Part shown: positions 1 through 64,000 of the stretch, in pieces
Position numbering within the stretch: position 1 is the first letter of the stretch
Layout of the letters: each line of letters opens with the position of its first letter
Origin: Dictyostelium discoideum
Lineage: Eukaryota
NCBI GenBank assembly: GCA_000004695.1
Contig: CM000154.2
Location: 384,001 to 448,000 of the forward strand
Direction: 5' to 3'
Length of the DNA: 64,000 nt
Translations under genes and position numbers: made by a program
Notes under the pieces: generated by a model
The model's database searches: none
Seen by the model: only the letters and a program-made list of their open reading frames with translations
Told to the model about the DNA's origin: nothing

Positions 1-911
1 ATCGTCGTGATCCAACATGGGCTCGTGGTTTAATATCTGCCGCTCAAGCAGTAGCTGGATCTGTCCAAGGTTTAGTACATAGTGCCAACTCTTCAAGCCA
101 AGGTAAAGTTGATGAGGAGCAATTGGTCGCTTCAGCCAAAGGTGTCGCAGCAGCAACTGCACGTCTCGTAACTGCAAGCAGAGCAAAGGCTGACTTGAAC
201 TCTGCTTCCAATTCACAATTGGCTCAAGCCGCTAAACAAGTTTCAAATGCCACAGCTGCATTGGTAGAAGCCGCCAAACAAGTCAATGAAGAACCAGAGG
301 TTGAATTCGATACTACTAACTTATCAAACGCCCAAATCATCTCCAAGGAAATGGATCAACAAATTCAAATCTTGAAATTAAAGAAAGAACTCGAACAAGC
401 CGAAAAGAAATTATTCTCAATCAGAAAGAAAGAGTACAGTGATCAAACTGGTAATCCATCACCAGCAAAAGACTCTGATAATAAACCAACCACTTCAATC
501 TCTGTTGGTATCACACCAACCAAGAGAACAACTCAAGCTTCACCACCATCACCACCATTAACTCCAACTCAACAAGCCGCTGGCACCCCAACTTTACCAC
601 CAAGACCATTAATGAAGAAACCAGCTCCATCTCAAGCCCCATCTTCACCAGTCGCTCCAGTTTCTGCTCCAGTTTCAAAACCATCACCAAAACCAGCACC
701 AAAACCAGCTGCTCCAACTGCTGCCGCTCCAAATAAAACTTATACCCTTGAAGAATTAAAAAAGAAACCAGCAAACATTGATCATAGTAATTTAGAAATT
801 TATCTTTCCGATGAAGAATTTAAAGCTGTATTCAATTGTGAACGTTCTGAATTAGCTGCTATGCCAACCTGGAAGAGAAATAATATAAAAACTAAACTTG
901 GTTTATTCTAA
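1..911 (+). CDS. talB: Talin B C-terminus (I/LWEQ actin-binding region plus villin-headpiece domain). 5'-partial: the reading frame is open from base 3 at the window edge; stop at 909-911.
   Basis: Frame 3 is open from the window start: ...TWARGLISAAQAVAGSVQGLVHSANSS... (talin I/LWEQ-like). C-terminal LSDEEFKAVFNCERSELAAMPTWKRNNIKTKLGLF is a textbook villin headpiece (compare [35 protein letters not shown]). Talin plus VHP is the architecture of Dictyostelium TalB. The track ORF starts at an internal TTG. Confidence 0.7.
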   Translation, partial: RRDPTWARGLISAAQAVAGSVQGLVHSANSSSQGKVDEEQLVASAKGVAAATARLVTASRAKADLNSASNSQLAQAAKQVSNATAALVEAAKQVNEEPEVEFDTTNLSNAQIISKEMDQQIQILKLKKELEQAEKKLFSIRKKEYSDQTGNPSPAKDSDNKPTTSISVGITPTKRTTQASPPSPPLTPTQQAAGTPTLPPRPLMKKPAPSQAPSSPVAPVSAPVSKPSPKPAPKPAAPTAAAPNKTYTLEELKKKPANIDHSNLEIYLSDEEFKAVFNCERSELAAMPTWKRNNIKTKLGLF

Positions 912-1387
912 AAAAAAATAATAATAATAATAATTAAAAAAACTAAAAAAAAAAAAAACACTAATAATTTAAAAAAAAAAAAATATATAACATTAAATTA
1001 AATAAAGTAAAATTGATTGATTGTACACTAAAAATAATATTTTTTTTTTTATTTTTTTATTTTAAAATAATAAAGCAACGAAAATGAAAATAGAAATAAT
1101 TGAAATTTCTAATTTGTTCGAATTTGATTTAGCCAAGCCACAAACTTCTTGGGCACATTTTATAATTAAATAACCATTTGCCGATTATTCATTATTTAAA
1201 TTTCTAGTTCTATTGTTAAATCTTATAATTTTTTTTTATTTTATTATAAAATTCAAAAATTTAATAAACTATAAACTGATAAAATTTTTTTTTTTTTTTT
1301 TTTTAAAATTTCCAAAACACTTAATATTTTTTTTTTATTTTTTAATTTTTTTATTTTTTCTTTTAAGTACTATTGAAAAAGAAAAGA

Positions 1388-1808
1388 ATGGAAGGTGTAA
1401 TTTATGAAACACTGATAAAAGATTATGGTGAAATAGAAAAAACAGGAACATCTATTATTGAATTTCTATTAATACTATCAATTAATGGTGTTTATATTGC
1501 AAGAGAACAACTCTTTAATTATTTCATTTATTGTAAAAAACTTTATAGTAACCAACCAACACAAAAAACAAAAAATGATTTAGATTCACAATTTTTATAT
1601 GGTTTGAATTATAACCAATACCTAATATTATCAACATTTATTGAAAAACTAAGTAATATTAACTCAAATAAAATGCAAATAATATATAATCATCAAAAAA
1701 ATAATATAAACCAACCAACCACAAGATTTGACTCTGCAATGTTTTTAATAATTGAAAATAATAAAAATCATCATCATCATATTTCAAATTCACTTTTAAT
1801 TAATAATA

Positions 1809-1893
<85 letters not shown>

Positions 1894-3235
1894 TAATAAA
1901 TTGATAGAAATTAAAAATATTGAAGATGGTTTTTTAAAAGTTTGGAGAAATTTAATTATTAGAAATGAAATTTTAATATATTTAAGAATATTTAAAAATT
2001 TTTCAAATAAAAGAATTGTTATAAATTCAAATGATATTAAAAATTTTAAATATAGAAATTATTTAAATTCAGTTGTATTATATTTAAATAATACTGGATT
2101 TGATGGTGATATATTACCTTTAAATATTACAAATTTAGAGATTATGAATAATGGTTTAAATGGTTTAATTATATTAAAAGAGAATTGTATACCAAAATCA
2201 GTGAAATCATTAAGATTCAATTGTTTTTTAGATAATTCAATACCATTAAAAAACATATTTAATTTGAATTCTATAACATCACTTGAGTTTATACAAAACT
2301 TTAATATATCATTAGGTGATTGGTTACCAAAATCATTAAAACATTTAATGCTTGGAAGTAGTTTTAATAAGAGAATAGAGTTTGGTCAATTACCAAATTC
2401 ATTAACATCATTAATATTTAAAAATGATTGTAATTGTTTAATTTCGCCAGGATCAATACCAAATTCAGTTAAAACTTTGAATTATTCATATAAAGGTTTG
2501 AAATCAGTTAATGAAAAAATTCCAAATTCAACCACAACTTTAGAGTTTATAAATGATTTTGAAATTTCAATTAGACCTGGTTTAATACCAAGAAATGTGT
2601 CAACCATTGTATTCGATTATAAATTTAAAGGTAAGATCGCCTCGAATTCATTTTCAAAGAATCTAACAAGTTTATCATTCAATCAAGGTTATTCTAGAAC
2701 CATTTTACCCTCTGATATAATACCACCAGAATCAATTACACATTTACGTATTAATCAAGATATAATTTCAAAGGGTTTCATATTTAATTGTTATTTTAAT
2801 AAATTAAAATCTCTAGAATTAATAGGTGTTGATTCAATTACACCCAATTTAATACCATCTGGTTTAACAATTTTAAAACTTCGAAATTTTTATGCTCCAT
2901 TTTCCTCTCTAGATTTTTTACCACAAACCTTAACATCGTTAACTTTGGAAAGAGTAAATAGTGAAATCACTTTTAATATTGGTGATTTTCCAAACTCTTT
3001 AACTCAATTGTCTTTGGGTGATTATTGTAAACCTTTGGATTTCAATATTTTACCTCCAAATTTAAAGACACTTTATTTACCTTCATGTGACATAAAATTA
3101 AAAATTGATAATGGTGAATTCAATTCTTTACCTCCAACAATGGAACATATTTATTGCCATATGGGAAATTATAGTATTTTAAATAATTTAGATTTAACAA
3201 TATTTTCAAAATATATAAAAATTATAGCTAATTAA
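1388..3235 (+). CDS. FNIP-repeat-containing protein (Dictyostelium-expanded family). Single large exon; ATG at 1388.
   Basis: Multiple tandem about 22-aa repeats with LPNSLTSLIFKNDCN / IPNSVKTL / LPKSLKHLMLG / LPQTLTSLTL motifs (FNIP repeat, Pfam PF05725-like). N-terminal FLKVWRNLIIRNEIL motif typical of this family. Internal (AAT)n poly-N tract. Confidence 0.7.
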
Positions 3236-3271
3236 AAAATAAAATAAAATTAATAAAATAATACGTGTATT

Positions 3272-3333
<62 letters not shown>

Positions 3334-3789
3334 AAAAAAAATAGTTTTTATAAAAATAAATCTTTATTTTCTTTTTTTTTTAATATTAGTTTTTAAAATA
3401 TCCACTAGTGGTATAATGATTTATAAAAAAAAAAAAATAGCTTTATTAATTTATAAATAAAAATATGATTCATTTAAATATAGATTATTTGGGTGTGATT
3501 CAAACATAAAATTATGGTGCATTCTATAATTTCGACCAAAAAATATATGCAATCATTCCTTGAAATTGCTCTAAATTAAAATTTAAAAAATAAAAAAATT
3601 CTAAAAAAATAAAAAATTCTGAGCTTAAAAAATTAATATTTTTTTAAAAATTTACATATCAAAAATTTAAAAAAAAAAATTTAAAATAAAAAAAAAAAAA
3701 ATTTCTTTTAATTAATTTTGATATTAATACATATAAAGAATAAATAAACCTTTCAATCATTTAAAAAAAACAAAACAACCAAATTTAAT

Positions 3790-3820
<31 letters not shown>

Positions 3821-3864
3821 TAAATAATTTCCAAAAAAAAAAAAAATACCAAATTAAATAAAAA

Positions 3865-4323
3865 ATGAAAAACTATAATAATTACACAACCAAAATAAAA
3901 TGTAACGATAAAAATGAAATTGGAAACGATATATTATTTTTTAAAGTATGGAGAAATATAGTAATTAGAAGAACAATATCAAAATTTTTGAAACAATCAT
4001 TTTGTGAATTATTTTCCAATTTAATAAAAATATATATTGAAAATTATCAAAAAAACAAGAACCAATTTTTTTATTATTTTCAAAATCTATATTCACTTCC
4101 TCCCCATTGGGAAATTGTATATTCTAATCTCCAACATCCTCTTATTTTTTTATTTGGAAATTGTTATAAATTTAATGAACAACCATTAAAATTAGATTAT
4201 AAAAAAAACCTAAAAGTAGCCAACAAGGAAAATAATAAACAAACAAAGTTTAATAAAAATTTTAAAAATAAAAAATCAAATTTTAAAAATAATCAAATAA
4301 ATATAAAACCAATTTTACACTAA
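3865..4323 (+). CDS. Short ORF resembling the N-terminal module of FNIP-family proteins (FKVWRNIVIRR). Possible truncated paralog or gene fragment.
   Basis: ATG at 3865. LFFKVWRNIVIRRTISKFL parallels FLKVWRNLIIRNEILIYL of the upstream FNIP gene. No FNIP repeats follow. K/N-rich tail. Coding status uncertain in AT-rich DNA. Confidence 0.3.
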   Translation: MKNYNNYTTKIKCNDKNEIGNDILFFKVWRNIVIRRTISKFLKQSFCELFSNLIKIYIENYQKNKNQFFYYFQNLYSLPPHWEIVYSNLQHPLIFLFGNCYKFNEQPLKLDYKKNLKVANKENNKQTKFNKNFKNKKSNFKNNQINIKPILH

Positions 4324-4478
4324 AATAAAATTAATTAATTTCTAAATAAAAAAAAAATTAATTAATTTATCACGCCCACACAACAAATCAATATTTTTAA
4401 ATTATTATAAATATAATTAATTGTCTTTTTTTTTTTTTTTTTTTAATTTAAAATGTATATATTTATTTTATTTATTAT

Positions 4479-4528
<50 letters not shown>

Positions 4529-4562
4529 GTTTAATTATTATTTATTATTTTTTTTTTTTTTT

Positions 4563-7500
4563 TTAAATTCTACCATCTAATCTATCTTTCATCTTTTTAT
4601 AAGATTTATGTTCTTGTTGTTCAGATTGAAGTTCAGACATGATTTGTTTTCTCTTCTTTTCATTTTCTTTTCTTTCTTCAGTTGCTTTTTTGAATTTCTC
4701 AGCTTGAATGAATTGATTATCTTTAACGATTTCTCTTAAGGCACCTTTAGTTTCTTTTTTAATTAAAGCCTTCATTTTGGCAGTATGATTTCTTTCAGCA
4801 TCAGGATCTTTGTTAAAGAAAGAGAATACTTGATTGAAACGTGGATTGAATTGACGTAATGTTTGAGGTTTACTTGTTAATAGAATCAATGGTTTTCTCT
4901 TATTGATAATTTCTTTATTAATTGAATCAATCAATTGTTTTAAAGAATTTATTTTTTCAATCAATTTCAAATTCATTGTATTTGTATCTAATTTATTTAA
5001 TAAATTTAAAATATTTGTAAATAAACTTGGCAATGATTCATTAAATTGTGATTCTGAATAAAATCTAATATATTTTTCAAGGAACGAAATTAAATAATTT
5101 AAAATATTAATTCTTAATTCATCATTAATTTCTAAATTTGATTTTGATAAATTTGAAAATTCCAATTGAGTTGGTTCAATCTTTTTAATAACATTAATTT
5201 GATTTGAAAGTTTTAAATAATTTAATGGTAATAAAATTGTTGGTATTAAAATATTTGTTGAAATTGATGCCCATTGTGAATTAATATTTGATGGGGTAGT
5301 GGTAGTAGTGGCAGTAGTGGTTTTTGAATTTTTTGAATTTTTTGGTTTAGTAGTGGTGGTGGTAGTAGTTTGAATTGTTGGTGGATTATGATTTATAAAA
5401 GTTGATAATAAACTAATTAAAAGTGATGAAATTTCTGGTGAATATCTTTTTGAAGGTGATAAATAAAAGAATAATAAATTCATAGTGAAAAGTGAAGAGA
5501 TGATATCATTAGCATTTCTAATTGGACAATGGGAGAGGAAGAAATTCAATGCTTCAATTGTTGGTGTTACAACTGGATGTTGGAAATCAGAAGTTGGGAA
5601 AACATTACCAATCAATTTAATAACTAATAACTCTTGTTGATTTGGCCAATAATTTAATTTACTTTGAATTTCCAATTTCTTACAAATACGTTTATAACAT
5701 GAATTAATTAAATCCTTTGATGTTATACCAGATACAATTGGTACATCTTGAGAAATTTCAAAAATATATTTCGATAAAACATCCAATTCAATCCAATCAA
5801 TAGGATTTGATGATTCATCTTGGTCATCCTCTTTAATTGGTTTTGCAATATTAATGAATCTTTGATATAAAATTGGTAAATAATCTTTCATTTTATCCTT
5901 ATTTTGTGGTTTAATTGAAACATGATTACAAACCCCAATACGTGTTAAAATGGTTTCTTTCTCTTCTGATGTTCTATTTAATAACCATTCATCTAATTCT
6001 TCAATTGATTTTGGTGTATCAAAGGTAAATGGAATTGTTTCATTAACTTCTTCTTTTGATTTTTTATTTGTTTTTAATTTTTTAGTTGATTTTTCTTCTT
6101 CCTCCTCCTCGTCGTCTTCTTGACCTGATAAAATTTCATCATCTTTTAAATCTAAATCAGAATCCTCTTCATCACCTTCTTCACCTTCTTCATCTTCATC
6201 ACTTTTATCTTCATCATCAGTTTCTAATTCAGATGATTGTTCATTAGTTTGGTCATCTTCACTGTCAGAATTATCTTTATTATTATTATCATCGTCGGAA
6301 TCAATTTGTGGATTATAGAAAACTGTATCTACACCATTAATATTTAAAACTTCATTTTCATCATCTAATGAATCGGCTGTTAACATTTTTGGTTTATTAT
6401 CTTTTGCTTTTAATCTATCTAAAACTTTTCTTGGTAAATTTTTATCACTATCTTTAACATTATCATCAGCTTCCAATTCAACGTAATCACCACTTGCTCT
6501 CTCTAATCTTTCTTTTTCTTTTTGTTGTAATCTTTCCATCTCTTCTTTCATTTGTTCTTCTTTAGTTTTAGTTCTATCAGTTGCATGTGCCCTACTCTCA
6601 CCTTGTAATTCATATAATAATTCATCGAAATCGTCATGTGCTTCCTTTGGTTTTTTTGTTGAATCATTAGTTGAATTTGATGATGATGATGAAGCGAATT
6701 TTTGTTCATTTGATCTTTGTTCAGCTTGGAATTTTAAGAATGCATCATCTTGTAAATTATTATTATTGCTACTATTGCTATTATTACCATTTGTTAATAT
6801 TAATTCACCTCTAATTAAATTAAATTCTTCATCTAAATCTCTAGTTAATGCTTCTTTTTTTAATTTTTCTTTTGCTCTTTCAGCTTTACCAATCTTTGAT
6901 TTTTCAATAATTTCTTGATAAATCTCTTTCTTTGATTTATGTCTATCTTGTCTTTCACCATTACCATTACTATCATCATCACCACCACCAAATCTTTGTC
7001 TTTCACTTAAAAACTCTTTTCCAACTTCATCCAATTCATCATCTGATGCGACATAATCATCATTACCTTCAGATAATGACATTGAATTACTACCTAATGA
7101 ATTACCTAATGATTGACCCATATGTGTTAATTCTTCTTGATCATTATCATTTAAATTATATAAATTTTTATTTCTCTATTTTAAAATAAAAATAAAAATA
7201 AAAAAGAAATTTATTAGTAATAATATTTTTTTCTTATATATATATATTAAATAAATAAATATTTACCAATTTTTCTCTTTGAAAACGTGCTAACATTTTA
7301 TCTTCTTCAGACATTGAAGCATCATTTTCACCAATACGAGCATCAATGAATTTATTTGATTTATTCATTTGATTCATTTCAACTAAAATTGTTTTTTTAC
7401 GTTTTTCAATTGCATTATATCTTGATTGACCTAAATCACCTGATGCACCTTTAACTTGTCTATTTAAAACTACATGTTTTGTTTTATTAACCTTTCTATC

Positions 7501-7608
7501 GAATGGATTGACAATCTTTACAACTGGTGTACTTTTTTCAATCTTATTAAATCCATTTGAAATACCACCTTTTTTGGAATTCACTGATTCTGATTTTGAT
7601 TTCACCAT
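4563..7608 (-). CDS. nop14: Nucleolar protein Nop14 (SSU processome). Two exons: complement(join(4563..7175,7267..7608)), about 984 aa.
   Basis: Exon 1 NPFDRKVNKTKHVVLNRQVKG...RYNAIEKRKKTILVEMNQMNKSNKFIDARIGENDASMSEEDKMLARFQREKL matches the Nop14 N-terminus. Donor GTAAAT (RC at 7261-7266), 91-bp intron, acceptor AG (RC at 7176-7177). Exon 2 continues RNKNLYNLNDNDQEELTHMGQSL... matching Nop14 IYNLNEDEELTHYGQSL. Long acidic/charged middle region and conserved C-terminal domain. Confidence 0.8.
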
Positions 7609-7870
7609 TATATTAAATATATATAATATTAAAAATAATAATAATAGTATTGTATAAAAAAAATAAAAAAATAAAAAAAAATTAATTGAAAAAAAAAAGA
7701 AAAAAAAACGAACGACGAAAAAAAAAAAAAAAAAAAAAAAAATTAAAAAAAAAAAAAAAACTTTTTTGGTAAAAAAAAAAAATCATTTTCCATTTTTTTA
7801 AGATTTTTATTTTTATTTTTACTTTCTAAAAATAATTTATTATTATTGTTATTATTATTATTAAAATAAA

Positions 7871-8128
7871 TTAAACCCTATTAAATGAAAATGTATTTGA
7901 TAATAATTGTTTAAGACCTCCCCAATTGGCAGTACTACTATTATTATTATTATTATTATTATTACTATTTAAAATACTTCGATTATTTTGTCTATATTGT
8001 TGATATTGTTGACTATTTCTATATGGTTGTTGTTGTTGTTGCTGTACATTTTTAATTCCAAATTGTCTTTTATTATTTGAATTTAATTTTTGTTGTTGTT
8101 GTTGTTTTAATGTTTTTGTATTTATTAA

Positions 8129-8164
<36 letters not shown>

Positions 8165-8949
8165 TCTACTATTTGAAACACGTTTCACAGCTATTAAAAA
8201 TAATATTATTGTAATTGCCATTGGTAATACTCTTTTTATAATTAATTTATTTCTTAAATAGAATAATTTAAATTTCAAATAAACCAATTTAAAATTATTA
8301 AATATAAAATAAAGTAATTTCTTAAAATTACCAAATAAAACCCTATTAATTGCTAATTTTAAACTTTTTAAATCTCTAATTGATAATATCTCATGTATTG
8401 ATTCATTAATTATATCTTTAATTATTGATATATTTGATTGTGTTTTTATTGGTAATTGTTCTTGTTCTTGTTGTGGTTGCGATGAATTATTTAATTCTTG
8501 TTGTTGTTGATGTTGTTGTTGTTCATTGATTAATTGTTTTTCTAATTGTTGTTGTTGTTGTTGTTGATTTTGTTGTTGTAATTTTTCAGTTTCTCTTTTT
8601 AATTGTAATTCTCTTTGATTCTTTTCTTCAAATTCTCTAATTTGTACCATTTCATATAAAGCCTTTATGAAACCATTCTTTTTCCAATCTGAAAGATAGC
8701 TATCATTTTGTAATAATGATATAGATTCATTAATTTCATTCATTCTAAACATTACATGAAATATTAATAACTCTATCAATTGTTCATATTGATCTGATTT
8801 AAATTCATTTCTATTCCTTTTTAATGCTTCAATTATTATAACTTTACTTTCATTATAACTTTTTAAATAAACTAATAAGTGAATTCTATTTAATTTTATT
8901 TGAATAATAATAATAAAAATAAAAACAATTAGAAAAATTACTTATTCAA

Positions 8950-8989
<40 letters not shown>

Positions 8990-9315
8990 GAAAACTTAAA
9001 AGGAAATTCTTTTTTAAAAAAATAATTAATAATACATACGATAAAATTAAAATATTAATTGGTGTATTTGAGATACCATCTTGATAAAATCTATTAACTA
9101 ATTTTAAAGCATCTGATGGTTTACCCACTTCATAAAGTGATTGAATTAATAATTCCATTATCCATCTACATTGACAATTGGTATCATTTTGACAACTATG
9201 ATAACACTTTGAAAATGATTCAAAAATTTTATTTGATAATGAAATGGTTGTTGTTGTTGGATTTTCATTATTTTCTTCATTGTTCGTATTAAATATAGAT
9301 GATAGTAATGGTGAA

Positions 9316-9346
<31 letters not shown>

Positions 9347-9563
9347 ATAATTTATATAATAAATTTATTAATTCGGTTATTACAATTTGAAAATTTTGAT
9401 ATAGAAATAATGTTTCAATTTTTTCTCTTTTTTTTATTAAATATTCTTCATTAATTATTTCATCGTTATTACTACTATTATTATTATAATATTGATCATC
9501 TTCATTATCATTCTCATTTTCATCTTTGTAGATTGAATTTTCGAAAATATAATTTTTTTCCAT
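7871..9563 (-). CDS. Hypothetical protein, two exons: complement(join(7871..8885,9040..9563)). N/Q-rich with a predicted C-terminal transmembrane segment.
   Basis: Exon 1 ends ...NRFYQDGISNTPINILILS with GTATGT donor (RC at 9034-9039). 154-bp intron. Acceptor ttaaatAG (exon 2 starts at 8885) keeps the frame into ...IHLLVYLKSYNESKVIIIEALKRNRNEFKSDQYEQLIELLIFHVMF.... The hydrophobic stretch PMAITIILFLIAVKRV suggests a TM anchor. No family recognised. Confidence 0.45.
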
Positions 9564-9958
9564 TTTTAGTTTAAAAAAAAAAAAAATAAAAATAAAAAAT
9601 TAAAAAAAAGTGAAAAAAAAAAAAAAAATATTTATTATTTTAAAAAAAATAGTTTTTTTCTACTTTTGAAATTAATTTTTTTTAATTTTTTATTTTAATT
9701 TTTTTTTTTTTCAATTTTTTAATTTTTTTTTTATTTAAAAAATTCAAACGTAATTGGAAAACTGTTTTTTTTTTTTTTTTTTTTTAGGCTTGTGCTATAA
9801 TTATAAAAAAAATTAAAAAAAAAAAAAATTAAAAAAAAAAAATTAAAAAAAAACAATTTTAGTTTCAATATATATATATATACAAGTTAAAGAATTGTAT
9901 ATATAATTAGATAGAATAAAATTCAATTTAGAATTGTTTAAAACCAACAAGTTTGTAA

Positions 9959-10648
9959 ATGAGTGATAGCTTTGATGATCAATTTCCCCCATTGGTAAGT
10001 TTTTTTTTTTTTTTTTTTTTAATATAAAAATAAAATTAAATAAAAATAAATAAAAAATAAAAAACAAATAGAAAAAATAAAAAATAAAAATAAAAAAAAT
10101 AGAAAAAAAAATAAAATAAAATAAAATAAACCCATTAATAAGCTTATTAATATTTTTATTTTTTATTTTTTATTTTTTTTATATAGGGAAAAGTAACCAT
10201 CAAAAAAAAAGATGTATCATACATAAAAACATCAATGTCACCTTTGTCGACCTCTAATAACCCAACTGAAACTTACGAGCAAAATGAAAATCTAGATCAA
10301 AATAATACTCCTATCAATAGCAGTAATGATGAAATTATTACCAATACTGTTGATAATAATAATAATACCACCACTTTTGACTCATTAGAAAATTATAATA
10401 ATAGTAATAATAATAATAACTATAATAGCATTACTAGTAATTACAGTGAAAACTCTTATTTCAATAGTAATAATTATAATAGATACTATAATAATAATAA
10501 TCAACAACAACAACCAAATACAGGTACCACAGTGAATTACAATAACAATTTCAATAGCTCTAAACCATATAAAATATTTAACAAAAATTATAATAGTTCA
10601 TATAACTATCAACCACCACCGTTGCCGCAACAGCAACAACAACAACAA

Positions 10649-10686
<38 letters not shown>

Positions 10687-10866
10687 ACAACAATTTAACA
10701 GTGGTATCCCGATGAATAATAGCAATAGTTATCAAATAGGTTATAATCATAACAATAATAATAATAATGGGTTTATTCCTAATTATAATTATGTTCAACA
10801 ACAACCACCCCCACTCCCATCATCATCCTCATCACAAAATACATTTAATACAAATGGATATAATTC

Positions 10867-10922
<56 letters not shown>

Positions 10923-10942
10923 GCACAATGAACTCAAATACG

Positions 10943-11015
<73 letters not shown>

Positions 11016-11768
11016 TTAATAATATTAATAATAATAATAATATTAATAATAATAATAATAATATTAATAATAATACCAATAATAATAATAATAATAATAA
11101 TATTAATAATAATAATAATAATAATCCAAACTATAAAAGACAAAACAATAGTTTTAATATACCCAACAATAATAATAATAATAACAATAATAATAACAAT
11201 AATAATAATATTACGATTAGCAATGTTAATAGTGAATATTACGCTAAGGAAATACAAATTCAACAACAAATGCAAACATTAACATTACAACAATTACAGG
11301 TTAAACAACCGAGTAAACCAAAACCACAAGAAAATATAAATGAATCACCAATCGTTTTACCAACTTTAAAGGACATAAGCGATGGAACACCTTCATATAA
11401 TTTACAAAATGTACATCCTTTCTTTGATTCAAAACCAACAATTAGTATGTTTTATCTCTACTTTATTAGTGTGCCTACCTAATTTCCTAATTGGTATTAA
11501 TTTTTCCTTTTTTTCCTTTTCTTTTTTTCCTTTAAATTATTAGAAATTCTTTCAAGAACAAAGCCAAAAGAAGAAAATAAAGTTATTACACCCAAACAAC
11601 CAAAACAATCAACAGAAGAGAGAGAATTGGAATATCAAAAAAGAAGAGCTCTTTTATTTGGTACACCTCTTCCTTCAGATTCAACAACACCAACAACAAC
11701 ATCACCAACCTCCGAAAATATTTCTTCACCAACAAGTGAAATTGAAACTTTAAATAACAATGAAATTA

Positions 11769-11834
<66 letters not shown>

Positions 11835-12079
11835 GTAATGAACCATCAAATAAATATTCACCAGGTTCTTTTAAGAAAAATAGTAAATTAAATACTAGCA
11901 ATGGAGATGGTAATACATCTCCAATATCACAACAACAACAAAGACAACCATTAGGACCTGATCCAACAGCTGGTAGAGGTTTTGGTAGTCGTAGAGGTGG
12001 TAAAACCTCAACAACGACCACACCTACATCATCAACCTCAACTACAACAACAAATAATGCAACAACAAATGGAAATTAA
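9959..12079 (+). CDS. N/Q-rich low-complexity protein, three exons: join(9959..9994,10187..11444,11544..12079).
   Basis: 12-codon first exon ATGAGTGATAGCTTTGATGATCAATTTCCCCCATTG followed by GTAAGT. 192-bp T-rich intron. Acceptor atatAG at 10185-10186, in frame into the 415-aa track ORF. Second donor GTATGT at 11445 and acceptor ttattAG at 11542-11543, in frame into the 11627 ORF (...EERELEYQKRRALLFGTPLPSDS..., RGG/FG-like tail). Massive coding (AAT)n and (CAA)n tracts. Confidence 0.5.
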
Positions 12080-12187
12080 TAAATTTTCATATATTTTAAT
12101 TAAATTTTATTTTATAAAGAAGGAAAAAAAAAAAAAAAAAATCGATTGGTGTTTTATTTTTATTTTTATTTTATGTTTTTTATATTT

Positions 12188-13030
12188 TTAATTTGTATTT
12201 GATTTGTTTATAAAACCTTGAATTTTATTTTTATCAACAATAGCATAAGTATACTCTGATTCTCTTAGTGAACCACCCATGAATACAGATGTGTTTCTAA
12301 ATTGCATTTTTGAATCTGATACGGTACGAGCAGAAATATGATATTCTTTTAGTTTTGTCTTTTTTATAATTTTATTTATATTCTTTTGAGTAATACCACC
12401 ACCTGGTAATATCGTTATATCAGTTCCATTTGATAATTTTATTAATTCTTTAATTGTATCAATACCTTCTAATACTGATGATTCCATACCTGATGTTAAT
12501 ATTCTACTTATTTTACCACAACCACCACCACTGTTATTATTATTATTATTATTACTTGTTGAACAATTTATACTATTTAAAGTATTAAATGATTCAATAT
12601 AATCTCTAGTCATATCGAAAGCACGATGAAATGTAACTGATAATGGTGATGCTAATTCTACTAATTTTTCAGTATTACATTTATCAATAGTACCGTCAGA
12701 ATTAAGTAAACCAATTACAATACCACTGAATGATGAACATTGATTTGAAATTTGTTTAACTAATTCTATATCATGTTTCATTATTGTGATTTCATCTTGA
12801 TTGTATAGGAAATCACCACTACGTGGTCTAATCATTACAAATATGTCAATTGAGATCTCATGATTTTCAATATACTCTTTCAATGTTTTCATTAATCCAT
12901 AACTTGGTGTTAACCCACCTGAAAATAATGAACTACATAATTCAAGTCTACTTGCACCTCCATTAATTGCTTCAATACAACTACTTAATGAGTCAACACA
13001 AACTTCGAATTTAATATCTTGTTCTGACAT
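12188..13030 (-). CDS. cutC: Copper homeostasis protein CutC family. Single exon.
   Basis: KFEVCVDSLSSCIEAINGGASRLELCSSLFSGGLTPSYGLMK and ...VTFHRAFDMTRDY... align to the CutC signature (LEICCYS...GADRVELC...GGLTPS...VTFHRAFDM). Dictyostelium-style poly-N insertion (CSTSNNNNNNNSGGGC). Confidence 0.85.
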   Translation of the reverse strand: MSEQDIKFEVCVDSLSSCIEAINGGASRLELCSSLFSGGLTPSYGLMKTLKEYIENHEISIDIFVMIRPRSGDFLYNQDEITIMKHDIELVKQISNQCSSFSGIVIGLLNSDGTIDKCNTEKLVELASPLSVTFHRAFDMTRDYIESFNTLNSINCSTSNNNNNNNSGGGCGKISRILTSGMESSVLEGIDTIKELIKLSNGTDITILPGGGITQKNINKIIKKTKLKEYHISARTVSDSKMQFRNTSVFMGGSLRESEYTYAIVDKNKIQGFINKSNTN

Positions 13031-13595
13031 TTCCTAAAAAAAAAAACTAAAAAAAAAAAAATTAAAAATAAAAAAAAAAAAATTAAAAATAAAAAAAAAG
13101 AATTAAAGTATTCATCACAATTAATAATTATTATTATTAATCTATAAAAAAAAATAAAAAAATAAAAATAAAACACACAAATTATCGGGTTTTTTTTTTT
13201 TTTTTTTTGAACCTTTATATTACGGAACCTTCCCAAAATTTAAAAAAATTTTTTTTAATTTAAAAAAACCTACCCCAATTATTTTTCCCTTTTTAAAAAA
13301 ACTTTTTTAAAAAAAAAATAAAAAAAATTGCCAAAAAAAAAAAAAAAAAATTTTATTTCCCCCTTAAAAAAATTTTATTTAAAAATTAAAAAAATTAAAA
13401 AAAAAAAAAGGGGTTTAAATTTTTTAAAAATAATAATATTTTTATTTTTATTTTTTTTTTTTAAAAATTTTTTTTTTTTTATTTTTTTATTTTAAATTTT
13501 TTTTTTTTTTCCCTCCTAAAAAACCCCCTGTTATAAAAATTTTGATTTCAAAATTTTTTTTTTTTTACCTTTTTCCTTTTTTATAAATATTTAAA

Positions 13596-13635
<40 letters not shown>

Positions 13636-13758
13636 AATATATAAAAAATATAAAAAAAAAAAAAAAAATAAATAAAAAATTAATAATTGGAAATTAAAAA
13701 TTAAAAATTAAAAATAAAAAATAAAAAAAAAAAGCCCACCATTAATAAATTATTCAGT

Positions 13759-15905
<2,147 letters not shown>

Positions 15906-16423
15906 TATATTGTATAACAATAACCCATAGAATTATTGTTTGGATAATTTTTTTTTTTTTTAATCATCTATTTTTTTTATTTTTCATTTTTTTGATTTTA
16001 ATATTTATATCAAAAAAATAAAAATAAAAATAAATTAAATTAATAATAATAATAAAAAAAAAAAATGTATAGAATTTTTTTGTTTAGATAAATTTTTTTA
16101 TTTTTTTATTTTTTTATTAATTAATAACAAAAAAAATTAAAAAATAAATTAAAAAATAAAAATCGAAAAATAATAAAAATGATTCGTCACTTTTTTTATT
16201 TTTTTATTTTTAATTTTTTTATTTTTTTTTTTTATAGGTAGGAAAAAAAAAATAAATTAAAAATATAAGTTTTCATATAATAATTAAAATATCTTTTCTT
16301 CAAATGAATCACCATCTTCACTTAAAAGTTTTTTATTTTATTTTTTATTTTATTTTTAATTTTTTTTTTATTTTATTTTTAATTTTTTTTTTTTAATTTT
16401 TTTTTTTTTTTTTGAACATGACC

Positions 16424-16460
<37 letters not shown>

Positions 16461-16557
16461 CCAAAAAATTTTTCCATTATAAAAAAAAAAAAAAAAAATT
16501 TAATTAATATTTAATTATTTAAAAAAAGGGAATTTTTAAGGCCATTAGTTTTTTAAG

Positions 16558-17147
16558 AATTATTGGTTGAAATTGTATTCTGTACTTTTTTTATGTTACC
16601 AGTTTCAATGCACCTAAGAAAGAATGTTTACAATAAATTAGATAAATTATTTGGTGGTCAAAATGCAAAGATCTTTTTAAAGGTATTGGCATTGTTAGTG
16701 ATCATTGTATTTTGTGATTCAATTGTAAATTCATATAATATCAACAAGAAATTACATACACCAGAATTGACCGGAGCTAAATTTGACAGACAAAATGAAT
16801 ATACCCGTATGTTTAGATATCAAAGAAATTCATACATTTGTGGTTTCTGTCTCTATTTATTCTTTTTAATCTATCGTTCACAAGGTATCATTAGTCAATT
16901 ATCAAATGTAGAAGCCTCAAAAACTGCCATTGAAAAGCAAACTAAAAATAATTTAAATACCGTCGAAACTCTCTTATCGGAAAATGAAAAATTAAAAACT
17001 GAAATTAAAGACCTTAAAAAGATGGAAAAAGAACATAAAGCTATGAAATCTCAAGCTGAAAATACAACCAAAGAATATCTTAAACTCCAAGAAGAATATA
17101 ATCAACTTTTAGGTAAAAAACCAAAAACTCAAAAGAAAGATGATTAA
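16558..17147 (+). CDS. BAP31/BAP29-family ER membrane protein. 3' exon only; initiator exon not located.
   Basis: MFRYQRNSYICGFCLYLFFLIYR matches BAP31 FRAQRNLYIAGFSLLLSFLL. C-terminal coiled coil and KKxx-like tail (KKPKTQKKDD). The frame is open only from 16557, immediately after ttttaAG at 16556-16557, with no in-frame ATG before TM1. The first approx. 10 codons must come from an unidentified upstream mini-exon. Confidence 0.6.
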
Positions 17148-17762
17148 TCATCTTAAAAATAATAATAATAATAATTAATTCATTATTATTATTATTATTA
17201 TCATTATCATCATCAGATTTAAATTTATAAAAAAAAATAAATAAAAAAAAAAAAAACTTATTATTATTTTTTTACTATTATTTTTTTTTTTCTTCCTTAT
17301 TATTTTAATAAACTTATTAATAATAGATATAAATTATATATATATTCTAAAGATTTAATTTTTTTTATCTATTTCTAAAATCTAATAATTAAATCAATTA
17401 AAAAAAAAAAAAAAGATAAAAATCCAGTTAATAAAAATCATATTTTTTAATTGAAATTTCAAAGAAAGTTATTAAAAAAAAAAACAAAATGTTTTTTGTT
17501 GCCAATTTTTTTTTTTTTGGGTGATAATGGGTTAGTTTGGGTGTTTTAAAATTTTTAAAAATAAAATGCGGGACATCTGATGTATTTGAAAAAAAAAATA
17601 AAAAAAAAAAAAAAATGAAATTTCGAAAATCTTAATTTAAATTTTTCCTTTTTCTAAAATATATATTTTTTTTTATTATTTTTTTTTTTTTGGCATAAGA
17701 AAAATAATTTTTTTTTTTTTTTCTTAACAAAATACGATTAAATCTTAAGATTAAATATAAAT

Positions 17763-19090
17763 ATGGAACTATCAAAAAAAGTTATAAAAAGTCAAAAAGA
17801 TTTGGGGCTATATAATTGCGAATTGGGCCGAAGAATGGATAATCTCGATGTACAAAACGAAATATATATCAATATGAAATTATCTTATTCAAGACTTGAA
17901 GAGGATACTGAAATTGCAAAAAATCAGTTCAAAAATCTCAAATATCAATTAAAAGAAAATTTGAAGAATTAAGAAACCAAGAAGAATATATTAATGATCA
18001 AGAAAAAGATGTCCAAAGATTATCATTTTTAATAAATAAACAATCAGTATTCTTAAAAACACTAATTAATTTGGAGAAAGCAAATCAAATGATATTATTA
18101 AATAAAATTGAATTTGATACAATTAATCATGAGAATAATATTTCAAGTAAATACCTTTATTTTATTATTTTTATTATTTTTATTATTATTATTATTACAA
18201 ATTTTAACTTTTTTTTTTTTTTTTTTTTTTTTTATAGAACTTTTTGAAATTGGTGGATTTAATTGGGAAATTTTTGAAAAAGTTTTTTCTCCAAAGTATG
18301 ACAATGAAGAATGTAATATTGAAAATGGTATATTCAATTTAATTTCCAAGATCCAACACGTCATGAATTTTATGTTTTCATAAAGAGAATTTTATTGGAC
18401 ACAATAAAGTTATGTGATTACCAAAATGAAGTAAGGGTTAATCTCAAAAGAAGAGAAGGCTTGACACCATATTACTTTGAAATAGCAGATAACTCTAATA
18501 CCATATTAGGTTTTGTCGAAACTTGTTTCAATGCCACTGATGAACCAAGTAAAGCTGCTGGCCATTGCTATGATTTTGCTCTTCAAAAAATTAATACTAC
18601 AGGCGATGTTTCCAAAAAAGAACAATTCATAATTTGTATGTCAACTAAAGATGCAAGAGTTTTCTTCACTAAAGATTCAAAAGAATTAGCTGCTGATAAA
18701 GAAGAGTCTCTATACACATCCACACCCTCTGAAACAACTTCCACCAACGATATTAGAGTATTGTTTTCATCAGATGTAATAAGCTATGATAGTCCAAATG
18801 ATCTTTTCGCTTTACTTTGCACCGCCATAATTAAAATGAATATCTGTAAACACCATTCTGTAAAAGCTAGACTTTCATCTGATAATTCACCACCAATCAC
18901 TAAAAAAAACAGCACAGACTATCACAACTACAACTACAACTACTACAACTACAAATACTGTAACAACCTCTTCAAAAAATGATTCAGAAAATTCAAACAA
19001 AAAAAGCAAAAGGAATGAAGAAACAGCTCCAGTTGTTACACCAGCACAAAGAAGAAGAGTTTCTGTATTAATTAATCAAGAAGATATTTA
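17763..19090 (+). CDS. Hypothetical gene (coiled-coil N-terminus, poly-Thr/basic C-terminus) whose reading frame is broken at least 3 times at homopolymer runs. Two exons (intron 18147..18237) if the indels are corrected.
   Basis: Frame 0 from ATG 17763 to 17972, frame 2 from 17912 to 18146. GTAAAT donor at 18147. Acceptor ttttatAG at 18236-18237. Frame 0 to 18383, frame 2 from 18323 to 18982, frame 0 from 18868 to 19090. Each switch can be healed by a +/-1 change in a homopolymer (A4 at 17951-17954, A4 at 18321-18324, A8 at 18902-18909), giving one continuous 400+ aa ORF ending ...TAPVVTPAQRRRVSVLINQEDI. Codon usage unusually GC-rich for this genome. Could be a true pseudogene instead. Confidence 0.35.
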
Positions 19091-19297
19091 AACTAATTTT
19101 CAAACTTTAAACCACAATTAAAATAAATAATAAATAAAATAAAAATAAATAAATAAATAAAAATAAAAAGTTATTAAATAAAAAATAAAAAAAGAAAACC
19201 TTTAATAAAATAATTATTTATTTATTTTTTATACGATTTTAAATTTTAAAATTTGATTTTTAAAATAAAAAAATCGTACCTATTAATATGTTTTTAT

Positions 19298-20706
19298 TTA
19301 TTTATCTTGATCTAAATTTGCACCATTTTTAATATTATTTGAACTATTATTAATACAGATATTATTATTGTTATTATTACTACTACTACCAAGATTACTA
19401 TTTGTACTATTATTAATTGATGGTGATGAGGATAATGGTATTTCAATTACAATTTCATTTAATGAAATTGCATTATTATCTAAACTTGATGATAAATTTT
19501 TATTTTTTGAATGTGATTTTTGTGATGCATTAATACTACCCAATGATACAGAACTATTAATTTCACCACTACCACCTGAAGATGAGCTATTGCTTCTATT
19601 TAATTTTATAATATGTTTGTCAATTAAATCTAAAATTGGGTCTAAAAATCTTGTATCATTATTAATTACAAATGCAATTAAATCACAAATTATAACTAAG
19701 AATACTAAATGAAATTCATAAGGTAATATAAAATGATACTTTGCTTTATCAACAATATTTAATAAACTAAATAATCCAATTGTTAATGATACAATTAAAT
19801 ATTTTAATAATAACCTAATTGTTTTCTATACATTTATAAATATATTTAAAAATTAATAATAAATTATTTTAATTTTTTTTTTTTTTTTTTTTTTTAATTT
19901 ATTATTATTAATAAAATATACAAACAAATTTATGAGTTGAATCAATTTTTCTTGTATTATTTAATAACATTACAATTGAAGTAATTAAAATAATTGATAA
20001 TAATAATGATAATGCATTTGGTACATAAAATGCTAATAAATAAATTGATTCTGTAACTTTAAATGAGAAAACTCTATTTAACGCAATTATATTTAATAAT
20101 GCAATTATACCTAATGGACTTGTGAATCCAACATAAAGAATTAAAGTTTTCTTATTAAAAATTTTACCATTCATTCTTACATCTGTACTAATACCAATCC
20201 TAAATAATAAATTAAATTAAAAAAAAGTTAAAAATAATAACAATAATAAAAAAATAAAAAAATTAATAATAATAATTACCAATAATTTAAAAATAATGAT
20301 AAAATTGAAAAAATTAAAAGAGGAATAAAGAAATTTAATAAAATGAAAATACCAACTAAACCTTTAATTAAACTTAATGGTGGCCCATCATTTACAACTA
20401 ATTGTGATGTTATAAAAAATGATGTTGAGACCACTACATTAATGAAAATAAAAATATTATTAATAAATTAATTTAGATTTTTAAAATAAACATTTTTGAA
20501 AATTTTTTGAAAAAAAACTTACAAATCATGAAACAGCTCATTACAATATGAATTGCTTCTCTTGCTTTTTTTACTTTTTTTCTATTAAAAAAGAGATTAT
20601 ATGTTGTTCTCCATAATATTAATGCTGAACTAAATGTTGATATAAATCCCCATCCCAATAAATAACTTTCTCCTGGTAAAATACCACCTGATCCTATAAT
20701 TGGCAT
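19298..20706 (-). CDS. Predicted multi-pass membrane protein, four exons: complement(join(19298..19825,19926..20199,20280..20433,20523..20706)), 379 aa.
   Basis: ATG at 20706. Donor 1 GTAAGT (RC at 20517-20522). Acceptor 1 aatgtAG (exon 2 starts at 20433). Donor 2 GTAATT (RC at 20274-20279). Acceptor 2 ttatttAG (exon 3 starts at 20199). Donor 3 non-canonical GTTTGT (RC at 19920-19925). Acceptor 3 atgtatAG (exon 4 starts at 19825). Phases are consistent (1140 nt). At least 8 hydrophobic helices and a Ser/Asn-rich C-terminal tail. Family unknown. Confidence 0.5.
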
Positions 20707-20813
20707 TTATATTTTTTATAATTTAATTTAATAAATTTTTTATTGATATTTATAGGGGGATAAATAATATTGCTATATTTTTTTGATTTCATTCATACAA
20801 ATAAAAATAAAAA

Positions 20814-20862
<49 letters not shown>

Positions 20863-21147
20863 AATAATAAAAAAAATAAATAAATAAAAATAAATTAAAA
20901 ATAAATAATTAAAATTATTAAAAGGAGTGGTTATTTCTTTAATCACATTAAAAAAACCACACCAACAACAAAAAAATAAATAAAAAAAAAAAATATATAT
21001 TTAAAAATATTAAAAAATTAAAAATTAATCAAATAATTCACACTATTTTTTTCAAATTCCATAACCATTTTTTTTTTTTTTTTTTTTTTTTTATATTAAT
21101 TTTTAATTTTTTTTTATTTTTAATTTTAGTTTTCCTAATTTTTTTTT

Positions 21148-21534
21148 TTAATTTGAAGGACAAACCAAATTTGAACAATTTCCAGGAATAATTAAATTCA
21201 TTCTTTGACCGAAATTTTCAAGAGCGGCATAGTTTCTATGTGATTGGCCAGCACTAATTTGATAGGTTTCTAATGGATTACAACTTGCAAAACAAATTTC
21301 ACTACCACTTGTAAATGATTGAACATTATGAATGAATGAATCTGGTAAAGTGGTTTGACCTTGTGAAATGTTATAAACATAACGGTCACCTTGGAAATCC
21401 CAACTTGAAAAAATGTAAACTTGACCACTTGGAGCACCAACACAATTTGGACTACCAGCATAACAACCAATGGAACAAGACATTAAAACCAAAACTGTTG
21501 AAACTAATAAAACTAATGTATTTCTGATATTCAT
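21148..21534 (-). CDS. Small secreted protein with a beta/gamma-crystallin-like Greek-key fold.
   Basis: N-terminal signal peptide ([23 protein letters not shown]). [42 protein letters not shown] fits the Greek-key pattern Y/F-x-G-x-x-Y...S. Six Cys. Single exon. Confidence 0.45.
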
Positions 21535-22114
21535 TTTTTTTTTTTTTTTTTTGACTTTATAAATTTTTTTTTTTTTTTAAATTTTTATTTAATTATAATA
21601 TTATTTAGTGGAATTTTAATATTTGAATTTTTGAATGGAATGAGGATAAAAATAATTTTTTAGTTCTATTTATAGTTTTTTTTAATAATTTATAAAATCA
21701 AAAAATCACTTTACAGATTACTATTAGATTTACCATTTTAAAATTAAAAAATATTTAATATCCAACTTTAGAAAAAAAAAAAAATTAAAAAATTAATAAA
21801 AAGGTTTAATTAACAATATTAATGTTTAAAAACTGACAACATTGAACATGATCATGTCATTCGGTTAATAACATTGAAAATTAAATAAATAAAAATAAAA
21901 AATAAAAAAAATAAAAAATAAAAAATAAAAAAAAAAAAAAAAAAATTAATAAAAATAAAAAAAAAATTGTAAACTTTAAAGATCTAATAAAAAAAAAATA
22001 AAAAAATGAATTGAATACTCATTAATTGAAAATAAATGATGTTGGTTCAAAATGTATTTATAAATTAAATTTAATATGTTATTGAATAAGGAAAAATTCA
22101 AAAAAAAAAAATTC

Positions 22115-22152
<38 letters not shown>

Positions 22153-22657
22153 TAGTTTATTAATAAAAAAAATTATATATTTACTGATTGCTTTTAGATT
22201 TATTAATAATTTAATTAATTATAATATCAAACTTGGGAAAAAAAACGATTTTAAAGGAAAAAAAAAAAAAATGAAATCAATAATTAATTAAAATAACTAT
22301 AAAAGGTATAAAATAAAACAATCTTTATTTAAAAACCTACTTTGTATAATATCATTAGGTTATAAAATATTTAAACTAATTATTAAAAAAAAAAAAAAAA
22401 ATAAAAAAAAACTATTAAAAAAAAAAAAATAATAATAAAAATAAAAATAATTTATTGTAAAAACTTTTCTTTTATTGAGAATAAAATGATTGAAATTCTT
22501 AATTATTGTTGAATTTTTTAAGTTGTAAAATAAATTTTATTTAAAAAGGGTTTTGTTGCTTTTTTTTTTTTTTTTTTTTTTTTTGTATAAATTCTAATGT
22601 CGTTTTAAAGTTTTTTTAATTTTTTTTTTTTTAATTTTTTATTTTTTTTTTTTTAAA

Positions 22658-24025
22658 ATGAAAAAAGCAAGTAAAATTATAATTGGTATATTAGGTGTAT
22701 CAACAGTGACAGCAGGAGTTATAAATTATAAATTAGGAGAAAAAGTTAAATCATTAGAAGTAGAGATATCAGAGAAAAAAGATCAAAATAAACAAATTGA
22801 AATTAAACATCAAGATCTTGGTAAAGAATTATCAAGAGTAATTGATGATAAAGTAAGCATCGAGAATAGAACCAAAGATATTGAAAGAACCAATCAATAT
22901 TTAATTGAACTATTTAATGGATTCAATGGGATTACCTACGAGCAATTGAGTCTAATACCATCGAATATTCACGGATCGGCATTCCCCCACAATCAACTGC
23001 ACTATAAGTTAATAGGGGAATTGGGACTCCCAAGCTCGCAGAATCTATGGTTCTACGAAACCTATATTTCCTCATTGAATTTCGAGAGAAAGGTGCCCAA
23101 TTGGGTATGTCAGCGTATTGAAATCCAAGATTTTAAAGAGAAAATAGCGGATCGTAAGCATTGCAATTTCAACAATAACACCATCCAAGTGCCTCACCAT
23201 TTCAAACAAGAAAATAAAGATTACTGGGGCAGTGGGTGGAGCAAAGGTCATATGGTACCCGCTGGCGATAATATAAAAAGTCAAGAATCAATGTGTCAAA
23301 CCTTTCTATTGAATTCAAATATTGTACCACAAGATTTAAATAATAATCAAAACTTTTGGTATAGGTTAGAATCATTTTGTAAGAATCAATTAATCAATCG
23401 TTTTAAATCTGTAACGATCATCAGTGGTCCAATCTATCATCATCCAAATTTAATTGAACAATTGGATGAAGATCAATTAAAATCACGTCCAAAATATTCT
23501 AAACAAACTCAAAAGAAATTTGTAAAATATGAAGTAATTGGTGACAGAAATGTAGCAGTACCAAATTATTTATTTAAAATTATTTTAGTTGAACCAAAAG
23601 ATGATAATAATAATAATAAACAACAACAACCATATTTAGTTAGTAGTTTTTTAATACCAAATGAACCAATTTCATCAGATGCAGTTTTAACAGATTATCA
23701 AGTACCATTACATGAGATTGAAGTTAAAACTGGTTTACAATTCTTTAAGAAATTAAATCCAAAAACTGATATTCAATCATTATGTGATTCTGATCCAATC
23801 AATTGTATGATGATGACTGAAAAAGATTTATTACCACGTTTAATTGGTTTTTGTAGATCAACAAAAGATATCAATGATTTAAAAAATGAATATAAACATA
23901 TTAATTGGGGTGATAGTTTAACAAATTTATTAAATTCAAAATCATTAGAAATAAATCAAATTGAAGAATTAAAAAATCAAGAAAGATTATTAAAAAAACA
24001 ACAAGAAGAACAATCAAAAAATTAA
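22658..24025 (+). CDS. DNA/RNA non-specific endonuclease (Endonuclease G / NUC1 family), probably mitochondrial.
   Basis: Active-site block DYWGSGWSKGHMVPAGDN corresponds to the EndoG DRGH motif (SGFDRGHLAAA / RGHMAPA). N-terminal presequence/TM-like segment. Single exon, 455 aa. Confidence 0.8.
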   Translation: MKKASKIIIGILGVSTVTAGVINYKLGEKVKSLEVEISEKKDQNKQIEIKHQDLGKELSRVIDDKVSIENRTKDIERTNQYLIELFNGFNGITYEQLSLIPSNIHGSAFPHNQLHYKLIGELGLPSSQNLWFYETYISSLNFERKVPNWVCQRIEIQDFKEKIADRKHCNFNNNTIQVPHHFKQENKDYWGSGWSKGHMVPAGDNIKSQESMCQTFLLNSNIVPQDLNNNQNFWYRLESFCKNQLINRFKSVTIISGPIYHHPNLIEQLDEDQLKSRPKYSKQTQKKFVKYEVIGDRNVAVPNYLFKIILVEPKDDNNNNKQQQPYLVSSFLIPNEPISSDAVLTDYQVPLHEIEVKTGLQFFKKLNPKTDIQSLCDSDPINCMMMTEKDLLPRLIGFCRSTKDINDLKNEYKHINWGDSLTNLLNSKSLEINQIEELKNQERLLKKQQEEQSKN

Positions 24026-24098
24026 AAAAAAATATCTTGAAACTAACAAGATATTTATTAAATAAATTTTATATATTATTAAATTACTCTACGCTACA

Positions 24099-24132
<34 letters not shown>

Positions 24133-24141
<9 letters not shown>

Positions 24142-24812
24142 TGAACTTTGATTTGACTTTTTTTCTGTTAAACTTATTAATTGTTCTGGTGGTATTTCAT
24201 TTGATTGTGGTTGATTTTCACATTGATTTGAAATGTGTTTAAAAACTTGTTCTATATTTATATTATCTTTTGCAGAGGTATCAAAGTAAGTTAGATTGCC
24301 ACCAATGTTATCTTTACACCATTGAATAGCGGCTTTCTCTGTAACTACTCTATTTGGATCATCGATTTTATTTCCTAAAATAATGAATGGAAATAAGATT
24401 GGATCTCGAATTTCTGTTTTTTCAATGAAATCATCTCTCCAAAGTTTTAAATCGTAAAGTGTCTTCTCATTGGTTACATCAAATACCAATATACAATAAT
24501 CTGCTCCTCTGTAATATGATATCTCTAAACTTCTGAATCTCTCTTGACCACTTGTGTCCCATAATTGAAGTGTAACCATATTTTCACTAACCATAACGAA
24601 ATCAACTCCAATCGTTGGTTTCAATGTAACAAATCTTTTATCGACATATCTTCTTAATATACTAGTTTTACCAACACTAAATTAAATAAATTATAAAAAA
24701 AAAAAAATAGTTAATAGCTTGTTGTTGTTGTTGTTGTTGTTTTTTTAAAATTTTTTACATACCTTTTCTCACCTATAATGACAACTTTAATAATTTTCCT
24801 TCCTTTTGTCAT
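24133..24812 (-). CDS. Rab-family small GTPase (Rab7-like), two exons: complement(join(24133..24676,24763..24812)), 197 aa.
   Basis: Exon 1 MTKGRKIIKVVIIGEK + ag. GTATGT donor (RC at 24757-24762). 86-bp intron. Acceptor tttaatttAG (exon 2 starts at 24676) completes the P-loop IIGEKSVGKTS. Then TIGVDFV, WDTSGQERF, YYRGADYCILVFDV, ILGNKID, FDTSAKDNINIEQVF and a C-terminal SSCC prenylation motif. Confidence 0.8.
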
Positions 24813-24837
24813 GTTATGTGTTTTAAAAAATTGTAAT

Positions 24838-24876
<39 letters not shown>

Positions 24877-25540
24877 CTTTTTTTTTTCTTTTTTTTTTTG
24901 TTTATGTAAAAAATATAAGTACATATAAAACAAAAAAATCTATAGAAAATTTTAAAAAAAAAAAATAAAAAAATGAAAAAAAAATAAATGAAAATAAAAA
25001 TTATTAAAAAATAAAAATTCACGATGTATTAAACATTTTATAAAATTGAGTTGTGCTGGTTTGGTAAAAATCTCAAATTTTTAATTAGATAAATATAGTA
25101 AAATTAAAATTCAATAAATTAAATTTTAGTTTTATTTTTATTTTTTTCTATAGTTTTATTTTATTTTTATTTTTATTTATTTGGTTTCATTTTCATGTTT
25201 ATTTTTTATTTTTAATTTCCTTTATAATTTTTTATTTTTTTGAAAAAAGAAGAAAATAAAGAACATTTTTTTTTTTTTTTTTTTTTTTTTTTTGTTTTTT
25301 TTTTTTAAATATTGAACAATTAGTGTTTATTAAGGAATTAAAACTATATAATTAAAATTAAAATTCATAAAAAACTATAATTATATAATTTTGAAAATTA
25401 TTAAAAAGCAAAAAATTTAAAATAAAATCTTTAATAAGATCCTAGCAATTTTTTAAAGACCCAAAGGTCCTTAACTATTAAATTATAAAAAATTAAACTG
25501 CCAAGTTATTGTATTATTTTGGGTTTCATCTCTATTTAGA

Positions 25541-25560
25541 GAGTTGAACTAGCGATCTTA
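25541..25560 (-). promoter_or_regulatory. External B-box (ex-B) downstream of tRNA-Gly, the Dictyostelium-specific extra pol III B-box
   Basis: About 33 nt 3' of the tRNA, the minus strand reads GATCGCTAGTTCAACTCTC, a degenerate copy of the B-box GGTTCGAATCC. Dictyostelium tRNA genes commonly carry such ex-B boxes 20-40 bp downstream (established knowledge). Confidence 0.4.
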
Positions 25561-25583
25561 TTTAAAAGATAGGGAAAATTTTA

Positions 25584-25654
25584 TGCGTATGCTGGGAATC
25601 GAACCCAGTTCGCATCCGTGGCAGGGATGCATCATACCACTAGACCACATACGC
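25584..25654 (-). tRNA. tRNA-Gly (anticodon GCC)
   Basis: Reverse complement GCGTATGTGGTCTAGTGGTATGATGCATCCCTGCCACGGATGCGAACTGGGTTCGATTCCCAGCATACGCA folds as a cloverleaf. 7-bp acceptor stem GCGTATG/CATACGC. Anticodon stem CATCC/GGATG with loop CTGCCAC (GCC). T-arm GGGTTCGATTCCC. Confidence 0.85.
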
Positions 25655-25694
25655 TTTTTGGTGAATATTTTTCTAAATAATAGCTTTTTATATG

Positions 25695-25935
25695 GTAAAA
25701 TATCTCTTAAAGCTTCTCCAAAGATCCACAACTCCCCCTGCATCTGGTGTAACGAATAGGAAACCTCAGAACATATCTTCTTTAAATGCAAACCACACAC
25801 TAAAGAAACTCAAGAGTGCATCAACTTCATTCAAGAAAAATCTGGAGGATCCAGAATCAATTGGGGAATAGAAATCTTCAACAGACCAGACATTCCATTA
25901 ACAGCCAACGTTATTCCATTCAAAAAAAAAATTTA
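25695..25935 (+). mobile_element. Candidate tRNA-gene-targeted non-LTR retroelement fragment (TRE5-like), head-to-head with tRNA-Gly, ending in oligo(A)
   Basis: A roughly 240-bp block of much higher GC content than its surroundings begins about 45 bp upstream of the tRNA-Gly 5' end, the characteristic TRE5 insertion distance (established knowledge). It contains a stop-terminated ORF tail ...HIFFKCKPHTKETQECINFIQEKSGGSRINWGIEIFNRPDIPLTANVIPFKKKI* with Cys/His spacing reminiscent of the C-terminal domain of non-LTR ORF2. It ends ...ccattcAAAAAAAAAA (25923-25932). Confidence 0.3.
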
Positions 25936-26281
25936 AATGGTAAACAAAAAAAATTAAACTATAATTAAAAACAAAACAAATAATAAAATCCAAATACATC
26001 CCAAAATTAAAAAAAAAAAATAAAAAATAAAAAAAAATTAAAAAAAGAAACAAAATTAACGATTGAAAATTTTACTTAATTTAAATATTGTAATAAAAAG
26101 CCAGATATTTTATTAAAATAAGCATAAAATTGGTTAAAATTAAAAAATAATTTAAAATTAAATTATTTTTAATTATATAATTACAACCCACCAAAACCAA
26201 AACTAAATTTTAATATCATATTATATTTATTTTTTCCAGTTTTTATAAAAACTTGATGAATTCCCCCAAACCAGGATGACT

Positions 26282-26319
<38 letters not shown>

Positions 26320-26586
26320 TAAACATTAATACAGCCATAGCCCAGTGATTTGTGCAAGCTTTGTCAGTCAACTGGATATTAATAATAAAAAAAAAAAAAA
26401 TAAAAAAAAAAAATAAAAAAAAATAAAAAAAAAAAAATAAAAAAAATAAGAGTGGCGGAGGGAATCTTCACAAAAATCTAGTGTCGGAATTGATTTCTTC
26501 TCAAATAAATGAAAAAAAAAAAAATAAGAAAAGTAAGATAACTATTCAAAAAAAAAAAAATAATAAAAAAAAAATTAAAATATTGG

Positions 26587-26624
<38 letters not shown>

Positions 26625-26779
26625 AAAAAAAAAGATATTATTAAAACGACTGAACGCAATACATAAATACAGCAAATTACAACTTTTAATTATTTAAATA
26701 ATTATAAAAAAATAAAATAAAAAAAAAAAAAAATAAAAAAAATAAAAAAAATAAAAAAAATAAAAAAAATAAAAAAAAT

Positions 26780-26811
<32 letters not shown>

Positions 26812-27045
26812 GAAAGAAATCAAACTGCTCACATTAAAAATTTTATAAAATTTTATAATTTTTGTGCAGTTTCGAGGTAAATTTCATATGATCAAAAAAA
26901 TTAAAAAAAACAAAAAAAACAAAAAATAAATAAATAAAAAAAAAAAAATTAAATTTTTTTAAATTTACCGAGGTACAATCAATTTTAAACCAGAAATTTC
27001 ACAAAAAATAAAATTAAAAAAAAAAAAAAAAAAAAAAAAACCCAG

Positions 27046-27082
<37 letters not shown>

Positions 27083-28141
27083 CCCGGTTTACCAAAGTTT
27101 TGGTTTGGACCGCGGTAAACTTTCCCTATTGGGGGAAAACCCCACACCACCCATTCACACCACATATTAAAAAATTTAAAAATAAAAAAATAAAAAAATA
27201 AAAAAAAATAAAAAAAAATTATCTTCTCTTACAACTGTTACTTGTTTTTTTAATTTTTATAATAATAACAAAAAAAATTTTTTAAAAAAAAAAAAAAAAT
27301 TTAATTTAAAAAAATTAAAATTTCAATACCACCACCTTGCACCATTCACACAAACAGAGTAAATTTCAAAATTTATCACCATATTATTAAATTTTATTAA
27401 ACAGAAATAATAAATTTTTATATAAAAAAAATATATAAAAAATAAATATAATTATAATAAAAAATAAATAAAATTATTATTTTATTTATTACAAATACAA
27501 TAATTAGATTTTAGTAGTTTATCATTTAAATATGTATAATTTTTTTTTTTTTGTATAAATTGTTTTTATAATAAAGCATATTTTTTTATTTTCAAAAAAA
27601 ATAATATATGTATAAAAAAAAAAAAAAAAAAAAAAACTTTTATATTTTTCATTATTATAATTAATTTTTTTTTTTTTTTTTTTTTTAAATTAAATACACT
27701 TGTATACATAATAACTAGAATTTTCCTACCAATATTTTTTATTTCTTTTTCGGTATCACATTGTATTTATCTCTGCAATTTTTTTTTTTTTTTTTTTTTT
27801 ACTAATCCATTACCAATAATTAATTTTTTTTTTTTTTTAATTATCTTTTTTTTTGTTTTTATTTTTTTTATTTTTATTTATTTTTTTTATTTTTTTTTAT
27901 TTTTTTATTTTTTTATTTTCCAAACGACACTTTTCCTTCGTTTTATTAACTTTTTTTATTTTTTATTTTTTTTTCATTTTCATTTTTTTAAAAAAAAAAA
28001 ACTTAATTTAATTTCTAGAATAAAAAACAAAACCTTAAAATATACAACTGTTGAAAATTATAATTTACAAAAACAAATAAATTAAACAAATTAAATAAAA
28101 AAACAAACAAACAAATCAAATCAAATCAAATCAAATTAATA

Positions 28142-29043
28142 ATGAACGCAATTGATAATCAAAATTCAGAATCATTTTTAATAGATGAATCAACATTAGA
28201 TAGCCCATTAAATAGATTAGTTGAAAATCTTACAGAAGAATTTAAAAATGTACAACCAGAAGGATTCACAGGTAATGGTCAAGTTATTGTCAGCCTATTA
28301 ACAGAATATATAAATAATCATAATGATTGGAAAGAATATGTTTTCTATTGTCCATACTCTTATAGTAGAAATTTAATTGCCAAAAATGATATGTTTGAAT
28401 TAATGGTAATTTGTTGGAGAAGAGGTCAACCATCACCAGTTCATAATCATGAAGTATGTAAATTATTAATTAATATTTTATTATTTTATATATATATATA
28501 TATATATATTAATTTTTTTATTATTTTTATTTATTTTTATTTTTTTTTATTTATAAGGATCAAAGATGTTGGATGGGTTGTGTTAAAGGTCAATTAGAAG
28601 AAACATATTATGTATTTAGTGATACAAAGAGTACAAAAGGTGAAGGATTATTAGAACAATCATATACACATCCAATTGATAATGGTTCAGTTGGTTATAT
28701 TACAGATGAGATAGCATTTCATAGAATGCAATCGATTACAGATGAAACAATATCAATTCATTTATATTCTAAACCAATTACTGAATGTAATATTTATTGT
28801 CCAGATAAAGGTACAATCACTAGAAAGAAATTAGGTTATTTCACTCAATATAAAAAGAAAGTTTTAAATTTACCAACTGCTTCTTGTGGAAGTGTACAAC
28901 CATTATCATCAACACCAATCCCTCAATCAATTAATAATACCACTTCAAATAATAGTACAACTGTTTCTGAATGTTTAAATTCAAATTCAAATTCAACAAC
29001 TACAAATTTATCATCATCTTCTTCAAGTGTTTCTTTAATATAA
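28142..29043 (+). CDS. cdo: Cysteine dioxygenase (cupin, CDO type I), two exons: join(28142..28453,28558..29043), 266 aa.
   Basis: Exon 1 ...YVFYCPYSYSRNLIAKNDMFELMVICWRRGQPSPVHNHE. GTATGT donor at 28454. 104-bp intron with (TA)n. Acceptor tttataAG at 28556-28557. Exon 2 DQRCWMGCVKGQLEETYYVF...ISIHLYSKPITECNIY.... This aligns to CDO [37 protein letters not shown]...VSLHLYSPPFDTCH. Confidence 0.8.
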
Positions 29044-29045
29044 TT

Positions 29046-29119
<74 letters not shown>

Positions 29120-29120
29120 N
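29046..29120. repeat. (A)73 homopolymer containing one N, in the convergent 3' intergenic region between cdo and the alpha-mannosidase gene
   Basis: A run from 29047 to 29119 with an n at 29120. Directly observed. Confidence 0.9.
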
Positions 29121-29358
29121 CCACCACTGTAAATTTTCATTAATCATTTTTTTTTTTTCATCATAACAAATATCTACAACTGGGGTTATCATCTTCATTG
29201 ATTATTATAACCATAAAATAAAATAAAAAATAAAAAAAATAAATATAAATATAAATTTTATTTTATTATTTCTTTTTTTTTTTGTTTTGAAAAAACTATT
29301 ATTATTATTATTGTTAAAATTTATTTTTATATTTATTTATTAATTTTATTTTTAATTT

Positions 29359-32300
29359 TTAATTTGAAATAAATCTAAAAGTTTTGATTTCAAATGGATT
29401 AATTTTAATTGTATCATTAAATTTATAAGATTTTGAAGATTGATTAACTTCTTCAAGACCATTACATTCAATGATTGATTTGAATGGAATTGGAAGGATT
29501 GAAGATGTAAAGTTAAAAGTAGTGGCACCACCAAAAGATTCATAAACACGCACAACAAAAGAGGTGCCATCTTCAGCTTTTTTAATTGTATCAACAATGA
29601 TGGCTTCTTTATTTGTTGAGATAAAAGTTTTATCGATATGAGTTGTAGAAGCTAAAGAGAATGGTGTTTCACTGATATAAAAGTTATTATTTAATGAATA
29701 GCCTTCTTTAATGACGGAGGCAGATTGAAGTGAACCACGATGTGGATAAATTGAGTAGGTGAATTTATGAGAACCCATATCACAAGTATCATCGGGTGAT
29801 TTTGGTGATCTTAGTAATGATAAACCAATACGACCACCTAATGTTGAGTAACCATATTTACAATCGTTCAATAATGCCATACCAAAATCATATTCACTAA
29901 GATCGGCCCATTTATGTCCGACAACTTCAAATCTTGCGAAATCCCAACTTGTGTTATAATGAGTTGGACGTTCGATATGACCAAATTGAATTTCATAATT
30001 TGCATTCTTTGCTCTAATATTGGTATCGAAATCGACTCTCAATAGTTTATGAGCTTCATTCCAATTGACATTGGTTTCGAAATCAACACGAGCACTATTG
30101 AAATGAACGATGATGGTTTGGTTAACTGAGCCATTACCACTTGGCAATCCTTTTGAATCATAGTGAACTTGAACCACACAACGAAGTGGACCATTTTCAA
30201 TGATTTTACAAGTTCCCTCCAATATTGACAATGGTTTCTCCAATGAGAAAATCTCTTGATCCCAAGCATCCCAAAATAGACAAGTATCATCGAAAATTAT
30301 TAATCTATTACCCAATGAACCATCTTGTTTAATCACTTCTCTATTTGCTGATTTTTCAATTAAACTTTTAATTCTACCATTGGAACCAATAACAATTGAA
30401 ATGAATTGATTATCAATTAAAATATCACCACTAGCATCATTCTTTTCAATTGCAGTACAAGGATAACCTGGTTTTCTATTGATAGTTCTATTATCACCAC
30501 TTGTTGAGATATTAATTGCAGAGAAACCATTTGGTGGTAAACTTACAGTACCCAATGGTAAACCATTATAAGATGTTTGAATTGCATTGATATATTGAGC
30601 TTGAATATCTTTATTTGATTTTGGAATTTCAATTACTCTACTAATTTCAAAATCATTTGCATTGAATGCTAATACAAATTCAGAATTTTTTGTACATTCA
30701 GTAGTAGAGGTGGTGGTGGTGCTGGTGGTAGTGGAAGTAGTTGGTAAATTATCGATTTTCAATAGAGTACCAGTTATATGATTCATAGATTGTGTGATAA
30801 TATTTTTACATTCAACTAAAACTTGTTGATGAATTTTTAAGATATCTTCATAGCAAACTTGAATTGATGAACCTGGTAATGCATCATGGAATTGACAAAG
30901 TAAAACTTGTTGCCAAAGTTTTGAGAGATTTGGTGATTTAAAACCTTCTACGAATAATTCACAATAGGAAGTTAACATTTCAGTGGCATGCAATTCAATT
31001 TCACATAATCTATTACCTCTTTTTGTAGTGGCTTGTGATGTATAGGTACCACGGTGTAATTCAAAATAAAGTTCACCAACCCATTTATTTAATTTTGAAC
31101 GATGTGGTTCCAATTGTTTGAAGAATTGAGCTGGTGTTGAAAATTCAATTTTTGGTATACCAGCAGTATCTTTTAGTATGGTTAAACGTTCAATCATTGG
31201 AATGGTTGGACCACCACCACCGTCACCATTGCCATAGAGTAACATTGATTCATTGCAACGGTCGATATCCTTATTGTTGCTACTTGACATTACAATTTCC
31301 TTTACATCGGCTTGTGAATTATAAGTATCAGCAGGTGGGAAATGAGTTAACACACTTGATCCGTCAATTCCTTCCCAAATGAATGTACTATGTGGGAATT
31401 TATTTAAATTATTCCAAGACAATTTTTGAGTGATAAAATTTTCAATACCCATATGACGAATAACTTGTGGCAATTGAGCAGAGTAACCAAATGTATCTGG
31501 TAAAAAGAATTCTGTGCATTTTTTACCAAATTCCTTTTCAAAGAATCTTTGGCCGTATAGGAACTGACGGATGAATGATTCACCAGATGGGAGATTACCA
31601 TCCATTTCGACCCATGTACCACCGGTGGGGATGAATTGGCCAGTGACTACTTTCTCTTTGATTCTTTCATAAAGTTCTGGATAGTTCTCTTTGGTCCATT
31701 GGTAAGCTTGTGCTTGAGATTGGGTGAATTTAAATTGTGGGTAGTAATCCATGTAGAGGATTTGTGTGGAGAATGATCTTGCACATTTCTCTTTGGTCTT
31801 TTCAAAACTCCATAACCAGCATAAATCAATATGGCAATGTCCAACTGCCCATACTCTAGTTTGTGATTCTGAATTATGTTGTGAAAAAAACTCTTTCTTT
31901 GCCAATTCAATACATTTTGAAAATGTTCTTGAATCATTTACATTACATTGGTTAATGATATCATTGGCCACCCAAATTGCTTGTTTCTTTCTTAATGATT
32001 CCTTTGGGAAATTCTTACCAACATCATATAACATTTGAAGATACATATACAATTCATTGGCTTCTTTATTCTTTACTCTAATCTCTGCTTTAGTCAATTC
32101 AAATGTTCTATCTGGATCACATGGATTAATTAATCCATCCTTACCAACTCCAAACATACCATTACATGAAATTTCAATATAAAATTCAAAATGTTCTCCA
32201 CCTTTTGAATTTTCAATTAATTTATATTCTTCTCTTAAATCTTGCCATGTTCCACCAATTAAACCTTTTAAAAAAAAAAAAAAAAAAATTAATATAAGTT

Positions 32301-32582
32301 TTTGGGAAAAAAAATAAAAAAAAAATTAATTTACCTTGAATTGCAATACCATTCATCCAAATTAAACCTTCACAAGATGAATTCCAAATGAAATGAATAG
32401 TTTTATCTTTCCAATCAGTTGGTACGTCAATTGTAACTTTAAACCAATAATTTGTCCATGATGGTCCAAATGATTCTCCAATCTTTGTATCTTTATATTC
32501 AAGTTGAATTGCATCTTTAAATTTAAAAAAAATAATAAATAATAAATAATAAATAATAAATAATAAATAATAAATAATAATA

Positions 32583-32661
<79 letters not shown>

Positions 32662-32666
32662 TATAA

Positions 32667-32716
<50 letters not shown>

Positions 32717-32933
32717 ATAAATTTAAAAAAAAAAAATATAATAAAAAAAACATACCTTTATAAGAAATTCCTTCAACTTTTGGAGATACTTTAACTTTTA
32801 CAGCTTCTGATGATTTTAAAGAAATTAATTTTCCATAAAGGTTTTCTCTTACGAAATAGGTATCACTAAGAAATTTTTCAATTCTTTCAATTGTAACATC
32901 TTGATGTTTTAACATTACATTACCAGATGTCAT
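29359..32933 (-). CDS. Cytosolic alpha-mannosidase, glycoside hydrolase family 38 (MAN2C1-like), three exons: complement(join(29359..32264,32335..32514,32756..32933)), about 1087 aa.
   Basis: Exon 1 MTSGNVMLKHQDVTIERIEKFLSDTYF... (compare MAN2C1 LERAEKFISDIYF). GTATGT donor (RC at 32750-32755). 241-bp intron rich in (AAT)n and (AATAAAT)n. Exon 2 DAIQLEYKDTKIGESFGPSWTNYWFKVTIDVP...EGLIWMNGIAIQG (compare DSFGPTWWTCWFRV...EGLVWRDGEPVQG). GTAAAT donor (RC at 32329-32334). 70-bp intron. Exon 3 carries GHCHIDLCWLW, VTGQFIPTGGTWVEMDGNLPSGES, LPDTFGYSAQLPQ and TYEIQFGHIERPTHYNTSWDFARFEV, all GH38 hallmarks. Confidence 0.85.
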
Positions 32934-33697
32934 TTTTGTTTATTATTGTTTTTATTTTACTAAAATAGAAAAATAAAAAAATAAATAAATATTATTATTA
33001 TAAATTTTATTAAAATAGAAAAATAAAAATAAAAAATAAAAATAATAAACAATAGATTTATAAAAATAAAAAAAAAAAAAATAAAAATATTGAACCAAAA
33101 AAAAAAAAAAAAAAAAAACAATGTGTGTTGTTTTTTTTTTTCAATTATTAATTTCAAGAAAAAAAAAAAAAGAAAAAAAAAATTAAAAAAATTAATTTTA
33201 AAAAATCTTTGGTGATCATCAAAAATTATGTTGACCCTTTGTTTTCTCCATTTTTCAAAAAAAGAAAAATGAAAAAATGAAAAAAAAATAAATAAATAAA
33301 ATAATAACAATAATAATAATAATAGATAATAAAGTTTAAATAATAATTGGTATAAACAAATATTTATATATTTATTTATTTATTTCATTTTTTTATTTTT
33401 TTTATTTCATTTTAATTCTTTGTTGAAATTGAAATTAAAATTAAAATTAAAATTTAAAATTTTATAATTCCATTAAAAGACCTACCTAAATAAAATAAAA
33501 AAAATAAAATAAAAAAAATAAAAAATAGTAAATTCCCCCAAATTTTAAAATCAAATTAATATATATTTAATCTAATCTCATGATTTTTATTTTCTATTTT
33601 TATTTTTAATTATATAATTATTTAATTAACCAAATTTAGTGATAAAAAAAAAAAAACAAAACTAATTTGCCATAAAAAAAATAAAAAATAATAAAAC

Positions 33698-33746
<49 letters not shown>

Positions 33747-33963
33747 GAAAAAAAAAAAAATTAAAAATAAAAAAAAAAAAATTAAAATTAATTTTTTTTT
33801 TTTTTATCAATTCTTTCGTTTTTTTCCAAACAATTCTCCAAAACTAAACTATAGTGTTTGTGTGTGTATATACAAATAAAATCATAAAAAAATATCAAAA
33901 TATCAAAATAAATAAATAAATAAACACACTATAATATTATTGTATATATATATATAAAATAAA

Positions 33964-34517
33964 ATGACAGAAGTTATTGAAACCAAAGAAGTTGAGAATA
34001 TTATCTCTGAACAATCATTAAAAACAGAATCAGTTAAAGTTAGTAATAAAAGATCAAGAGATGATGAAGAAATGAAAGATTCAGAGGGTGGTGTTAAAAA
34101 AACATCTTTCCCACAAATTAGTGTTGAAGATACTGTAAATTATCAATTTATAATTATCATTTATTTTTTTTTATTTTTTTTATTTTTTTATTTTTTTTAA
34201 ATCAACCAATCACCATCATAAATATATAACTAATATTAATATTAACATATATAAAATTGAATTATTATAGGAAGAAGAACAAATTAGAAAAGTTACTATA
34301 CCATTTAATAGAATTGCACCATTAAAAGCCAACTGGCAACAAATTTATGAACCAATCGTTACACATCTTAAATTACAAATTAGAATGAATACAAAAACAA
34401 GAAAAGTTGAATTAAAAACCTCAAAATCTACTAAAGAAACATCTGCCCTTCAAAAAGCAGCTGATTTTGTACATGCTTTTTCTCTTGGTTTTGAAGTTAA
34501 TGTATGGGAATAAAAAA

Positions 34518-34552
<35 letters not shown>

Positions 34553-34881
34553 CATCATTTATTTAGGAATTTAAATACTAATCCATCATTCATTTTCATT
34601 CATTCATTATTATAGGATGCAGTAGCAATATTAAGATTAGACGATTTATATATAGATTCATTTGATGTTGAAGATGTTAAAATATTAAAAGGAGATAATT
34701 TATCTCGTGCTATTGGTCGTGTAGCTGGTAAAGATGGTAAAACTAAATTCACAATTGAAAATGTTACAAAAACTAGAATAGTTTTAGCTGATAAGTATGT
34801 ACTATAATGAAACTAAGTTTCACTTGAATTATTTATTGTTTTAGACATTAATATGAATCACAATATTAATATAAAACCATT

Positions 34882-34922
<41 letters not shown>

Positions 34923-35093
34923 TATTATTATTATTATTGTTATTATTATTATAGACGTATTCATATTTTAGGATCATATTCCAACATTAGAGTTGCAAAA
35001 GATGCAATTTGTGACTTAATTATTGGTTCACCACCAGGTAAAGTTTACGCAAAATTAAGAACAGTTTCAAGTAGAATTGCAGAACGTTTCTAA
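33964..35093 (+). CDS. pno1: RNA-binding protein PNO1/Dim2 (KH domain; pre-40S assembly factor), four exons: join(33964..34134,34271..34501,34616..34794,34955..35093), 239 aa.
   Basis: Donors GTAAAT (34135), GTATGG (34502), GTATGT (34795). Acceptors attattatAG (34269-34270), tattatAG (34614-34615), ttattatAG (34953-34954). The spliced product ...[175 protein letters not shown] is collinear with human PNO1 over its whole conserved length. Intron 3 contains (CAT)n/(ATT)n. Confidence 0.85.
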
Positions 35094-35275
35094 ATTGCAA
35101 GAAAAAAAAATAAAAAAAAAAAGAACAAAAAAAAATTAAAAAATAAAAAAAAGAAAAAAAATTTTAAAAAAAAAAAAAAGATTTCTGTATGTTTTATTAT
35201 TATTATTATTTAATTACTATTTCTAAGGTTGAATTGTTATTACTTTTTGGATTTGGTTCTGAATGATAATGTAAT

Positions 35276-35854
35276 CTAATTTTTAATATCTCTTAAATTG
35301 GCAGCTTCAACTTTTTTTGCGATTGCTTTTGCAATAGTTTCATCGAAATGGATATCTTTTAATTTTAAATATTCAATTGTTACGCCATATTTATTTAGAG
35401 CTTCTTTTAATTCATCATGGATTTGATTTGAGATTTTATCGCGGTTATGTAAAACTTGATCCAAGGTATTGTGAGATAATATTTCACAAACTTTAATTTG
35501 TGCCATTTCATTAACAAGTAATATACAATCATTGGCTTTGGTAACTGCTAATTTCGGGTCATGGATTCTGAAAACTACAAGTGCATCAACTGTTAAATTA
35601 ATATTATCCTTGGAAATGATCTTTTGTTTGTCTAATGTATATGTGAAAGTTCTAATATCAACAATATCACATTTTTGAATGAATGGAATAACTATATGAA
35701 ATCCTGCTTCTTTCACTGTATGAAATTTTCCAAAATTAAATACAACACCACGTTCATATTGATTTAAAATTTTAAAAAATCCTCTCTTATTAAATCTTTG
35801 AGTTTGTTTTGTAAATTTAATTGCTGTTGTTGATAATTTTTTAATTGAATTCAT
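35276..35854 (-). CDS. Stomatin-like / SPFH (band 7) domain protein, probably mitochondrial SLP-2-like
   Basis: YERGVVFNFGKFHTVKEAGFHIVIPFIQKCDIVDIRTFTYTLDKQKIISKDNINLTVDALVVFRIHDPKLAV...LSHNTLDQVLHNRDKISNQIHDELKEALNKYGVTIEYLKLKDIHF matches the stomatin-family core (YERGVVFRLGR...PGLHFIIPFID...VDLRT...ITKDNV...VDAVVYYRV...WGI.VERVEIKDV). Single exon. Confidence 0.75.
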   Translation of the reverse strand: MNSIKKLSTTAIKFTKQTQRFNKRGFFKILNQYERGVVFNFGKFHTVKEAGFHIVIPFIQKCDIVDIRTFTYTLDKQKIISKDNINLTVDALVVFRIHDPKLAVTKANDCILLVNEMAQIKVCEILSHNTLDQVLHNRDKISNQIHDELKEALNKYGVTIEYLKLKDIHFDETIAKAIAKKVEAANLRDIKN

Positions 35855-35893
35855 TATATTTATTTTAATTTACAATTATTTAAATTTGTTATT

Positions 35894-35928
<35 letters not shown>

Positions 35929-36290
35929 TTTTATTTTGAATAAAAAAAAAAAAAAGATATTTATGGAAAATGAAAATTTAGGTTTTTTGAGAAATGGCAT
36001 TTTAGGTTGGAATTACAACCTTAAAAGTGAAAAAATTATTTAAAAATAAATTAAAAATCGAGTTTCATAATCTTTGAAAAAAAAAAAAAAAAACAAAAAA
36101 AAAAACAAAAAGCAGATTAAAACACACAATTATTACTTTTTTTTTTTTTTTTTTTTTTTATTATTATTAAAAGAACATAAATTTAATTTTATTTTTTTAA
36201 CTTTGTTATAAAAAAAAAAAAAAAAAAATAGTTTATTAATTTAATTAATAAAATTTTAAAAATAAAACTATTATTTTTATTATTAATAGT

Positions 36291-37614
36291 TTATGGAATT
36301 GTAATTTTTGATTCATCAATATGATGACTATGAATTTGTTGTTTAGAATCTGAAACTCTCATCATTCTTGGTTTAAGGAAAGAATATTCTAGTGATACAT
36401 CAGTATCAATATCCAATTCATCAGCACAATGTAATGGCCAGAATGGGTCCCTTAAGAAAGCACGTGCCATCATAACAATATCACATTTATTGGTTTCTAA
36501 AATACTATCAGCTTCATTTGGTTTATTAATTAAACCAACGGCAGCAGTTTTTAAATTTGTATTTCTCTTTATTTGTTCTGCAAATTTAACTTGGTATAAT
36601 GGACCACCTTGAATTTTTTGATCAATTGAATTACCACCAGATGAGCAGTCAAGAATATCCTGTATATAATTATTAAAATTATTATTATTATTAGAATATA
36701 TATGTGATATAGTTAATTTATTGGAAAAACTTACAACACCAAGAGATTCAAGAATTTTAGCTAAACGAACAGTATCTTCTATATGCCAACCATCTTTCAC
36801 CCATTCTTCACAAGATAATCTTACTGATAATGGTTTTGACATTGGCCAAACGGTACGGACAGCTTTAACAATATCAATTAAGAATTTAATACGACCATTA
36901 AAATCACCACCATATTGATCGGTACGTTTATTTGAAGTTGGTGAAAGGAATGATGAAATTAAATAACCATGAGCACCATGAATTTCAATCATATCGAAAC
37001 CAATTTTTAAACATCTTTCAGCTGATTCCCTAAATTGATTAATAACAATATTGATATCATCTAATGTCATTTCTTTTGGCACTGTTGAACCTGGACCCCA
37101 TGAAATATCAGATGGTCCAATTGGTAACCATCCATGTCCATTTGTATCATCAATTGGAATACTTTCATTTCTTTTTCCTAAAAATGGTGGATGAGTTGAT
37201 GCTTTACGACCTGCATGAGCAATTTGAATTGATGTTTTCTATTTAAAATAATAAAAAAAAAAAATAAATAATTATTAGTTTTTAATTAATTAAATAAATA
37301 AAATAAAAAAAAAAAATAAAAAAAAAAAATATAAACATACACAATCAAATTGACGAATGAAATTAACAATTCTTTTTAATGGTTCCATTTGTTCATCTTT
37401 CCATAATCCTGCATCTGCATACGTAATTCTACCGATATCACTTACTGCAGTGGCCTCCATAACAATCATAGAGGCACCACCCCTTGCAAATGTACCATAA
37501 TGCACTAAATGGTAATCACTCATAAATCCATCAATACTAAAATATTTAATATTATTTTTTATTTTTATTTTAAAAAAATAAAAAAATAATTATAGATTAA
37601 TAAAAAGAAATTAT

Positions 37615-37645
<31 letters not shown>

Positions 37646-37842
37646 TTTAAAATTATACTTTACCTACTATATTGACACATTGGACTAACAACAATTCTAT
37701 TTTTTAATGTTAAATCTTTAACTGTTAATGGAGTGAAAATTTTTGGAGTTGATTGTGTAAGTTCAACTGGTTTACCAGAACTTCCATAATGTTTTGGTAA
37801 AGCATATGGATAAATAAATTCTTTAATCATATGTTGTTGCAT
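36291..37842 (-). CDS. NADH:flavin oxidoreductase, Old Yellow Enzyme family (YqjM-like), four exons: complement(join(36291..36659,36735..37238,37341..37536,37664..37842)), about 415 aa.
   Basis: Exon 1 ...[23 protein letters not shown]. Exon 2 [32 protein letters not shown]...IRQFDC. Exon 3a [14 protein letters not shown]...[25 protein letters not shown]...[10 protein letters not shown]. Exon 3b [11 protein letters not shown]...FLRDPFW. Donors GTAAAG, GTATGT, GTAAGT. A 75-nt in-frame intron (36660-36734, GTAAGT...atatacAG) is read through by the track ORF, but the OYE alignment (ELGVDLIDVSSGG) requires its removal. Confidence 0.8.
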
Positions 37843-38253
37843 TTTTGTTATTATTATTATTTTTTACTAAATTCTATTTCCAAAATGAAAAATTATTTTT
37901 ATACTTGGGCTTTTTAATAAAAAAAAAAAAAAAATAAAAAAAAAAAAAAAATTTAATATTATTTTTAGATTTTTAAAAATTTTCTAAAAATAGTAATTTT
38001 TTTTTATTTTTTATTTTTTATTTTTATTTTTTTATTTCTAATTCCAAAAAAATAATAAATCTTAAAAATTACAAAAAAAAAAAAAAATATAAAAAAAATA
38101 AAAAAAAATAAAAAAAAATATAAATAGTTTTATATTATATCTATTGTTTTTTTTTATTTTCTTTTATTTTTTTATTTATTTATTTTAAAAAATAGTATTA
38201 TTACTTTTTTTATTTTATTTTATTTTATTTTAATTTGTAATTTTAATTTTAAT

Positions 38254-39245
38254 TTATTTTTTTAATGATAATTTCTTTTCAATTTCTTTAATTACTGAGA
38301 GAGCACAATCAGTGATTCTACTACCAGGACCAAAGATTGCAACTACACCATGTTGATAAAGGAAATCATAATCTTGAGGTGGAATAACACCACCACAAAT
38401 TACAGAGATATGAGAGGCATCCAATTTCTTTAATTCATCGATTAACTCTGGTACAAGTGTTTTATGACCAGCGGCTAAAGAGCTAACACCAACAACGTGG
38501 ACATCACTTTCAACGGCACTTTTAGCGACTTCTTTAGCGGTGGAAAAGAGTGGAGATATATCGACATCGAAACCCAAATCAGAGAAGCCAGAAGCAACCA
38601 CTTTAGCACCACGATCGTGGCCGTCTTGACCCATTTTGGCAACTAAAATTCTTGGTGGACGACCTTGTTCTTTTGTGAATTTTTTAACGGCATCAATGAC
38701 GGCATCGATTTCATTAGTTTTGCCATAGGCTGATTTGTAAGCACCACTAGCCAAAGAATGAGTTGGAACATAACGACCATAAACAACCTCCAAAGCATCA
38801 GAGATTTCACCAACGGTACAACGAGCACGAGCAGCATTGATTGACAATTCCAAGAGATTACCTTTACCAGTTTTAGCGGCTTCGGTGAGGGCTTCAAGAC
38901 ATTTCTTTGCCTCTTCAGAGTTACGAGTTGCCTTGATTCTCTTGAGACGTTCGATTTGAGCCTCTTTAACTTTTTTATTATCGATTGAAAGAATATCTAA
39001 TTTCTCCTCCTCTTTTAATTTATATTTATTTACACCAACGATAGTTTCGATGCCACTATCGATACGAGCTTGACGACTTGCAGCCGATTCTTCGATTCTA
39101 CGTTTTGGTAAACCCTCGGTGACAGCTTTAGCCATACCACCCATTTTTTCAACTTCTTCAATGATCTCCAAAGCTATGTAATCACGAAAATACCCAAAAA
39201 TATTACCAAACTTTGTCCATAAACCTAAAAAACAGATATTTTTTT
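38254..39245 (-). pseudogene. Methylmalonyl-CoA mutase, C-terminal half only (linker plus cobalamin-binding domain). Lone 3' exon with intact acceptor; N-terminal catalytic (beta/alpha)8 domain absent from the window neighbourhood.
   Basis: ...[69 protein letters not shown]...[76 protein letters not shown]...[30 protein letters not shown] is collinear with human MUT residues about 425-750, including the B12-binding DxHxxG motif. The frame opens only at ttttttAG (plus about 39246) with no in-frame ATG before it. No coding for the approx. 420-aa N-terminal domain exists on this strand anywhere between 39.2 and 44.3 kb. Confidence 0.65.
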
Positions 39246-40019
39246 TTTATCTATTTTTAAAAAAAGATATACCTTTTTTTTTTAATTAAAAAAAATGTTT
39301 AGAAAAAAAAAAAAAAAAAAATTAAAAACCGAGATAATTTCTGTGATTCTCGAAAAAAATAATAAAAATAATAATACAAAAAGAAACTTCATGGAAAAAA
39401 AAGAAAAAAGAAAAAAGAAAATCTAATATCCTACACACGACAGTTCATAATTATAGTGCAATTGCAAAATAAAAAAATCGGTTAGGGGTGGATAATTAAA
39501 TAATCAAAAAAAAAAACAATTTTTAAAAAAAAAAATAAAAAAATTAAAAATTCGTGTGTGTAACTGACAACAAATCATTCTTAAAAAAAAAATAAAAAAT
39601 AAAAAATATCATTGCATGTGAATATGATAACTAAAAAAAAAAAACTTCCTTAATTAAAAATAAAAAAAAAACTCAAAGTCATTTAATTAATAATCATCTC
39701 AAATATAAACAAAATTTTAGTACTAAAATTATTATTATTATTATTTTTATTATAATAATTATAATAATAAAAAAAAAAAAAAAAAAAATTTTCATATTAT
39801 TTTATTTATATCTTTTATTTATTTTTATCTTTTTATTTTTATTATTAATTTTATAATTTATTTTCATTTCTTTTTTTTTTAGTTGATATATATTTTTTTA
39901 TTATTCATTTATGTCTACGGCTCACAAAAAAAAAAATTAAAAATAAAAAAAAAAATTAAAAATTAAAAAAAAAAAAAAAAAAAAAAATTAAAATAATTTT
40001 TTTTTTTTAATTTTTTATT

Positions 40020-40440
40020 TTAATTATTGACTCTTCTACTTTCTCTTTTGTTACTAACAGATGAAGTTTCGTTTGAAAATCTTTTGGTAAAATCAGCATC
40101 AGATTGTAATTGATTAGCTCTTTTTTTACCCGTTTTGTTTTTGTTTGATTGAGTTGTGATTCCACCATTATTGGAAGTTGTTGCAGCTTCATGTGTTGAT
40201 CTAACTTCGGTGGTAGAGTGCTCGATTGCTTTTTCAACTAGGTCATCTGTTGATTTTCTTTTGGTTATTTCGATATCCCTTTGCAATTTATTTTACTTGT
40301 CTCCGCCTCTCTAAATTCAACATTTACTTTGTACTTCAAATCATTTTTATCAATAGTAACTTCGTTAAATAATACACCAAATTCATCACTTTGATTGAAT
40401 TCAACATCTTTAAATTCCAAAAAAGCGACATCTTCGGGTG
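40020..40440 (-). CDS. Small hypothetical acidic/basic protein (about 153 aa if two homopolymer indels are corrected)
   Basis: The ATG frame (MSLFW...) switches at T6 (about 40423) into EDVAFLEFKDVEFNQSDEFGVLFNEVTIDKNDLKYKVNVEFREAETSK, then at A4 (about 40275) into ...QRDIEITKRKSTDDLVEKAIEHSTTEVRSTHEAATTSNNGGITTQSNKNKTGKKRANQLQSDADFTKRFSNETSSVSNKRESRRVNN*. Adding one T and one A gives a single clean ORF. GC content higher than the flanks. Family not recognised. Confidence 0.3.
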
Positions 40441-40605
40441 GAAAAATAAAAAAATAAAAAAAAAAAATACTTTTTAATTTTTTTAATTTTTTTTTTATAT
40501 TTTTTTTTTTAATTTTTTTTTTTTATTTTATTTTTTAAAGTTTCGAACAATTATATATAAAAAAAAAGTAAAAGATATCCCTTCGGTCAATTAAATAATA
40601 GTAAT

Positions 40606-40606
<1 letters not shown>

Positions 40607-40649
<43 letters not shown>

Positions 40650-40651
40650 TA

Positions 40652-40744
<93 letters not shown>
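40607..40744. repeat. (AAT)n microsatellite, about 46 units, intergenic
   Basis: Directly observed perfect trinucleotide array with one internal variant (aacaataatataataat). Confidence 0.95.
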
Positions 40745-40745
<1 letters not shown>

Positions 40746-41132
40746 CTTAAATATACAAAAAAAAAATAAAAAAATAAAAAAATAAAAAAAATAAAAAAAA
40801 AAAAATAGAATGAAATGAAATAAAATAAAATAAAAAAAAGAAATACAGAATTTCTTTAAAGAAACTTATTTCGAAATTGTTTAAACAATCATACAGTTTA
40901 AAATTAAATAAATTGTTTTAAACCACCACTTTTTTTGAACACATGAAAATAAATAAGAAATAAAAATAAAAAGATAAAAAAAGATTTTTTTTTTTTTTTT
41001 ATTTTATAATTATTCTTGTCATCAGTATTGTTACTGTAATTAATCCCATGAGTTTTTTTTTATTATTTTTAATTCTTTTATATTTGAGATGATTATTAAT
41101 TAAATGACTTTGAGTTTTTTTTTTATTTTTCT

Positions 41133-41311
41133 ATGCCCAAAATTACCATATTAATTTCGGCAGCCATATTAATTTCAGCCTAAAATAGTTGGTCTGTGCA
41201 TGCCAAAATTAATATGGCTGCTGAAATTAATGTGGTAATTCTAGCAGACATAAGTCCCATGCCAAAATTACCATATTAATTTCAGCAGCCATATTAATTT
41301 TGGCATGGGAC
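41133..41311. repeat. MITE-like composite inverted/direct repeat element, about 180 bp (thug-S-like candidate)
   Basis: R1 cccaaaattaccatattaatttcggcagccatattaatttcagc (41138-41179). R2 gccaaaattaatatggctgctgaaattaatgtggtaattc (41201-41240) is the near-perfect reverse complement of R1. R3 gccaaaattaccatattaatttcagcagccatattaattttggc (41264-41305) is a direct copy of R1 whose own ends are palindromic (gccaaaatta/taattttggc). Outer ends atgcccaaaatt...aattttggcatgggac form short terminal inverted repeats. GC content well above the flanking poly-A/T DNA. Confidence 0.35.
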
Positions 41312-41798
41312 AATTGATGAAAAAAAAAAAAAAAAAAACAGAACTTCAAAAATATTTAAATCAAAGCAAAAAATAAATAATAATAAAAAAAAAAATTTGT
41401 TATAAAAATATGATTAAATTTCAAAAAATAATGATAATAAAAAAAAAATTAAAGAGAAACTCATATATAAAACAGATTCAAATTATCGAATAAACTTTTT
41501 TTTAAATTAAAAATAAAAATAAACATAATCTTTTATTTGCTTAAAAAAATAATATAAAAAAAAAAAAAAAAATAATTATTAAATAAAAAAAAGAATGGTT
41601 TTTTAAATGTCTTTATTTTCACTTTTTTATTTTTTTTATTTTATTATTTATTTTATTTTATTTTATTTTATTATTTATTTTATTATTTAATTTATTATTT
41701 ATTTTATTTCATTCCATTTCATTTCATTTTAATTTATTTTTATTTCTTTTTTTAAAATTTGATTCAAGTGAATTATCTTTGGAATGATTGAAGTCCTG

Positions 41799-41839
<41 letters not shown>

Positions 41840-41913
41840 AAAAAAAAAAAGAACTGAAAAATCAGATTTTTTTATTTATATTTTGTGAAACTGCAATTTT
41901 AAAATCTAAATTC

Positions 41914-41954
<41 letters not shown>

Positions 41955-42002
41955 GTGCAGAAGCGATAAAAAAAAAAAATAAAAAAAAAATAATATCCCC
42001 AT

Positions 42003-42033
<31 letters not shown>

Positions 42034-42869
42034 AGTAATTTTGGTTGAAATATTTAAAAAATTTTAGATATTTTTATTTTGGTTGGAAAAATAGAAAAAA
42101 AAAAAAATTATTTAAAACTCATTGTGCAACAACTATTTTAATCAAGATCCATCTCCCCAAATTATCGACAATTTCTTTTCTTTTCTTTTTTTATCGTAAA
42201 TTTTTTTTTAAAAATAGCAACATATTTTTTATAAAAAAAAAAAAGAAAAAAAAAAAGAAAAATAAATACCAAACTTTTTCTTAATTCCCAAGGCTTTATT
42301 TTTGCCTAAATCATTTGTTTTATAATATTTGCAGGCCAGTCCAACTGACCAATGAAATTAAAATATTTTTTCTGAAAATATGATTAGATTTCTAAAAAAA
42401 AAAAAAATGTTTAAAAATTGTTTGTTCACTTTCAAAATAAAATCTTTTTCAACCACGTTTTTTATTTTATTTAATTTTTTTTTTATAAACAAAATTTTCT
42501 CCAATTCTCAAGAACAATGTGGTTGTGATTGGATATTTTCCACCCAAATGCATGATGGCTTTCTGAAAGTCTTGCATATTTATAAAAAACAGACAAAAAT
42601 TTGGGTTAAAATTTGAGCAAATTAGAATTTCAAATAATAAAATAGAGCCAATAAAAAAATAGTATGGCGTCTATAGAAGCCCTCAAAATATGTGGACATA
42701 CCAAAAAGGGAAATTTTTTACTATAGAAAATAATTAATTTTAATTTTTTGTAAAATTTTTTTGTATAAAAATAATTTTTTTTTTTTTTTTTTTTTTTCAT
42801 TCCAAATTAAACTCAAGTATTTAAATAAATCAAATAAATCAAATAAATCAAATAAAAAATCAATTTAAA

Positions 42870-43091
42870 ATGAATCAAGTAAATAAAAAAAATAAAAAAA
42901 AATTATTTTCCAAACATTTTTATTTTTTTTTAAAATACTAATCACAATAATATTTTTTTTTTTTCTTTTTTTTTTTTCTCTTTTTTAAATTATAGAACTA
43001 TAGCACCAACACCACCATCAACAACAGCACTGAGGATCTCCACAACAATGACAATACTCACAACAATGAGAGTACCTACAATGAAGATGCC

Positions 43092-43180
<89 letters not shown>

Positions 43181-43627
43181 CGACGACGACAATCAAAACA
43201 ATAATTGCACAATGTGTCTTTCAGATAAAATGTGCTTTTCCTGTAAGATTATGAAAATTAGGCACGAAGCAGCTATCAAAATTTTTTATAATAGTTTAGG
43301 CTTAAGTCCGCCCCCTGCTGCCAATACTGGTTTTGCTAATGGTGGCACTGGCGTTGCCGATGACCATCCTGATGTTGAAAATTCCTCTGATATTTTTTAA
43401 ACGAATCGGCTGGTGTTGATAATCAACCCTCTACTGCCAATGAATATGATGATGATGATAGTTTCGATGGTGAATCCTATGTCTCTTTATCTGAATATGA
43501 TTCAGAAGATAGAAGGATGTTCATAGCCCAAGATGCTGAATATTATGCCAATGCTCCTTTTGAAGATCTACGAGGTGAGACCATTCATAAATGTCTTTTT
43601 AACCTTGATTCATATTTTGATTATTAT

Positions 43628-43685
<58 letters not shown>

Positions 43686-43786
43686 GAACTACCACTACAA
43701 CTACCACTACAACTACAACTTCATCGTCCAATAATTATAATAATAGTGATAGTGATAATGATGATGATGATATTAACAATAATTAA
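42870..43786 (+). CDS. Hypothetical Asn/Asp/Thr-rich protein with a Cys cluster (CTMCLSDKMCFSCKIM), two exons: join(42870..42878,42996..43786), with a frame break at the T6 run 43393-43398.
   Basis: 3-codon first exon ATGAATCAA followed by GTAAAT (42879). 117-bp intron. Acceptor ttaaattatAG (42994-42995). Exon 2 opens in frame 0 (NYSTNTTINNSTEDLHNNDNTHNNESTYNEDA(N)n...DHPDVENSSDIF). Frame 0 stops at 43398-43400 while frame 2 opens at 43391. Reading T7 instead of T6 makes one continuous ORF through ...FLNESAGVDNQPSTANEYDDDDSFDGESYVSLSEYDSEDRRMFIAQDAEYYANAPFEDLRGETIHKCLFNLDSYFDYYY(N)n(T)n...DDDDINNN*. Confidence 0.45.
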
Positions 43787-44198
43787 TATTATCCATAGTT
43801 GGAATAATAGTTTTAATGTAATTGATACCAAGATTGGTGGAAAGACTAATTGCCGATGAACTTTTCCAATCATCCTTTTTACACATAAAGAAAACTACTG
43901 GTTAAAAATTAATTTTAAAAAAAAAAAAAAATAAAAAAAAAATAAATAAATAAAAAAAAAATTAACTATAGAATTTTTTAAACATTTTGTTTTTATGATT
44001 TATTTATATTTATTTATTTTCAAAGTAATAATAATAATAATAATAATATTAAATAAATAAATGACATCTAATAAAAATATATAGGTATATCGAATATAAC
44101 TTTTCAATTTGTCACATTAATTTTGATCGTTTTTTATTTTTTTTTTTCCCACTTTTTTATTTTTTTTTTTTTTTATTTTTTCATTTTTATTTTTTAAA

Positions 44199-44233
<35 letters not shown>

Positions 44234-44286
44234 ATAATAATAATAATAACATTTTTTTTTAATTTAAAATTGTTTATTTTATAATT

Positions 44287-44482
44287 TTATTTACAAAAAA
44301 TTCCAATTGATAAAGATACACATAAAATAAAACTTAATTTTGCAGTTTTTAAGTCCCAATGTTTATAATTTCCATTTTTTGTATCCTTAAAAATATTATA
44401 TAAAGAGGTAATTGTGATTATAGTTGGTAAATTTAAATAAATATTATTATAAATAATTGATAATATAAATAAATAAAAATAA

Positions 44483-44527
<45 letters not shown>

Positions 44528-45322
44528 GACAAGAAATTCCCAATTAGTTTTTTTTTTTTTATTTTTTTTTTTTTATAATTAAATATATACATACAAAAAA
44601 TAAATTGAAAAATAAATTGAATATGATAAATTTTCACCTATTATTATTGGAATTGTAATTATATTTGATATTTTATCATTTTTTAAATCTCTAATATTAT
44701 TGGAAAAGATAATGGTGCAACAAGAGATAGTTAAGATCATTGAATAATTAAAAATTTCATTAAAATAATCTTTAAATAATTGTATATTTTGAAAATAAAT
44801 TGGAAATGGAACAATTGAAAACAAATTGAAAGATGCACTAATTTCGCCCAATGCTCTATATTTAAATGATATTGGTGGAGCTGTATAGAAATGTGATATA
44901 AATGATATAGTAATTGTAATTGGTAAAACATGGTAAATGGTTTCATTGAATTGTAAATTACAATTAACTAATAAAGTAATCAATGAAATTAAAACACCCA
45001 AATAGGTAATTTTAATAAAAAATTCTATATCATTTAGTGTTATTTTAATTGAATTTTGAAATAATGTTCTATCAGCTGACGTTTCTTTTTTATCCAATCC
45101 ATTTATAAAATCATAATAGGTATTTACTAAATTTGAAATATTATTTAAAAAATATAATACTAAAAAACTTAAACAAAATCTAAAAATATTGAATCCATTA
45201 CCCAAATTTACTTCATTTTTTATGAAAAATGATAAACTTATTAAACTTCCTGATATAAGAAATGATGTTGACCAAATTCTTGTTGAATTAATATATTTAT
45301 AGATAAAATATGATAATTCCAT
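44287..45322 (-). CDS. UbiA-family prenyltransferase, UBIAD1/MenA-like (1,4-dihydroxy-2-naphthoate polyprenyltransferase), two exons: complement(join(44287..44485,44595..45322)), 308 aa.
   Basis: ...[34 protein letters not shown] matches UBIAD1 [30 protein letters not shown]. The track ORF ends LYVYI*, but a GTATGT donor (RC at 44589-44594), a 109-bp intron consisting largely of an approx. 34-nt A run, and an aaaaAG acceptor join in phase to ...IYFYLFILSIIYNNIYLNLPTIITITSLYNIFKDTKNGNYKHWDLKTAKLSFILCVSLSIGIFCK*. That tail aligns with the UBIAD1 C-terminus (LPLLTIPMAFSLE...[22 protein letters not shown]). Confidence 0.75.
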
Positions 45323-45536
45323 TTTAAAATAAAAAAAATAAATAAAAAAAAAAAAGAAAAAAAAAAAAGAAAAGATAATAAATAAATAAATAAAAAATAA
45401 ACTTTATAGTTTTTTTTTTTTTTTTTTTTTTTAAAAAAATAAAATATTTTTTTTTTTTTTTTAAAAAATTTCAATAATCCTTTAATTTAATTATGCCCAA
45501 TACAAAGGTTTTTGTTTAAAAACTGAAAAAAAAGGG

Positions 45537-45636
45537 NNNNNNNNNNNNNNNNNNNNNNNNNNNNNNNNNNNNNNNNNNNNNNNNNNNNNNNNNNNNNNNN
45601 NNNNNNNNNNNNNNNNNNNNNNNNNNNNNNNNNNNN
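45537..45636. other. Assembly gap (100 N)
   Basis: Run of n characters 45537-45636, about 215 bp upstream of the UBIAD1 start codon. Confidence 1.
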
Positions 45637-46173
45637 AAAAAAAAAACAAAAAAAAAAAATTTAAAAAAAAAAAAAAAAATTGTCCATAAATCTAAAAATT
45701 TCCAGCGGTGTTATTTTTTATTTTTTTTTTTTTACTTACATTGAATACACCATTGTGCACTAACCATAACTAAAACTCTTGATGTATTTCTAATTTTTGT
45801 ATAGGTTTCTTCTGATGATTGTGGTTCGTAGATTGTCATTTTTTAATAAAGGTATATATATGCAGTTATTTATATAGTTATAAATATATTTTTTTTTTTT
45901 TATAATAGTGGTATAATTTTAAAATTGTGTTTTTTTTTTTTTTTTTTTTTTTTTTTAGGTTTAATAATAAACTTAAATTTAATGTGCGTTGTGTGTGTTT
46001 TTTTTTTTTTTTTTTTTTATTTTTATTTTATTTTTTTTTTTTTTAATTTTGATATAAAATTAGATTTATTATTTTTTTTTTATTTTTTATTTTTAATTTT
46101 TATTTTATCTATTTATAAAATTGTATAAATTTGACTAAAAAAAAAAAATAAAATAAAAAAAAAATTGATTTAT

Positions 46174-46206
<33 letters not shown>

Positions 46207-46308
46207 ATAATAAAAAAATAATAAAAAAAAAAATTTAAAAAAATTTAATTTAAAAAAAAAAAAAATTGGGTTCTAAATTTGGTATTTTTACCGTACCCCA
46301 CCAATTTT

Positions 46309-46348
<40 letters not shown>

Positions 46349-46826
46349 CCCAGAACACCCCCCCCATCAAATTTTACACCTAAAAATAGATGAGTGTGTG
46401 AGTGTGTGTATGTTTGGGTTTATATGTACATATATATTTTTAACCAAAAGAAAAAAAATAATTCATTGAACACACCCAAATAAGATGATTATAATCAAAA
46501 AGTTAATTTTTTTTGCCAATAACATATAAACTTGGGGGTTGGGATTATATATATTGAATCAAATAACATTTATTTTTTTTTATTTTTTTTTTTTTCCAAC
46601 TCAAAACTAAATAATTAAATTCAAATAAAAAAAAATAAAAAAAAAAAAATAATATGATATATATGTCAAAAATTAATGTCAGATATACAAAAAAAATATA
46701 TATATTAATAAAAAATAAAAATAAAAATAAAAAAAAAATTAAAAAAAAAAATAAAGAAAAAAATTAATTTTTTGATATTTTACAATTATCAATTGTTTAT
46801 TTTTATTTTTTTCCTTTTAAAGGTTT

Positions 46827-46866
<40 letters not shown>

Positions 46867-48033
46867 CCCACACACCAATTCAAATAATTTTCCGTTAAAA
46901 GATATATTTAATAACCCTTCAATCACACTTCTTTTTTTTTTTAGCATTTTAAATTTAAAAAAAAAAAATCCTTCATTCATGAATAAAATGTAAATATGAT
47001 CGATTTCCAAAACATCTTCAAAAAATAAAAATAAAAATTATAAAAAAGAATAAAAATTATTAATTAAATAAAAATTAAAAAGAAGAAAAAAAAAAAGAAA
47101 TTAAAATAAAATAAAATTAAAAAAAATTAAAAAAAAAAAACAAATAAATAAAAATTTTTTATCATTTATTTTTATTTCTTTGAAATTTATTTTTATTTAA
47201 TAATTAATAAAAAAAAAAATTAAAAAAAAAATAAATAAATAAATAAAAATAAAAAAAAAAAAAAAAAAAAGTGTTTATAGTATTTCTTTTCTTTCTTTTT
47301 TTTTATTAAATTATGAATTGATTACAAATAAATTTTTATTAAATAATTTAAAGCATCATATTAATTGCTCTTTGTGGTTTTTGTCCAAAGTTTTTTTTTT
47401 TTAACACATCAAAAATAAAAAAAAATATTCATTGAATAGCCAATAAAAGGATATAAAATGTTAATTTTCAAAATATTTGGTTGATTATATAAACAAAAAA
47501 AAAAATGTATTCATACTGGTACTTTTTTCTATTTTTTTCACCTTTTTGAGCATGGCAATTTACAAAATCTAATATTAGAACGGTAATTGTTTTTTTAAAA
47601 AAAAAAAAAATAAAAAAAAAAGTTTTATTTGAAATGGGGTTATTTTTGTGATCAAAAAGGTATTCTCAAAATTTTGATTTTATTTTATTTTATTTTATTA
47701 TTTATTTTTTTTAAATTTTTTTTTTTTTTTTTTAAAATTTTATTATTTAGAATTAAAATGTTGTTTTTTCCAGAGCAATATTTTTTTTATTTTTTAATTT
47801 GAATTATCAAAATTTAATAAAGAATTTTAATTTTAAATAGTGCAGTTATTGTTATTTTTTTTTGTTTTAAAAAAATAAAATTAATAAATCTAATAATAAA
47901 ATTGTATAAATTAAATGGTTGAAGGAGGTTATCTTTAGAAGAACTGATTCTGAAGTACAATTCTAGTGTTTCTTACAATTAAAGAAGAGATAACCTCAGG
48001 ATCATTAAAATTCTAGTTTATAAATCCTTTTAG

Positions 48034-48051
48034 GACAGGAGTCGAACCTGT
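48034..48051 (-). promoter_or_regulatory. External B-box (ex-B) 27 nt downstream of tRNA-Leu
   Basis: Minus strand reads ACAGGTTCGACTCCTGTC, a near-consensus B-box (GGTTCGANTCC) with flanking inverted bases, immediately 3' of the tRNA. This is the typical Dictyostelium ex-B arrangement. Confidence 0.5.
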
Positions 48052-48077
48052 AGTCTTTGGTGGCTCAAATAAATTAT

Positions 48078-48159
48078 TGTAAGCTAAGGGATTCGAACCC
48101 TTGTATCAATGATATTGCAGCCTTAATGCAACCCCTTAGACCAGCTCGGGCAAGCTTAC
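48078..48159 (-). tRNA. tRNA-Leu (anticodon AAG), class II with long variable arm
   Basis: Reverse complement GTAAGCTTGCCCGAGCTGGTCTAAGGGGTTGCATTAAGGCTGCAATATCATTGATACAAGGGTTCGAATCCCTTAGCTTACA. Acceptor GTAAGCT/AGCTTAC. Anticodon stem TTGCA/TGCAA with loop TTAAGGC (AAG). 12-nt variable arm. T-arm AAGGGTTCGAATCCCTT. Confidence 0.85.
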
Positions 48160-48194
48160 TTTTTGAAAATTTTGTAATCTCTAACGATATTAAT

Positions 48195-48358
48195 TTATCA
48201 ATTACGGAAAAAAAACAAACAACAACAACAATCTCTTTTTTTGATTATTTCATTTTTCATATAAAAAAGACTTAAAAAACAAATAAATAAATAAATAAAC
48301 TATTTTAAAAAGCCATCTTTTTACTTTATTGTAATTTATTATTTGAAATAGAAAAAAT

Positions 48359-48409
<51 letters not shown>

Positions 48410-48701
48410 GGAACCCAAGTTAATCAGAAAATTTCCAGATTTTTAACTTTTTAAAGAAAAATAAAAAAAATAGAAAGAAAATAAAATGAAAATCACAAAC
48501 AACACCACAAATATTAAGCAACACAAATGCCTACAAAAAATAAGCGAAATTGTGGATAAAACTCAATTAAAAAAAAAACAATTCAAATACGTCATAAACA
48601 TCAATCACGAACCAGACGATAAAATAAAAAAAGATTTAGAAAAAAGTTTGGACAAAAAAGATGTTTTAATCAAAAGTAATAATACAATTCAAAATTCGAA
48701 A

Positions 48702-48743
<42 letters not shown>

Positions 48744-49130
48744 TAAACCAACCCCTCTTTTAGAGACCCTGTAAAAAAAAATAAAATAAAATAAAATGAG
48801 ATCTAGCATCTCAAGGAGAAGCAAATAATAATTGCGTTATCCAATTCAAAAAAAAAATAATTTATCAATTACTATGACCCTGTAAAAAAAAAATTATTAT
48901 TATTTATCCCTGTAAAAAAAAAAAAAATAAAATGAGATCTAGCATCTCAAGGAGAAGCAAATAATAATTGCGTTATCCAATTCAAAAAAAAAAAATTTAT
49001 CAATTACTAAAAAAACAACAACAACAATCTCTTTTTTTGATTATTTCATTTTTCATAAAAAAGACTTAAAAAACAAATAAATAAACTATTTTAAAAAGCC
49101 ATCTTTTTACTTATTGTAATCTATTATTTG
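48195..49130. repeat. Composite direct-repeat structure beginning about 35 bp upstream of tRNA-Leu. Unit A (48195-48345), then about 420 bp of unique sequence including a K-rich small ORF (48486-48746), then about 135-bp unit B twice in tandem (48762-48872 and 48910-49008), then A' (48997-49130), about 90% identical to A. Possible tRNA-targeted element remnant or local duplication.
   Basis: A: ttatcaattacggaaaaaaaacaaacaacaacaacaatctctttttttgattatttcatttttcatataaaaaagacttaaaaaacaaataaataaa...ctattttaaaaagccatctttttactttattgtaatttattatttg. A' is the same with small indels. B/B': ccctgtaaaaaaa...ataaaatgagatctagcatctcaaggagaagcaaataataattgcgttatccaattcaaaaaaaa..tttatcaattac. The 12-mer tttatcaattac marks each junction (48190, 48861, 48996). 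Confidence 0.5.
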
Positions 49131-49922
49131 TTTCGTTTTGAAAATTTTGCCTCGCACAATCTGTCATCTTAAATTTTAATCTAATGCAATTTATATTTAT
49201 ATTTTAATTTATCTTTTATATTTACATTTCAATTTTAATCTTTTTATTTAAATACACTTTTTTTTAATAAAAATTTTTTATTTGGAAATGTCAATTTAAA
49301 TAAACAAAAAAAAATTAATTTTCCAATTTTTAATTTCCAAAAATACAAATAACAAAATGTTAAATATAGTACAACTTTCAATCAATTAAAGGTTTATCCA
49401 TTTATATTTATTAATAAAAAAAAAAAAAAATTTTGTAATTTTAAAATAGTTTCATTTTCATGGACTTTTTTTTTTTTTTTATGTTCACAGACTATTAATT
49501 AAAATAAAAAAGTAAATTTATTCTTTTTTATTTTTTTTAAATTTATTTAATTTTTATTTTTATTTTATTTTTATTTGAATTGTTGAGTAACCAGGGTTAC
49601 CCCTTATTTGAAAAAAAAAAAATAAAATAAAAAAAATGAATTTTTTTATTTATTTAATTTATTTTTTTTCTTATTAAATTATCATTTTTCTCCCAATTTA
49701 GTAAAAAAAAAAAAAATTAAATAAAAAAAAAAAAATTAAATAAAAAAAAAAAAAATTAAATAAAAAAAAAAAAAAAAAAAATAAATAAAAAAAAAATCAA
49801 ATTAAAATTTTTTTATCTCCATTAATTTTATTCATTATTAATATTTTTCTTATCTTTTATTAAAAAACAAATAGAAAAAAAAAAAAAAAAAAAAAAAGTT
49901 TTTAAAGAAAAAAAATAAAAAA

Positions 49923-50128
49923 ATGAAATTATTATTTTCAATTTTTATTATTTTTATTACTTTCAATGTAATAAAATCATTTGATATTGATTCAATTGAT
50001 CCATTACATTGGGAGTCTGATGAAGGATTTGATCATCATAAATGTTGGGGAAAAAATAAAAATTTTGGTTATTATACAGGTAAGTAAATATAAAAAAATA
50101 TATATATTTTATTTTTAAAATTTTACTA

Positions 50129-50161
<33 letters not shown>

Positions 50162-50939
50162 CTTTTATAAATTTAAAAATAGAATTTGCCTTATCTGCTT
50201 ATAATACATACTTTCCAACACCAAATGGTATCGAACCAGTTTCATTCTTTGAAGGAGGTGTAATTAGTGCAGATTTCAAATCTCAACAAATGTATGTCCA
50301 TTTTGGATTAGTTGCTGGTAATTCGACTGTTTGGGGTAAATATTGGGGATTTGGTTCAAATAGTACTGAATATGTTTTAATAAATGGTACATGCACTTCA
50401 AACAAATTATCATATCCATTCCCACCTTCTGTTCCAAAATTCAAGAAAGTTGGTGAAACTAAAATTGGTCAAATAGGTAAATTTTAATTATATAATTATT
50501 TTTATTATTTATTAATAGTTTATTATTATTATTATTATTTACTAATATTTTATTATTGTTTATTAATATTTTATTTTTAAAACTAGATGTTGATGTAGTT
50601 ATTATGAAACACCAAGAAAAGTATAATAACTATACCAGACAATGCACATTAATTCAAAAAGGTACTTGCACACCAATGTCAAATAATGTTGGTAATATTG
50701 ATAAATCAAACAAGGGTTTCACTTTAATGAATTTCTACAAATATGAAGGAAAAGCTCGTAAAGATAAATTCCAATTACCATCAGAATGTTATGGTGTTCA
50801 ACCAAGTGACTCAACTTCATCCTTTAGAATCAATACAAATAATGTTGCTCAAAATGTTCTTGGTCATAATGAAGATGAACCAAATAAAAAACAACAAAAA
50901 ACATTACCAAAATCAATTCCTTTCCATAATTTATTTTAG
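49923..50939 (+). CDS. Secreted hypothetical protein, three exons: join(49923..50079,50183..50476,50587..50939), 267 aa.
   Basis: Signal peptide MKLLFSIFIIFITFNVIKS. GTAAGT donor at 50080. Acceptor aaaaatAG at 50181-50182. GTAAAT donor at 50477. Acceptor aaactAG at 50585-50586. All phase 1, consistent. Cys-containing with several N-glycosylation sequons (NSTV, NSTE, NGTC). No family recognised. Confidence 0.55.
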
Positions 50940-51777
50940 TAGAAAATGAATAAATTAAAATTTTAATAAAAACCTATTTTTACATTGTGATTCACCAATT
51001 CTAATTGTTAATAATGATGTTGTATTTCTTAAATAACCAATTATATTTATTGTAACACCTTTTGAATTGATTCAATTAATAATTTGTGTTCTTCATATGT
51101 TAATCCTTTTGTTTGAGTATTACATTTACAATTACCACTATCATTTGTGTTTACATACAATAAATCTAATTCCACAACCAATATGTTGAATATCAGATAT
51201 ACAAATTACAGTATTACCATTACAAGTGCCATTTGGTGTGGAACAATCGAGTATAATTTATATTTGAATGCAAAGTACTTCTGAAAATGAAAGTAAACCT
51301 GATGATATTATAATATCTTTTATACCTTCATTTGCTCTCTTTTTGTGCATTGTAAAACTTTGAAAAATCAACAGTAAATATGAAAAAAAAAAATTTAAAA
51401 ATAAAAAAAAAAAAAATAAAAAAAAAAAAATCGAACTTTTTTGGAATAAAAAAATTGTTATAACTTTATATTATCTCTATTTTCAAATATAATTTAAAAA
51501 ATTTAAAAAATCTGGAAACTATGTATTTAATAGAGGATCTTTTTTTTTTTTTAAAAAATTTATTTATTTATTCATTTATTTATTTTATTATTTATGGTTC
51601 AAAAAAAAAATTTCTATGGAATTTTCGTGTCATAAAAAAAATTGATCGTTTTGATTTTTTTTTTTTTGATTTTTTTTTTTTATCATTTTTTCTTTTTCAT
51701 CTTTTGGCCATGGCTTGTCATAAATATTTATATTTTTTATTATCGTTGACCAAGTTTAACTCAATTTTTTTTAGAAG

Positions 51778-51808
<31 letters not shown>

Positions 51809-52284
51809 AGTAAATAGTTTATTTCATTTTCAATCCGATTACAATACTATTTTTTTTTTTTTTTTTTTTTTTTTTTAGATCTTCACCTTTGAAAGTTTGT
51901 TCAAAAAAATATATTTTTTTTTTACTATATGATTTGTCAGTGACCGAGGTAAATGTTAAAAAAAAAATTGGTTAAAAAAAAAAAATTGAAAAAAAAAGTG
52001 AAAAAAAAATATCTAAAAATTTGCGCGAAAAAATTAAATATGCTTTAAAGTAGCTTATTAAGTGTATTTATAAGTGTATTTAATAATTACATTTTTAATG
52101 TACTTTAAAGTAGCTTATTAAGTGTATTTTAAAGTATTTTCGGTTTTTTTTTTTTTTTACTTTTTTTTTTTTTTTTCAATTTTTTTTTCTTTTTTTTTTT
52201 TTTCTAGTTTTTTTTTGGTATAAAATGCACTAATTTTTTTTTTTTTTGTTATTTTTGTTTCTTTTTAGCCCAAAATGAAATAAA

Positions 52285-56337
<4,053 letters not shown>

Positions 56338-56985
56338 ATTTCGAACAAAATAAAATTTTCTCGACACTAAACGACCAAAATGACTTTATCCAAAAAAAAA
56401 AATAAAAATAAAAATAAAAATAAAAATAAATAAATAAAATAAAACAAATAAAAAAAAAAAATAGATTGAGGATTACAATTATATTATTTATTTATTTTGT
56501 TTAAATCTTTTAATTTTTAATTATTAAAAAAGGTAAGATATTTTTTTTTTTTTTTTTTTTAATGTTTGGATTGGAAATTAATTGGGTAAAGGAATTTAAA
56601 GAGACTTCTATTGAATATAATGAACAGTGTTCGTTTATTCTTAATTTTTTTTATAATATGTTTTTTTTTTTTTCTACCCATTTGAAGATACCATATTTCC
56701 ATTGCAAAAAATGACTAAATAAAAAAAAATTAAATAATACCCCTTTTTTATTTATTAATTATTAATTTTATAAAATACTTTTTTTTTTTTTTTTTTGGGG
56801 TAAAAGGGGGGAGGGGTATTGTATTTAATTGTGTGCTTATGGAATAAATAACCATTGTTTATTTTCAAGGGTGTTTATAATAACTATAAAAAATAAAACA
56901 AAAATAATTACAGAGATATTGTTTATTTGTTTTAACCAAAAATAAAAAAAAAAAAAAAAATAAAAAATAAAAAATAAAAAATTGT

Positions 56986-57028
<43 letters not shown>

Positions 57029-57078
57029 AAAAATTAGTTTCAATACGACTTGAACATCTGATAAAAATAATAATAATA

Positions 57079-57904
57079 ATGTTCAACAATACAAATAATA
57101 ATAATAATAATAATAATAATGCAACAGCAATACATTTAAATTGTTATAGTAATAGTATAATACAAAAAGATATACAACAAAGGGAGATAGTGATAGTGGA
57201 TACATTATTTTCATTATGTGGTGGATATATGGTAGCATCGAATAATATAGGATGTATAAATGTGTGGAAATTGGAGGAATCATTACACCCAAATTCAAAA
57301 CATCAACAACAACTACAACTACAACAGCAACAACAACAACAACAACAACAGCAATATCAATTGCGTCAACAGGCACATTTAGAAAATACACATAAAACAG
57401 TGGGAACTTCATTTTCAGAATTTTATAAACCACATTGTACATTTCGTGCACATGCTCCTTATACACCAATAAATAAAATTCATTTTTTTAATGACCAAAT
57501 ATTAGCTTCAGCTGGTGAAAACGATATAAAACTTTGGTCTTGGGAAAAAATTAAAACTATAATTGATTTGAATTTAGAGAAAATACAAAATCAACATTAT
57601 AATGATGATATAATAAAATTAGATTGGAAATCAATTTATTTAACATGCATAGAATCACCAAGAATCGAAGGTCATGGTGGCCAATTATCAGAGAAATCTG
57701 AAATTAATGGTATTGATAGTCACGGTGCTATATTATATTTCGCAAGTGGTAATAATAATGCCTACAGCTATGATTTAACAACTAGTCAAATCATTTCATG
57801 CTATAGAGGTCATACAGATTATTTACATACCATTAAATATAATTCTTCATTTTCAAATATAATAACATCTTCTGAGGATTCAACTGTTAGATTATGGGGT
57901 AAGT

Positions 57905-57978
<74 letters not shown>

Positions 57979-58587
57979 TTTTTTTTTTTTTAATATTAAT
58001 ATAATTTTAATTAAATTTAGATTCTAAAAGTGGTCAATGTGTTTCAATATTAAATCCATTTTATAAGATATCATTTGAAGCACCAAATAATAATGAAAAA
58101 CAATCACAAGACAGTGGTAGTACAATATATAATAACAGTAATAATAATAATAATAATAATAATAAAAATAGTAGTAGAAGAGGTAGTGGTGGTTATACAT
58201 CAATTTATTCAAATATAACACCATCATTAACAAATAAAACCAATAAATTTGAAAGTAATTTTAATCAATGGTGTGGTCCTTTAGATTTGGATGAAACTGG
58301 TAATTGGTTAGCTGTTGGTGGTAGTACTCTAAGTTTATGGTATTTAGGTAAATTAAATACAATGGTATCACAATTACCAGTGGATGAATCAACTTATTCA
58401 ATAGTTTTTGATAAAGAGAAAATAATAACATGTGGTTCTGCTGGTTATATAAATTATTTCGCTCTAGATGGTAGACCTTTAATGAGAGTACCCTCTTCTT
58501 CAAAAATTTTATATTCTTTATCTTTTAATCATCATAAAAGAAATCAAGTAAGTTATTATAATTTTATTTTAATTTTAGTACAATATC

Positions 58588-58657
<70 letters not shown>

Positions 58658-58796
58658 AAAACCTATATTCTAATAATTATTTTATTTTTTTATTTTTTTT
58701 TAGGTTTTGGTTGCAGGTGGTACATCTCCATTCATAAATACATTTATTAATCAAGAGAATATAGCATTTTCATATTATTTTATAAATGATGATTGA
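57079..58796 (+). CDS. WD40-repeat protein, three exons: join(57079..57898,58021..58547,58704..58796), about 479 aa.
   Basis: GTAAGT donors at 57899 and 58548. Acceptors ttaaatttAG (58019-58020) and tttttttAG (58702-58703). Intron 2 contains an A65 run (58591-58655). WD motifs GHTDYLHTIKYNSSFSNIITSSEDSTVRLWD, NDIKLWSW, GSTLSLWYL. poly-Q and poly-N inserts. Confidence 0.6.
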
Positions 58797-59152
58797 AACT
58801 TTTAATAAATGAAACATGTGTTTTATAACTATTTTTTTTTTTTATTCTATTTTTAATTTTCATTAAACCCTCTTTGATTTTTTTTTTTTTTATTTTTATT
58901 TTTCTATTTTTTTTTTATCTATCTAACCTTGGGGGTGTTTTTTTTTTTTAAAAATAGAACGACCTAAGAACATAGTTCAAAGAAATATATTTTAATTTTA
59001 TAAATTTTAAATAAATTAAAGATTAAATAAATTATATTTTTAAAAAAAGATAAAAAAAAAAAGTATAAAAAAAAAAAAAAAAAAATAATTTATTATTTAT
59101 TATTTGTATTTATTTAATAATAAATTAAAAAAAAAAAAAAAAAAGAAAAAGA

Positions 59153-60172
59153 ATGAAATTTCAAACAATATCATTATTTTTAATAATTTTATTTTATTTT
59201 ATAAACTTTTCATTTTCAACTATTGCAATTGGATCAAAGGATGAAATTACAAAAGATGATTTAATGAAAAAGGTTTATTATTCTATTCGTCCGGATAATA
59301 AAGAATGTTTAACTCCTCATTGTGGTGGTTATTTCATTAAGAAATTGAATTCAATTGAAGGTACTGAAGAATCTCAAGAAATTTATATTAGTGAAATGAT
59401 GTCAAGTAATCCATTATTAAATGCTACTATGATTGGTGAATTAAAAGAAATTCAAAAACAACAACAACAACAACAACCAATTTCAATTATGCCACAATTT
59501 TCAATTGTAGTAAGTGGTGAAATTACACCATCTCATTCAAACGATGGATTATATCATTGTTTACATATAACAGATATTCTTCGTGTAATGTCAATACCAT
59601 CAGAGGATTTTTTAATTAATAAACAACAAAAGGCAACCATTAAACCACAAGAACAATATTACTTTATTAAACCATCACCATATAAATGTAATGGAATTTT
59701 AACAGATTGTCCACATTTGGTTGTAATGAAAGCAAATACATTGGAAATTGAATTCTTACAAAGCTATAGCGAATCTTATAGCAGCTCAATTCCAATGTTA
59801 GATCAAAGTTGGTTTAATTCAAGATTAGTATCAGAGAATTCAGATGTTAGTGCAATGGTAAAAGGTTTTATTGTAGGTGAGAAATTAAAAATCTCTTATG
59901 TTTATTTAAATACCTTTGATCCACCAACAAAATGTAATCCACCAATTCCAAAACGTTGTGATAATTCAAAACCAAATCAAATTCCAGTTTTTACTCGTAC
60001 CATTGATCGTTGTGTAATTTTCACAGAATGTATTGAACGTGGACCATGTCATTTAGGTGTACCATCTTGTTCACCAGGTTATATTCCATCAATTATTCAA
60101 GTTGCTCCAAAAGGTTGTAAAAAATATTATTGTGATCCTGATTTTTTACCAATAACATCAACATTTAATTAA
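59153..60172 (+). CDS. Secreted cysteine-rich hypothetical protein (339 aa)
   Basis: Signal peptide MKFQTISLFLIILFYFINFSFS. 18 Cys including a C-terminal cluster CNPPIPKRCDNS...CVIFTECIERGPCHLGVPSCSPGY...GCKKYYC suggestive of disulfide-rich modules. Single exon. Confidence 0.5.
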   Translation: MKFQTISLFLIILFYFINFSFSTIAIGSKDEITKDDLMKKVYYSIRPDNKECLTPHCGGYFIKKLNSIEGTEESQEIYISEMMSSNPLLNATMIGELKEIQKQQQQQQPISIMPQFSIVVSGEITPSHSNDGLYHCLHITDILRVMSIPSEDFLINKQQKATIKPQEQYYFIKPSPYKCNGILTDCPHLVVMKANTLEIEFLQSYSESYSSSIPMLDQSWFNSRLVSENSDVSAMVKGFIVGEKLKISYVYLNTFDPPTKCNPPIPKRCDNSKPNQIPVFTRTIDRCVIFTECIERGPCHLGVPSCSPGYIPSIIQVAPKGCKKYYCDPDFLPITSTFN

Positions 60173-60387
60173 GATTTTTATTCTATTAAATATTTTATTT
60201 AAATAAATATAGTTTTATTTTTTTATATAATTAATTTATTCATATTTATCAAAAAAATTTTTTTTTTTTTTTTTTTTTTTTTATTATTAATTTATTTATT
60301 TATTCTATTTATAATTTTTATTTTTATTTTGATAAACAAATTAATTATCAGGTACAGGAGCACATGATTCATCTTTTGAAATTTTTT

Positions 60388-62676
60388 CTAATTAATAATA
60401 AGATAATTAACTTCAGCTGGATCACTTAAATGGTAACTATCTTTAACAGATTTTTTACCAACTGAAATATTAAAGATTTTACCATCAAATGTTGGCAATT
60501 CACTTGGATGAATATGAGTATCACCAATTAATAAAATTAAATCTAATCCTTTTGGAATTGTGTCTGTTATAACTTTTTTCATTGAGGATAATGGATTTAT
60601 ATTATATGATCTTACACCCTAAAATTTTAAAAAATTTATAATTAATTAATATTATTTTTATAAAAATAATTTTGTTTTTTTTTTTTTTAAAAAAATTAAA
60701 CTTACCAATGTTTTATCACCAACTATAACATCTAAAGGTAAATTATCTAAATGTAAATGTAATTCACGTGCTTGAATTGAACCAAATATTGGATCAGCAT
60801 TTCTATAATGCCATGTGAATAACATTTCTTTTTCTTCAAAGAAAGAACCTGGAGTACGAAGAGTGAAATATTTAAAGAGTGGACGAATAGTTTCTTTCCA
60901 ACTTAAATCCATTGATGGAACTTGTTGTTCCCATTCAGTTGATTCTGGTAATTTAAAGAAACAACCATATTCTGCTGATAAACCAATCTGAATACCCAAA
61001 AACCATTCACTAAGAGTTTTCTTATCACGACCACTCAATATGTATACGTCAGTTTTTGGATCATTTGAAAGTATATCAAAACTATTTAATAATTCTTGAG
61101 ATGGTCTACTTAATTGTGGTACATTATTATAAGGAATTAAAGTTCCATCATATGCAAATATTAATAGACGACGTTTGCTCTGTTTATAGATATCAACCAC
61201 CTTTTCAATGTCTAACTTTTGAATGGTTACCATTTTATCAGTATTGGAACTTGCTTTATTTAATTCTTTTACAAAACCCAAACCCCAATGAGAAGCAGTA
61301 TGTTTTGTAACATATTTTAGTAGCATTTGATGTTTTTCTTCACGTTCTTCAGGTGGCATTAACAAAGAATTATGAATTGAATCAGCAACCTCTTCAGTAT
61401 TCCATGGGTTAATCATAACAGCACCCGATAGTGATTGAGCGGCACCAGTGAATTCAGAGAGAATTAATACACCATTGTTTTCAGTTTGACAAACTATATA
61501 CTCTTGAGCCACTAAATTCATACCATCTCTAATTGAAGTGATCAAAGCTGCGTCAGAGATATTATATAATGCAGTCAATTCCGATGGATCAACCGATTGA
61601 AAAAGGTAATGAATTGGTGAATAACCTATTGAACCATATAAACCATTGATTCTACCGACCAATTCTTCAACTTCTTTTTTCAATTTTTGATATTCTTCAA
61701 CGTCTTGTCTGGATGGTACAGCAACTTGAATCAATACCAATTTACCCTTCCACTCTGGATACTTTTGAAAAAGTCTTTCAATAGCTTGCAATTTCTGTGG
61801 TATACCTTTGATATAATCCAAACGATCGATTCCAATCAATACTTTTGTACCCTCAAATGATTCTTTTAACTCTTTGATTCTATTTTGAACTTGAGTAGTC
61901 TTTAACGATTCAAAGAATTTATCCGGATCAATACCAACTGGGAATACACCAACTTGAACGAAACGATCCTTAAAGTAAACTCCATTGGGTGCCGTTTCAA
62001 GACCAACTATACGGGTACATGATTTCAAAAAATGACGAGCATAATCGTATGTATGGAAACCGATTAAACAACAGTTCAATATACCCAATAGTATCTCTTT
62101 ACGACATGGCAATACACGAAAGATCTCTGATGATGGAAATGGAATGTGTAGAAAGAACCCAATTCTTGCATCTGGTTTCTTTTGTTTTAATATCTCTGGT
62201 AATAACATCATATGATAATCGTGTACCCATACTAAATCATTTGGCTTCAATATCTCTGCAACTACACTTGAGAATTGTTCATTTGCTTCCACATAGGAAT
62301 TCCAAATTCTATCATCATAATCGAGATCTCCTGGTAAATAATGAAATAATGGCCAAAGTACTCCATTTGAGAATCCATTGTAATGTTCATTGGCAACCTT
62401 TTCCGAGAGGAATACTGGTATACAACTATAATCTTTCCAAAGTAATTCTTTAATCTCTTTTCGATCATCTTCTTCAATCTCTGCTCCAATCCATCCTACC
62501 CATATAAAATTTGATTTTAACCCTGATAATGCTGCTACCAAACCTCCACTACTCATCTTACAACTCCATTTACCATTTGATTCCTTTTTAATTGATACTG
62601 GTAATCTATTTGAAACAACAATTAATCTACCTGAAAATCCTGTTTCATTCTCTAAATTATTATCATTTTCATTCAT
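60388..62676 (-). CDS. Bifunctional trehalose-6-phosphate synthase / phosphatase (GT20 TPS domain plus HAD-type TPP domain), two exons: complement(join(60388..60618,60706..62676)), 733 aa.
   Basis: N-terminal RLIVVSNRLPV...GGLVAALSGL...IWVGWIG.... UDP-Glc-binding region ...VLILSEFTGAAQSL.... HAD motif LLIFAYDGTLIP. GTAAGT donor (RC at 60700-60705). 87-bp intron. Acceptor aaattttAG (exon 2 starts at 60618) continues GVRSYNINPLSSMKKVITDTIPKGLDLILLIGDTHI..., the conserved TPP C-terminal segment. Confidence 0.85.
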
Positions 62677-62939
62677 TCTTTTTATTATTAAAAAAAATTA
62701 AAATTAAAAAAAAAATAATTAGTAAAAAAAAAAAAAAAATAAAAATAAAAAAAAAAAGTATTCCAATTATTAATTAATAATACTTTTTTTATTATAAAAA
62801 GAAAATAGAAAATAAAAAATTTTAATTTCTATTATTATAAATTTATTTATATTTATTAAAAAAAAAAAAAAAAAATTAAAAATGAAAAAATTAATTTATT
62901 GTATGATAAAAAAAGGGTTGTGTAATTTTATTAAATTAA

Positions 62940-62973
<34 letters not shown>

Positions 62974-63614
62974 TGTGCCAAATTAATGATAATGCAAAAT
63001 TATTTGAAATTATGATGGACATCTTACAACTTCTTTTGTTTTTTTTTATTTTTTATATTTTTTTTTTATTTTTTTTTTTATTTTTTTTTTATTTTTCTTA
63101 CCACTCCCATTTTAATGAGATATTTAATCAGTTCCTTGATTTGGCATTAAATTTATTACCCCTTTAAATTTATTTTTTAAATAATAATAAAAATAACAAT
63201 AAAAAAAAAAAAAAAAAACATTCCGCATTTAATTTCATTTTTTTTTTTTTTTTTTTTTTTTTTCTAATCTCAATCCAAAAAATTAAAAAAAAATAAAAGA
63301 AATAAAAAAAACATATAAATTAACTATACAAATAAATATATTTTCAATTATTGAAAAATTACCTGTCGCAATGATGCAAAAAAGCATATTTATTTTTGTT
63401 TAATTTATTTTATTATTTTTTTTTTTTATATTTAATGATTGCATGGTTTTTAAATGAATTTTTTAGATTTCTGATAAAAATAAAAAATAAATTTAAATTG
63501 AAAAGAAATAAAAAAAAAAAAATAAAAAAAAAAAAAATAAAAAAAAGTGTTAAATCACCACAGTTAACTATTGTGTGTAAAATTAAAAAAATATATTAAA
63601 AAAATAAATAAAAT

Positions 63615-63649
<35 letters not shown>

Positions 63650-63832
63650 TGGTTAGAATAATGTTTTTTTTTTTTGGTATTTATTTTATTAATTTTTTAA
63701 TTTCACAAACATCAACCATCCATCTGTACTAATAAATAATAATAAATAAAAAAAAATAAATAAAAAAAATAAAAAAATATTTATTTAAAAATAAAAAAAA
63801 AAATATAAAAAAAATAAAAAATATTTATTAAA

Positions 63833-64000
63833 ATGAAATTAAAATTTATTTTTTTAATTTTATTTTTTATAATTGGTAATTCAATTGGAATTAAAATTTC
63901 AAAAGAAATAAATAAAATTAAATTAAATGATATTTCAATAGATGGTGAAATTTTATTAAATAAATCGAGTGATTCAAGTAGTAGCCAATCATCAAAAATC
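63833..64000 (+). CDS. 5' end of a gene for a secreted protein (signal peptide), running off the window
   Basis: ATG at 63833. MKLKFIFLILFFIIGNSIGIKISKEINKIKLNDISIDGEILLNKSSDSSSSQSSKI.... Open frame to the window end. Confidence 0.35.
   Translation, partial: MKLKFIFLILFFIIGNSIGIKISKEINKIKLNDISIDGEILLNKSSDSSSSQSSKI

Follow-up and report, generated by a model that had tools for sequence, protein, structure and literature searches.

The tRNA-Gly(GCC) locus

The window, meaning the whole stretch of 64,000 nucleotides of Dictyostelium discoideum DNA that was analysed, carries a tRNA-Gly(GCC) gene on its minus strand, an external B box downstream of that gene and, on the upstream side, a short sequence of elevated GC content that ends in a run of ten A residues. 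The positions of these features are collected in Table 1.

Table 1. Features at the tRNA-Gly(GCC) locus. Positions are those of the window.
Feature	Positions	Strand	Basis or remark
External B box (exB), GTTCAACTC	25541-25549	minus	match to GTTCRANNC; starts 35 nt downstream of the tRNA 3' end
T4 run just past the tRNA-Gly gene	25575-25578	minus	minus strand reads ...GCA TAAAATTTT; likely Pol III terminator
tRNA-Gly(GCC) gene, landmark of integration	25584-25654	minus	ARAGORN; Rfam RF00005 (63.6 bits, E=1e-12)
Left copy of target-site duplication, TTTATATGGTAAA	25687-25699	.	abuts the first base homologous to the TRE5 element
5'-truncated ORF2 piece, TRE5-C-like, zinc-knuckle region	25700-25910	plus	blastn; protein alignment
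CCHC zinc-knuckle codons	25739-25789	plus	translation; C 25739-41, C 25748-50, H 25772-74, C 25787-89
Inactivating in-frame TAG	25757-25759	plus	CAG (Gln) in the closest copy; T instead of C at 25757
Extreme 3' end of C-module, CGTTATTCCATTC	25909-25921	plus	CG at 25909-25910 common with the ORF2 side
A10 tail of the retrotransposed copy	25922-25931	plus	read from the sequence; related copies end in A8 and A9
Right copy of target-site duplication, TTTAAATGGTAAA	25932-25944	.	homology with locus L003 resumes at ~25948

A first-pass annotation of the same DNA had named a tRNA-Gly(GCC) gene with an external B box, and both are confirmed by ARAGORN, by Rfam and by the match of GTTCAACTC to the B box core. 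An Rfam scan of positions 24000-28000 found nothing besides this gene. According to PMC3159450, 66% of D. discoideum tRNA genes have an external B box with the core GTTCRAnYC at ~41 bp on their downstream side, and GTTCAACTC fits the published core as well as the published position. The motif GTTCRANNC has only ten matches on both strands of the 64 kb, and four of these belong to the two tRNA genes of the window, as their internal and external boxes. On these grounds the external B box of tRNA-Gly is real. As judged by eye, a B-box-like sequence also occurs at the equivalent place in three of the orthologous loci described below (L003, L005 and L006).

The island of higher GC content upstream of the gene, which the first-pass annotation described as ending in A10, is equally real. 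It has 38.7% GC at 25700-25921, compared with 13.9% and 12.5% in its flanks and 21% in the window as a whole. Between the 5' end of the tRNA gene and the island there are 45 nt (25655-25699).

An open frame of 54 codons, including the string HIFFKCKPH...C, is found in the translation of 25760-25921. The frame followed from 25691 reads ...SPCIWCNE*ETSEHIFFKCKPH...TANVIPF-KKK, so that the 54 codons are the portion after an in-frame TAG, and the Cys/His motif begins upstream of that stop. When the TAG is read through, the motif is C-IW-C-NE*ETSE-H-IFFK-C, or CX2CX7HX4C, which is the zinc knuckle of non-LTR reverse-transcriptase proteins. Its four CCHC residues do not vary in an alignment with eight TRE5 ORF2 relatives, and the match to the Pfam family zf-RVT is weak (E=0.0023, 19 bits), below the curated cut-off of 27.5 bits. 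A spurious antisense ORF of 80 amino acids overlaps the fragment.

Relatives of the fragment

A HMMER search with the 54-amino-acid piece after the TAG against 1.84 billion representative proteins matched 12 proteins. The best match is DDB_G0282541 (P0001) from D. discoideum AX4 with 90% amino acid identity (E=3e-24), a protein that is named 'reverse transcriptase zinc-binding domain-containing protein' in UniRef and only 'hypothetical protein' in RefSeq. It is followed by Dictyostelium ORF2-like proteins with 48-56% identity, including some of 980-993 amino acids with the Pfam domain RVT_1, and genomic copies of these RVT_1-containing relatives sit upstream of tRNA genes. A word-indexed protein search with an 81-amino-acid conceptual peptide gave no candidates. 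Searches with blastn and tblastn for further copies in the window gave none, except for the common 3'-terminal motif near the second tRNA gene.

The protein alignment places the fragment at residues ~814-890 of a 993-amino-acid ORF2 relative. The 54 codons had been taken for the C-terminal end of an ORF with Cys/His spacing; the open frame and the Cys/His residues stand, but the codons are not the C-terminus because ORF2 of intact relatives extends ~100 residues beyond the portion found in the fragment.

The closest genomic copy is the one with the DDB_G0282541 gene, which spans positions 9883-10740 (858 bp) of locus L002. It begins 45 nt from the 5' end of a tRNA-Ser(GCT) gene, after ATGTTCTCGCAGAA, in the same orientation as the fragment. 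An ORF2 tail is followed by A33, a C-module of ~100 nt ending in ...AAAAATTGCGTTATTCTATTC and A8, the B-module is absent, and the copy closes with ATGTTGTCGCAGAA, which is its own 14-nt target-site duplication. Window positions 25701-25910 and L002 positions 10086-10295 are identical at 198 of 210 nt (94%, blastn). Nine of the twelve differences are transitions, and one of the twelve turns CAG into TAG.

Positions 25400-26100 of the window are 100% identical in the D. discoideum assembly GCA_054883475.1, where the neighbouring endonuclease ORF (22658-24025) also has an exact match. This assembly is annotated and has no gene called at the site of the fragment.

Target-site duplication and orthologous loci

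The insert is flanked exactly by TTTATATGGTAAA and TTTAAATGGTAAA, which are identical at 12 of 13 positions. A duplication in the flanks of ~25695 and 25935 was what the first-pass annotation had proposed to look for, and it is present there. Its borders coincide with the ends of homology to the TRE5 element and to the orthologous locus. As a control for chance, this 13-mer was matched at 12 or more positions in one of 5819 AT-rich windows of 56 nt from the same 64 kb, and a generic control with random pairs gave 2.9%.

Four syntenic loci were reached through orthologues of the endonuclease gene: L003 in a divergent D. discoideum strain (GCA_054859355.1), which is the closest strain, L004 in D. 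cf. discoideum, L005 in D. citrinum and L006 in D. firmibasis. The tRNA-Gly(GCC) gene keeps its syntenic position in five related genomes, all four of these among them, and none of the four has the fragment at this site. In D. citrinum there is a different TRE5 insertion with a C-module-like end, flanked by GTTTAGAAGTGG and located 47 nt upstream of tRNA-Gly. The D. cf. discoideum locus has a degenerate ORF2 tail with an A-run 48 nt upstream of the gene. Judged by these sequences, the two TRE5 insertions are independent of the fragment.

The divergent D. discoideum strain has an AT-rich segment of ~350 nt exactly at the insertion point of the window, flanked by ATGGTTAA and ATGGTAAA, and this segment had no match among the compared sequences. 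Use of exactly these target nucleotides by a different insertion would suggest that sites upstream of tRNA-Gly are chosen with nucleotide precision. A clean empty site was found in none of the four loci; if the 13-mers duplicate one target, TTTAWATGGTAAA would be the sequence expected once at such a site.

Assignment to the TRE5 class and probably to TRE5-C

Taken as a whole, the locus very probably holds the dead 232-bp remnant of a D. discoideum TRE5-class non-LTR retrotransposon, most likely of the family TRE5-C. Elements of the TRE5 class lie ~50 bp upstream of tRNA genes (published range 34-95 bp), and the fragment lies at 45 nt. The sense direction of ORF2 runs away from the tRNA gene and A10 is distal to it, and the TRE5 relatives in L002 and L007 have the same orientation. 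Homology to ORF2 (APE-RT-zinc finger) is provided by DDB_G0282541 with 90% amino acid and 94% nucleotide identity, and a target-site duplication of 13 nt (12/13) is found together with the A10 tail. The view of the first-pass annotation, a degraded TRE5-class fragment upstream of a tRNA gene, is thus borne out by the DNA identity, the duplication, the orientation and the distance. It had named two findings that would speak against this view, no resemblance to any TRE or DGLT element and an ORF tail belonging to a cellular gene, and neither was obtained.

Within the class, TRE5-C has published distances of 38-95 bp and TRE5-A of 37-90 bp (PMC5006619 Table 1). The 3' end of TRE5-C consists of a C-module without a B-module, while TRE5-B lacks both (PMC3159450). 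The L002 copy has the TRE5-C layout; in the fragment itself, no more than the final 11-13 nt of the C-module are left. The C-modules of TRE5-C and TRE5-A are reported to be 78% identical over the last 87 nt and to have folded termini of 51 nt and 54 nt, respectively (PMC3159450). These properties were measured on the related L002 copy rather than on the fragment. The C-module of this copy agrees with that of TRE5-A in 70 of 91 alignment columns for the last 87 nt, an identity of 77%. The corresponding termini are 51 nt long in the L002 copy and 54 nt in TRE5-A, and two-stem folds of similar shape are predicted for both ends. TRE5-C is represented by an incomplete consensus of 879 bp and by 18 copies, none of them full-length (PMC5006619 Table 1), and the L002 copy is near this consensus with its 858 bp. 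The C-module without a B-module, the 77% identity, the termini of 51 versus 54 nt and the 858 bp are the grounds for the assignment to TRE5-C. The label is the most likely one as judged by published structural descriptions.

TRE5-A does not fit. The fragment has only ~70% DNA identity and ~48-50% protein identity to it, and TRE5-A has a B-module. A 5'-truncated TRE5-A copy in L002 consists of ORF2, A34, a module of 290 bp, A30, a module ending in ...GCGTTATCCAATTC and A33, flanked by AGCTGTCATCGATGA; the published layout of TRE5-A is AB-ORF1/ORF2-BC (PMC3159450). The window has a copy of the TRE5-A-type module at 48797-48847, in which T15, C26, A35 and C38 (counted from the 3' end), the bases that were mutated in PMC3159450, are all present.

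Two other tRNA-associated elements can be set aside. TRE3 integrates ~100 bp downstream of tRNA genes with its 3' end facing the gene, whereas the fragment is upstream with its 5' side facing. DGLT-A integrates 13-33 bp upstream of tRNA genes and is an LTR element without a poly(A) tail, whereas the fragment lies at 45 nt, is A-tailed and is homologous to a non-LTR ORF2. In D. purpureum, DGLT-A is found at 13-16 bp, which is said to match the D. discoideum prototype (PMC5006619).

The strongest competitor, although an improbable one, is that the remnant belongs to the TRE5 class but comes from TRE5-B or from an unnamed TRE5 sub-lineage instead of TRE5-C. At least two lineages that are 74-78% identical share the ORF2, A-run and C-module layout, the second being represented by L002 7698-8303 and P0144, so that the name TRE5-C may span two sub-lineages. 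A third lineage with an equal layout is found in D. cf. discoideum, where a full-length element (L007) with A-module, ORF1, ORF2, A-run and C-module but without a 3' B-module lies 48 nt upstream of tRNA-Val. Because of this element, a C-module with no B-module cannot be taken as the mark of a single family in the species complex. Furthermore, the TRE5-B ORF2 proteins of AX4 were not identified among the HMMER matches. TRE5-B itself, an element of 5971 bp with one full-length copy (PMC5006619), is published as having no C-module (PMC3159450), whereas the terminal motif of the C-module stands at the end of the fragment, and a full C-module is present in its 94%-identical relative. The 858 bp of that relative and its low annotated copy number fit TRE5-C, with its consensus of 879 bp and its 18 copies, and not TRE5-B.

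Internal deletion of the fragment

Compared with the L002 copy, 434 nt are absent from the fragment (L002 10296-10729), and there is a CG microhomology at the junction. The absent ~434 nt extend over the final ~100 codons of ORF2, the A-run inside the element and the C-module except its last 11-13 nt. At the junction, which reads ACAGCCAACGTTATTCCATTCAAAA, ORF2 is joined directly to these last nucleotides of the C-module before the A-tail, and the deletion is thus internal. The tRNA-proximal end of the fragment is a truncation point inside ORF2. A heavily deleted retroelement consisting of a 5' boundary and a 3' tail had been suggested earlier; the deletion and the 3' tail hold true, but the end next to the tRNA gene is not the 5' boundary of an element.

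An account with no internal deletion would be a simple retrocopy, in which the ORF truly ends at the A-tail or the RNA was polyadenylated prematurely inside ORF2. The frame does continue straight into the A-run, and when one gap is allowed the last 12 nt can be aligned by eye to the ORF2 continuation at ~8/13. This account is nevertheless very unlikely. Intact relatives go on for ~100 codons and then have an A-run and a C-module of ~100 nt. The 14 nt before A10 (ACGTTATTCCATTC, 25908-25921) match the C-module ends of two TRE5-C-like L002 copies at 12 of 14 positions, compared with 5 of 14 for the ungapped ORF2 continuation, and 12/14 agrees with the 94% identity over the rest of the fragment. 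A C-module terminus of the CGTTATTCYATTC type also precedes the A-tails of other TRE5 copies. With up to two mismatches, the terminal 14-mer occurs at only three sites in the window, all of which immediately precede an A-run on the upstream side of a tRNA gene.

In the last alternative, which is unrelated to retrotransposition, the sequence would come from a cellular zinc-finger gene, as an exon or a pseudogene, or be a patch that is richer in GC by chance. This alternative fails the tests that were run and is hardly credible: the closest protein is only a 'hypothetical protein' in RefSeq and the Pfam match is sub-threshold, but every significant relative is the C-terminal part of an RT-domain ORF2 protein, the closest copy has a duplication and an A-tail and sits upstream of a tRNA gene at 45 nt, the fragment has a target-site duplication and an A-tail of its own, and the site has no gene call in the annotated assembly and lacks the fragment in four related genomes.

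Integration and fate of the element

The position and orientation of the TRE5 remnant, its A-tail, duplication, 5' truncation, internal deletion and stop codon can be read directly from the DNA, and the way in which they arose can be proposed from what is known of TRE5-A (PMC3159450, PMC5006619). The TRE5 machinery would recognise the TFIIIC/TFIIIB Pol III complex on the tRNA-Gly(GCC) gene, and the DNA would be nicked ~45-48 bp upstream of it. Target-primed reverse transcription would then copy the RNA of the element into the site from its poly(A)/C-module 3' end onward. The expected outcome would be an A-tail distal to the tRNA gene, a 5' side facing the gene and a target-site duplication of 13 bp.

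The internal deletion may have been caused by a template jump of the reverse transcriptase during integration or by a later microhomology-mediated deletion in the genome. It is conceivable, although rather doubtful, that the odd architecture is the trace of a jump that the TRE5-C reverse transcriptase made within one template molecule just after priming at the 3' terminus. If this were true, the enzyme would need only ~12 terminal nucleotides to be copied once initiated. After the insertion, the copy has gained the stop codon and ~6% substitutions relative to the closest copy.

The C-module hairpin is essential for the mobility of TRE5-A (PMC3159450). The fragment lacks this hairpin, and given its essential role the template RNA probably still had it. 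The copy is dead because it is 5'-truncated, lacks ~434 nt internally and has a stop codon in place of CAG; with neither coding capacity nor C-module hairpin, it is an inert insertion scar.

Comparison with known systems

The fragment is of a kind already known, in a genome that has been studied well. It shows no sign of a function, and its importance beyond correct annotation is small. It does offer a worked example of position-specific integration: in at least three lineages of the D. discoideum complex, independent insertions have struck the same orthologous tRNA-Gly gene, 45-48 nt upstream of it. It could also contribute one well-defined internal-deletion junction to surveys of TRE5 rearrangements.

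The likeness to TRE5-C consists of the location upstream of a tRNA gene at 45 nt, within the 38-95 bp of that family, the 5' side facing the gene, and the C-module-type 3' terminus, A-tail and target-site duplication of the fragment. It differs from TRE5-C in being only 232 bp long, in missing ~434 nt internally and in having a premature stop codon.

With TRE5-A (DRE) the fragment shares the class, the target ~50 bp upstream, the dependence on the B box, the orientation and the zinc knuckle at the C-terminus of ORF2. In TRE5-A, too, oligo(A) comes after a C-module whose terminal motif, GCGTTATCCAATTC, is related. In contrast, TRE5-A has ORF2 and C-module separated by a B-module, and its terminal motif differs from that of the fragment. 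Derivatives of TRE5-A that are 5'-truncated and internally deleted are well known, for example TRE5-A.2.

More generally, LINE copies that are 5'-truncated and internally deleted, such as mammalian L1 insertions made by target-primed reverse transcription, are comparable, with an A-tail, a target-site duplication, 5' truncation and internal deletion with microhomology at the junction. The difference lies in the choice of site, which there follows a loose AT-rich consensus and here is set by a fixed distance from a Pol III gene.

TRE5 copies at tRNA genes

The second tRNA gene of the window, tRNA-Leu(AAG), carries an ORF-less TRE5-A derivative that starts 48 nt upstream and is followed by two further modules (see table). 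The sequence AATTTATCAATTAC is repeated at 48193-48206, ~48861-48872 and ~48996-49008, and these three copies suggest that insertions, in tandem or nested, took place at a single target in the tRNA-Leu(AAG) locus (48039-49130).

The D. discoideum locus L002, which holds both the closest copy of the TRE5-C fragment and a TRE5-A copy, contains three tRNA-Ser(GCT) genes. TRE5 remnants are found approximately 45-48 nt upstream of both genes within the stretch covered (5031-10740); the third gene lies at 14166-14248. Between the two genes with remnants there is also a chimeric piece (7413-8303), which opens with the first ~180 nt of a TRE5-A B-module, including the ORF1 start, and continues through a linker of ~110 nt into a TRE5-C-like ORF2 tail, an A-run and a C-module.

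Features of the TRE5 and tRNA loci in the window and in L002
Sequence	Feature	Position	Remarks
Window	tRNA-Leu(AAG)	48078-48159	minus strand
Window	External B box of tRNA-Leu(AAG)	48039-48047	GTTCGACTC
Window	A-module of TRE5-A derivative	48207-48345	100% identity with L002 7115-7251, then A-run
Window	B-module, A-run and C-module of TRE5-A derivative	48368-48860	97% to L002 6589-7076
Window	Second partial C-module	48913-48991	beyond TRE5-A derivative
Window	Second A-module	48994-49130	beyond second partial C-module
Window	Internal A-runs	48360-48405, 48704-48742	
L002	Internal A-runs	6594-6627, 6925-6956, 8181-8210, 10609-10642	
L002	tRNA-Ser(GCT)	5031-5113	TRE5 remnant upstream
L002	tRNA-Ser(GCT)	9755-9837	TRE5 remnant upstream

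The tRNA-Gly(GCC) site in other genomes

The orthologous tRNA-Gly(GCC) gene has an independent TRE5-type insertion upstream of it in both D. cf. discoideum (L004 16533-16950, at 48 nt) and D. citrinum (L005 13115-13480, at 47 nt). The D. citrinum insert has the target-site duplication GTTTAGAAGTGG, and part of it resembles a tRNA and has a B box (GTCGTGAGTTCGATTC); ARAGORN calls no tRNA there. In the D. discoideum strain GCA_054859355.1, an unrelated AT-rich segment of ~350 nt (L003 12840-13191), flanked by ATGGTTAA and ATGGTAAA, replaces the TRE5-C fragment at exactly the insertion point of the window. This segment has no A-tail and no match among the sequences compared in this analysis. It could represent either another element at these target nucleotides or an ancestral state that has been rearranged.

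From the TRE5-C fragment to the cysteine-dioxygenase-like gene, the intergenic DNA (window 26286-28100), though otherwise AT-rich, is conserved across species: identity is 80% with D. cf. discoideum and 68% with D. firmibasis. Small GC-richer islands occur in it (~26240-26290, ~26320-26385 and ~26441-26500), every one with a long A-run behind it, and no match to an Rfam family was obtained. This DNA may represent a promoter, a UTR or an unannotated small RNA.

Module structure of TRE5

All TRE5 copies examined have a long internal A-run (A30-A46) between ORF2 or the B-module and the next module, as though the 3' modules had been added downstream of a pre-existing poly(A) tail. What appears to be a near-full-length TRE5 element, with the target-site duplication CATTTTTTTTAAAA, is situated 48 nt upstream of tRNA-Val(AAC) in D. 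cf. discoideum (L007 751-6167). Its 5' end is A-module-like and duplicated, and is followed by ORF1 (455 aa), ORF2 (993 aa or more, with RVT_1), an A-run and finally a C-module. The B-module is duplicated in TRE5-A, including a 3' copy, whereas this element lacks a 3' B-module, and the duplication in TRE5-A therefore looks like a derived state.

Follow-up and report, generated by a model that had tools for sequence, protein, structure and literature searches.

The AX4 reference strain of Dictyostelium discoideum retains only the 3' 41% of a methylmalonyl-CoA mutase (MCM) gene, and this fragment is very probably a remnant of the single-copy mitochondrial MCM gene, left by a recent structural mutation in one strain lineage. 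An event of this kind is ordinary in itself and has practical consequences for a model organism. Throughout, "the window" is the whole 64-kb stretch of AX4 DNA that was analysed.

The fragment and its breakpoint

The gene annotated at the fragment is DDB_G0287563 (XP_637192.1/Q54K63), on the 5,125,352-bp chromosome 5 of AX4, where the region is 100% identical to the window. The features needed to follow the locus as far as the breakpoint and the DNA just beyond it are these:

36291..37842, minus strand: Old-yellow-enzyme-type flavin oxidoreductase (OYE) gene, immediately downstream of the fragment
38254..39175, minus strand: retained 3' MCM fragment, codons 436-741 of the 741-aa wild-type protein plus stop
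38254-38256, minus strand: stop codon of the MCM fragment
39144..39146, minus strand: first in-frame ATG, start of the 296-aa AX4 model DDB_G0287563 (MGGMAKAV...)
39175..39176, no strand: rearrangement breakpoint; 39175 is the last base common to every intact allele, 39176 the first one specific to AX4/AX2
39176..39249, minus strand: accidental in-frame extension of the open reading frame into unrelated DNA, 24 codons (39176-39246) plus a stop (39247-39249)

Residues 436-741 of MCM are encoded at window 38254-39175 on the minus strand without defect. The first-pass annotation had described this C-terminal region as flawless, and both tblastn and Pfam agree: window 39174-38257 aligns with residues 442-740 of human MUT, 438-736 of the Conidiobolus coronatus protein and 436-741 of the wild D. 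discoideum protein (E-values from 1e-119 to 0), and the fragment holds the end of PF01642, the linker and the entire B12-binding domain. It covers profile positions 394-512 of the 512 in PF01642, so that the barrel part (about 1-390) is missing, while PF02310 is complete at residues 165-275 of the fragment ORF (E = 4e-20), with the DxHxxG motif of the B12-binding domain present as GQDGHDRG. The homologous part amounts to 306 codons, fewer than the roughly 325 residues first claimed for it. GC content is 39.6% in the fragment as against 18.5% just upstream.

Compared with complete MCM (EC 5.4.99.2; PF01642 + PF02310; human P22033, wild D. discoideum KAM9956112.1, 741 aa), the fragment corresponds to the linker and B12 domain, its 306 residues sharing 99.3-99.7% identity with the wild D. 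discoideum enzymes, 66% with the C. coronatus protein and 61% with human MUT. The cobalt-coordinating His motif is kept intact, whereas residues 1-435, comprising the presequence, the N-terminal arm and the substrate-binding (beta/alpha)8 barrel, are missing. Wild-type proteins begin MNLLRSTKK..., an N-terminus encoded by exon 1 and the start of exon 2, and sequence comparison finds no such presequence ahead of the fragment's first ATG. As predicted from its sequence, the 296-aa product could neither bind the acyl-CoA substrate nor reach the mitochondria.

Colinearity with the intact alleles, as traced by blastn, ends at 39175/39174, in the middle of an exon, in every comparison made (loci L002, L003, L004, L012 and L013 and the contigs L009-L011), and base-level alignments agree. 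Microhomology at the breakpoint, 39175|39176, is at most 1-2 nt. Among the explanations offered by the first-pass annotation, a truncated gene is the one that this result upholds, since colinearity with the eight intact orthologous alleles stops inside a coding exon. The same annotation had taken the homology to begin exactly at a good 3' splice site and the fragment to be an internal exon, not a relic. Homology begins instead at 39175, and the tttttAG at 39225/39226 lies in the non-homologous stretch, 50 nt upstream of the point where homology ends; the ancestral gene is intronless there, its sole intron following codon 12. That AG is nonetheless the one by which the AX2 gene model joins an artificial 10-nt first exon. 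The case also warns against reading a flawless ORF beside an AG dinucleotide as evidence for an exon.

Beyond the breakpoint the following elements are found:

39176..39655, no strand: AX4/AX2-specific junction-proximal DNA, without a match elsewhere in the window or in the wild-type loci compared
39656..39716, no strand: left arm of an inverted repeat, a 61-nt repeat of which 54 nt are perfect (self-BLAST)
40020..40420, minus strand: two small ORFs, 88 and 51 aa long, flanked by the repeat arms, annotated in AX2 as a 126-aa gene, without a Pfam match
41071..41130, no strand: right arm of the inverted repeat, directly abutting the palindrome (self-BLAST)
41133..41307, no strand: near-perfect MITE-like palindrome, of which 41209-41297 matches Rfam RF03716 mir-7131 on both strands

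The small gene and MITE-like element first noted in the DNA upstream of the fragment are thus both present, as ORFs without a Pfam match and as a palindrome that matches mir-7131. Covariance scores at 41209-41297 reach 93.8 and 93.1 bits, above the gathering score of 74, and folded as DNA the palindrome forms a very stable hairpin (-52.9 kcal/mol, z = -12). It is alike to the mir-7131 family by Rfam score and is probably a copy of a thug-S-type repeat, an equivalence drawn from PMC6161686, in which thug-S is described as a set of multicopy miRNA loci; the AX4 copy stands 2 kb from the breakpoint, as a neighbour of it and not as a demonstrated cause. The inverted repeat and the palindrome are visible by dust-filtered self-BLAST, a plain repeat search being dominated by low-complexity AT repeats. 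When AX4 39176-49300 was sought in the wild loci compared, only low-complexity and TRE-type retroelement matches were found. Farther from the breakpoint AX4 carries a block with UbiA, thioredoxin and tRNA-Leu.

The junction is not peculiar to the AX4 sequence. In the de novo assembly GCA_054883475.1, apparently that of AX2-214, the junction is identical, with 99.4% identity across it, and a single HSP of that identity runs through it, from 3941-20336 of the locus (L001) to window 45536-29072. A 100-N gap in AX4 is closed there by 391 bp that hold part of a thioredoxin gene, not MCM. The new D. discoideum assemblies were built de novo from Nanopore and Illumina reads (PMC12745789).

Intact alleles in wild isolates and sister species

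Intact alleles were found in eight cases: two wild D. discoideum (GCA_054859385.1 and GCA_054859355.1, whose strains appear to be CR116C and OT3A), two D. cf. discoideum, D. citrinum, D. dimigraforme, D. firmibasis, and contigs from three sequencing runs. The first-pass annotation had expected a full enzyme in an organism with propionyl-CoA metabolism, and for the species this is right: the wild isolates possess one. In these relatives the gene consists of a 36-nt exon 1 (12 codons), one intron of 83-169 nt and a single uninterrupted exon of 2.19 kb. Seven assembled genomes share the order CDO, mannosidase, PNO1, Band_7 and OYE, then the MCM gene of 728-741 aa, and beyond it an abhydrolase gene and a Meth_synt_2-like gene; the same conserved neighbours, beginning next to the fragment with OYE and continuing through Band_7, PNO1 and mannosidase to CDO, tie the AX4 locus to the intact MCM locus. 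The Meth_synt_2-like neighbour differs by 5 residues between the two wild isolates, and the PNO1 locus of D. purpureum is not syntenic. The AX4 locus lacks no less than 11.4 kb of the ancestral DNA upstream; a deletion, if that is what took place, would measure at least about 17 kb.

Contigs L009-L011 (2.3 kb; SRR26869256, SRR26869257 and SRR28564542) carry an intact allele as isolated sequence, without its flanking context, and this allele is the closest of all to the AX4 fragment, with 3 synonymous and 0 amino-acid differences. An exact look-up of the 305-aa TTG-start ORF, for runs carrying the truncated allele, returned nothing on record. Across species the dN/dS of MCM is 0.015-0.046, which indicates that it is a constrained, functional enzyme in the genus.

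These observations suggest how the present locus very probably arose. A recent structural mutation in ancestry common to AX4 and AX2, probably present already in the parent NC4, split the big second exon after codon 435 and before codon 436, so that its 3' 921 nt came to adjoin unrelated, repeat-containing DNA. Gone from this position are exon 1 with the intron after it, the entire substrate-binding barrel and mitochondrial presequence, and at least three upstream genes, which in L012 are the abhydrolase gene, the Meth_synt_2-like gene and a gene of 3233 aa. The remainder could not be a mutase and would yield at most a 296-aa cytosolic linker-plus-B12-domain polypeptide, starting at the first internal ATG; enzyme function has presumably been lost in AX4 and AX2.

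Other structural changes are on record for the laboratory strains, among them a reciprocal translocation between chromosomes 3 and 6 in AX4/AX2 and a duplication on chromosome 2 in AX4. The MCM break is likewise structural; AX4 and AX2 both have it, the wild isolates do not, and it came to light against the same new assemblies as those of PMC12745789. It differs from the recorded changes in lying on chromosome 5 and in disrupting a metabolic gene. The main text of PMC12745789 contains no mention of the MCM truncation.

Age of the fragment, the missing half and alternative explanations

Because only three bases, all of them synonymous, separate the fragment from the closest intact allele and the amino acids are all the same, the truncation appears to be very recent, and the flawless ORF would follow from this recency, too little time having passed for decay. 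Relative to that allele the remnant has 0 stops, 0 frameshifts and 0 amino-acid changes, as fits a very recent event. The lack of disabling changes is also expected under continued selection; with only 3 synonymous differences a test has little power, and the probability of observing no nonsynonymous change is 0.006-0.03 only if the break is as old as the split. In a preprint 'methylmalonyl-CoA mutase' is listed among differentially expressed D. discoideum genes, and the remnant is therefore probably transcribed.

Two readings would give the fragment a function, either as part of a newly born split mutase whose 5' half has been relocated or as an orphan linker-plus-B12 domain kept as a cobalamin-binding protein, and we consider it improbable that one or the other holds. 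If either were true, a eukaryotic gene fission or neofunctionalisation would be under observation no more than a few thousand generations after it arose.

In the second of these the remnant would serve as a stand-alone cobalamin-binding protein, for instance by buffering or carrying B12 in the cytosol or by acting on B12 chaperones as a dominant-negative partner, and the ORF would be preserved by selection and not by youth. The 0 nonsynonymous against 3 synonymous changes relative to the closest intact allele, the complete B12-binding domain with its DxHxxG, the in-frame ATG and the likely transcription would all suit such a role, but the counts are too small to separate selection from recency, and when outgroups are used to polarise the changes, no more than 1-3 substitutions fall on the AX4 branch. 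The event is moreover confined to a single strain lineage, the full gene being kept in eight other genomes, and nothing suggests a new promoter or targeting signal, so that we regard this role as quite unlikely.

The split-mutase reading turns on the fate of the 5' half. MCM residues 1-435 have no tblastn match at E<0.3 on either strand of the whole 64-kb window, and none in the AX2 locus, the DNA-level search for the 5' half thus covering the window and about 21 kb of AX2. The first-pass annotation had reported no ORF for the substrate barrel upstream on the minus strand, and this extends to both strands of all 64 kb; it had also proposed TBLASTN with human or Dictyostelium MUT, which, run on the window and the AX2 locus, did not locate residues 1-435 in either. 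Its suggestion of a giant intron is ruled out over the 24.8 kb upstream, and no such intron is needed. The best leftover matches to residues 1-435 are noise. Two collinear weak HSPs at 48139-47944 were considered as a degraded N-terminal relic and rejected as chance, one overlapping tRNA-Leu(AAG) at 48078-48159 and the other lying just 3' of that tRNA.

No intact or N-terminal MCM protein of AX4 or AX2 was found by a protein search known to miss close relatives, and its negatives are weak, AX4's own PNO1 being likewise missed. A search with the C-terminal part returned the AX4 protein at 100% and next matches of at most 66%, missing the full-length Dictyostelium MCMs present in the collection; its suggestion that no other dictyostelid has an MCM gene was wrong, since full-length Dictyostelium proteins exist. 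Residues 1-438 of C. coronatus as query were swamped by fungal and animal proteins of 73-89% identity, and an N-terminal piece from D. discoideum could not have come to light in this way. Full-length Dictyostelium MCMs form a 90%-identity cluster of 8 members, 0 of them from AX4 or AX2, and in a published PSI-BLAST survey XP_637192.1 is the sole AX4 entry.

Separately encoded barrel and B12 modules do occur, in the large and small subunits of archaeal MCM and in bacterial IcmA/IcmB. In these natural mutases the division comes immediately ahead of the B12 domain, and the genome has both genes, as a rule side by side. The B12 module of the AX4 fragment is likewise encoded apart from its barrel, but the cut lies about 170 residues earlier, inside PF01642, the B12 domain starting at ~610 of 741; the AX4 state is confined to one laboratory strain lineage, and a partner gene was not found within the window, the AX2 locus or the MCM cluster.

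A recent fission would require that an inversion or translocation moved the 5' half elsewhere in AX4/AX2, where it survives, and that both halves are expressed and reassemble into an active enzyme. An inversion or translocation would be expected to leave a reciprocal junction reading ...GAATTGGAGAAGAA followed by foreign DNA. The extent of the DNA-level view, the intact and probably transcribed fragment and the existence of split mutases all lend this some colour. The break at residue 435/436, however, falls inside PF01642 (profile position 394/512) and not at the natural boundary between barrel plus linker and B12 domain, the fragment has no presequence for mitochondrial import, and no N-terminal protein of AX4/AX2 stands in the Dictyostelium MCM cluster or the published survey; it is a priori improbable that a random break should yield two halves that are correctly expressed and targeted and that assemble, and such a fission is very unlikely, rather more so than a stand-alone role.

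The mis-join that the first-pass annotation had listed, a chimeric join at ~39.2 kb in the AX4 reference, is effectively refuted: the AX4 chromosome is indeed an older assembly of draft quality with a 100-N gap 6.4 kb off, and the junction adjoins repeats, but an independent de novo long-read assembly is collinear across the identical junction, and the 391 bp with which it fills the nearby gap contribute nothing of MCM.

Consequences for the laboratory strains

AX2 and AX4 are the strains behind almost all Dictyostelium genetics, and AX4 provides the reference genome. Surveys of vitamin B12 use credit D. discoideum with MCM on the basis of the AX4 fragment (PMC2667541, PMC3605638, PMC8085122). 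If the remnant of the mitochondrial gene is inactive, the standard laboratory strains would be natural MCM-null mutants in which propionyl-CoA from odd-chain fatty acids and branched-chain amino acids is barred from the TCA cycle via the B12 route. Results obtained with them on B12 requirement, on the toxicity of propionate- and valproate-type fatty acids and on host lipid metabolism in mycobacterial infection may then not represent the species, and the laboratory strain and the wild allele would offer a ready-made isogenic comparison for modelling methylmalonic acidaemia.

The retained fragment of methylmalonyl-CoA mutase

The C-terminal open reading frame of methylmalonyl-CoA mutase (MCM) in this AX4 sequence (38254-39175, minus strand) is 100% identical to XP_637192.1 (DDB_G0287563; UniProt Q54K63), annotated as a 296-aa "hypothetical protein" of Dictyostelium discoideum AX4 on chromosome 5 (a contig of 5,125,352 bp). 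The window is about 21% G+C, and its ambiguous bases are limited to one 100-N gap (45537-45636) and one isolated N, at position 29120. We searched it by tblastn with human MUT, whose result the database proteins reproduce, with three proteins from the database, with the complete MCM of Conidiobolus coronatus (P0122) and with that of wild D. discoideum (P0371). Each query gave one strong match, at 39174-38257 on the minus strand, covering residues 442-740 of human MUT (61% identity), 438-736 of P0122 (66%) and 436-741 of P0371 (99.3%), with no other MCM match at E<0.3 in the 64 kb. The first-pass annotation, which had the enzyme present only as its C-terminal part with an undamaged cobalamin domain, was thus right on both counts: of the 741 codons only the final 306 are kept, without a flaw, and the product matches the whole PF02310 B12-binding domain together with profile positions 394-512 of 512 in PF01642, where the wild protein matches positions 2-512.

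Its estimate of about 325 residues is too high for the MCM-homologous part, 306 codons. The reading frame stays open for 24 further codons upstream (39176-39246) to a stop at 39247-39249. These 24 codons align to none of the mutases compared. The tttttAG at 39225/39226, at which the fragment had been said to begin exactly as at a 3' splice site, lies within this unrelated stretch, 50 nt past the limit of homology. From the first ATG (39144) the predicted product is a 296-aa linker-plus-B12 domain, as in the AX4 model; because barrel and presequence are both absent from the sequence, such a product could not be a mitochondrial mutase. The remnant is probably transcribed, since a 2026 preprint names methylmalonyl-CoA mutase as one of the genes of D. 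discoideum whose expression falls in a dstA knockout.

The intact locus and the breakpoint

As a synteny anchor we used the conserved single-copy gene PNO1, 3 kb downstream of the MCM fragment, and compared the PNO1 loci of other Dictyostelium genomes and the loci around wild MCM genes. The gene order CDO, alpha-mannosidase, PNO1, Band_7, OYE is that of the window in all seven syntenic genomes, namely the wild D. discoideum GCA_054859385.1 and GCA_054859355.1 (by inference CR116C and OT3A), two D. cf. discoideum, D. citrinum, D. dimigraforme and D. firmibasis. In each of the seven, the next gene after OYE is a complete MCM gene encoding 728-741 aa, and past it lie genes for an alpha/beta-hydrolase, a Meth_synt_2-like protein and a protein of ~3230 aa. 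The linkage of MCM, OYE, Band_7 and PNO1 spans D. discoideum, D. cf. discoideum, D. citrinum, D. dimigraforme and D. firmibasis and is not found in D. purpureum, whose PNO1 locus (GL871040.1) is not syntenic, has no genes in common with that of the D. discoideum clade, and has PEP carboxylase, a response-regulator protein and a P450 in its neighbourhood. An MCM homologue is recorded for D. purpureum (PMC8085122, Table S2).

In these relatives the MCM gene opens with a 36-nt exon (MNLLRSTKK...). One intron, 83-169 nt long, separates this from the rest of the coding sequence, an undivided exon of 2.19 kb that extends to the stop. The 728-aa model of GCA_054859385.1 (14413-16768 of that locus, L002) differs from the 740-741-aa models of the other genomes in its acceptor, placed 42 nt farther downstream, and so omits 14 codons (LVNNNNNNKIIIKR), likely a difference of annotation and not of biology. 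None of the MCM genes of the relatives compared has an intron near codon 435 and colinearity with AX4 stops mid-exon, which contradicts the earlier reading of the fragment as an internal exon and not a relic.

Colinearity by blastn between the window and every syntenic locus stops at 39175 or 39174. The relatives read ...GAATTGGAGAAGAA|AGCTTTGGAGATCATT... and AX4 reads ...TTTCGTGATTACAT|AGCTTTGGAGATCATT...; the junction is placed at 39175|39176, between codons 435 and 436, because the base-level alignment of AX4 with the relatives diverges there, with microhomology of at most 1-2 nt. The 11.4 kb upstream of the breakpoint in the wild isolates, which contain the 5' half of MCM, the genes for the hydrolase and the Meth_synt_2-like protein and the beginning of the large gene, match no part of the window by blastn or tblastx, and the AX4-specific DNA past the junction has no match in the wild loci apart from low-complexity and TRE-type retroelement sequence.

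The junction in laboratory strains and its age

In the laboratory strains the 5' half of MCM may have been deleted or relocated. A 90% cluster has eight full-length Dictyostelium MCMs, none of them from AX4 or AX2, although AX2 was annotated by the project that also predicted the MCM gene in the wild isolates. The PSI-BLAST-based MCM list of PMC8085122 has one AX4 accession, XP_637192.1. These observations are indirect evidence against a second intact copy in AX4/AX2; against an N-terminal half that has been annotated they are weaker evidence. The absences from our protein-homology search carry little weight, as it missed eight full-length Dictyostelium MCMs (99% identical) and the PNO1 of AX4. 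As to the epimerase, the portion of the methylmalonyl-CoA epimerase tree text consulted from PMC8085122 has D. purpureum, T. lacteum and H. album adjacent, and no D. discoideum sequence is seen in that portion, which may reflect the CD-HIT clustering of the study.

The 90% cluster of the AX4 protein has a second member, KAM9946868.1 (ACTFIT_000187, 326 aa), from D. discoideum GCA_054883475.1. Ten de novo Nanopore and Illumina Dictyostelium assemblies, including that of the laboratory strain AX2-214 (N50 5.3 Mb), have been published (PMC12745789), and we infer, partly from the 99% identity, that GCA_054883475.1 is AX2-214. The corresponding locus of that assembly (L001) aligns with window 49217-28188 as two collinear HSPs of 98.6-99.4% identity, split only by the AX4 gap, which L001 fills with 391 bp (L001 3550-3940) falling within a 106-aa thioredoxin gene interrupted by the gap in AX4. 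The HSP that crosses the junction is unbroken (L001 3941-20336 against window 45536-29072). The mis-join, one of the explanations offered in the first-pass annotation, thus fails, one identical base for base in Sanger and Nanopore assemblies being not credible.

Gene model of the fragment in AX2
L001 10001-11195 (window 38254 to about 39448): KAM9946868.1

AX2 and AX4 agree at 921 of 921 coding positions of the fragment. The AX2 model gains its start codon, and the residues that bring it to 326 aa, from a spurious first exon of 10 nt, ATGAACTGTC, joined to the tttttAG by a 210-nt intron, and the AX4 model starts at an internal Met instead; both models are artefacts of annotating a truncated gene.

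Across species the dN/dS of the retained region is 0.015-0.046, so that in the genus Dictyostelium MCM is a working enzyme under constraint. The cluster of full-length Dictyostelium MCMs includes a 704-aa protein from 2.3-kb Logan contigs of SRR26869256, SRR26869257 and SRR28564542, which are genomic (they begin within the intron and contain the intact exon) and whose alignment to the window starts at 39175 and covers only lower positions. They differ from AX4 over the 921 coding nt by three substitutions, all synonymous, and by a 5-nt indel in the 3' UTR. If the fragment were unconstrained over half of this small divergence, the expectation would be ~5 nonsynonymous changes (probability of seeing none, 0.006), a weak test because the AX4 branch carries just 1-3 substitutions after outgroup polarisation. 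On these sequence comparisons the simplest reading is that the break is very young. AX4 and AX2 were derived separately from isolate NC4, and since the break is common to both it was probably already in NC4.

Repeats around the junction and standing of the finding

Repeat and tRNA features of the window
39656-39716 and 41071-41130: inverted repeat, 61 nt (54 nt perfect), within 2 kb of the junction
41133-41307: near-perfect palindrome, 175 nt, directly abutting the right repeat arm
48078-48159, minus strand: tRNA-Leu(AAG), with a downstream external B-box-like GGTTCGACTCC
25584-25654, minus strand: tRNA-Gly(GCC)

The arms of the inverted repeat enclose 1.35 kb with a long (AAT)n tract and small ORFs that have no Pfam match; no further copies of the repeat occur in the window or in the loci fetched from other genomes, and the arms may mark the two ends of a DNA transposon or an invertible segment. 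The MITE-like element suspected upstream is real, because the palindrome core (41209-41297) matches Rfam RF03716 mir-7131 on both strands (93.8 and 93.1 bits; gathering score 74). Folded as DNA the hairpin has -52.9 kcal/mol (z = -12). Multicopy miRNA loci within the thug-S repeat have been described in D. discoideum (PMC6161686), and the palindrome is probably a copy of a multicopy miRNA/MITE repeat of the thug-S type. That these repeats contributed to the rearrangement is no more than a guess.

Directly upstream of tRNA-Leu(AAG), 48220-49110 holds duplicated segments of ~110 nt, together with 500 nt that share 84.5% identity with DNA flanking a reverse-transcriptase (RVT_1) gene in the wild locus L002, the typical arrangement of a tRNA-targeted TRE retroelement. 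The best of the remaining tblastn matches to MCM, a pair of weak HSPs at 48139-47944, is due to chance, since one overlaps this tRNA gene and the other falls in the DNA just 3' of it.

The MCM gene family is ordinary, and a structural mutation in a strain lineage that leaves a gene remnant is a well-known kind of event; rearrangements specific to AX4/AX2 are on record (PMC12745789). D. discoideum is cited as encoding MCM (PMC2667541, PMC3605638, PMC8085122), and our literature search found nothing describing the reference MCM gene as a truncated allele. The remnant is of moderate interest through its consequences for a model organism.

Follow-up and report, generated by a model that had tools for sequence, protein, structure and literature searches.

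What is the cluster of repeated modules at positions 41133-41312 of a 64,000-nt stretch of Dictyostelium discoideum DNA (the window)? The initial annotation had proposed either a self-contained, MITE-like transposon of about 180 bp or a structured RNA. Repeat analysis of the window resolved the region into three copies of an ~40-nt module, R1, R2, and R3 (Table 1), in the direct/inverted/direct order originally described. R1 and R3 are direct repeats of 39 nt with 97% identity. Across the 64 kb, the 30-nt core of the module was found at R1, R2, and R3 only (up to 3 mismatches), with 0 occurrences expected from shuffled sequences (n = 100); the three modules are beyond chance. R1 and R2 had been taken for perfect inverted partners separated by 21 nt, but their 35-nt arms are 94% complementary and have 30 nt between them. 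The two mismatches of this stem become G-U pairs in + strand RNA. R2 and R3 form the stronger pair, with 48-nt arms (94% complementary) and a loop of 13 nt. R3 has palindromic ends, as had been noticed. Its outer arm (41295-41312) forms a true transposon terminus, which moves the right boundary from the 41311 given at first to 41312.

The whole unit was then evaluated by RNA folding, as had been recommended. It gave -81.6 kcal/mol on the + strand (z = -10.4) and -85.8 kcal/mol on the - strand (z = -11.1), and the R2/R3 stem was chosen in the minimum-energy fold of both strands. For the R3/R2 hairpin (118 nt), the z-scores were -13.4 (-) and -12.5 (+), and none of 200 shuffled sequences was equally stable.

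When the unit was scanned against Rfam, mir-7131 (RF03716) was the only family at its gathering score, and the sub-threshold matches were miRNA families and one very weak snoRNA. The RF03716 threshold of 74 bits was exceeded on both strands with the full model (1-84) covered, and the model loop, GACUUAUGUC, was matched exactly on the - strand. The same family was found above threshold in two of the other copies described below (L053 and L054), at the left (ORF-proximal) end only, with 94-99 bits. The ORF-sense strand always scored slightly higher than the opposite strand. The mir-7131 family reportedly goes back to Avesson et al. 2012.

Table 1. Features of the module cluster and of the surrounding transposon copy (window positions)
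Feature	Position	Strand	Remarks
One-ended, decayed thug-S DNA transposon copy, 1657 bp	39656-41312	- (by ORF)	BLASTN against other copies
Subterminal inverted repeat arm, truncated end	39656-39728		
Subterminal inverted repeat arm, adjoining the module cluster	41058-41130		73 nt, 89% complementary to 39656-39728
R1	41137-41175	+	Direct copy of R3; carries the CGG variant
R2	41206-41240	-	Inverted relative to R1 and R3
R3	41262-41300	+	Core of the terminal module
Whole terminal module including palindromic arms	41253-41312		
Transposon terminus, 18-bp terminal inverted repeat TGTCCCATGCCAAAATTA	41295-41312	-	Same 18-mer at both outer ends of L053 and L054
mir-7131-type precursor hairpin, R3 + R2	41209-41297 (match 41209-41295)	-	RF03716, 93.8 bits
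mir-7131-type precursor hairpin, other strand	41211-41297	+	RF03716, 93.1 bits
miRNA_can_D3-3p AUUAAUUUCGGCAGCCAUAUU	41150-41170	+	Within R1; one exact match in the window
miRNA_can_D3-5p UAUGGCUGCUGAAAUUAAUGUGG	41213-41235	+	Within R2; one exact match in the window
Exon 1, thug-S ORF model	41250-41292	-	GCA_054883475.1 gene model; encodes MAAEINMVILAWDL-
Remaining exons, thug-S ORF	40297-40407, 40020-40246	-	Same GCA_054883475.1 model

Furthermore, the cluster contains both RNAs of the published candidate miRNA_can_D3, for which Meier 2016 gave the sequences (Table 2 of that paper) and the Northern probe DM227 (PMC4894637). The probe also matches exactly in the window. S4 Table of the same paper lists six D3 positions in all, among them chr5 425150..425170 and chr5 425213..425235 on the plus strand, and 2783137 and 3248649 on chr2 (PMC4894637). 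The chr5 coordinates equal the window coordinates plus 384000 (6 x 64000), which places the window at D. discoideum AX4 chr5:384001-448000. The chr2 pair sums to 6,031,786, the value expected from the known inverted duplication of AX4 chromosome 2, which leaves five distinct loci.

We examined how the two RNAs lie on the R1/R2 stem. In the register 41141:41240, the RNA at 41150-41170 pairs with 41211-41231, and the 3' overhangs are 2 nt (opposite the 5' end of the RNA at 41213-41235) and 4 nt. With the published D3 RNAs placed by arithmetic, both overhangs fall in the 0-4 nt range that miRBase uses for high-confidence miRNAs. Along the + strand, the two RNAs come in the reverse of the order implied by Meier's 5p and 3p labels. 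RF03716 models the R2/R3 hairpin, with a loop that reads in the - strand sense, whereas the D3 pair belongs to the R1/R2 hairpin on the + strand. The locus is therefore host to two precursors that overlap but are kept separate in the databases. These results indicate that the structured-RNA proposal was well founded: with RF03716 above threshold and the D3 RNAs matched exactly, the cluster is a microRNA precursor locus. The observation is real, but the feature is not new: this small-RNA locus has been on record as mir-7131 / miRNA_can_D3.

The D3 small RNAs were reported to be lower in the rbdB- mutant and higher in the agnA- mutant, and the reads in AX2, rbdB-, and agnA- were 68, 3.3, and 186 for D3-3p and 47, 26, and 370 for D3-5p, which was described as RbdB dependence (Meier 2016, PMC4894637). 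They were also described as multicopy and located within thug-S (PMC4894637; PMC6161686). In principle, D3 reads can map to more than one place. Of the four thug-S loci that we compared, two of them from another strain's assembly, only the window locus had the exact D3-5p 23-mer, and the putative assignment of the reads to this locus is based on this uniqueness; their origin from the + strand is likewise putative. On both strands, the cluster is preceded by a T-run and a G, a pattern like the pri-miRNA start motif of Liao 2018; it was given no weight, since T-runs abound throughout this genome.

The suggestion that the cluster belongs to thug-S was also correct: Meier 2016 placed the D3 RNAs in this element, and the name that we use for the unit rests on that statement (PMC4894637). 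In the D. discoideum genome, "Thug elements" account for 0.1% of the sequence (PMC5633606). Three comparison copies (L053, L054, and L055) were obtained from newer D. discoideum assemblies as the loci of relatives of the thug-S ORF, and a second assembly, GCA_054883475.1, carries an identical cluster at the same locus. thug-S itself is said to have been defined by Glockner et al. 2001. BLASTN, which had been proposed as a check on copy number, termini, and target-site duplications, showed homology to all three copies from 41318 down to 39653-39662 with 83-96% identity, and it stopped there in all three (41318-40773 against L053, 92%; 40299-39662 against L053, 96%; 40649-39659 against L054, 87%). 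Complete copies were found at L053:4061-6040 (1980 bp, with the 6-bp duplication ATTAAC/ATTAAC) and L054:4981-6544 (1564 bp, CATATT/CATATT), both bounded by perfect 18-bp terminal inverted repeats, TGTCCCATGCCAAAATTA...TAATTTTGGCATGGGACA. The two sizes differ because the internal AT-rich parts vary in length among copies. The unit is a DNA transposon of ~1.6-2 kb that ends in TG...CA and duplicates 6 bp of its target site, and not the element of ~180 bp for which thug-S had been taken.

In L055 (GCA_054859355.1), end fragments of thug-S at 4950-5060 and 7180-7416 are rearranged and lie beside an LTR-retrotransposon ORF with RT and integrase domains, which suggests a nested transposon cluster. 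A tRNA gene is located at L053:3061-3134 (-), ~930 bp from the L053 copy of thug-S; Dictyostelium retrotransposons target tRNA genes. When a 19-mer of the module was searched for by exact match in metagenome, prokaryotic-genome, and viral collections, 47 loci came up; by BLAST, none of them shared more than 26 nt with the element, and they were set aside as chance matches.

The copy in the window has a single intact end. Its 18-bp terminus was found with 0 mismatches and at one outer position only, and the flank beside 41312 is ATTGAT (41313-41318). At the opposite end, the arm at 39656-39728 stays identical to the other one as far as "gactttgagttttttttttattttt"; divergence sets in exactly where the module cluster should start, and the ~150-bp terminal module cluster is absent beyond it. 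The left edge of the cluster at 41133 is internal to the transposon, with homology running on to 39656, and the DNA to the left of 41134, at first regarded as pure poly-A/T, is transposon sequence common to the other copies. As for the short terminal inverted repeats noted earlier, the one on the 41301 side is part of the genuine terminus, while the one at 41134 is internal transposon DNA. With one end lost and its ORF frameshifted, the window copy is presumably immobile. A long (AAT)n microsatellite occupies 40600-40745, within "intron 1" of this copy.

We also inspected the sequence beyond the truncated end. There, the ORF at 38254-39171 (-) matches the D. discoideum AX4 gene DDB_G0287563 with 100% identity. 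This gene (up to ~39441), which adjoins the truncated end, comprises the C-terminal third of methylmalonyl-CoA mutase only (296-326 aa), with the end of the mutase domain and the B12-binding domain, and its next best database match has only 65% identity. Because a mutase fragment stands beside a transposon lacking its end, one deletion may have taken away the thug-S end together with the gene's 5' portion. Elsewhere in the window, tRNA-Gly(GCC) is encoded at 25584-25654 (-) and tRNA-Leu(AAG) at 48078-48159 (-), a run of 100 N at 45537-45636 marks an assembly gap in the reference, and further genes are typical of Dictyostelium, e.g., those with FNIP repeats.

The left ends of the copies were aligned with the reverse-complemented right ends to determine how the two ends differ. 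Two differences only were observed: the terminal module has its 24-bp core in opposite orientations at the two ends, and a 28-nt insertion completes the third module at the left end. At the left (ORF-proximal) end, the modules stand in inverted order and form the long hairpin; at the right end, they stand in direct order and form no hairpin. The hairpin is therefore present at one end only because the core is flipped there relative to the neighboring module. Each module ends in CCCATGCCAAAATTA, the terminal motif, or in a variant, and from this recurrence the modules are presumed to be a subterminal array of putative transposase-binding sites. Programmed inversion of the 24-bp core was considered and rejected, since three of three left ends have one orientation and three of three right ends the other, so that the arrangement looks fixed and not switching.

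Taken together, the cluster is best read as the ORF-proximal terminal region of a thug-S copy, at AX4 chr5:425,133-425,312, whose hairpins are probably diced into small RNAs (probability roughly 0.88). A transcript across the left end, from either strand, would fold co-transcriptionally into a long hairpin (range over folds, -55 to -73 kcal/mol, z = -9 to -13). In the ORF-sense (-) transcript, R3/R2 (the mir-7131 precursor) would form first and would also be the most stable hairpin. In the + (antisense) transcript, R1/R2 (35 bp) would come first; it carries the D3 duplex with its 2-nt 3' overhang. The existence of two stems fits their being the first-formed hairpins of two opposite-strand transcripts. 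According to the literature, from which this step is taken, the Dicer-like DrnB with RbdB (microprocessor) would then dice the hairpins into RNAs of ~21-23 nt. The products would be perfectly complementary to thug-S RNA of the opposite strand and could restrain thug-S in cis and in trans. Given this complementarity, self-silencing of thug-S would be their simplest and most likely function.

The small RNAs may instead be siRNAs from a transposon hairpin, a by-product of read-through over inverted subterminal repeats with the transposon as the only target. We consider this possible, though the less probable reading. The 48-nt arms, at 94%, make the hairpin near-perfect, as miRNA precursors seldom are; folding and scoring are equally good for the two strands; the sequence at this locus is that of a transposon; and a thug-S transcript is, according to the literature, de-repressed in a DNMA knockout. 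Moreover, only D1 and D2 of the four candidates of Meier satisfied the strict high-confidence miRNA criteria applied by Liao 2018, which left D3 out and excluded thug-S loci from the pri-miRNA analyses (PMC6161686); the supplement of that paper makes no mention of mir-7131 or thug-S. The miRNA-like behavior reported by Meier 2016 (PMC4894637), namely the decrease in rbdB-, the increase in agnA-, the discrete species of 21-23 nt, and the partner strand, argues against it, as does the classification of the family as a miRNA in both miRBase and Rfam. The siRNA reading is set apart from the preferred one only by its name and by the question of host-gene targets, and the choice between "miRNA" and hairpin siRNA is unsettled.

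A further proposal concerns the window copy itself, which may have been retained, as an immobile one-ended remnant, to serve as a dedicated genomic source of the D3 pair. The G at 41232 gives the exact 23-nt D3-5p and is present in the window copy alone among the four thug-S loci. The G at 41159 (the CGG variant) is shared with L054 and L055. On the + strand alone, each of these residues replaces an R1/R2 mismatch by a G-U pair, which hints at selection for the antisense-strand hairpin. We regard such retention as unlikely. If it were true, D3 products could act in trans to silence those thug-S copies that are active, and a transposon fossil would have become a repressor locus.

Next to the small RNAs, the annotated thug-S gene has to be considered, since the cluster might be mainly protein-coding, with MAAEINMVILAWDLY as exon 1 of a small gene specific to Dictyostelium. 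The GCA_054883475.1 model predicts a 126-aa gene with its ATG inside the R3 hairpin arm and its splice donor GT in the hairpin loop. Models in AX4 (DDB_G0290953 and DDB_G0281529) and in two newer assemblies likewise begin at the hairpin-arm ATG. A protein search of 5.8 billion sequences returned five relatives, none outside D. discoideum, among them DDB_G0290953 (chr5), DDB_G0281529 (chr3), and DDB_G0271172 (chr2), on the chromosomes of the listed D3 loci. DDB_G0271172 (P0125) is numbered near DDB_G0271154_TE, a "thugS element," and our guess is that the two genes are neighbors. Four of the five relatives start with the same hairpin-encoded peptide. The proteins P0121-P0124, annotated in AX4 (DDB_G0290953 and DDB_G0281529) and in newer assemblies, begin with MAAEINMVILAWDLY, which is encoded by the microRNA hairpin arm. 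This peptide is, however, a translated repeat arm, and a Pfam search of the ORF detected no domain. The window copy is frameshifted relative to DDB_G0290953 (P0122), the frame breaking without the 50-nt "intron." The restriction of five members in 5.8 billion proteins to one species also counts against a mainly coding role, and the thug-S gene models may be ab initio annotation artefacts. We therefore judge such a role quite improbable. As the small ORF of the unit has no recognizable domain, thug-S is presumably non-autonomous. The gene models place exon 1 in the hairpin arm and R2 and R1 in intron 1, which explains why the small-RNA site was published as lying "in the intron of thug-S."

The initial annotation had also raised a switchable RNA, in which R2 would pair with either R1 or R3. 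Such an element might act in cis, for example on the expression or splicing of the thug-S ORF. The mutually exclusive stems are real, and both fold stably (R1/R2, -55.1 kcal/mol, and R2/R3, -70.3 kcal/mol, on the + strand; R2/R1, -52.5 kcal/mol, and R3/R2, -73.2 kcal/mol, on the - strand); the start codon and the first splice donor of the ORF also lie inside the R3/R2 hairpin. However, one stem is favored by a gap of 15-20 kcal/mol, neither a ligand-binding region nor a conserved unpaired one can be seen, the copies differ too little to show covariation, and the one family at its Rfam gathering score is a microRNA precursor. At the right end, the same modules in direct order form no hairpin, which fits drift of a repeat array better than a designed switch. 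Nothing suggests a regulated switch, and we consider this reading very unlikely.

A free-standing 180-bp MITE with the ends atgcccaaaatt / aattttggcat in AT-rich intergenic DNA is hardly credible, for although short inverted motifs do exist at 41134 and 41301 and the right boundary is a genuine transposon terminus, the homology with three copies crosses the left boundary at 92% and continues for ~1.5 kb, the complete units bearing terminal repeats and target-site duplications are 1564-1980 bp long with the ORF inside, and beside 41133 there is no duplication, so that the 180-bp unit is not flanked as a terminus at both edges.

The preferred reading, a thug-S end diced into small RNAs, can be compared with what is already known. 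mir-7131 (RF03716), judged by the Rfam model, differs from the window locus in nothing substantive; both it and miRNA_can_D3 share the sequence of the window locus, and for D3 the genomic position is the very same. As a discovery, the locus is therefore little new, with mir-7131 in Rfam and miRBase and the coordinate in the 2016 paper. As for thug-S, the unit seen here is likewise multicopy, confined to D. discoideum, and equipped with terminal inverted repeats and target-site duplications, whereas the window copy differs from a complete thug-S in that one end is missing and the ORF is frameshifted. What our analysis may add is the anatomy: the TG...CA termini, the 18-bp terminal inverted repeat, and the 6-bp target-site duplication; the restriction of the miRNA hairpin to one end by means of a flipped repeat core; and the start of the annotated thug-S "gene" inside a hairpin arm.

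MicroRNAs derived from transposons or MITEs are present in animals and plants, and human mir-548 is derived from Made1 elements. In these, as would be the case for thug-S, inverted repeats of a DNA transposon yield a transcribed hairpin that undergoes Dicer-type processing. The two differ in geometry: in a MITE-type miRNA, the two terminal inverted repeats of a miniature element pair with each other, whereas the thug-S hairpin is formed from subterminal repeats at one end. thug-S would offer, beyond plants and animals, a clean example of how the subterminal repeats of a transposon can become a Dicer substrate.

Follow-up and report, generated by a model that had tools for sequence, protein, structure and literature searches.

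Three stacked insertions of the non-LTR retrotransposon TRE5-A (formerly DRE) are very probably the explanation for the repeats upstream of the tRNA gene LeuAAG-7 of Dictyostelium discoideum. The window, i.e., the whole 64-kb stretch of DNA analyzed here, corresponds to positions 384001 to 448000 of chromosome 5 of D. discoideum AX4 and has a GC content of 21%. A tRNA-Leu(AAG) gene was identified with ARAGORN and Rfam (50.8 bits) on the minus strand at 48078 to 48159 and served as the landmark for integration. Its chromosomal position, 432078 to 432159, is that of LeuAAG-7 in Table S2 of PMC5391098 once 384000 is added to the window coordinates; with the same shift, the coordinates of a tRNA-Gly in the window are those of GlyGCC-13. 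For LeuAAG-7, Table S2 lists 12/0/945 mapped de novo TRE5-Absr integrations, and on this literature evidence the gene is an experimentally confirmed TRE5-A target (PMC5391098). The locus is an ordinary example of a kind of feature that has already been described and is already known. The window also contained an Rfam match to mir-7131, a Dictyostelium family, and a search with the non-repetitive part of a neighboring 1350-aa protein yielded two paralogues only.

All features named in an initial annotation of this stretch were found, with small shifts in coordinates only. An assembly artefact was ruled out because the structure recurs in GCA_054883475.1, a second D. discoideum assembly that matched the whole arrangement base for base; it differed by one single-nucleotide polymorphism at 47633, which lies outside the feature, and in the length of both long poly(A) runs described below.

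The copy nearest to the tRNA gene, E1 (48206 to 48860, plus strand), is a TRE5-A element with A-, B- and C-modules that lacks the ORFs. Its 5′ end points toward the tRNA gene and its A-tail lies at the far end, so that the modules run from A through B to C away from the minus-strand tRNA gene (head to head). The first base of E1, 48206, is at −47 relative to the tRNA 5′ end at 48159, and one extra G is present at its 5′ end. The A-module, which represents the 5′ UTR and promoter of TRE5-A and was called unit A in the initial annotation, covers 48206 to 48359 and was recognized by alignment and by blastn against loci L004 and L002; the 137 bp from 48209 to 48345 matched the consensus A-module, as represented by L002 and by nine 199-bp A-modules arranged in tandem in L004, with 100% identity. 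The remaining bases, 48346 to 48359, form an atypical junction, AAATAGAAAAAATC, as the A-module continues to position 139 and then passes into this sequence, unlike in the other copies examined. An A46 run at 48360 to 48405 follows at the junction of the A- and B-modules; it is 8 bases shorter in the second assembly, and such a run occupies the same junction in L004 (6170 to 6210), L002 (7885 to 7920) and L005. The B-module (48406 to 48702), recognized by homology to L003, contains the ORF1 start codon at 48486, and an A39 run (48703 to 48741) marks its junction with the C-module, as in L002, L003 and L005. The C-module with its tail, the first copy of what had been termed unit B, extends from 48742 to 48860 and could be aligned with the same three loci; the module proper (48742 to 48847) ends with CCAATTC and is followed by A10 and TAA. 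Specific to E1 are the junctions ...TATTATTTGAAATAGAAAAAATC(A)n CCTGGGAACCC and the join of B to C without intervening ORFs.

The B-module with the first 68 codons of ORF1 corresponds to the approximately 300 bp that separate the two long poly(A) runs. A tblastn search with ORF1 located residues 3 to 68 at 48492 to 48689 with 98.5% identity, and the peptide encoded by the B-module has paralogues annotated as "hypothetical proteins" on several D. discoideum chromosomes. No match to ORF2 was obtained at the locus by tblastn, and the match to ORF1 was limited to codons 3 to 68. The copies at this locus are therefore non-autonomous or dead, and the intact ORF1 and ORF2 of autonomous TRE5-A.1, with its APE-RT-zinc finger organization, are not found here. 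We rejected the idea that the long internal poly(A) runs are the tails of nested retro-copies, because such runs are located at both module junctions, A/B and B/C, in all TRE5-A copies examined; the A46 and A39 runs are the canonical internal poly(A) of TRE5-A and not retro-tails.

E1 is flanked by identical 12-bp sequences which we interpret as target-site duplications (TSDs). The sequence TTTATCAATTAC occurs in exactly three copies, at 48194 to 48205 (−35 to −46 from the tRNA gene), 48861 to 48872 and 48996 to 49007, all on the plus strand and all exact matches. None was found elsewhere in the 64 kb, for which about 0.1 exact matches by chance were estimated from the base composition of the window. 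The TSD length of 12 bp can be extended to 14 to 15 bp: the 15-bp version of the first copy is TAATTTATCAATTAC (48191 to 48205), and copies 2 and 3 also have the following TA in common. That TTTATCAATTAC marks all the junctions had been noted before and is correct, but it is host target DNA duplicated anew with every insertion and not part of a terminal repeat.

Between the second and third TSD copies lies E2 (48873 to 48995, plus strand), a 5′-truncated TRE5-A consisting of the C-module only, as determined by alignment and blastn. It begins at GACCCTGTA, has an internal CCCTGTA(A)n duplication, ends with CCAATTC and A12, and is 98.8 to 100% identical to the C-modules of L003 and L002. The tandem unit B of the initial annotation thus proved real as regards its two copies (48776 to 48874 and 48914 to 49009, repeating every ~136 bp with 97% identity), but these are the 3′ ends of two TRE5-A elements. 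Each of the C copies in E1 and E2 is predicted to fold into two hairpins (−11.3 kcal/mol), and a stem-loop in the last ~54 nucleotides of the C-module is needed for TRE5-A retrotransposition.

The third copy, E3 (49008 to 49160, plus strand), was identified by blastn and alignment as an older A-module remnant. It was named A′ previously and aligned to positions 5 to 168 of the consensus A-module with 90% identity; unit A (48212 to 48345) and A′ (49009 to 49130) are 90.3% identical over 134 columns (E = 1e-42). E3 lacks the 3′ part of the element and a distal TSD: no fourth copy of TTTATCAATTAC was present within 900 bp. A blastn of 49120 to 49560 without low-complexity filter returned AT-rich noise only and gave no assignment for 49161 to 49248. 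Since target-primed reverse transcription cannot make 3′-truncated copies, an unobserved deletion must be assumed for E3, whose 3′ part was probably lost later in this way. This speaks against the proposed stack, as do the deviating A/B junction of E1 and the failure to recover an exact empty site (see below).

The assignment to TRE5-A was supported by comparison with other copies in about 270 kb of fetched loci, to which the A-, B- and C-modules of the locus were 94 to 100% identical. Published TRE5-A elements have the structure AB-ORF1/ORF2-BC, with an A-module of 200 bp, a B-module of 290 bp and a C-module of 134 to 137 bp, and their 5′ end faces the tRNA gene (PMC3159450). In L003, ORF1 (444 aa) and ORF2 (1047 aa, RVT_1) lie between TRE5-A modules, and a B-module is also present 3′ of ORF2, where it is joined straight to the C-module. 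The B-module of E1 was 98.8% identical over 334 bp to the one located 5′ of ORF1 in L003, and its B-C block was 93.6% identical over 503 bp to the B-C block after ORF2. The overall arrangement in L003 is ORF2-B-ORF1-ORF2-B-C, and the ORF2-B-ORF1 fusion is the reciprocal duplication product of a recombination between B-modules. Integration of TRE5-A occurs primarily at −47 ± 3, non-templated 5′ nucleotides are common, and tandem copies are present at 91 of the 98 occupied tRNA genes (PMC5391098); TSDs of 10 to 16 bp and insertion "above" an existing TRE5-A have been observed (PMC9012585). At LeuAAG-7 we found the homologous modules, a site within −47 ± 3, the 5′ end toward the tRNA gene, A-tails and a TSD within 10 to 16 bp. 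The same stacked pattern was seen at a tRNA-Ser gene in L002, where GCTGTCATCGATGAC is the TSD on either side of the proximal element and directly adjoins an older one.

These results bear out the initial annotation in its suggestion that mobile DNA had been inserted at a tRNA-targeted position. The local segmental duplication considered alongside it would have been favored by units A and B being unique to this locus; since both units and the intervening sequence exist in multiple genomic copies, the block is not such a duplication. A and A′ had also been likened to the terminal repeats of one element. A single composite element of this LTR-like type, inserted once near the tRNA gene, would account for direct repeats about 800 bp apart that are each preceded by the same 12-mer, and the LTR retrotransposon DGLT-A, whose solo LTRs are known as "H3R", does target sites upstream of Dictyostelium tRNA genes (PMC5006619). 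We nevertheless regard this possibility as extremely unlikely. Two LTRs left by one insertion should be each other's closest match, but the identity to dispersed consensus copies is 100% for A and only 90% for A′; A-modules of full elements are confined to the 5′ end and to tandem arrays, as in L004; the interior consists of TRE5-A B- and C-modules with A-tails, which is that of a non-LTR element and not of DGLT-A or H3R; and terminal repeats leave the 12-mer between the two C-modules unexplained. Among the fetched loci, no other A...A′ architecture with different TSDs was seen. A and A′ are instead the 5′ A-modules of two TRE5-A insertions of different age.

The number of insertions could be smaller if only E3 and then E1 had inserted and E2 had arisen by tandem duplication or unequal crossing-over of a unit of ~135 bp. 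Independent insertion and tandem duplication predict an identical layout here: the unit would comprise the 3′ part of the C-module, tail, TSD and TA, its copies share 97% identity over 99 bp and recur every ~136 bp, TTTATCAATTACTA follows both of them, and short repeats in the region could mediate slippage. The two copies differ, however, at precisely the positions where independent source elements do, with (AAAAT)3 in one and a plain A-run in the other before TAAAATGAG, and with tails of A10TAA and A12, both variants being found in other genomic copies. Moreover, 5′-truncated, TSD-flanked copies are typical TRE5-A products (PMC3159450) and re-insertion at occupied tRNA genes is frequent (PMC5391098). 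We therefore consider an origin of E2 by duplication unlikely and favor three separate insertions.

TRE5-A locates tRNA genes via the pol III factors TFIIIC and TFIIIB and inserts by target-primed reverse transcription at about −47, where staggered nicks give rise to a TSD of 10 to 16 bp. Because the insertion site is measured from the tRNA gene, each new copy would enter the TSD on the tRNA-proximal side of its predecessor and re-duplicate the same bases. The order tRNA - 34 bp - TSD - E1 - TSD - E2 - TSD - E3 would result, with the youngest element nearest to the tRNA gene. E1 is most simply explained by a deletion in which the 5′ and 3′ B-modules of a complete element recombined, and this deletion may have taken place either in situ or in a source copy that was later mobilized in trans. 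That ORF-less A-B-C elements form a distinct non-autonomous, SINE-like lineage mobilized in trans, and are not one-off deletions, appears doubtful to us, although E1 is flanked by a TSD and a separate A-A-B-C element, bounded by the perfect 13-bp TSD TAATGAAACCTTT, is located ~50 bp upstream of a tRNA-Phe gene in D. cf. discoideum (L005). If such a lineage existed, the exact threefold use of one 12-bp target would moreover indicate that nicking by TRE5-A at a natural locus is reproducible to the single nucleotide. No mention of a "TRE5-A.3" was found in the literature searched.

Nine orthologous loci were obtained with a spliced Trx-like protein as query, and the tRNA-Leu(AAG) sequence was 100% identical in eight orthologous loci. 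The comparison of presence and absence proposed in the initial annotation showed that related genomes lack the block at the orthologous site: TRE5-A modules were absent at the orthologous tRNA-Leu of six Dictyostelium assemblies (L006, L007, L008, L011, L012 and L014). An A-module-like relic, 73 to 75% identical to every A-module tested, was located ~50 bp upstream of the tRNA-Leu gene in L006 (D. cf. discoideum), and C-module-like remnants were seen at the orthologous site in L010/L011. A nucleotide-exact empty site was not recovered among the closest relatives compared, because these are too diverged next to the tRNA gene; their first ~100 bp upstream of it could not be aligned to AX4.

Downstream of the tRNA gene, at 48048 to 48038 on the minus strand (+30 to +40), the sequence reads GGTTCGACTCC, which fits the external B box consensus GTTCRAnYC (PMC3159450) and sits inside a T-arm-like ACAGG/CCTGT stem. 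The motif reported in the initial annotation is genuine, but its distance from the tRNA 3′ end is 29 nucleotides and not 27. A B-box-like motif was present at the same position in all 8 orthologous assemblies, most of them exact to the consensus within diverged flanks, with degenerate variants in L008 and L010. External B boxes accompany 66% of D. discoideum tRNA genes (PMC3159450). As far as can be read from its bases, GGTTCGACTCC belongs to the external, TFIIIC-type B boxes already known from Dictyostelium tRNA genes; it is the same in kind as those described, which have a typical distance of about 41 bp compared to +30 here (PMC3159450), and the extra-TFIIIC sites of yeast provide a comparison system.

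Further downstream, from +80 to +154 and outside the retrotransposon stack, lies an imperfect palindrome of 75 bp (47924 to 47998). Its perfect 10-bp arms, GAGGTTATCT, at 47925 to 47934 and 47988 to 47997 extend imperfectly to 47924 to 47936 and 47986 to 47998. The palindrome is present as previously noted, but it is weakly supported and not conserved, and nothing supports it as a functional element. A function as a small structured RNA, as a terminator hairpin for pol III read-through or as a protein-binding site belonging to the tRNA/external B box unit could be envisaged from the perfect, GC-containing arms, of which ~1.2 such loci per 64 kb are expected in local shuffles, from the fold z-score of −2.3 on the minus strand, and from the location within the zone ~100 bp downstream of tRNA genes that is targeted by TRE3 and Skipper-2 (PMC5006619). 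We consider such a function very unlikely, as the z-score on the plus strand reaches only −1.2 and the window holds four more inverted-repeat loci of a comparable kind (~5 in total, including this one). Rfam returned nothing for the palindrome at E ≤ 1, and neither the window nor the fetched loci contained another copy of it. In L006, L007 and L009, orthologous sequence exists, yet the arms are not complementary and there are no compensatory changes. The palindrome is most likely incidental and probably not functional.

From the layered TSDs, the insertions at LeuAAG-7 can be ranked by relative age, and the ORF-less A-B-C form of E1, together with the ORF2-B-ORF1 fusion in L003, illustrates recombination via the duplicated B-module. 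Stacked hits that re-duplicate their target may pass for terminal repeats or for a segmental duplication. The locus is a textbook case of how TRE5-A spares the genes of a compact genome by seeking out the transcription complexes of pol III; beyond annotation it is of little importance.

With tandem TRE5-A copies at other occupied tRNA genes, the stack shares the −47 site, the orientation, the oligo(A) tail, the TSD, the extra 5′ nucleotide and the 5′ truncation. It differs from the usual TRE5-A in that E3 is a 3′-truncated A-module remnant and that each of the three events duplicated one and the same 12-bp sequence. The variants described so far are TRE5-A.1 (AB-ORF1/ORF2-BC) and TRE5-A.2 (AB-ORF1-BC), whereas E1 consists of A-B-C only. 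Both E1 and TRE5-A.2, which is non-autonomous and mobilized in trans, are internally deleted and keep the A promoter module and the 3′ end with the C-module, which retrotransposition requires; TRE5-A.2, however, still has ORF1, and 72 bp are deleted from its B-C region (PMC3159450), whereas E1 has 68 ORF1 codons and a complete B-C junction. In a published assay, TRE5-A elements without ORF1 retrotransposed about 200-fold less (PMC3159450). Ty3 of Saccharomyces cerevisiae and DGLT-A of Dictyostelium likewise target a region upstream of tRNA genes that is marked by TFIIIB/TFIIIC, and they leave solo repeats where one gene is hit repeatedly; these elements have LTRs, an integrase and short TSDs, whereas the element at LeuAAG-7 is of the non-LTR type, with A-tails and TSDs of 12 to 15 bp.

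ARAGORN identified two tRNA genes in the window (G+C content 21%), at 25584-25654 and 48078-48159. Because both positions, when 384000 is added, equal exactly the entries GlyGCC-13 (chr5 409584-409654) and LeuAAG-7 (chr5 432078-432159) in Table S2 of PMC5391098, the window corresponds to 384001-448000 of AX4 reference chromosome 5 and the tRNA gene beside the repeats is LeuAAG-7. The proteins adjacent to the locus bear D. discoideum names. Upstream of GlyGCC-13 (minus strand) and head-to-head with it, a fragment at 25634-25918 (plus strand) showed 43% protein identity to residues 851-943 of TRE5-A ORF2; it is probably a 5′-truncated copy from another TRE5 family. Nested near-perfect palindromes with arms of up to ~20 bp at 41160-41302 contain an Rfam match to mir-7131 (41209-41297, both strands, about 94 bits), a Dictyostelium family. 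The reference gap of 100 N at 45537-45636 corresponds to ~390 bp in a second D. discoideum assembly, GCA_054883475.1 (L001 3002-3394), and one further N is present at 29120.

The initial annotation had described a unit A recurring as A′, a pair of unit B copies and TTTATCAATTAC junctions upstream of the tRNA gene, together with an external B box (ex-B box) and a palindrome downstream of it, and all of these were found. Units A (48212-48345) and A′ (49009-49130) share 90% identity (E = 1e-42), and the unit B copies (48776-48874 and 48914-49009, 136 bp apart) share 97%. Between two long A-runs lies an 86-codon ORF; it has five or six paralogues, spread over several D. discoideum chromosomes and listed as hypothetical proteins. 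In L003, one of the D. discoideum loci of these paralogues, the segment containing this ORF, the B-segment, is located directly upstream of a 444-aa ORF and continues into it; next comes an ORF of 1047 aa that encodes a reverse-transcriptase domain, after which the B-segment is repeated and fused directly to unit B. This arrangement matches the published architecture of the non-LTR retrotransposon TRE5-A, AB-ORF1/ORF2-BC, in which the A-module measures 200 bp, the B-module, which includes the ORF1 start, 290 bp and the 3′ C-module 134-137 bp (PMC3159450). Nine tandem 199-bp units that precede a B-module in a further locus, L004, match unit A at 100% identity over 137 bp, which makes unit A the TRE5-A A-module. 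The middle segment between the A-runs is the B-module, with ORF1 residues 3-68 mapping to 48492-48689 (tblastn), and unit B corresponds to the C-module. All TRE5-A copies examined have long A-runs where A meets B and where B meets C, which rules out that these runs are tails of nested copies; they belong to the element. The array in L004 (4511-6194) consists of nine essentially identical head-to-tail A-modules with a 199-bp period, with one B-module and then ORF1 behind it. Just upstream of the array lies a sequence resembling a tRNA, without an ARAGORN call.

At LeuAAG-7, a 34-bp spacer separates the tRNA from the first copy of the target-site duplication (TSD), TTTATCAATTAC, which occurs exactly three times in the whole window, at 48194-48205, 48861-48872 and 48996-49007. 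Each copy precedes one of three TRE5-A-derived units, E1 to E3, numbered outward from the tRNA. E1 (48206-48860) comprises A-, B- and C-modules in outward order; its 5′ end, at position -47, carries one extra G, and its 3′ end is CCAATTC followed by A10. E2 (48873-48995) contains only the 3′ ~110 bp of the C-module, with an internally duplicated CCCTGTA(A)n and an A12 tail at its end. E3 (49008-49160) is an old A-module remnant covering consensus positions 5-168 with 90% identity. The 15 bp TAATTTATCAATTAC are common to TSD copies 1 and 2, and the 14 bp TTTATCAATTACTA to copies 2 and 3. Module identity, position, orientation, tails and the repeated target sequence are hereby established. The locus thus carries inserted, tRNA-targeted mobile DNA, as initially proposed; A and A′, however, are not the terminal repeats of one element but the A-modules of E1 and of the older remnant E3. 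As the second assembly (L001, L013) has an identical structure, an assembly artefact is unlikely. The sole difference concerns the two internal A-runs of E1 (48360-48405 and 48703-48741), which have 46 and 39 bases in AX4 versus 38 and 30 in GCA_054883475.1, reflecting either homopolymer instability or sequencing uncertainty.

Insertion is probably positioned relative to the TFIIIB/TFIIIC complex that occupies the tRNA gene. A further round of target-primed reverse transcription would then nick inside the TSD copy nearest the tRNA and duplicate the same bases again, which would place the youngest copy closest to the tRNA. The divergence fits this order, with E1 being 99-100% identical to other copies versus 90% for E3. 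That E2 arose by local duplication of the C-tail-TSD unit seems improbable, as the differences between the two C copies fall at sites that also vary among independent genomic copies, favoring separate insertions. For E3, neither a 3′ part nor a distal TSD was found; because reverse transcription begins at the 3′ end, this would call for a later deletion of the 3′ part.

E1 lacks both ORFs, and the simplest origin of such a unit would be recombination between the duplicated B-modules. In the locus L003 (1-8360), TRE5-A units are fused as ORF2-B-ORF1-ORF2-B-C, without a C- or A-module between them. This arrangement, reciprocal to E1, is what unequal exchange between B-modules would be expected to leave, and it indicates that exchanges of this kind take place. 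The ORFs may have been deleted from E1 at LeuAAG-7 itself, or E1 may be a copy made in trans from an A-B-C source. Compatible with copying in trans is a second, independent instance of the ORF-less form in D. cf. discoideum, a complete A-A-B-C TRE5-A-like element ~50 bp upstream of tRNA-Phe (L005 3513-4130, minus strand) flanked by a perfect 13-bp TSD, TAATGAAACCTTT; speaking against it, ORF1-less constructs were ~200-fold less mobile in a published assay (PMC3159450).

Nine orthologous loci, including those of D. firmibasis and D. cf. discoideum, were obtained via the neighboring Trx-like protein, and in eight of them the tRNA-Leu gene is 100% identical. The orthologous intervals of L006, L007, L008, L011, L012 and L014 lack TRE5-A modules. 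In L007, homology to the window restarts at 49249, 65 bp upstream of the L007 tRNA; a base-exact empty site was not found among the orthologous loci, whose flanks are too diverged. C-module 3′-end remnants are present upstream of tRNA-Leu in L010 and L011, and a highly diverged A-module-like relic ~50 bp upstream of it in L006, so this gene has been struck repeatedly in different lineages. In L009 the tRNA-Leu gene is missing, and the interval contains a Ty3/gypsy-type LTR element with reverse transcriptase, RNase H and integrase (L009 1-6871). Downstream of the tRNA position (~7500-7800), L007 and L009 also have a long microsatellite of (ATT)n repeats that is absent from AX4.

The ex-B box, GGTTCGACTCC, is an already known feature and lies 29 nt past the tRNA. 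A B-box-like motif at ~+30 was present in all eight tRNA-bearing orthologous loci, degenerate in L008 and L010, although the flanks could not be aligned. Conservation of its position while the surroundings diverge argues for functional constraint and is suggestive of cross-species selection for the external B box. In AX4 the T-run just 3′ of the tRNA (48064-48077, minus strand) is interrupted (TTTATTT), and its orthologues are mostly T4-T7, with only T3 in L014. Since the next T4 in AX4 lies ~65 nt downstream, beyond the ex-B box, pol III read-through across the box is conceivable. In the palindrome, perfect 10-bp arms begin at 47925 and 47988, but complementary arms were not found in the orthologous sequence of L006, L007 and L009. 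Its fold z-scores were -1.2 and -2.3, and the number of comparable GC-containing inverted repeats in the window was about five versus 1.2 expected from local shuffles. It had no Rfam match and no further copy in the window or the compared loci. We regard it as an incidental lineage-specific sequence, weakly supported as a feature.

The upstream repeats are members of a family that has been described in depth, and their target gene in the reference genome is experimentally characterized; in this sense they are already known. [quoted passage not shown] TRE5-A readily inserts at already-occupied tRNA genes, forming tandems at 91 of 98 occupied genes, and de novo tagged insertions were recorded at LeuAAG-7 itself (PMC5391098); an insertion at a TRE5-A-occupied site was also documented by nanopore sequencing (PMC9012585). 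The D. discoideum locus L002 contains three tRNA-Ser(GCU) genes spaced ~4.5 kb apart. A layered pattern like that at LeuAAG-7 is found there, with a 5′-truncated TRE5-A at -48 of a tRNA-Ser(GCU) gene between copies of the 15-bp TSD GCTGTCATCGATGAC (L002 5654-5668 and 7602-7616), the distal of which adjoins the A-module of an older element.
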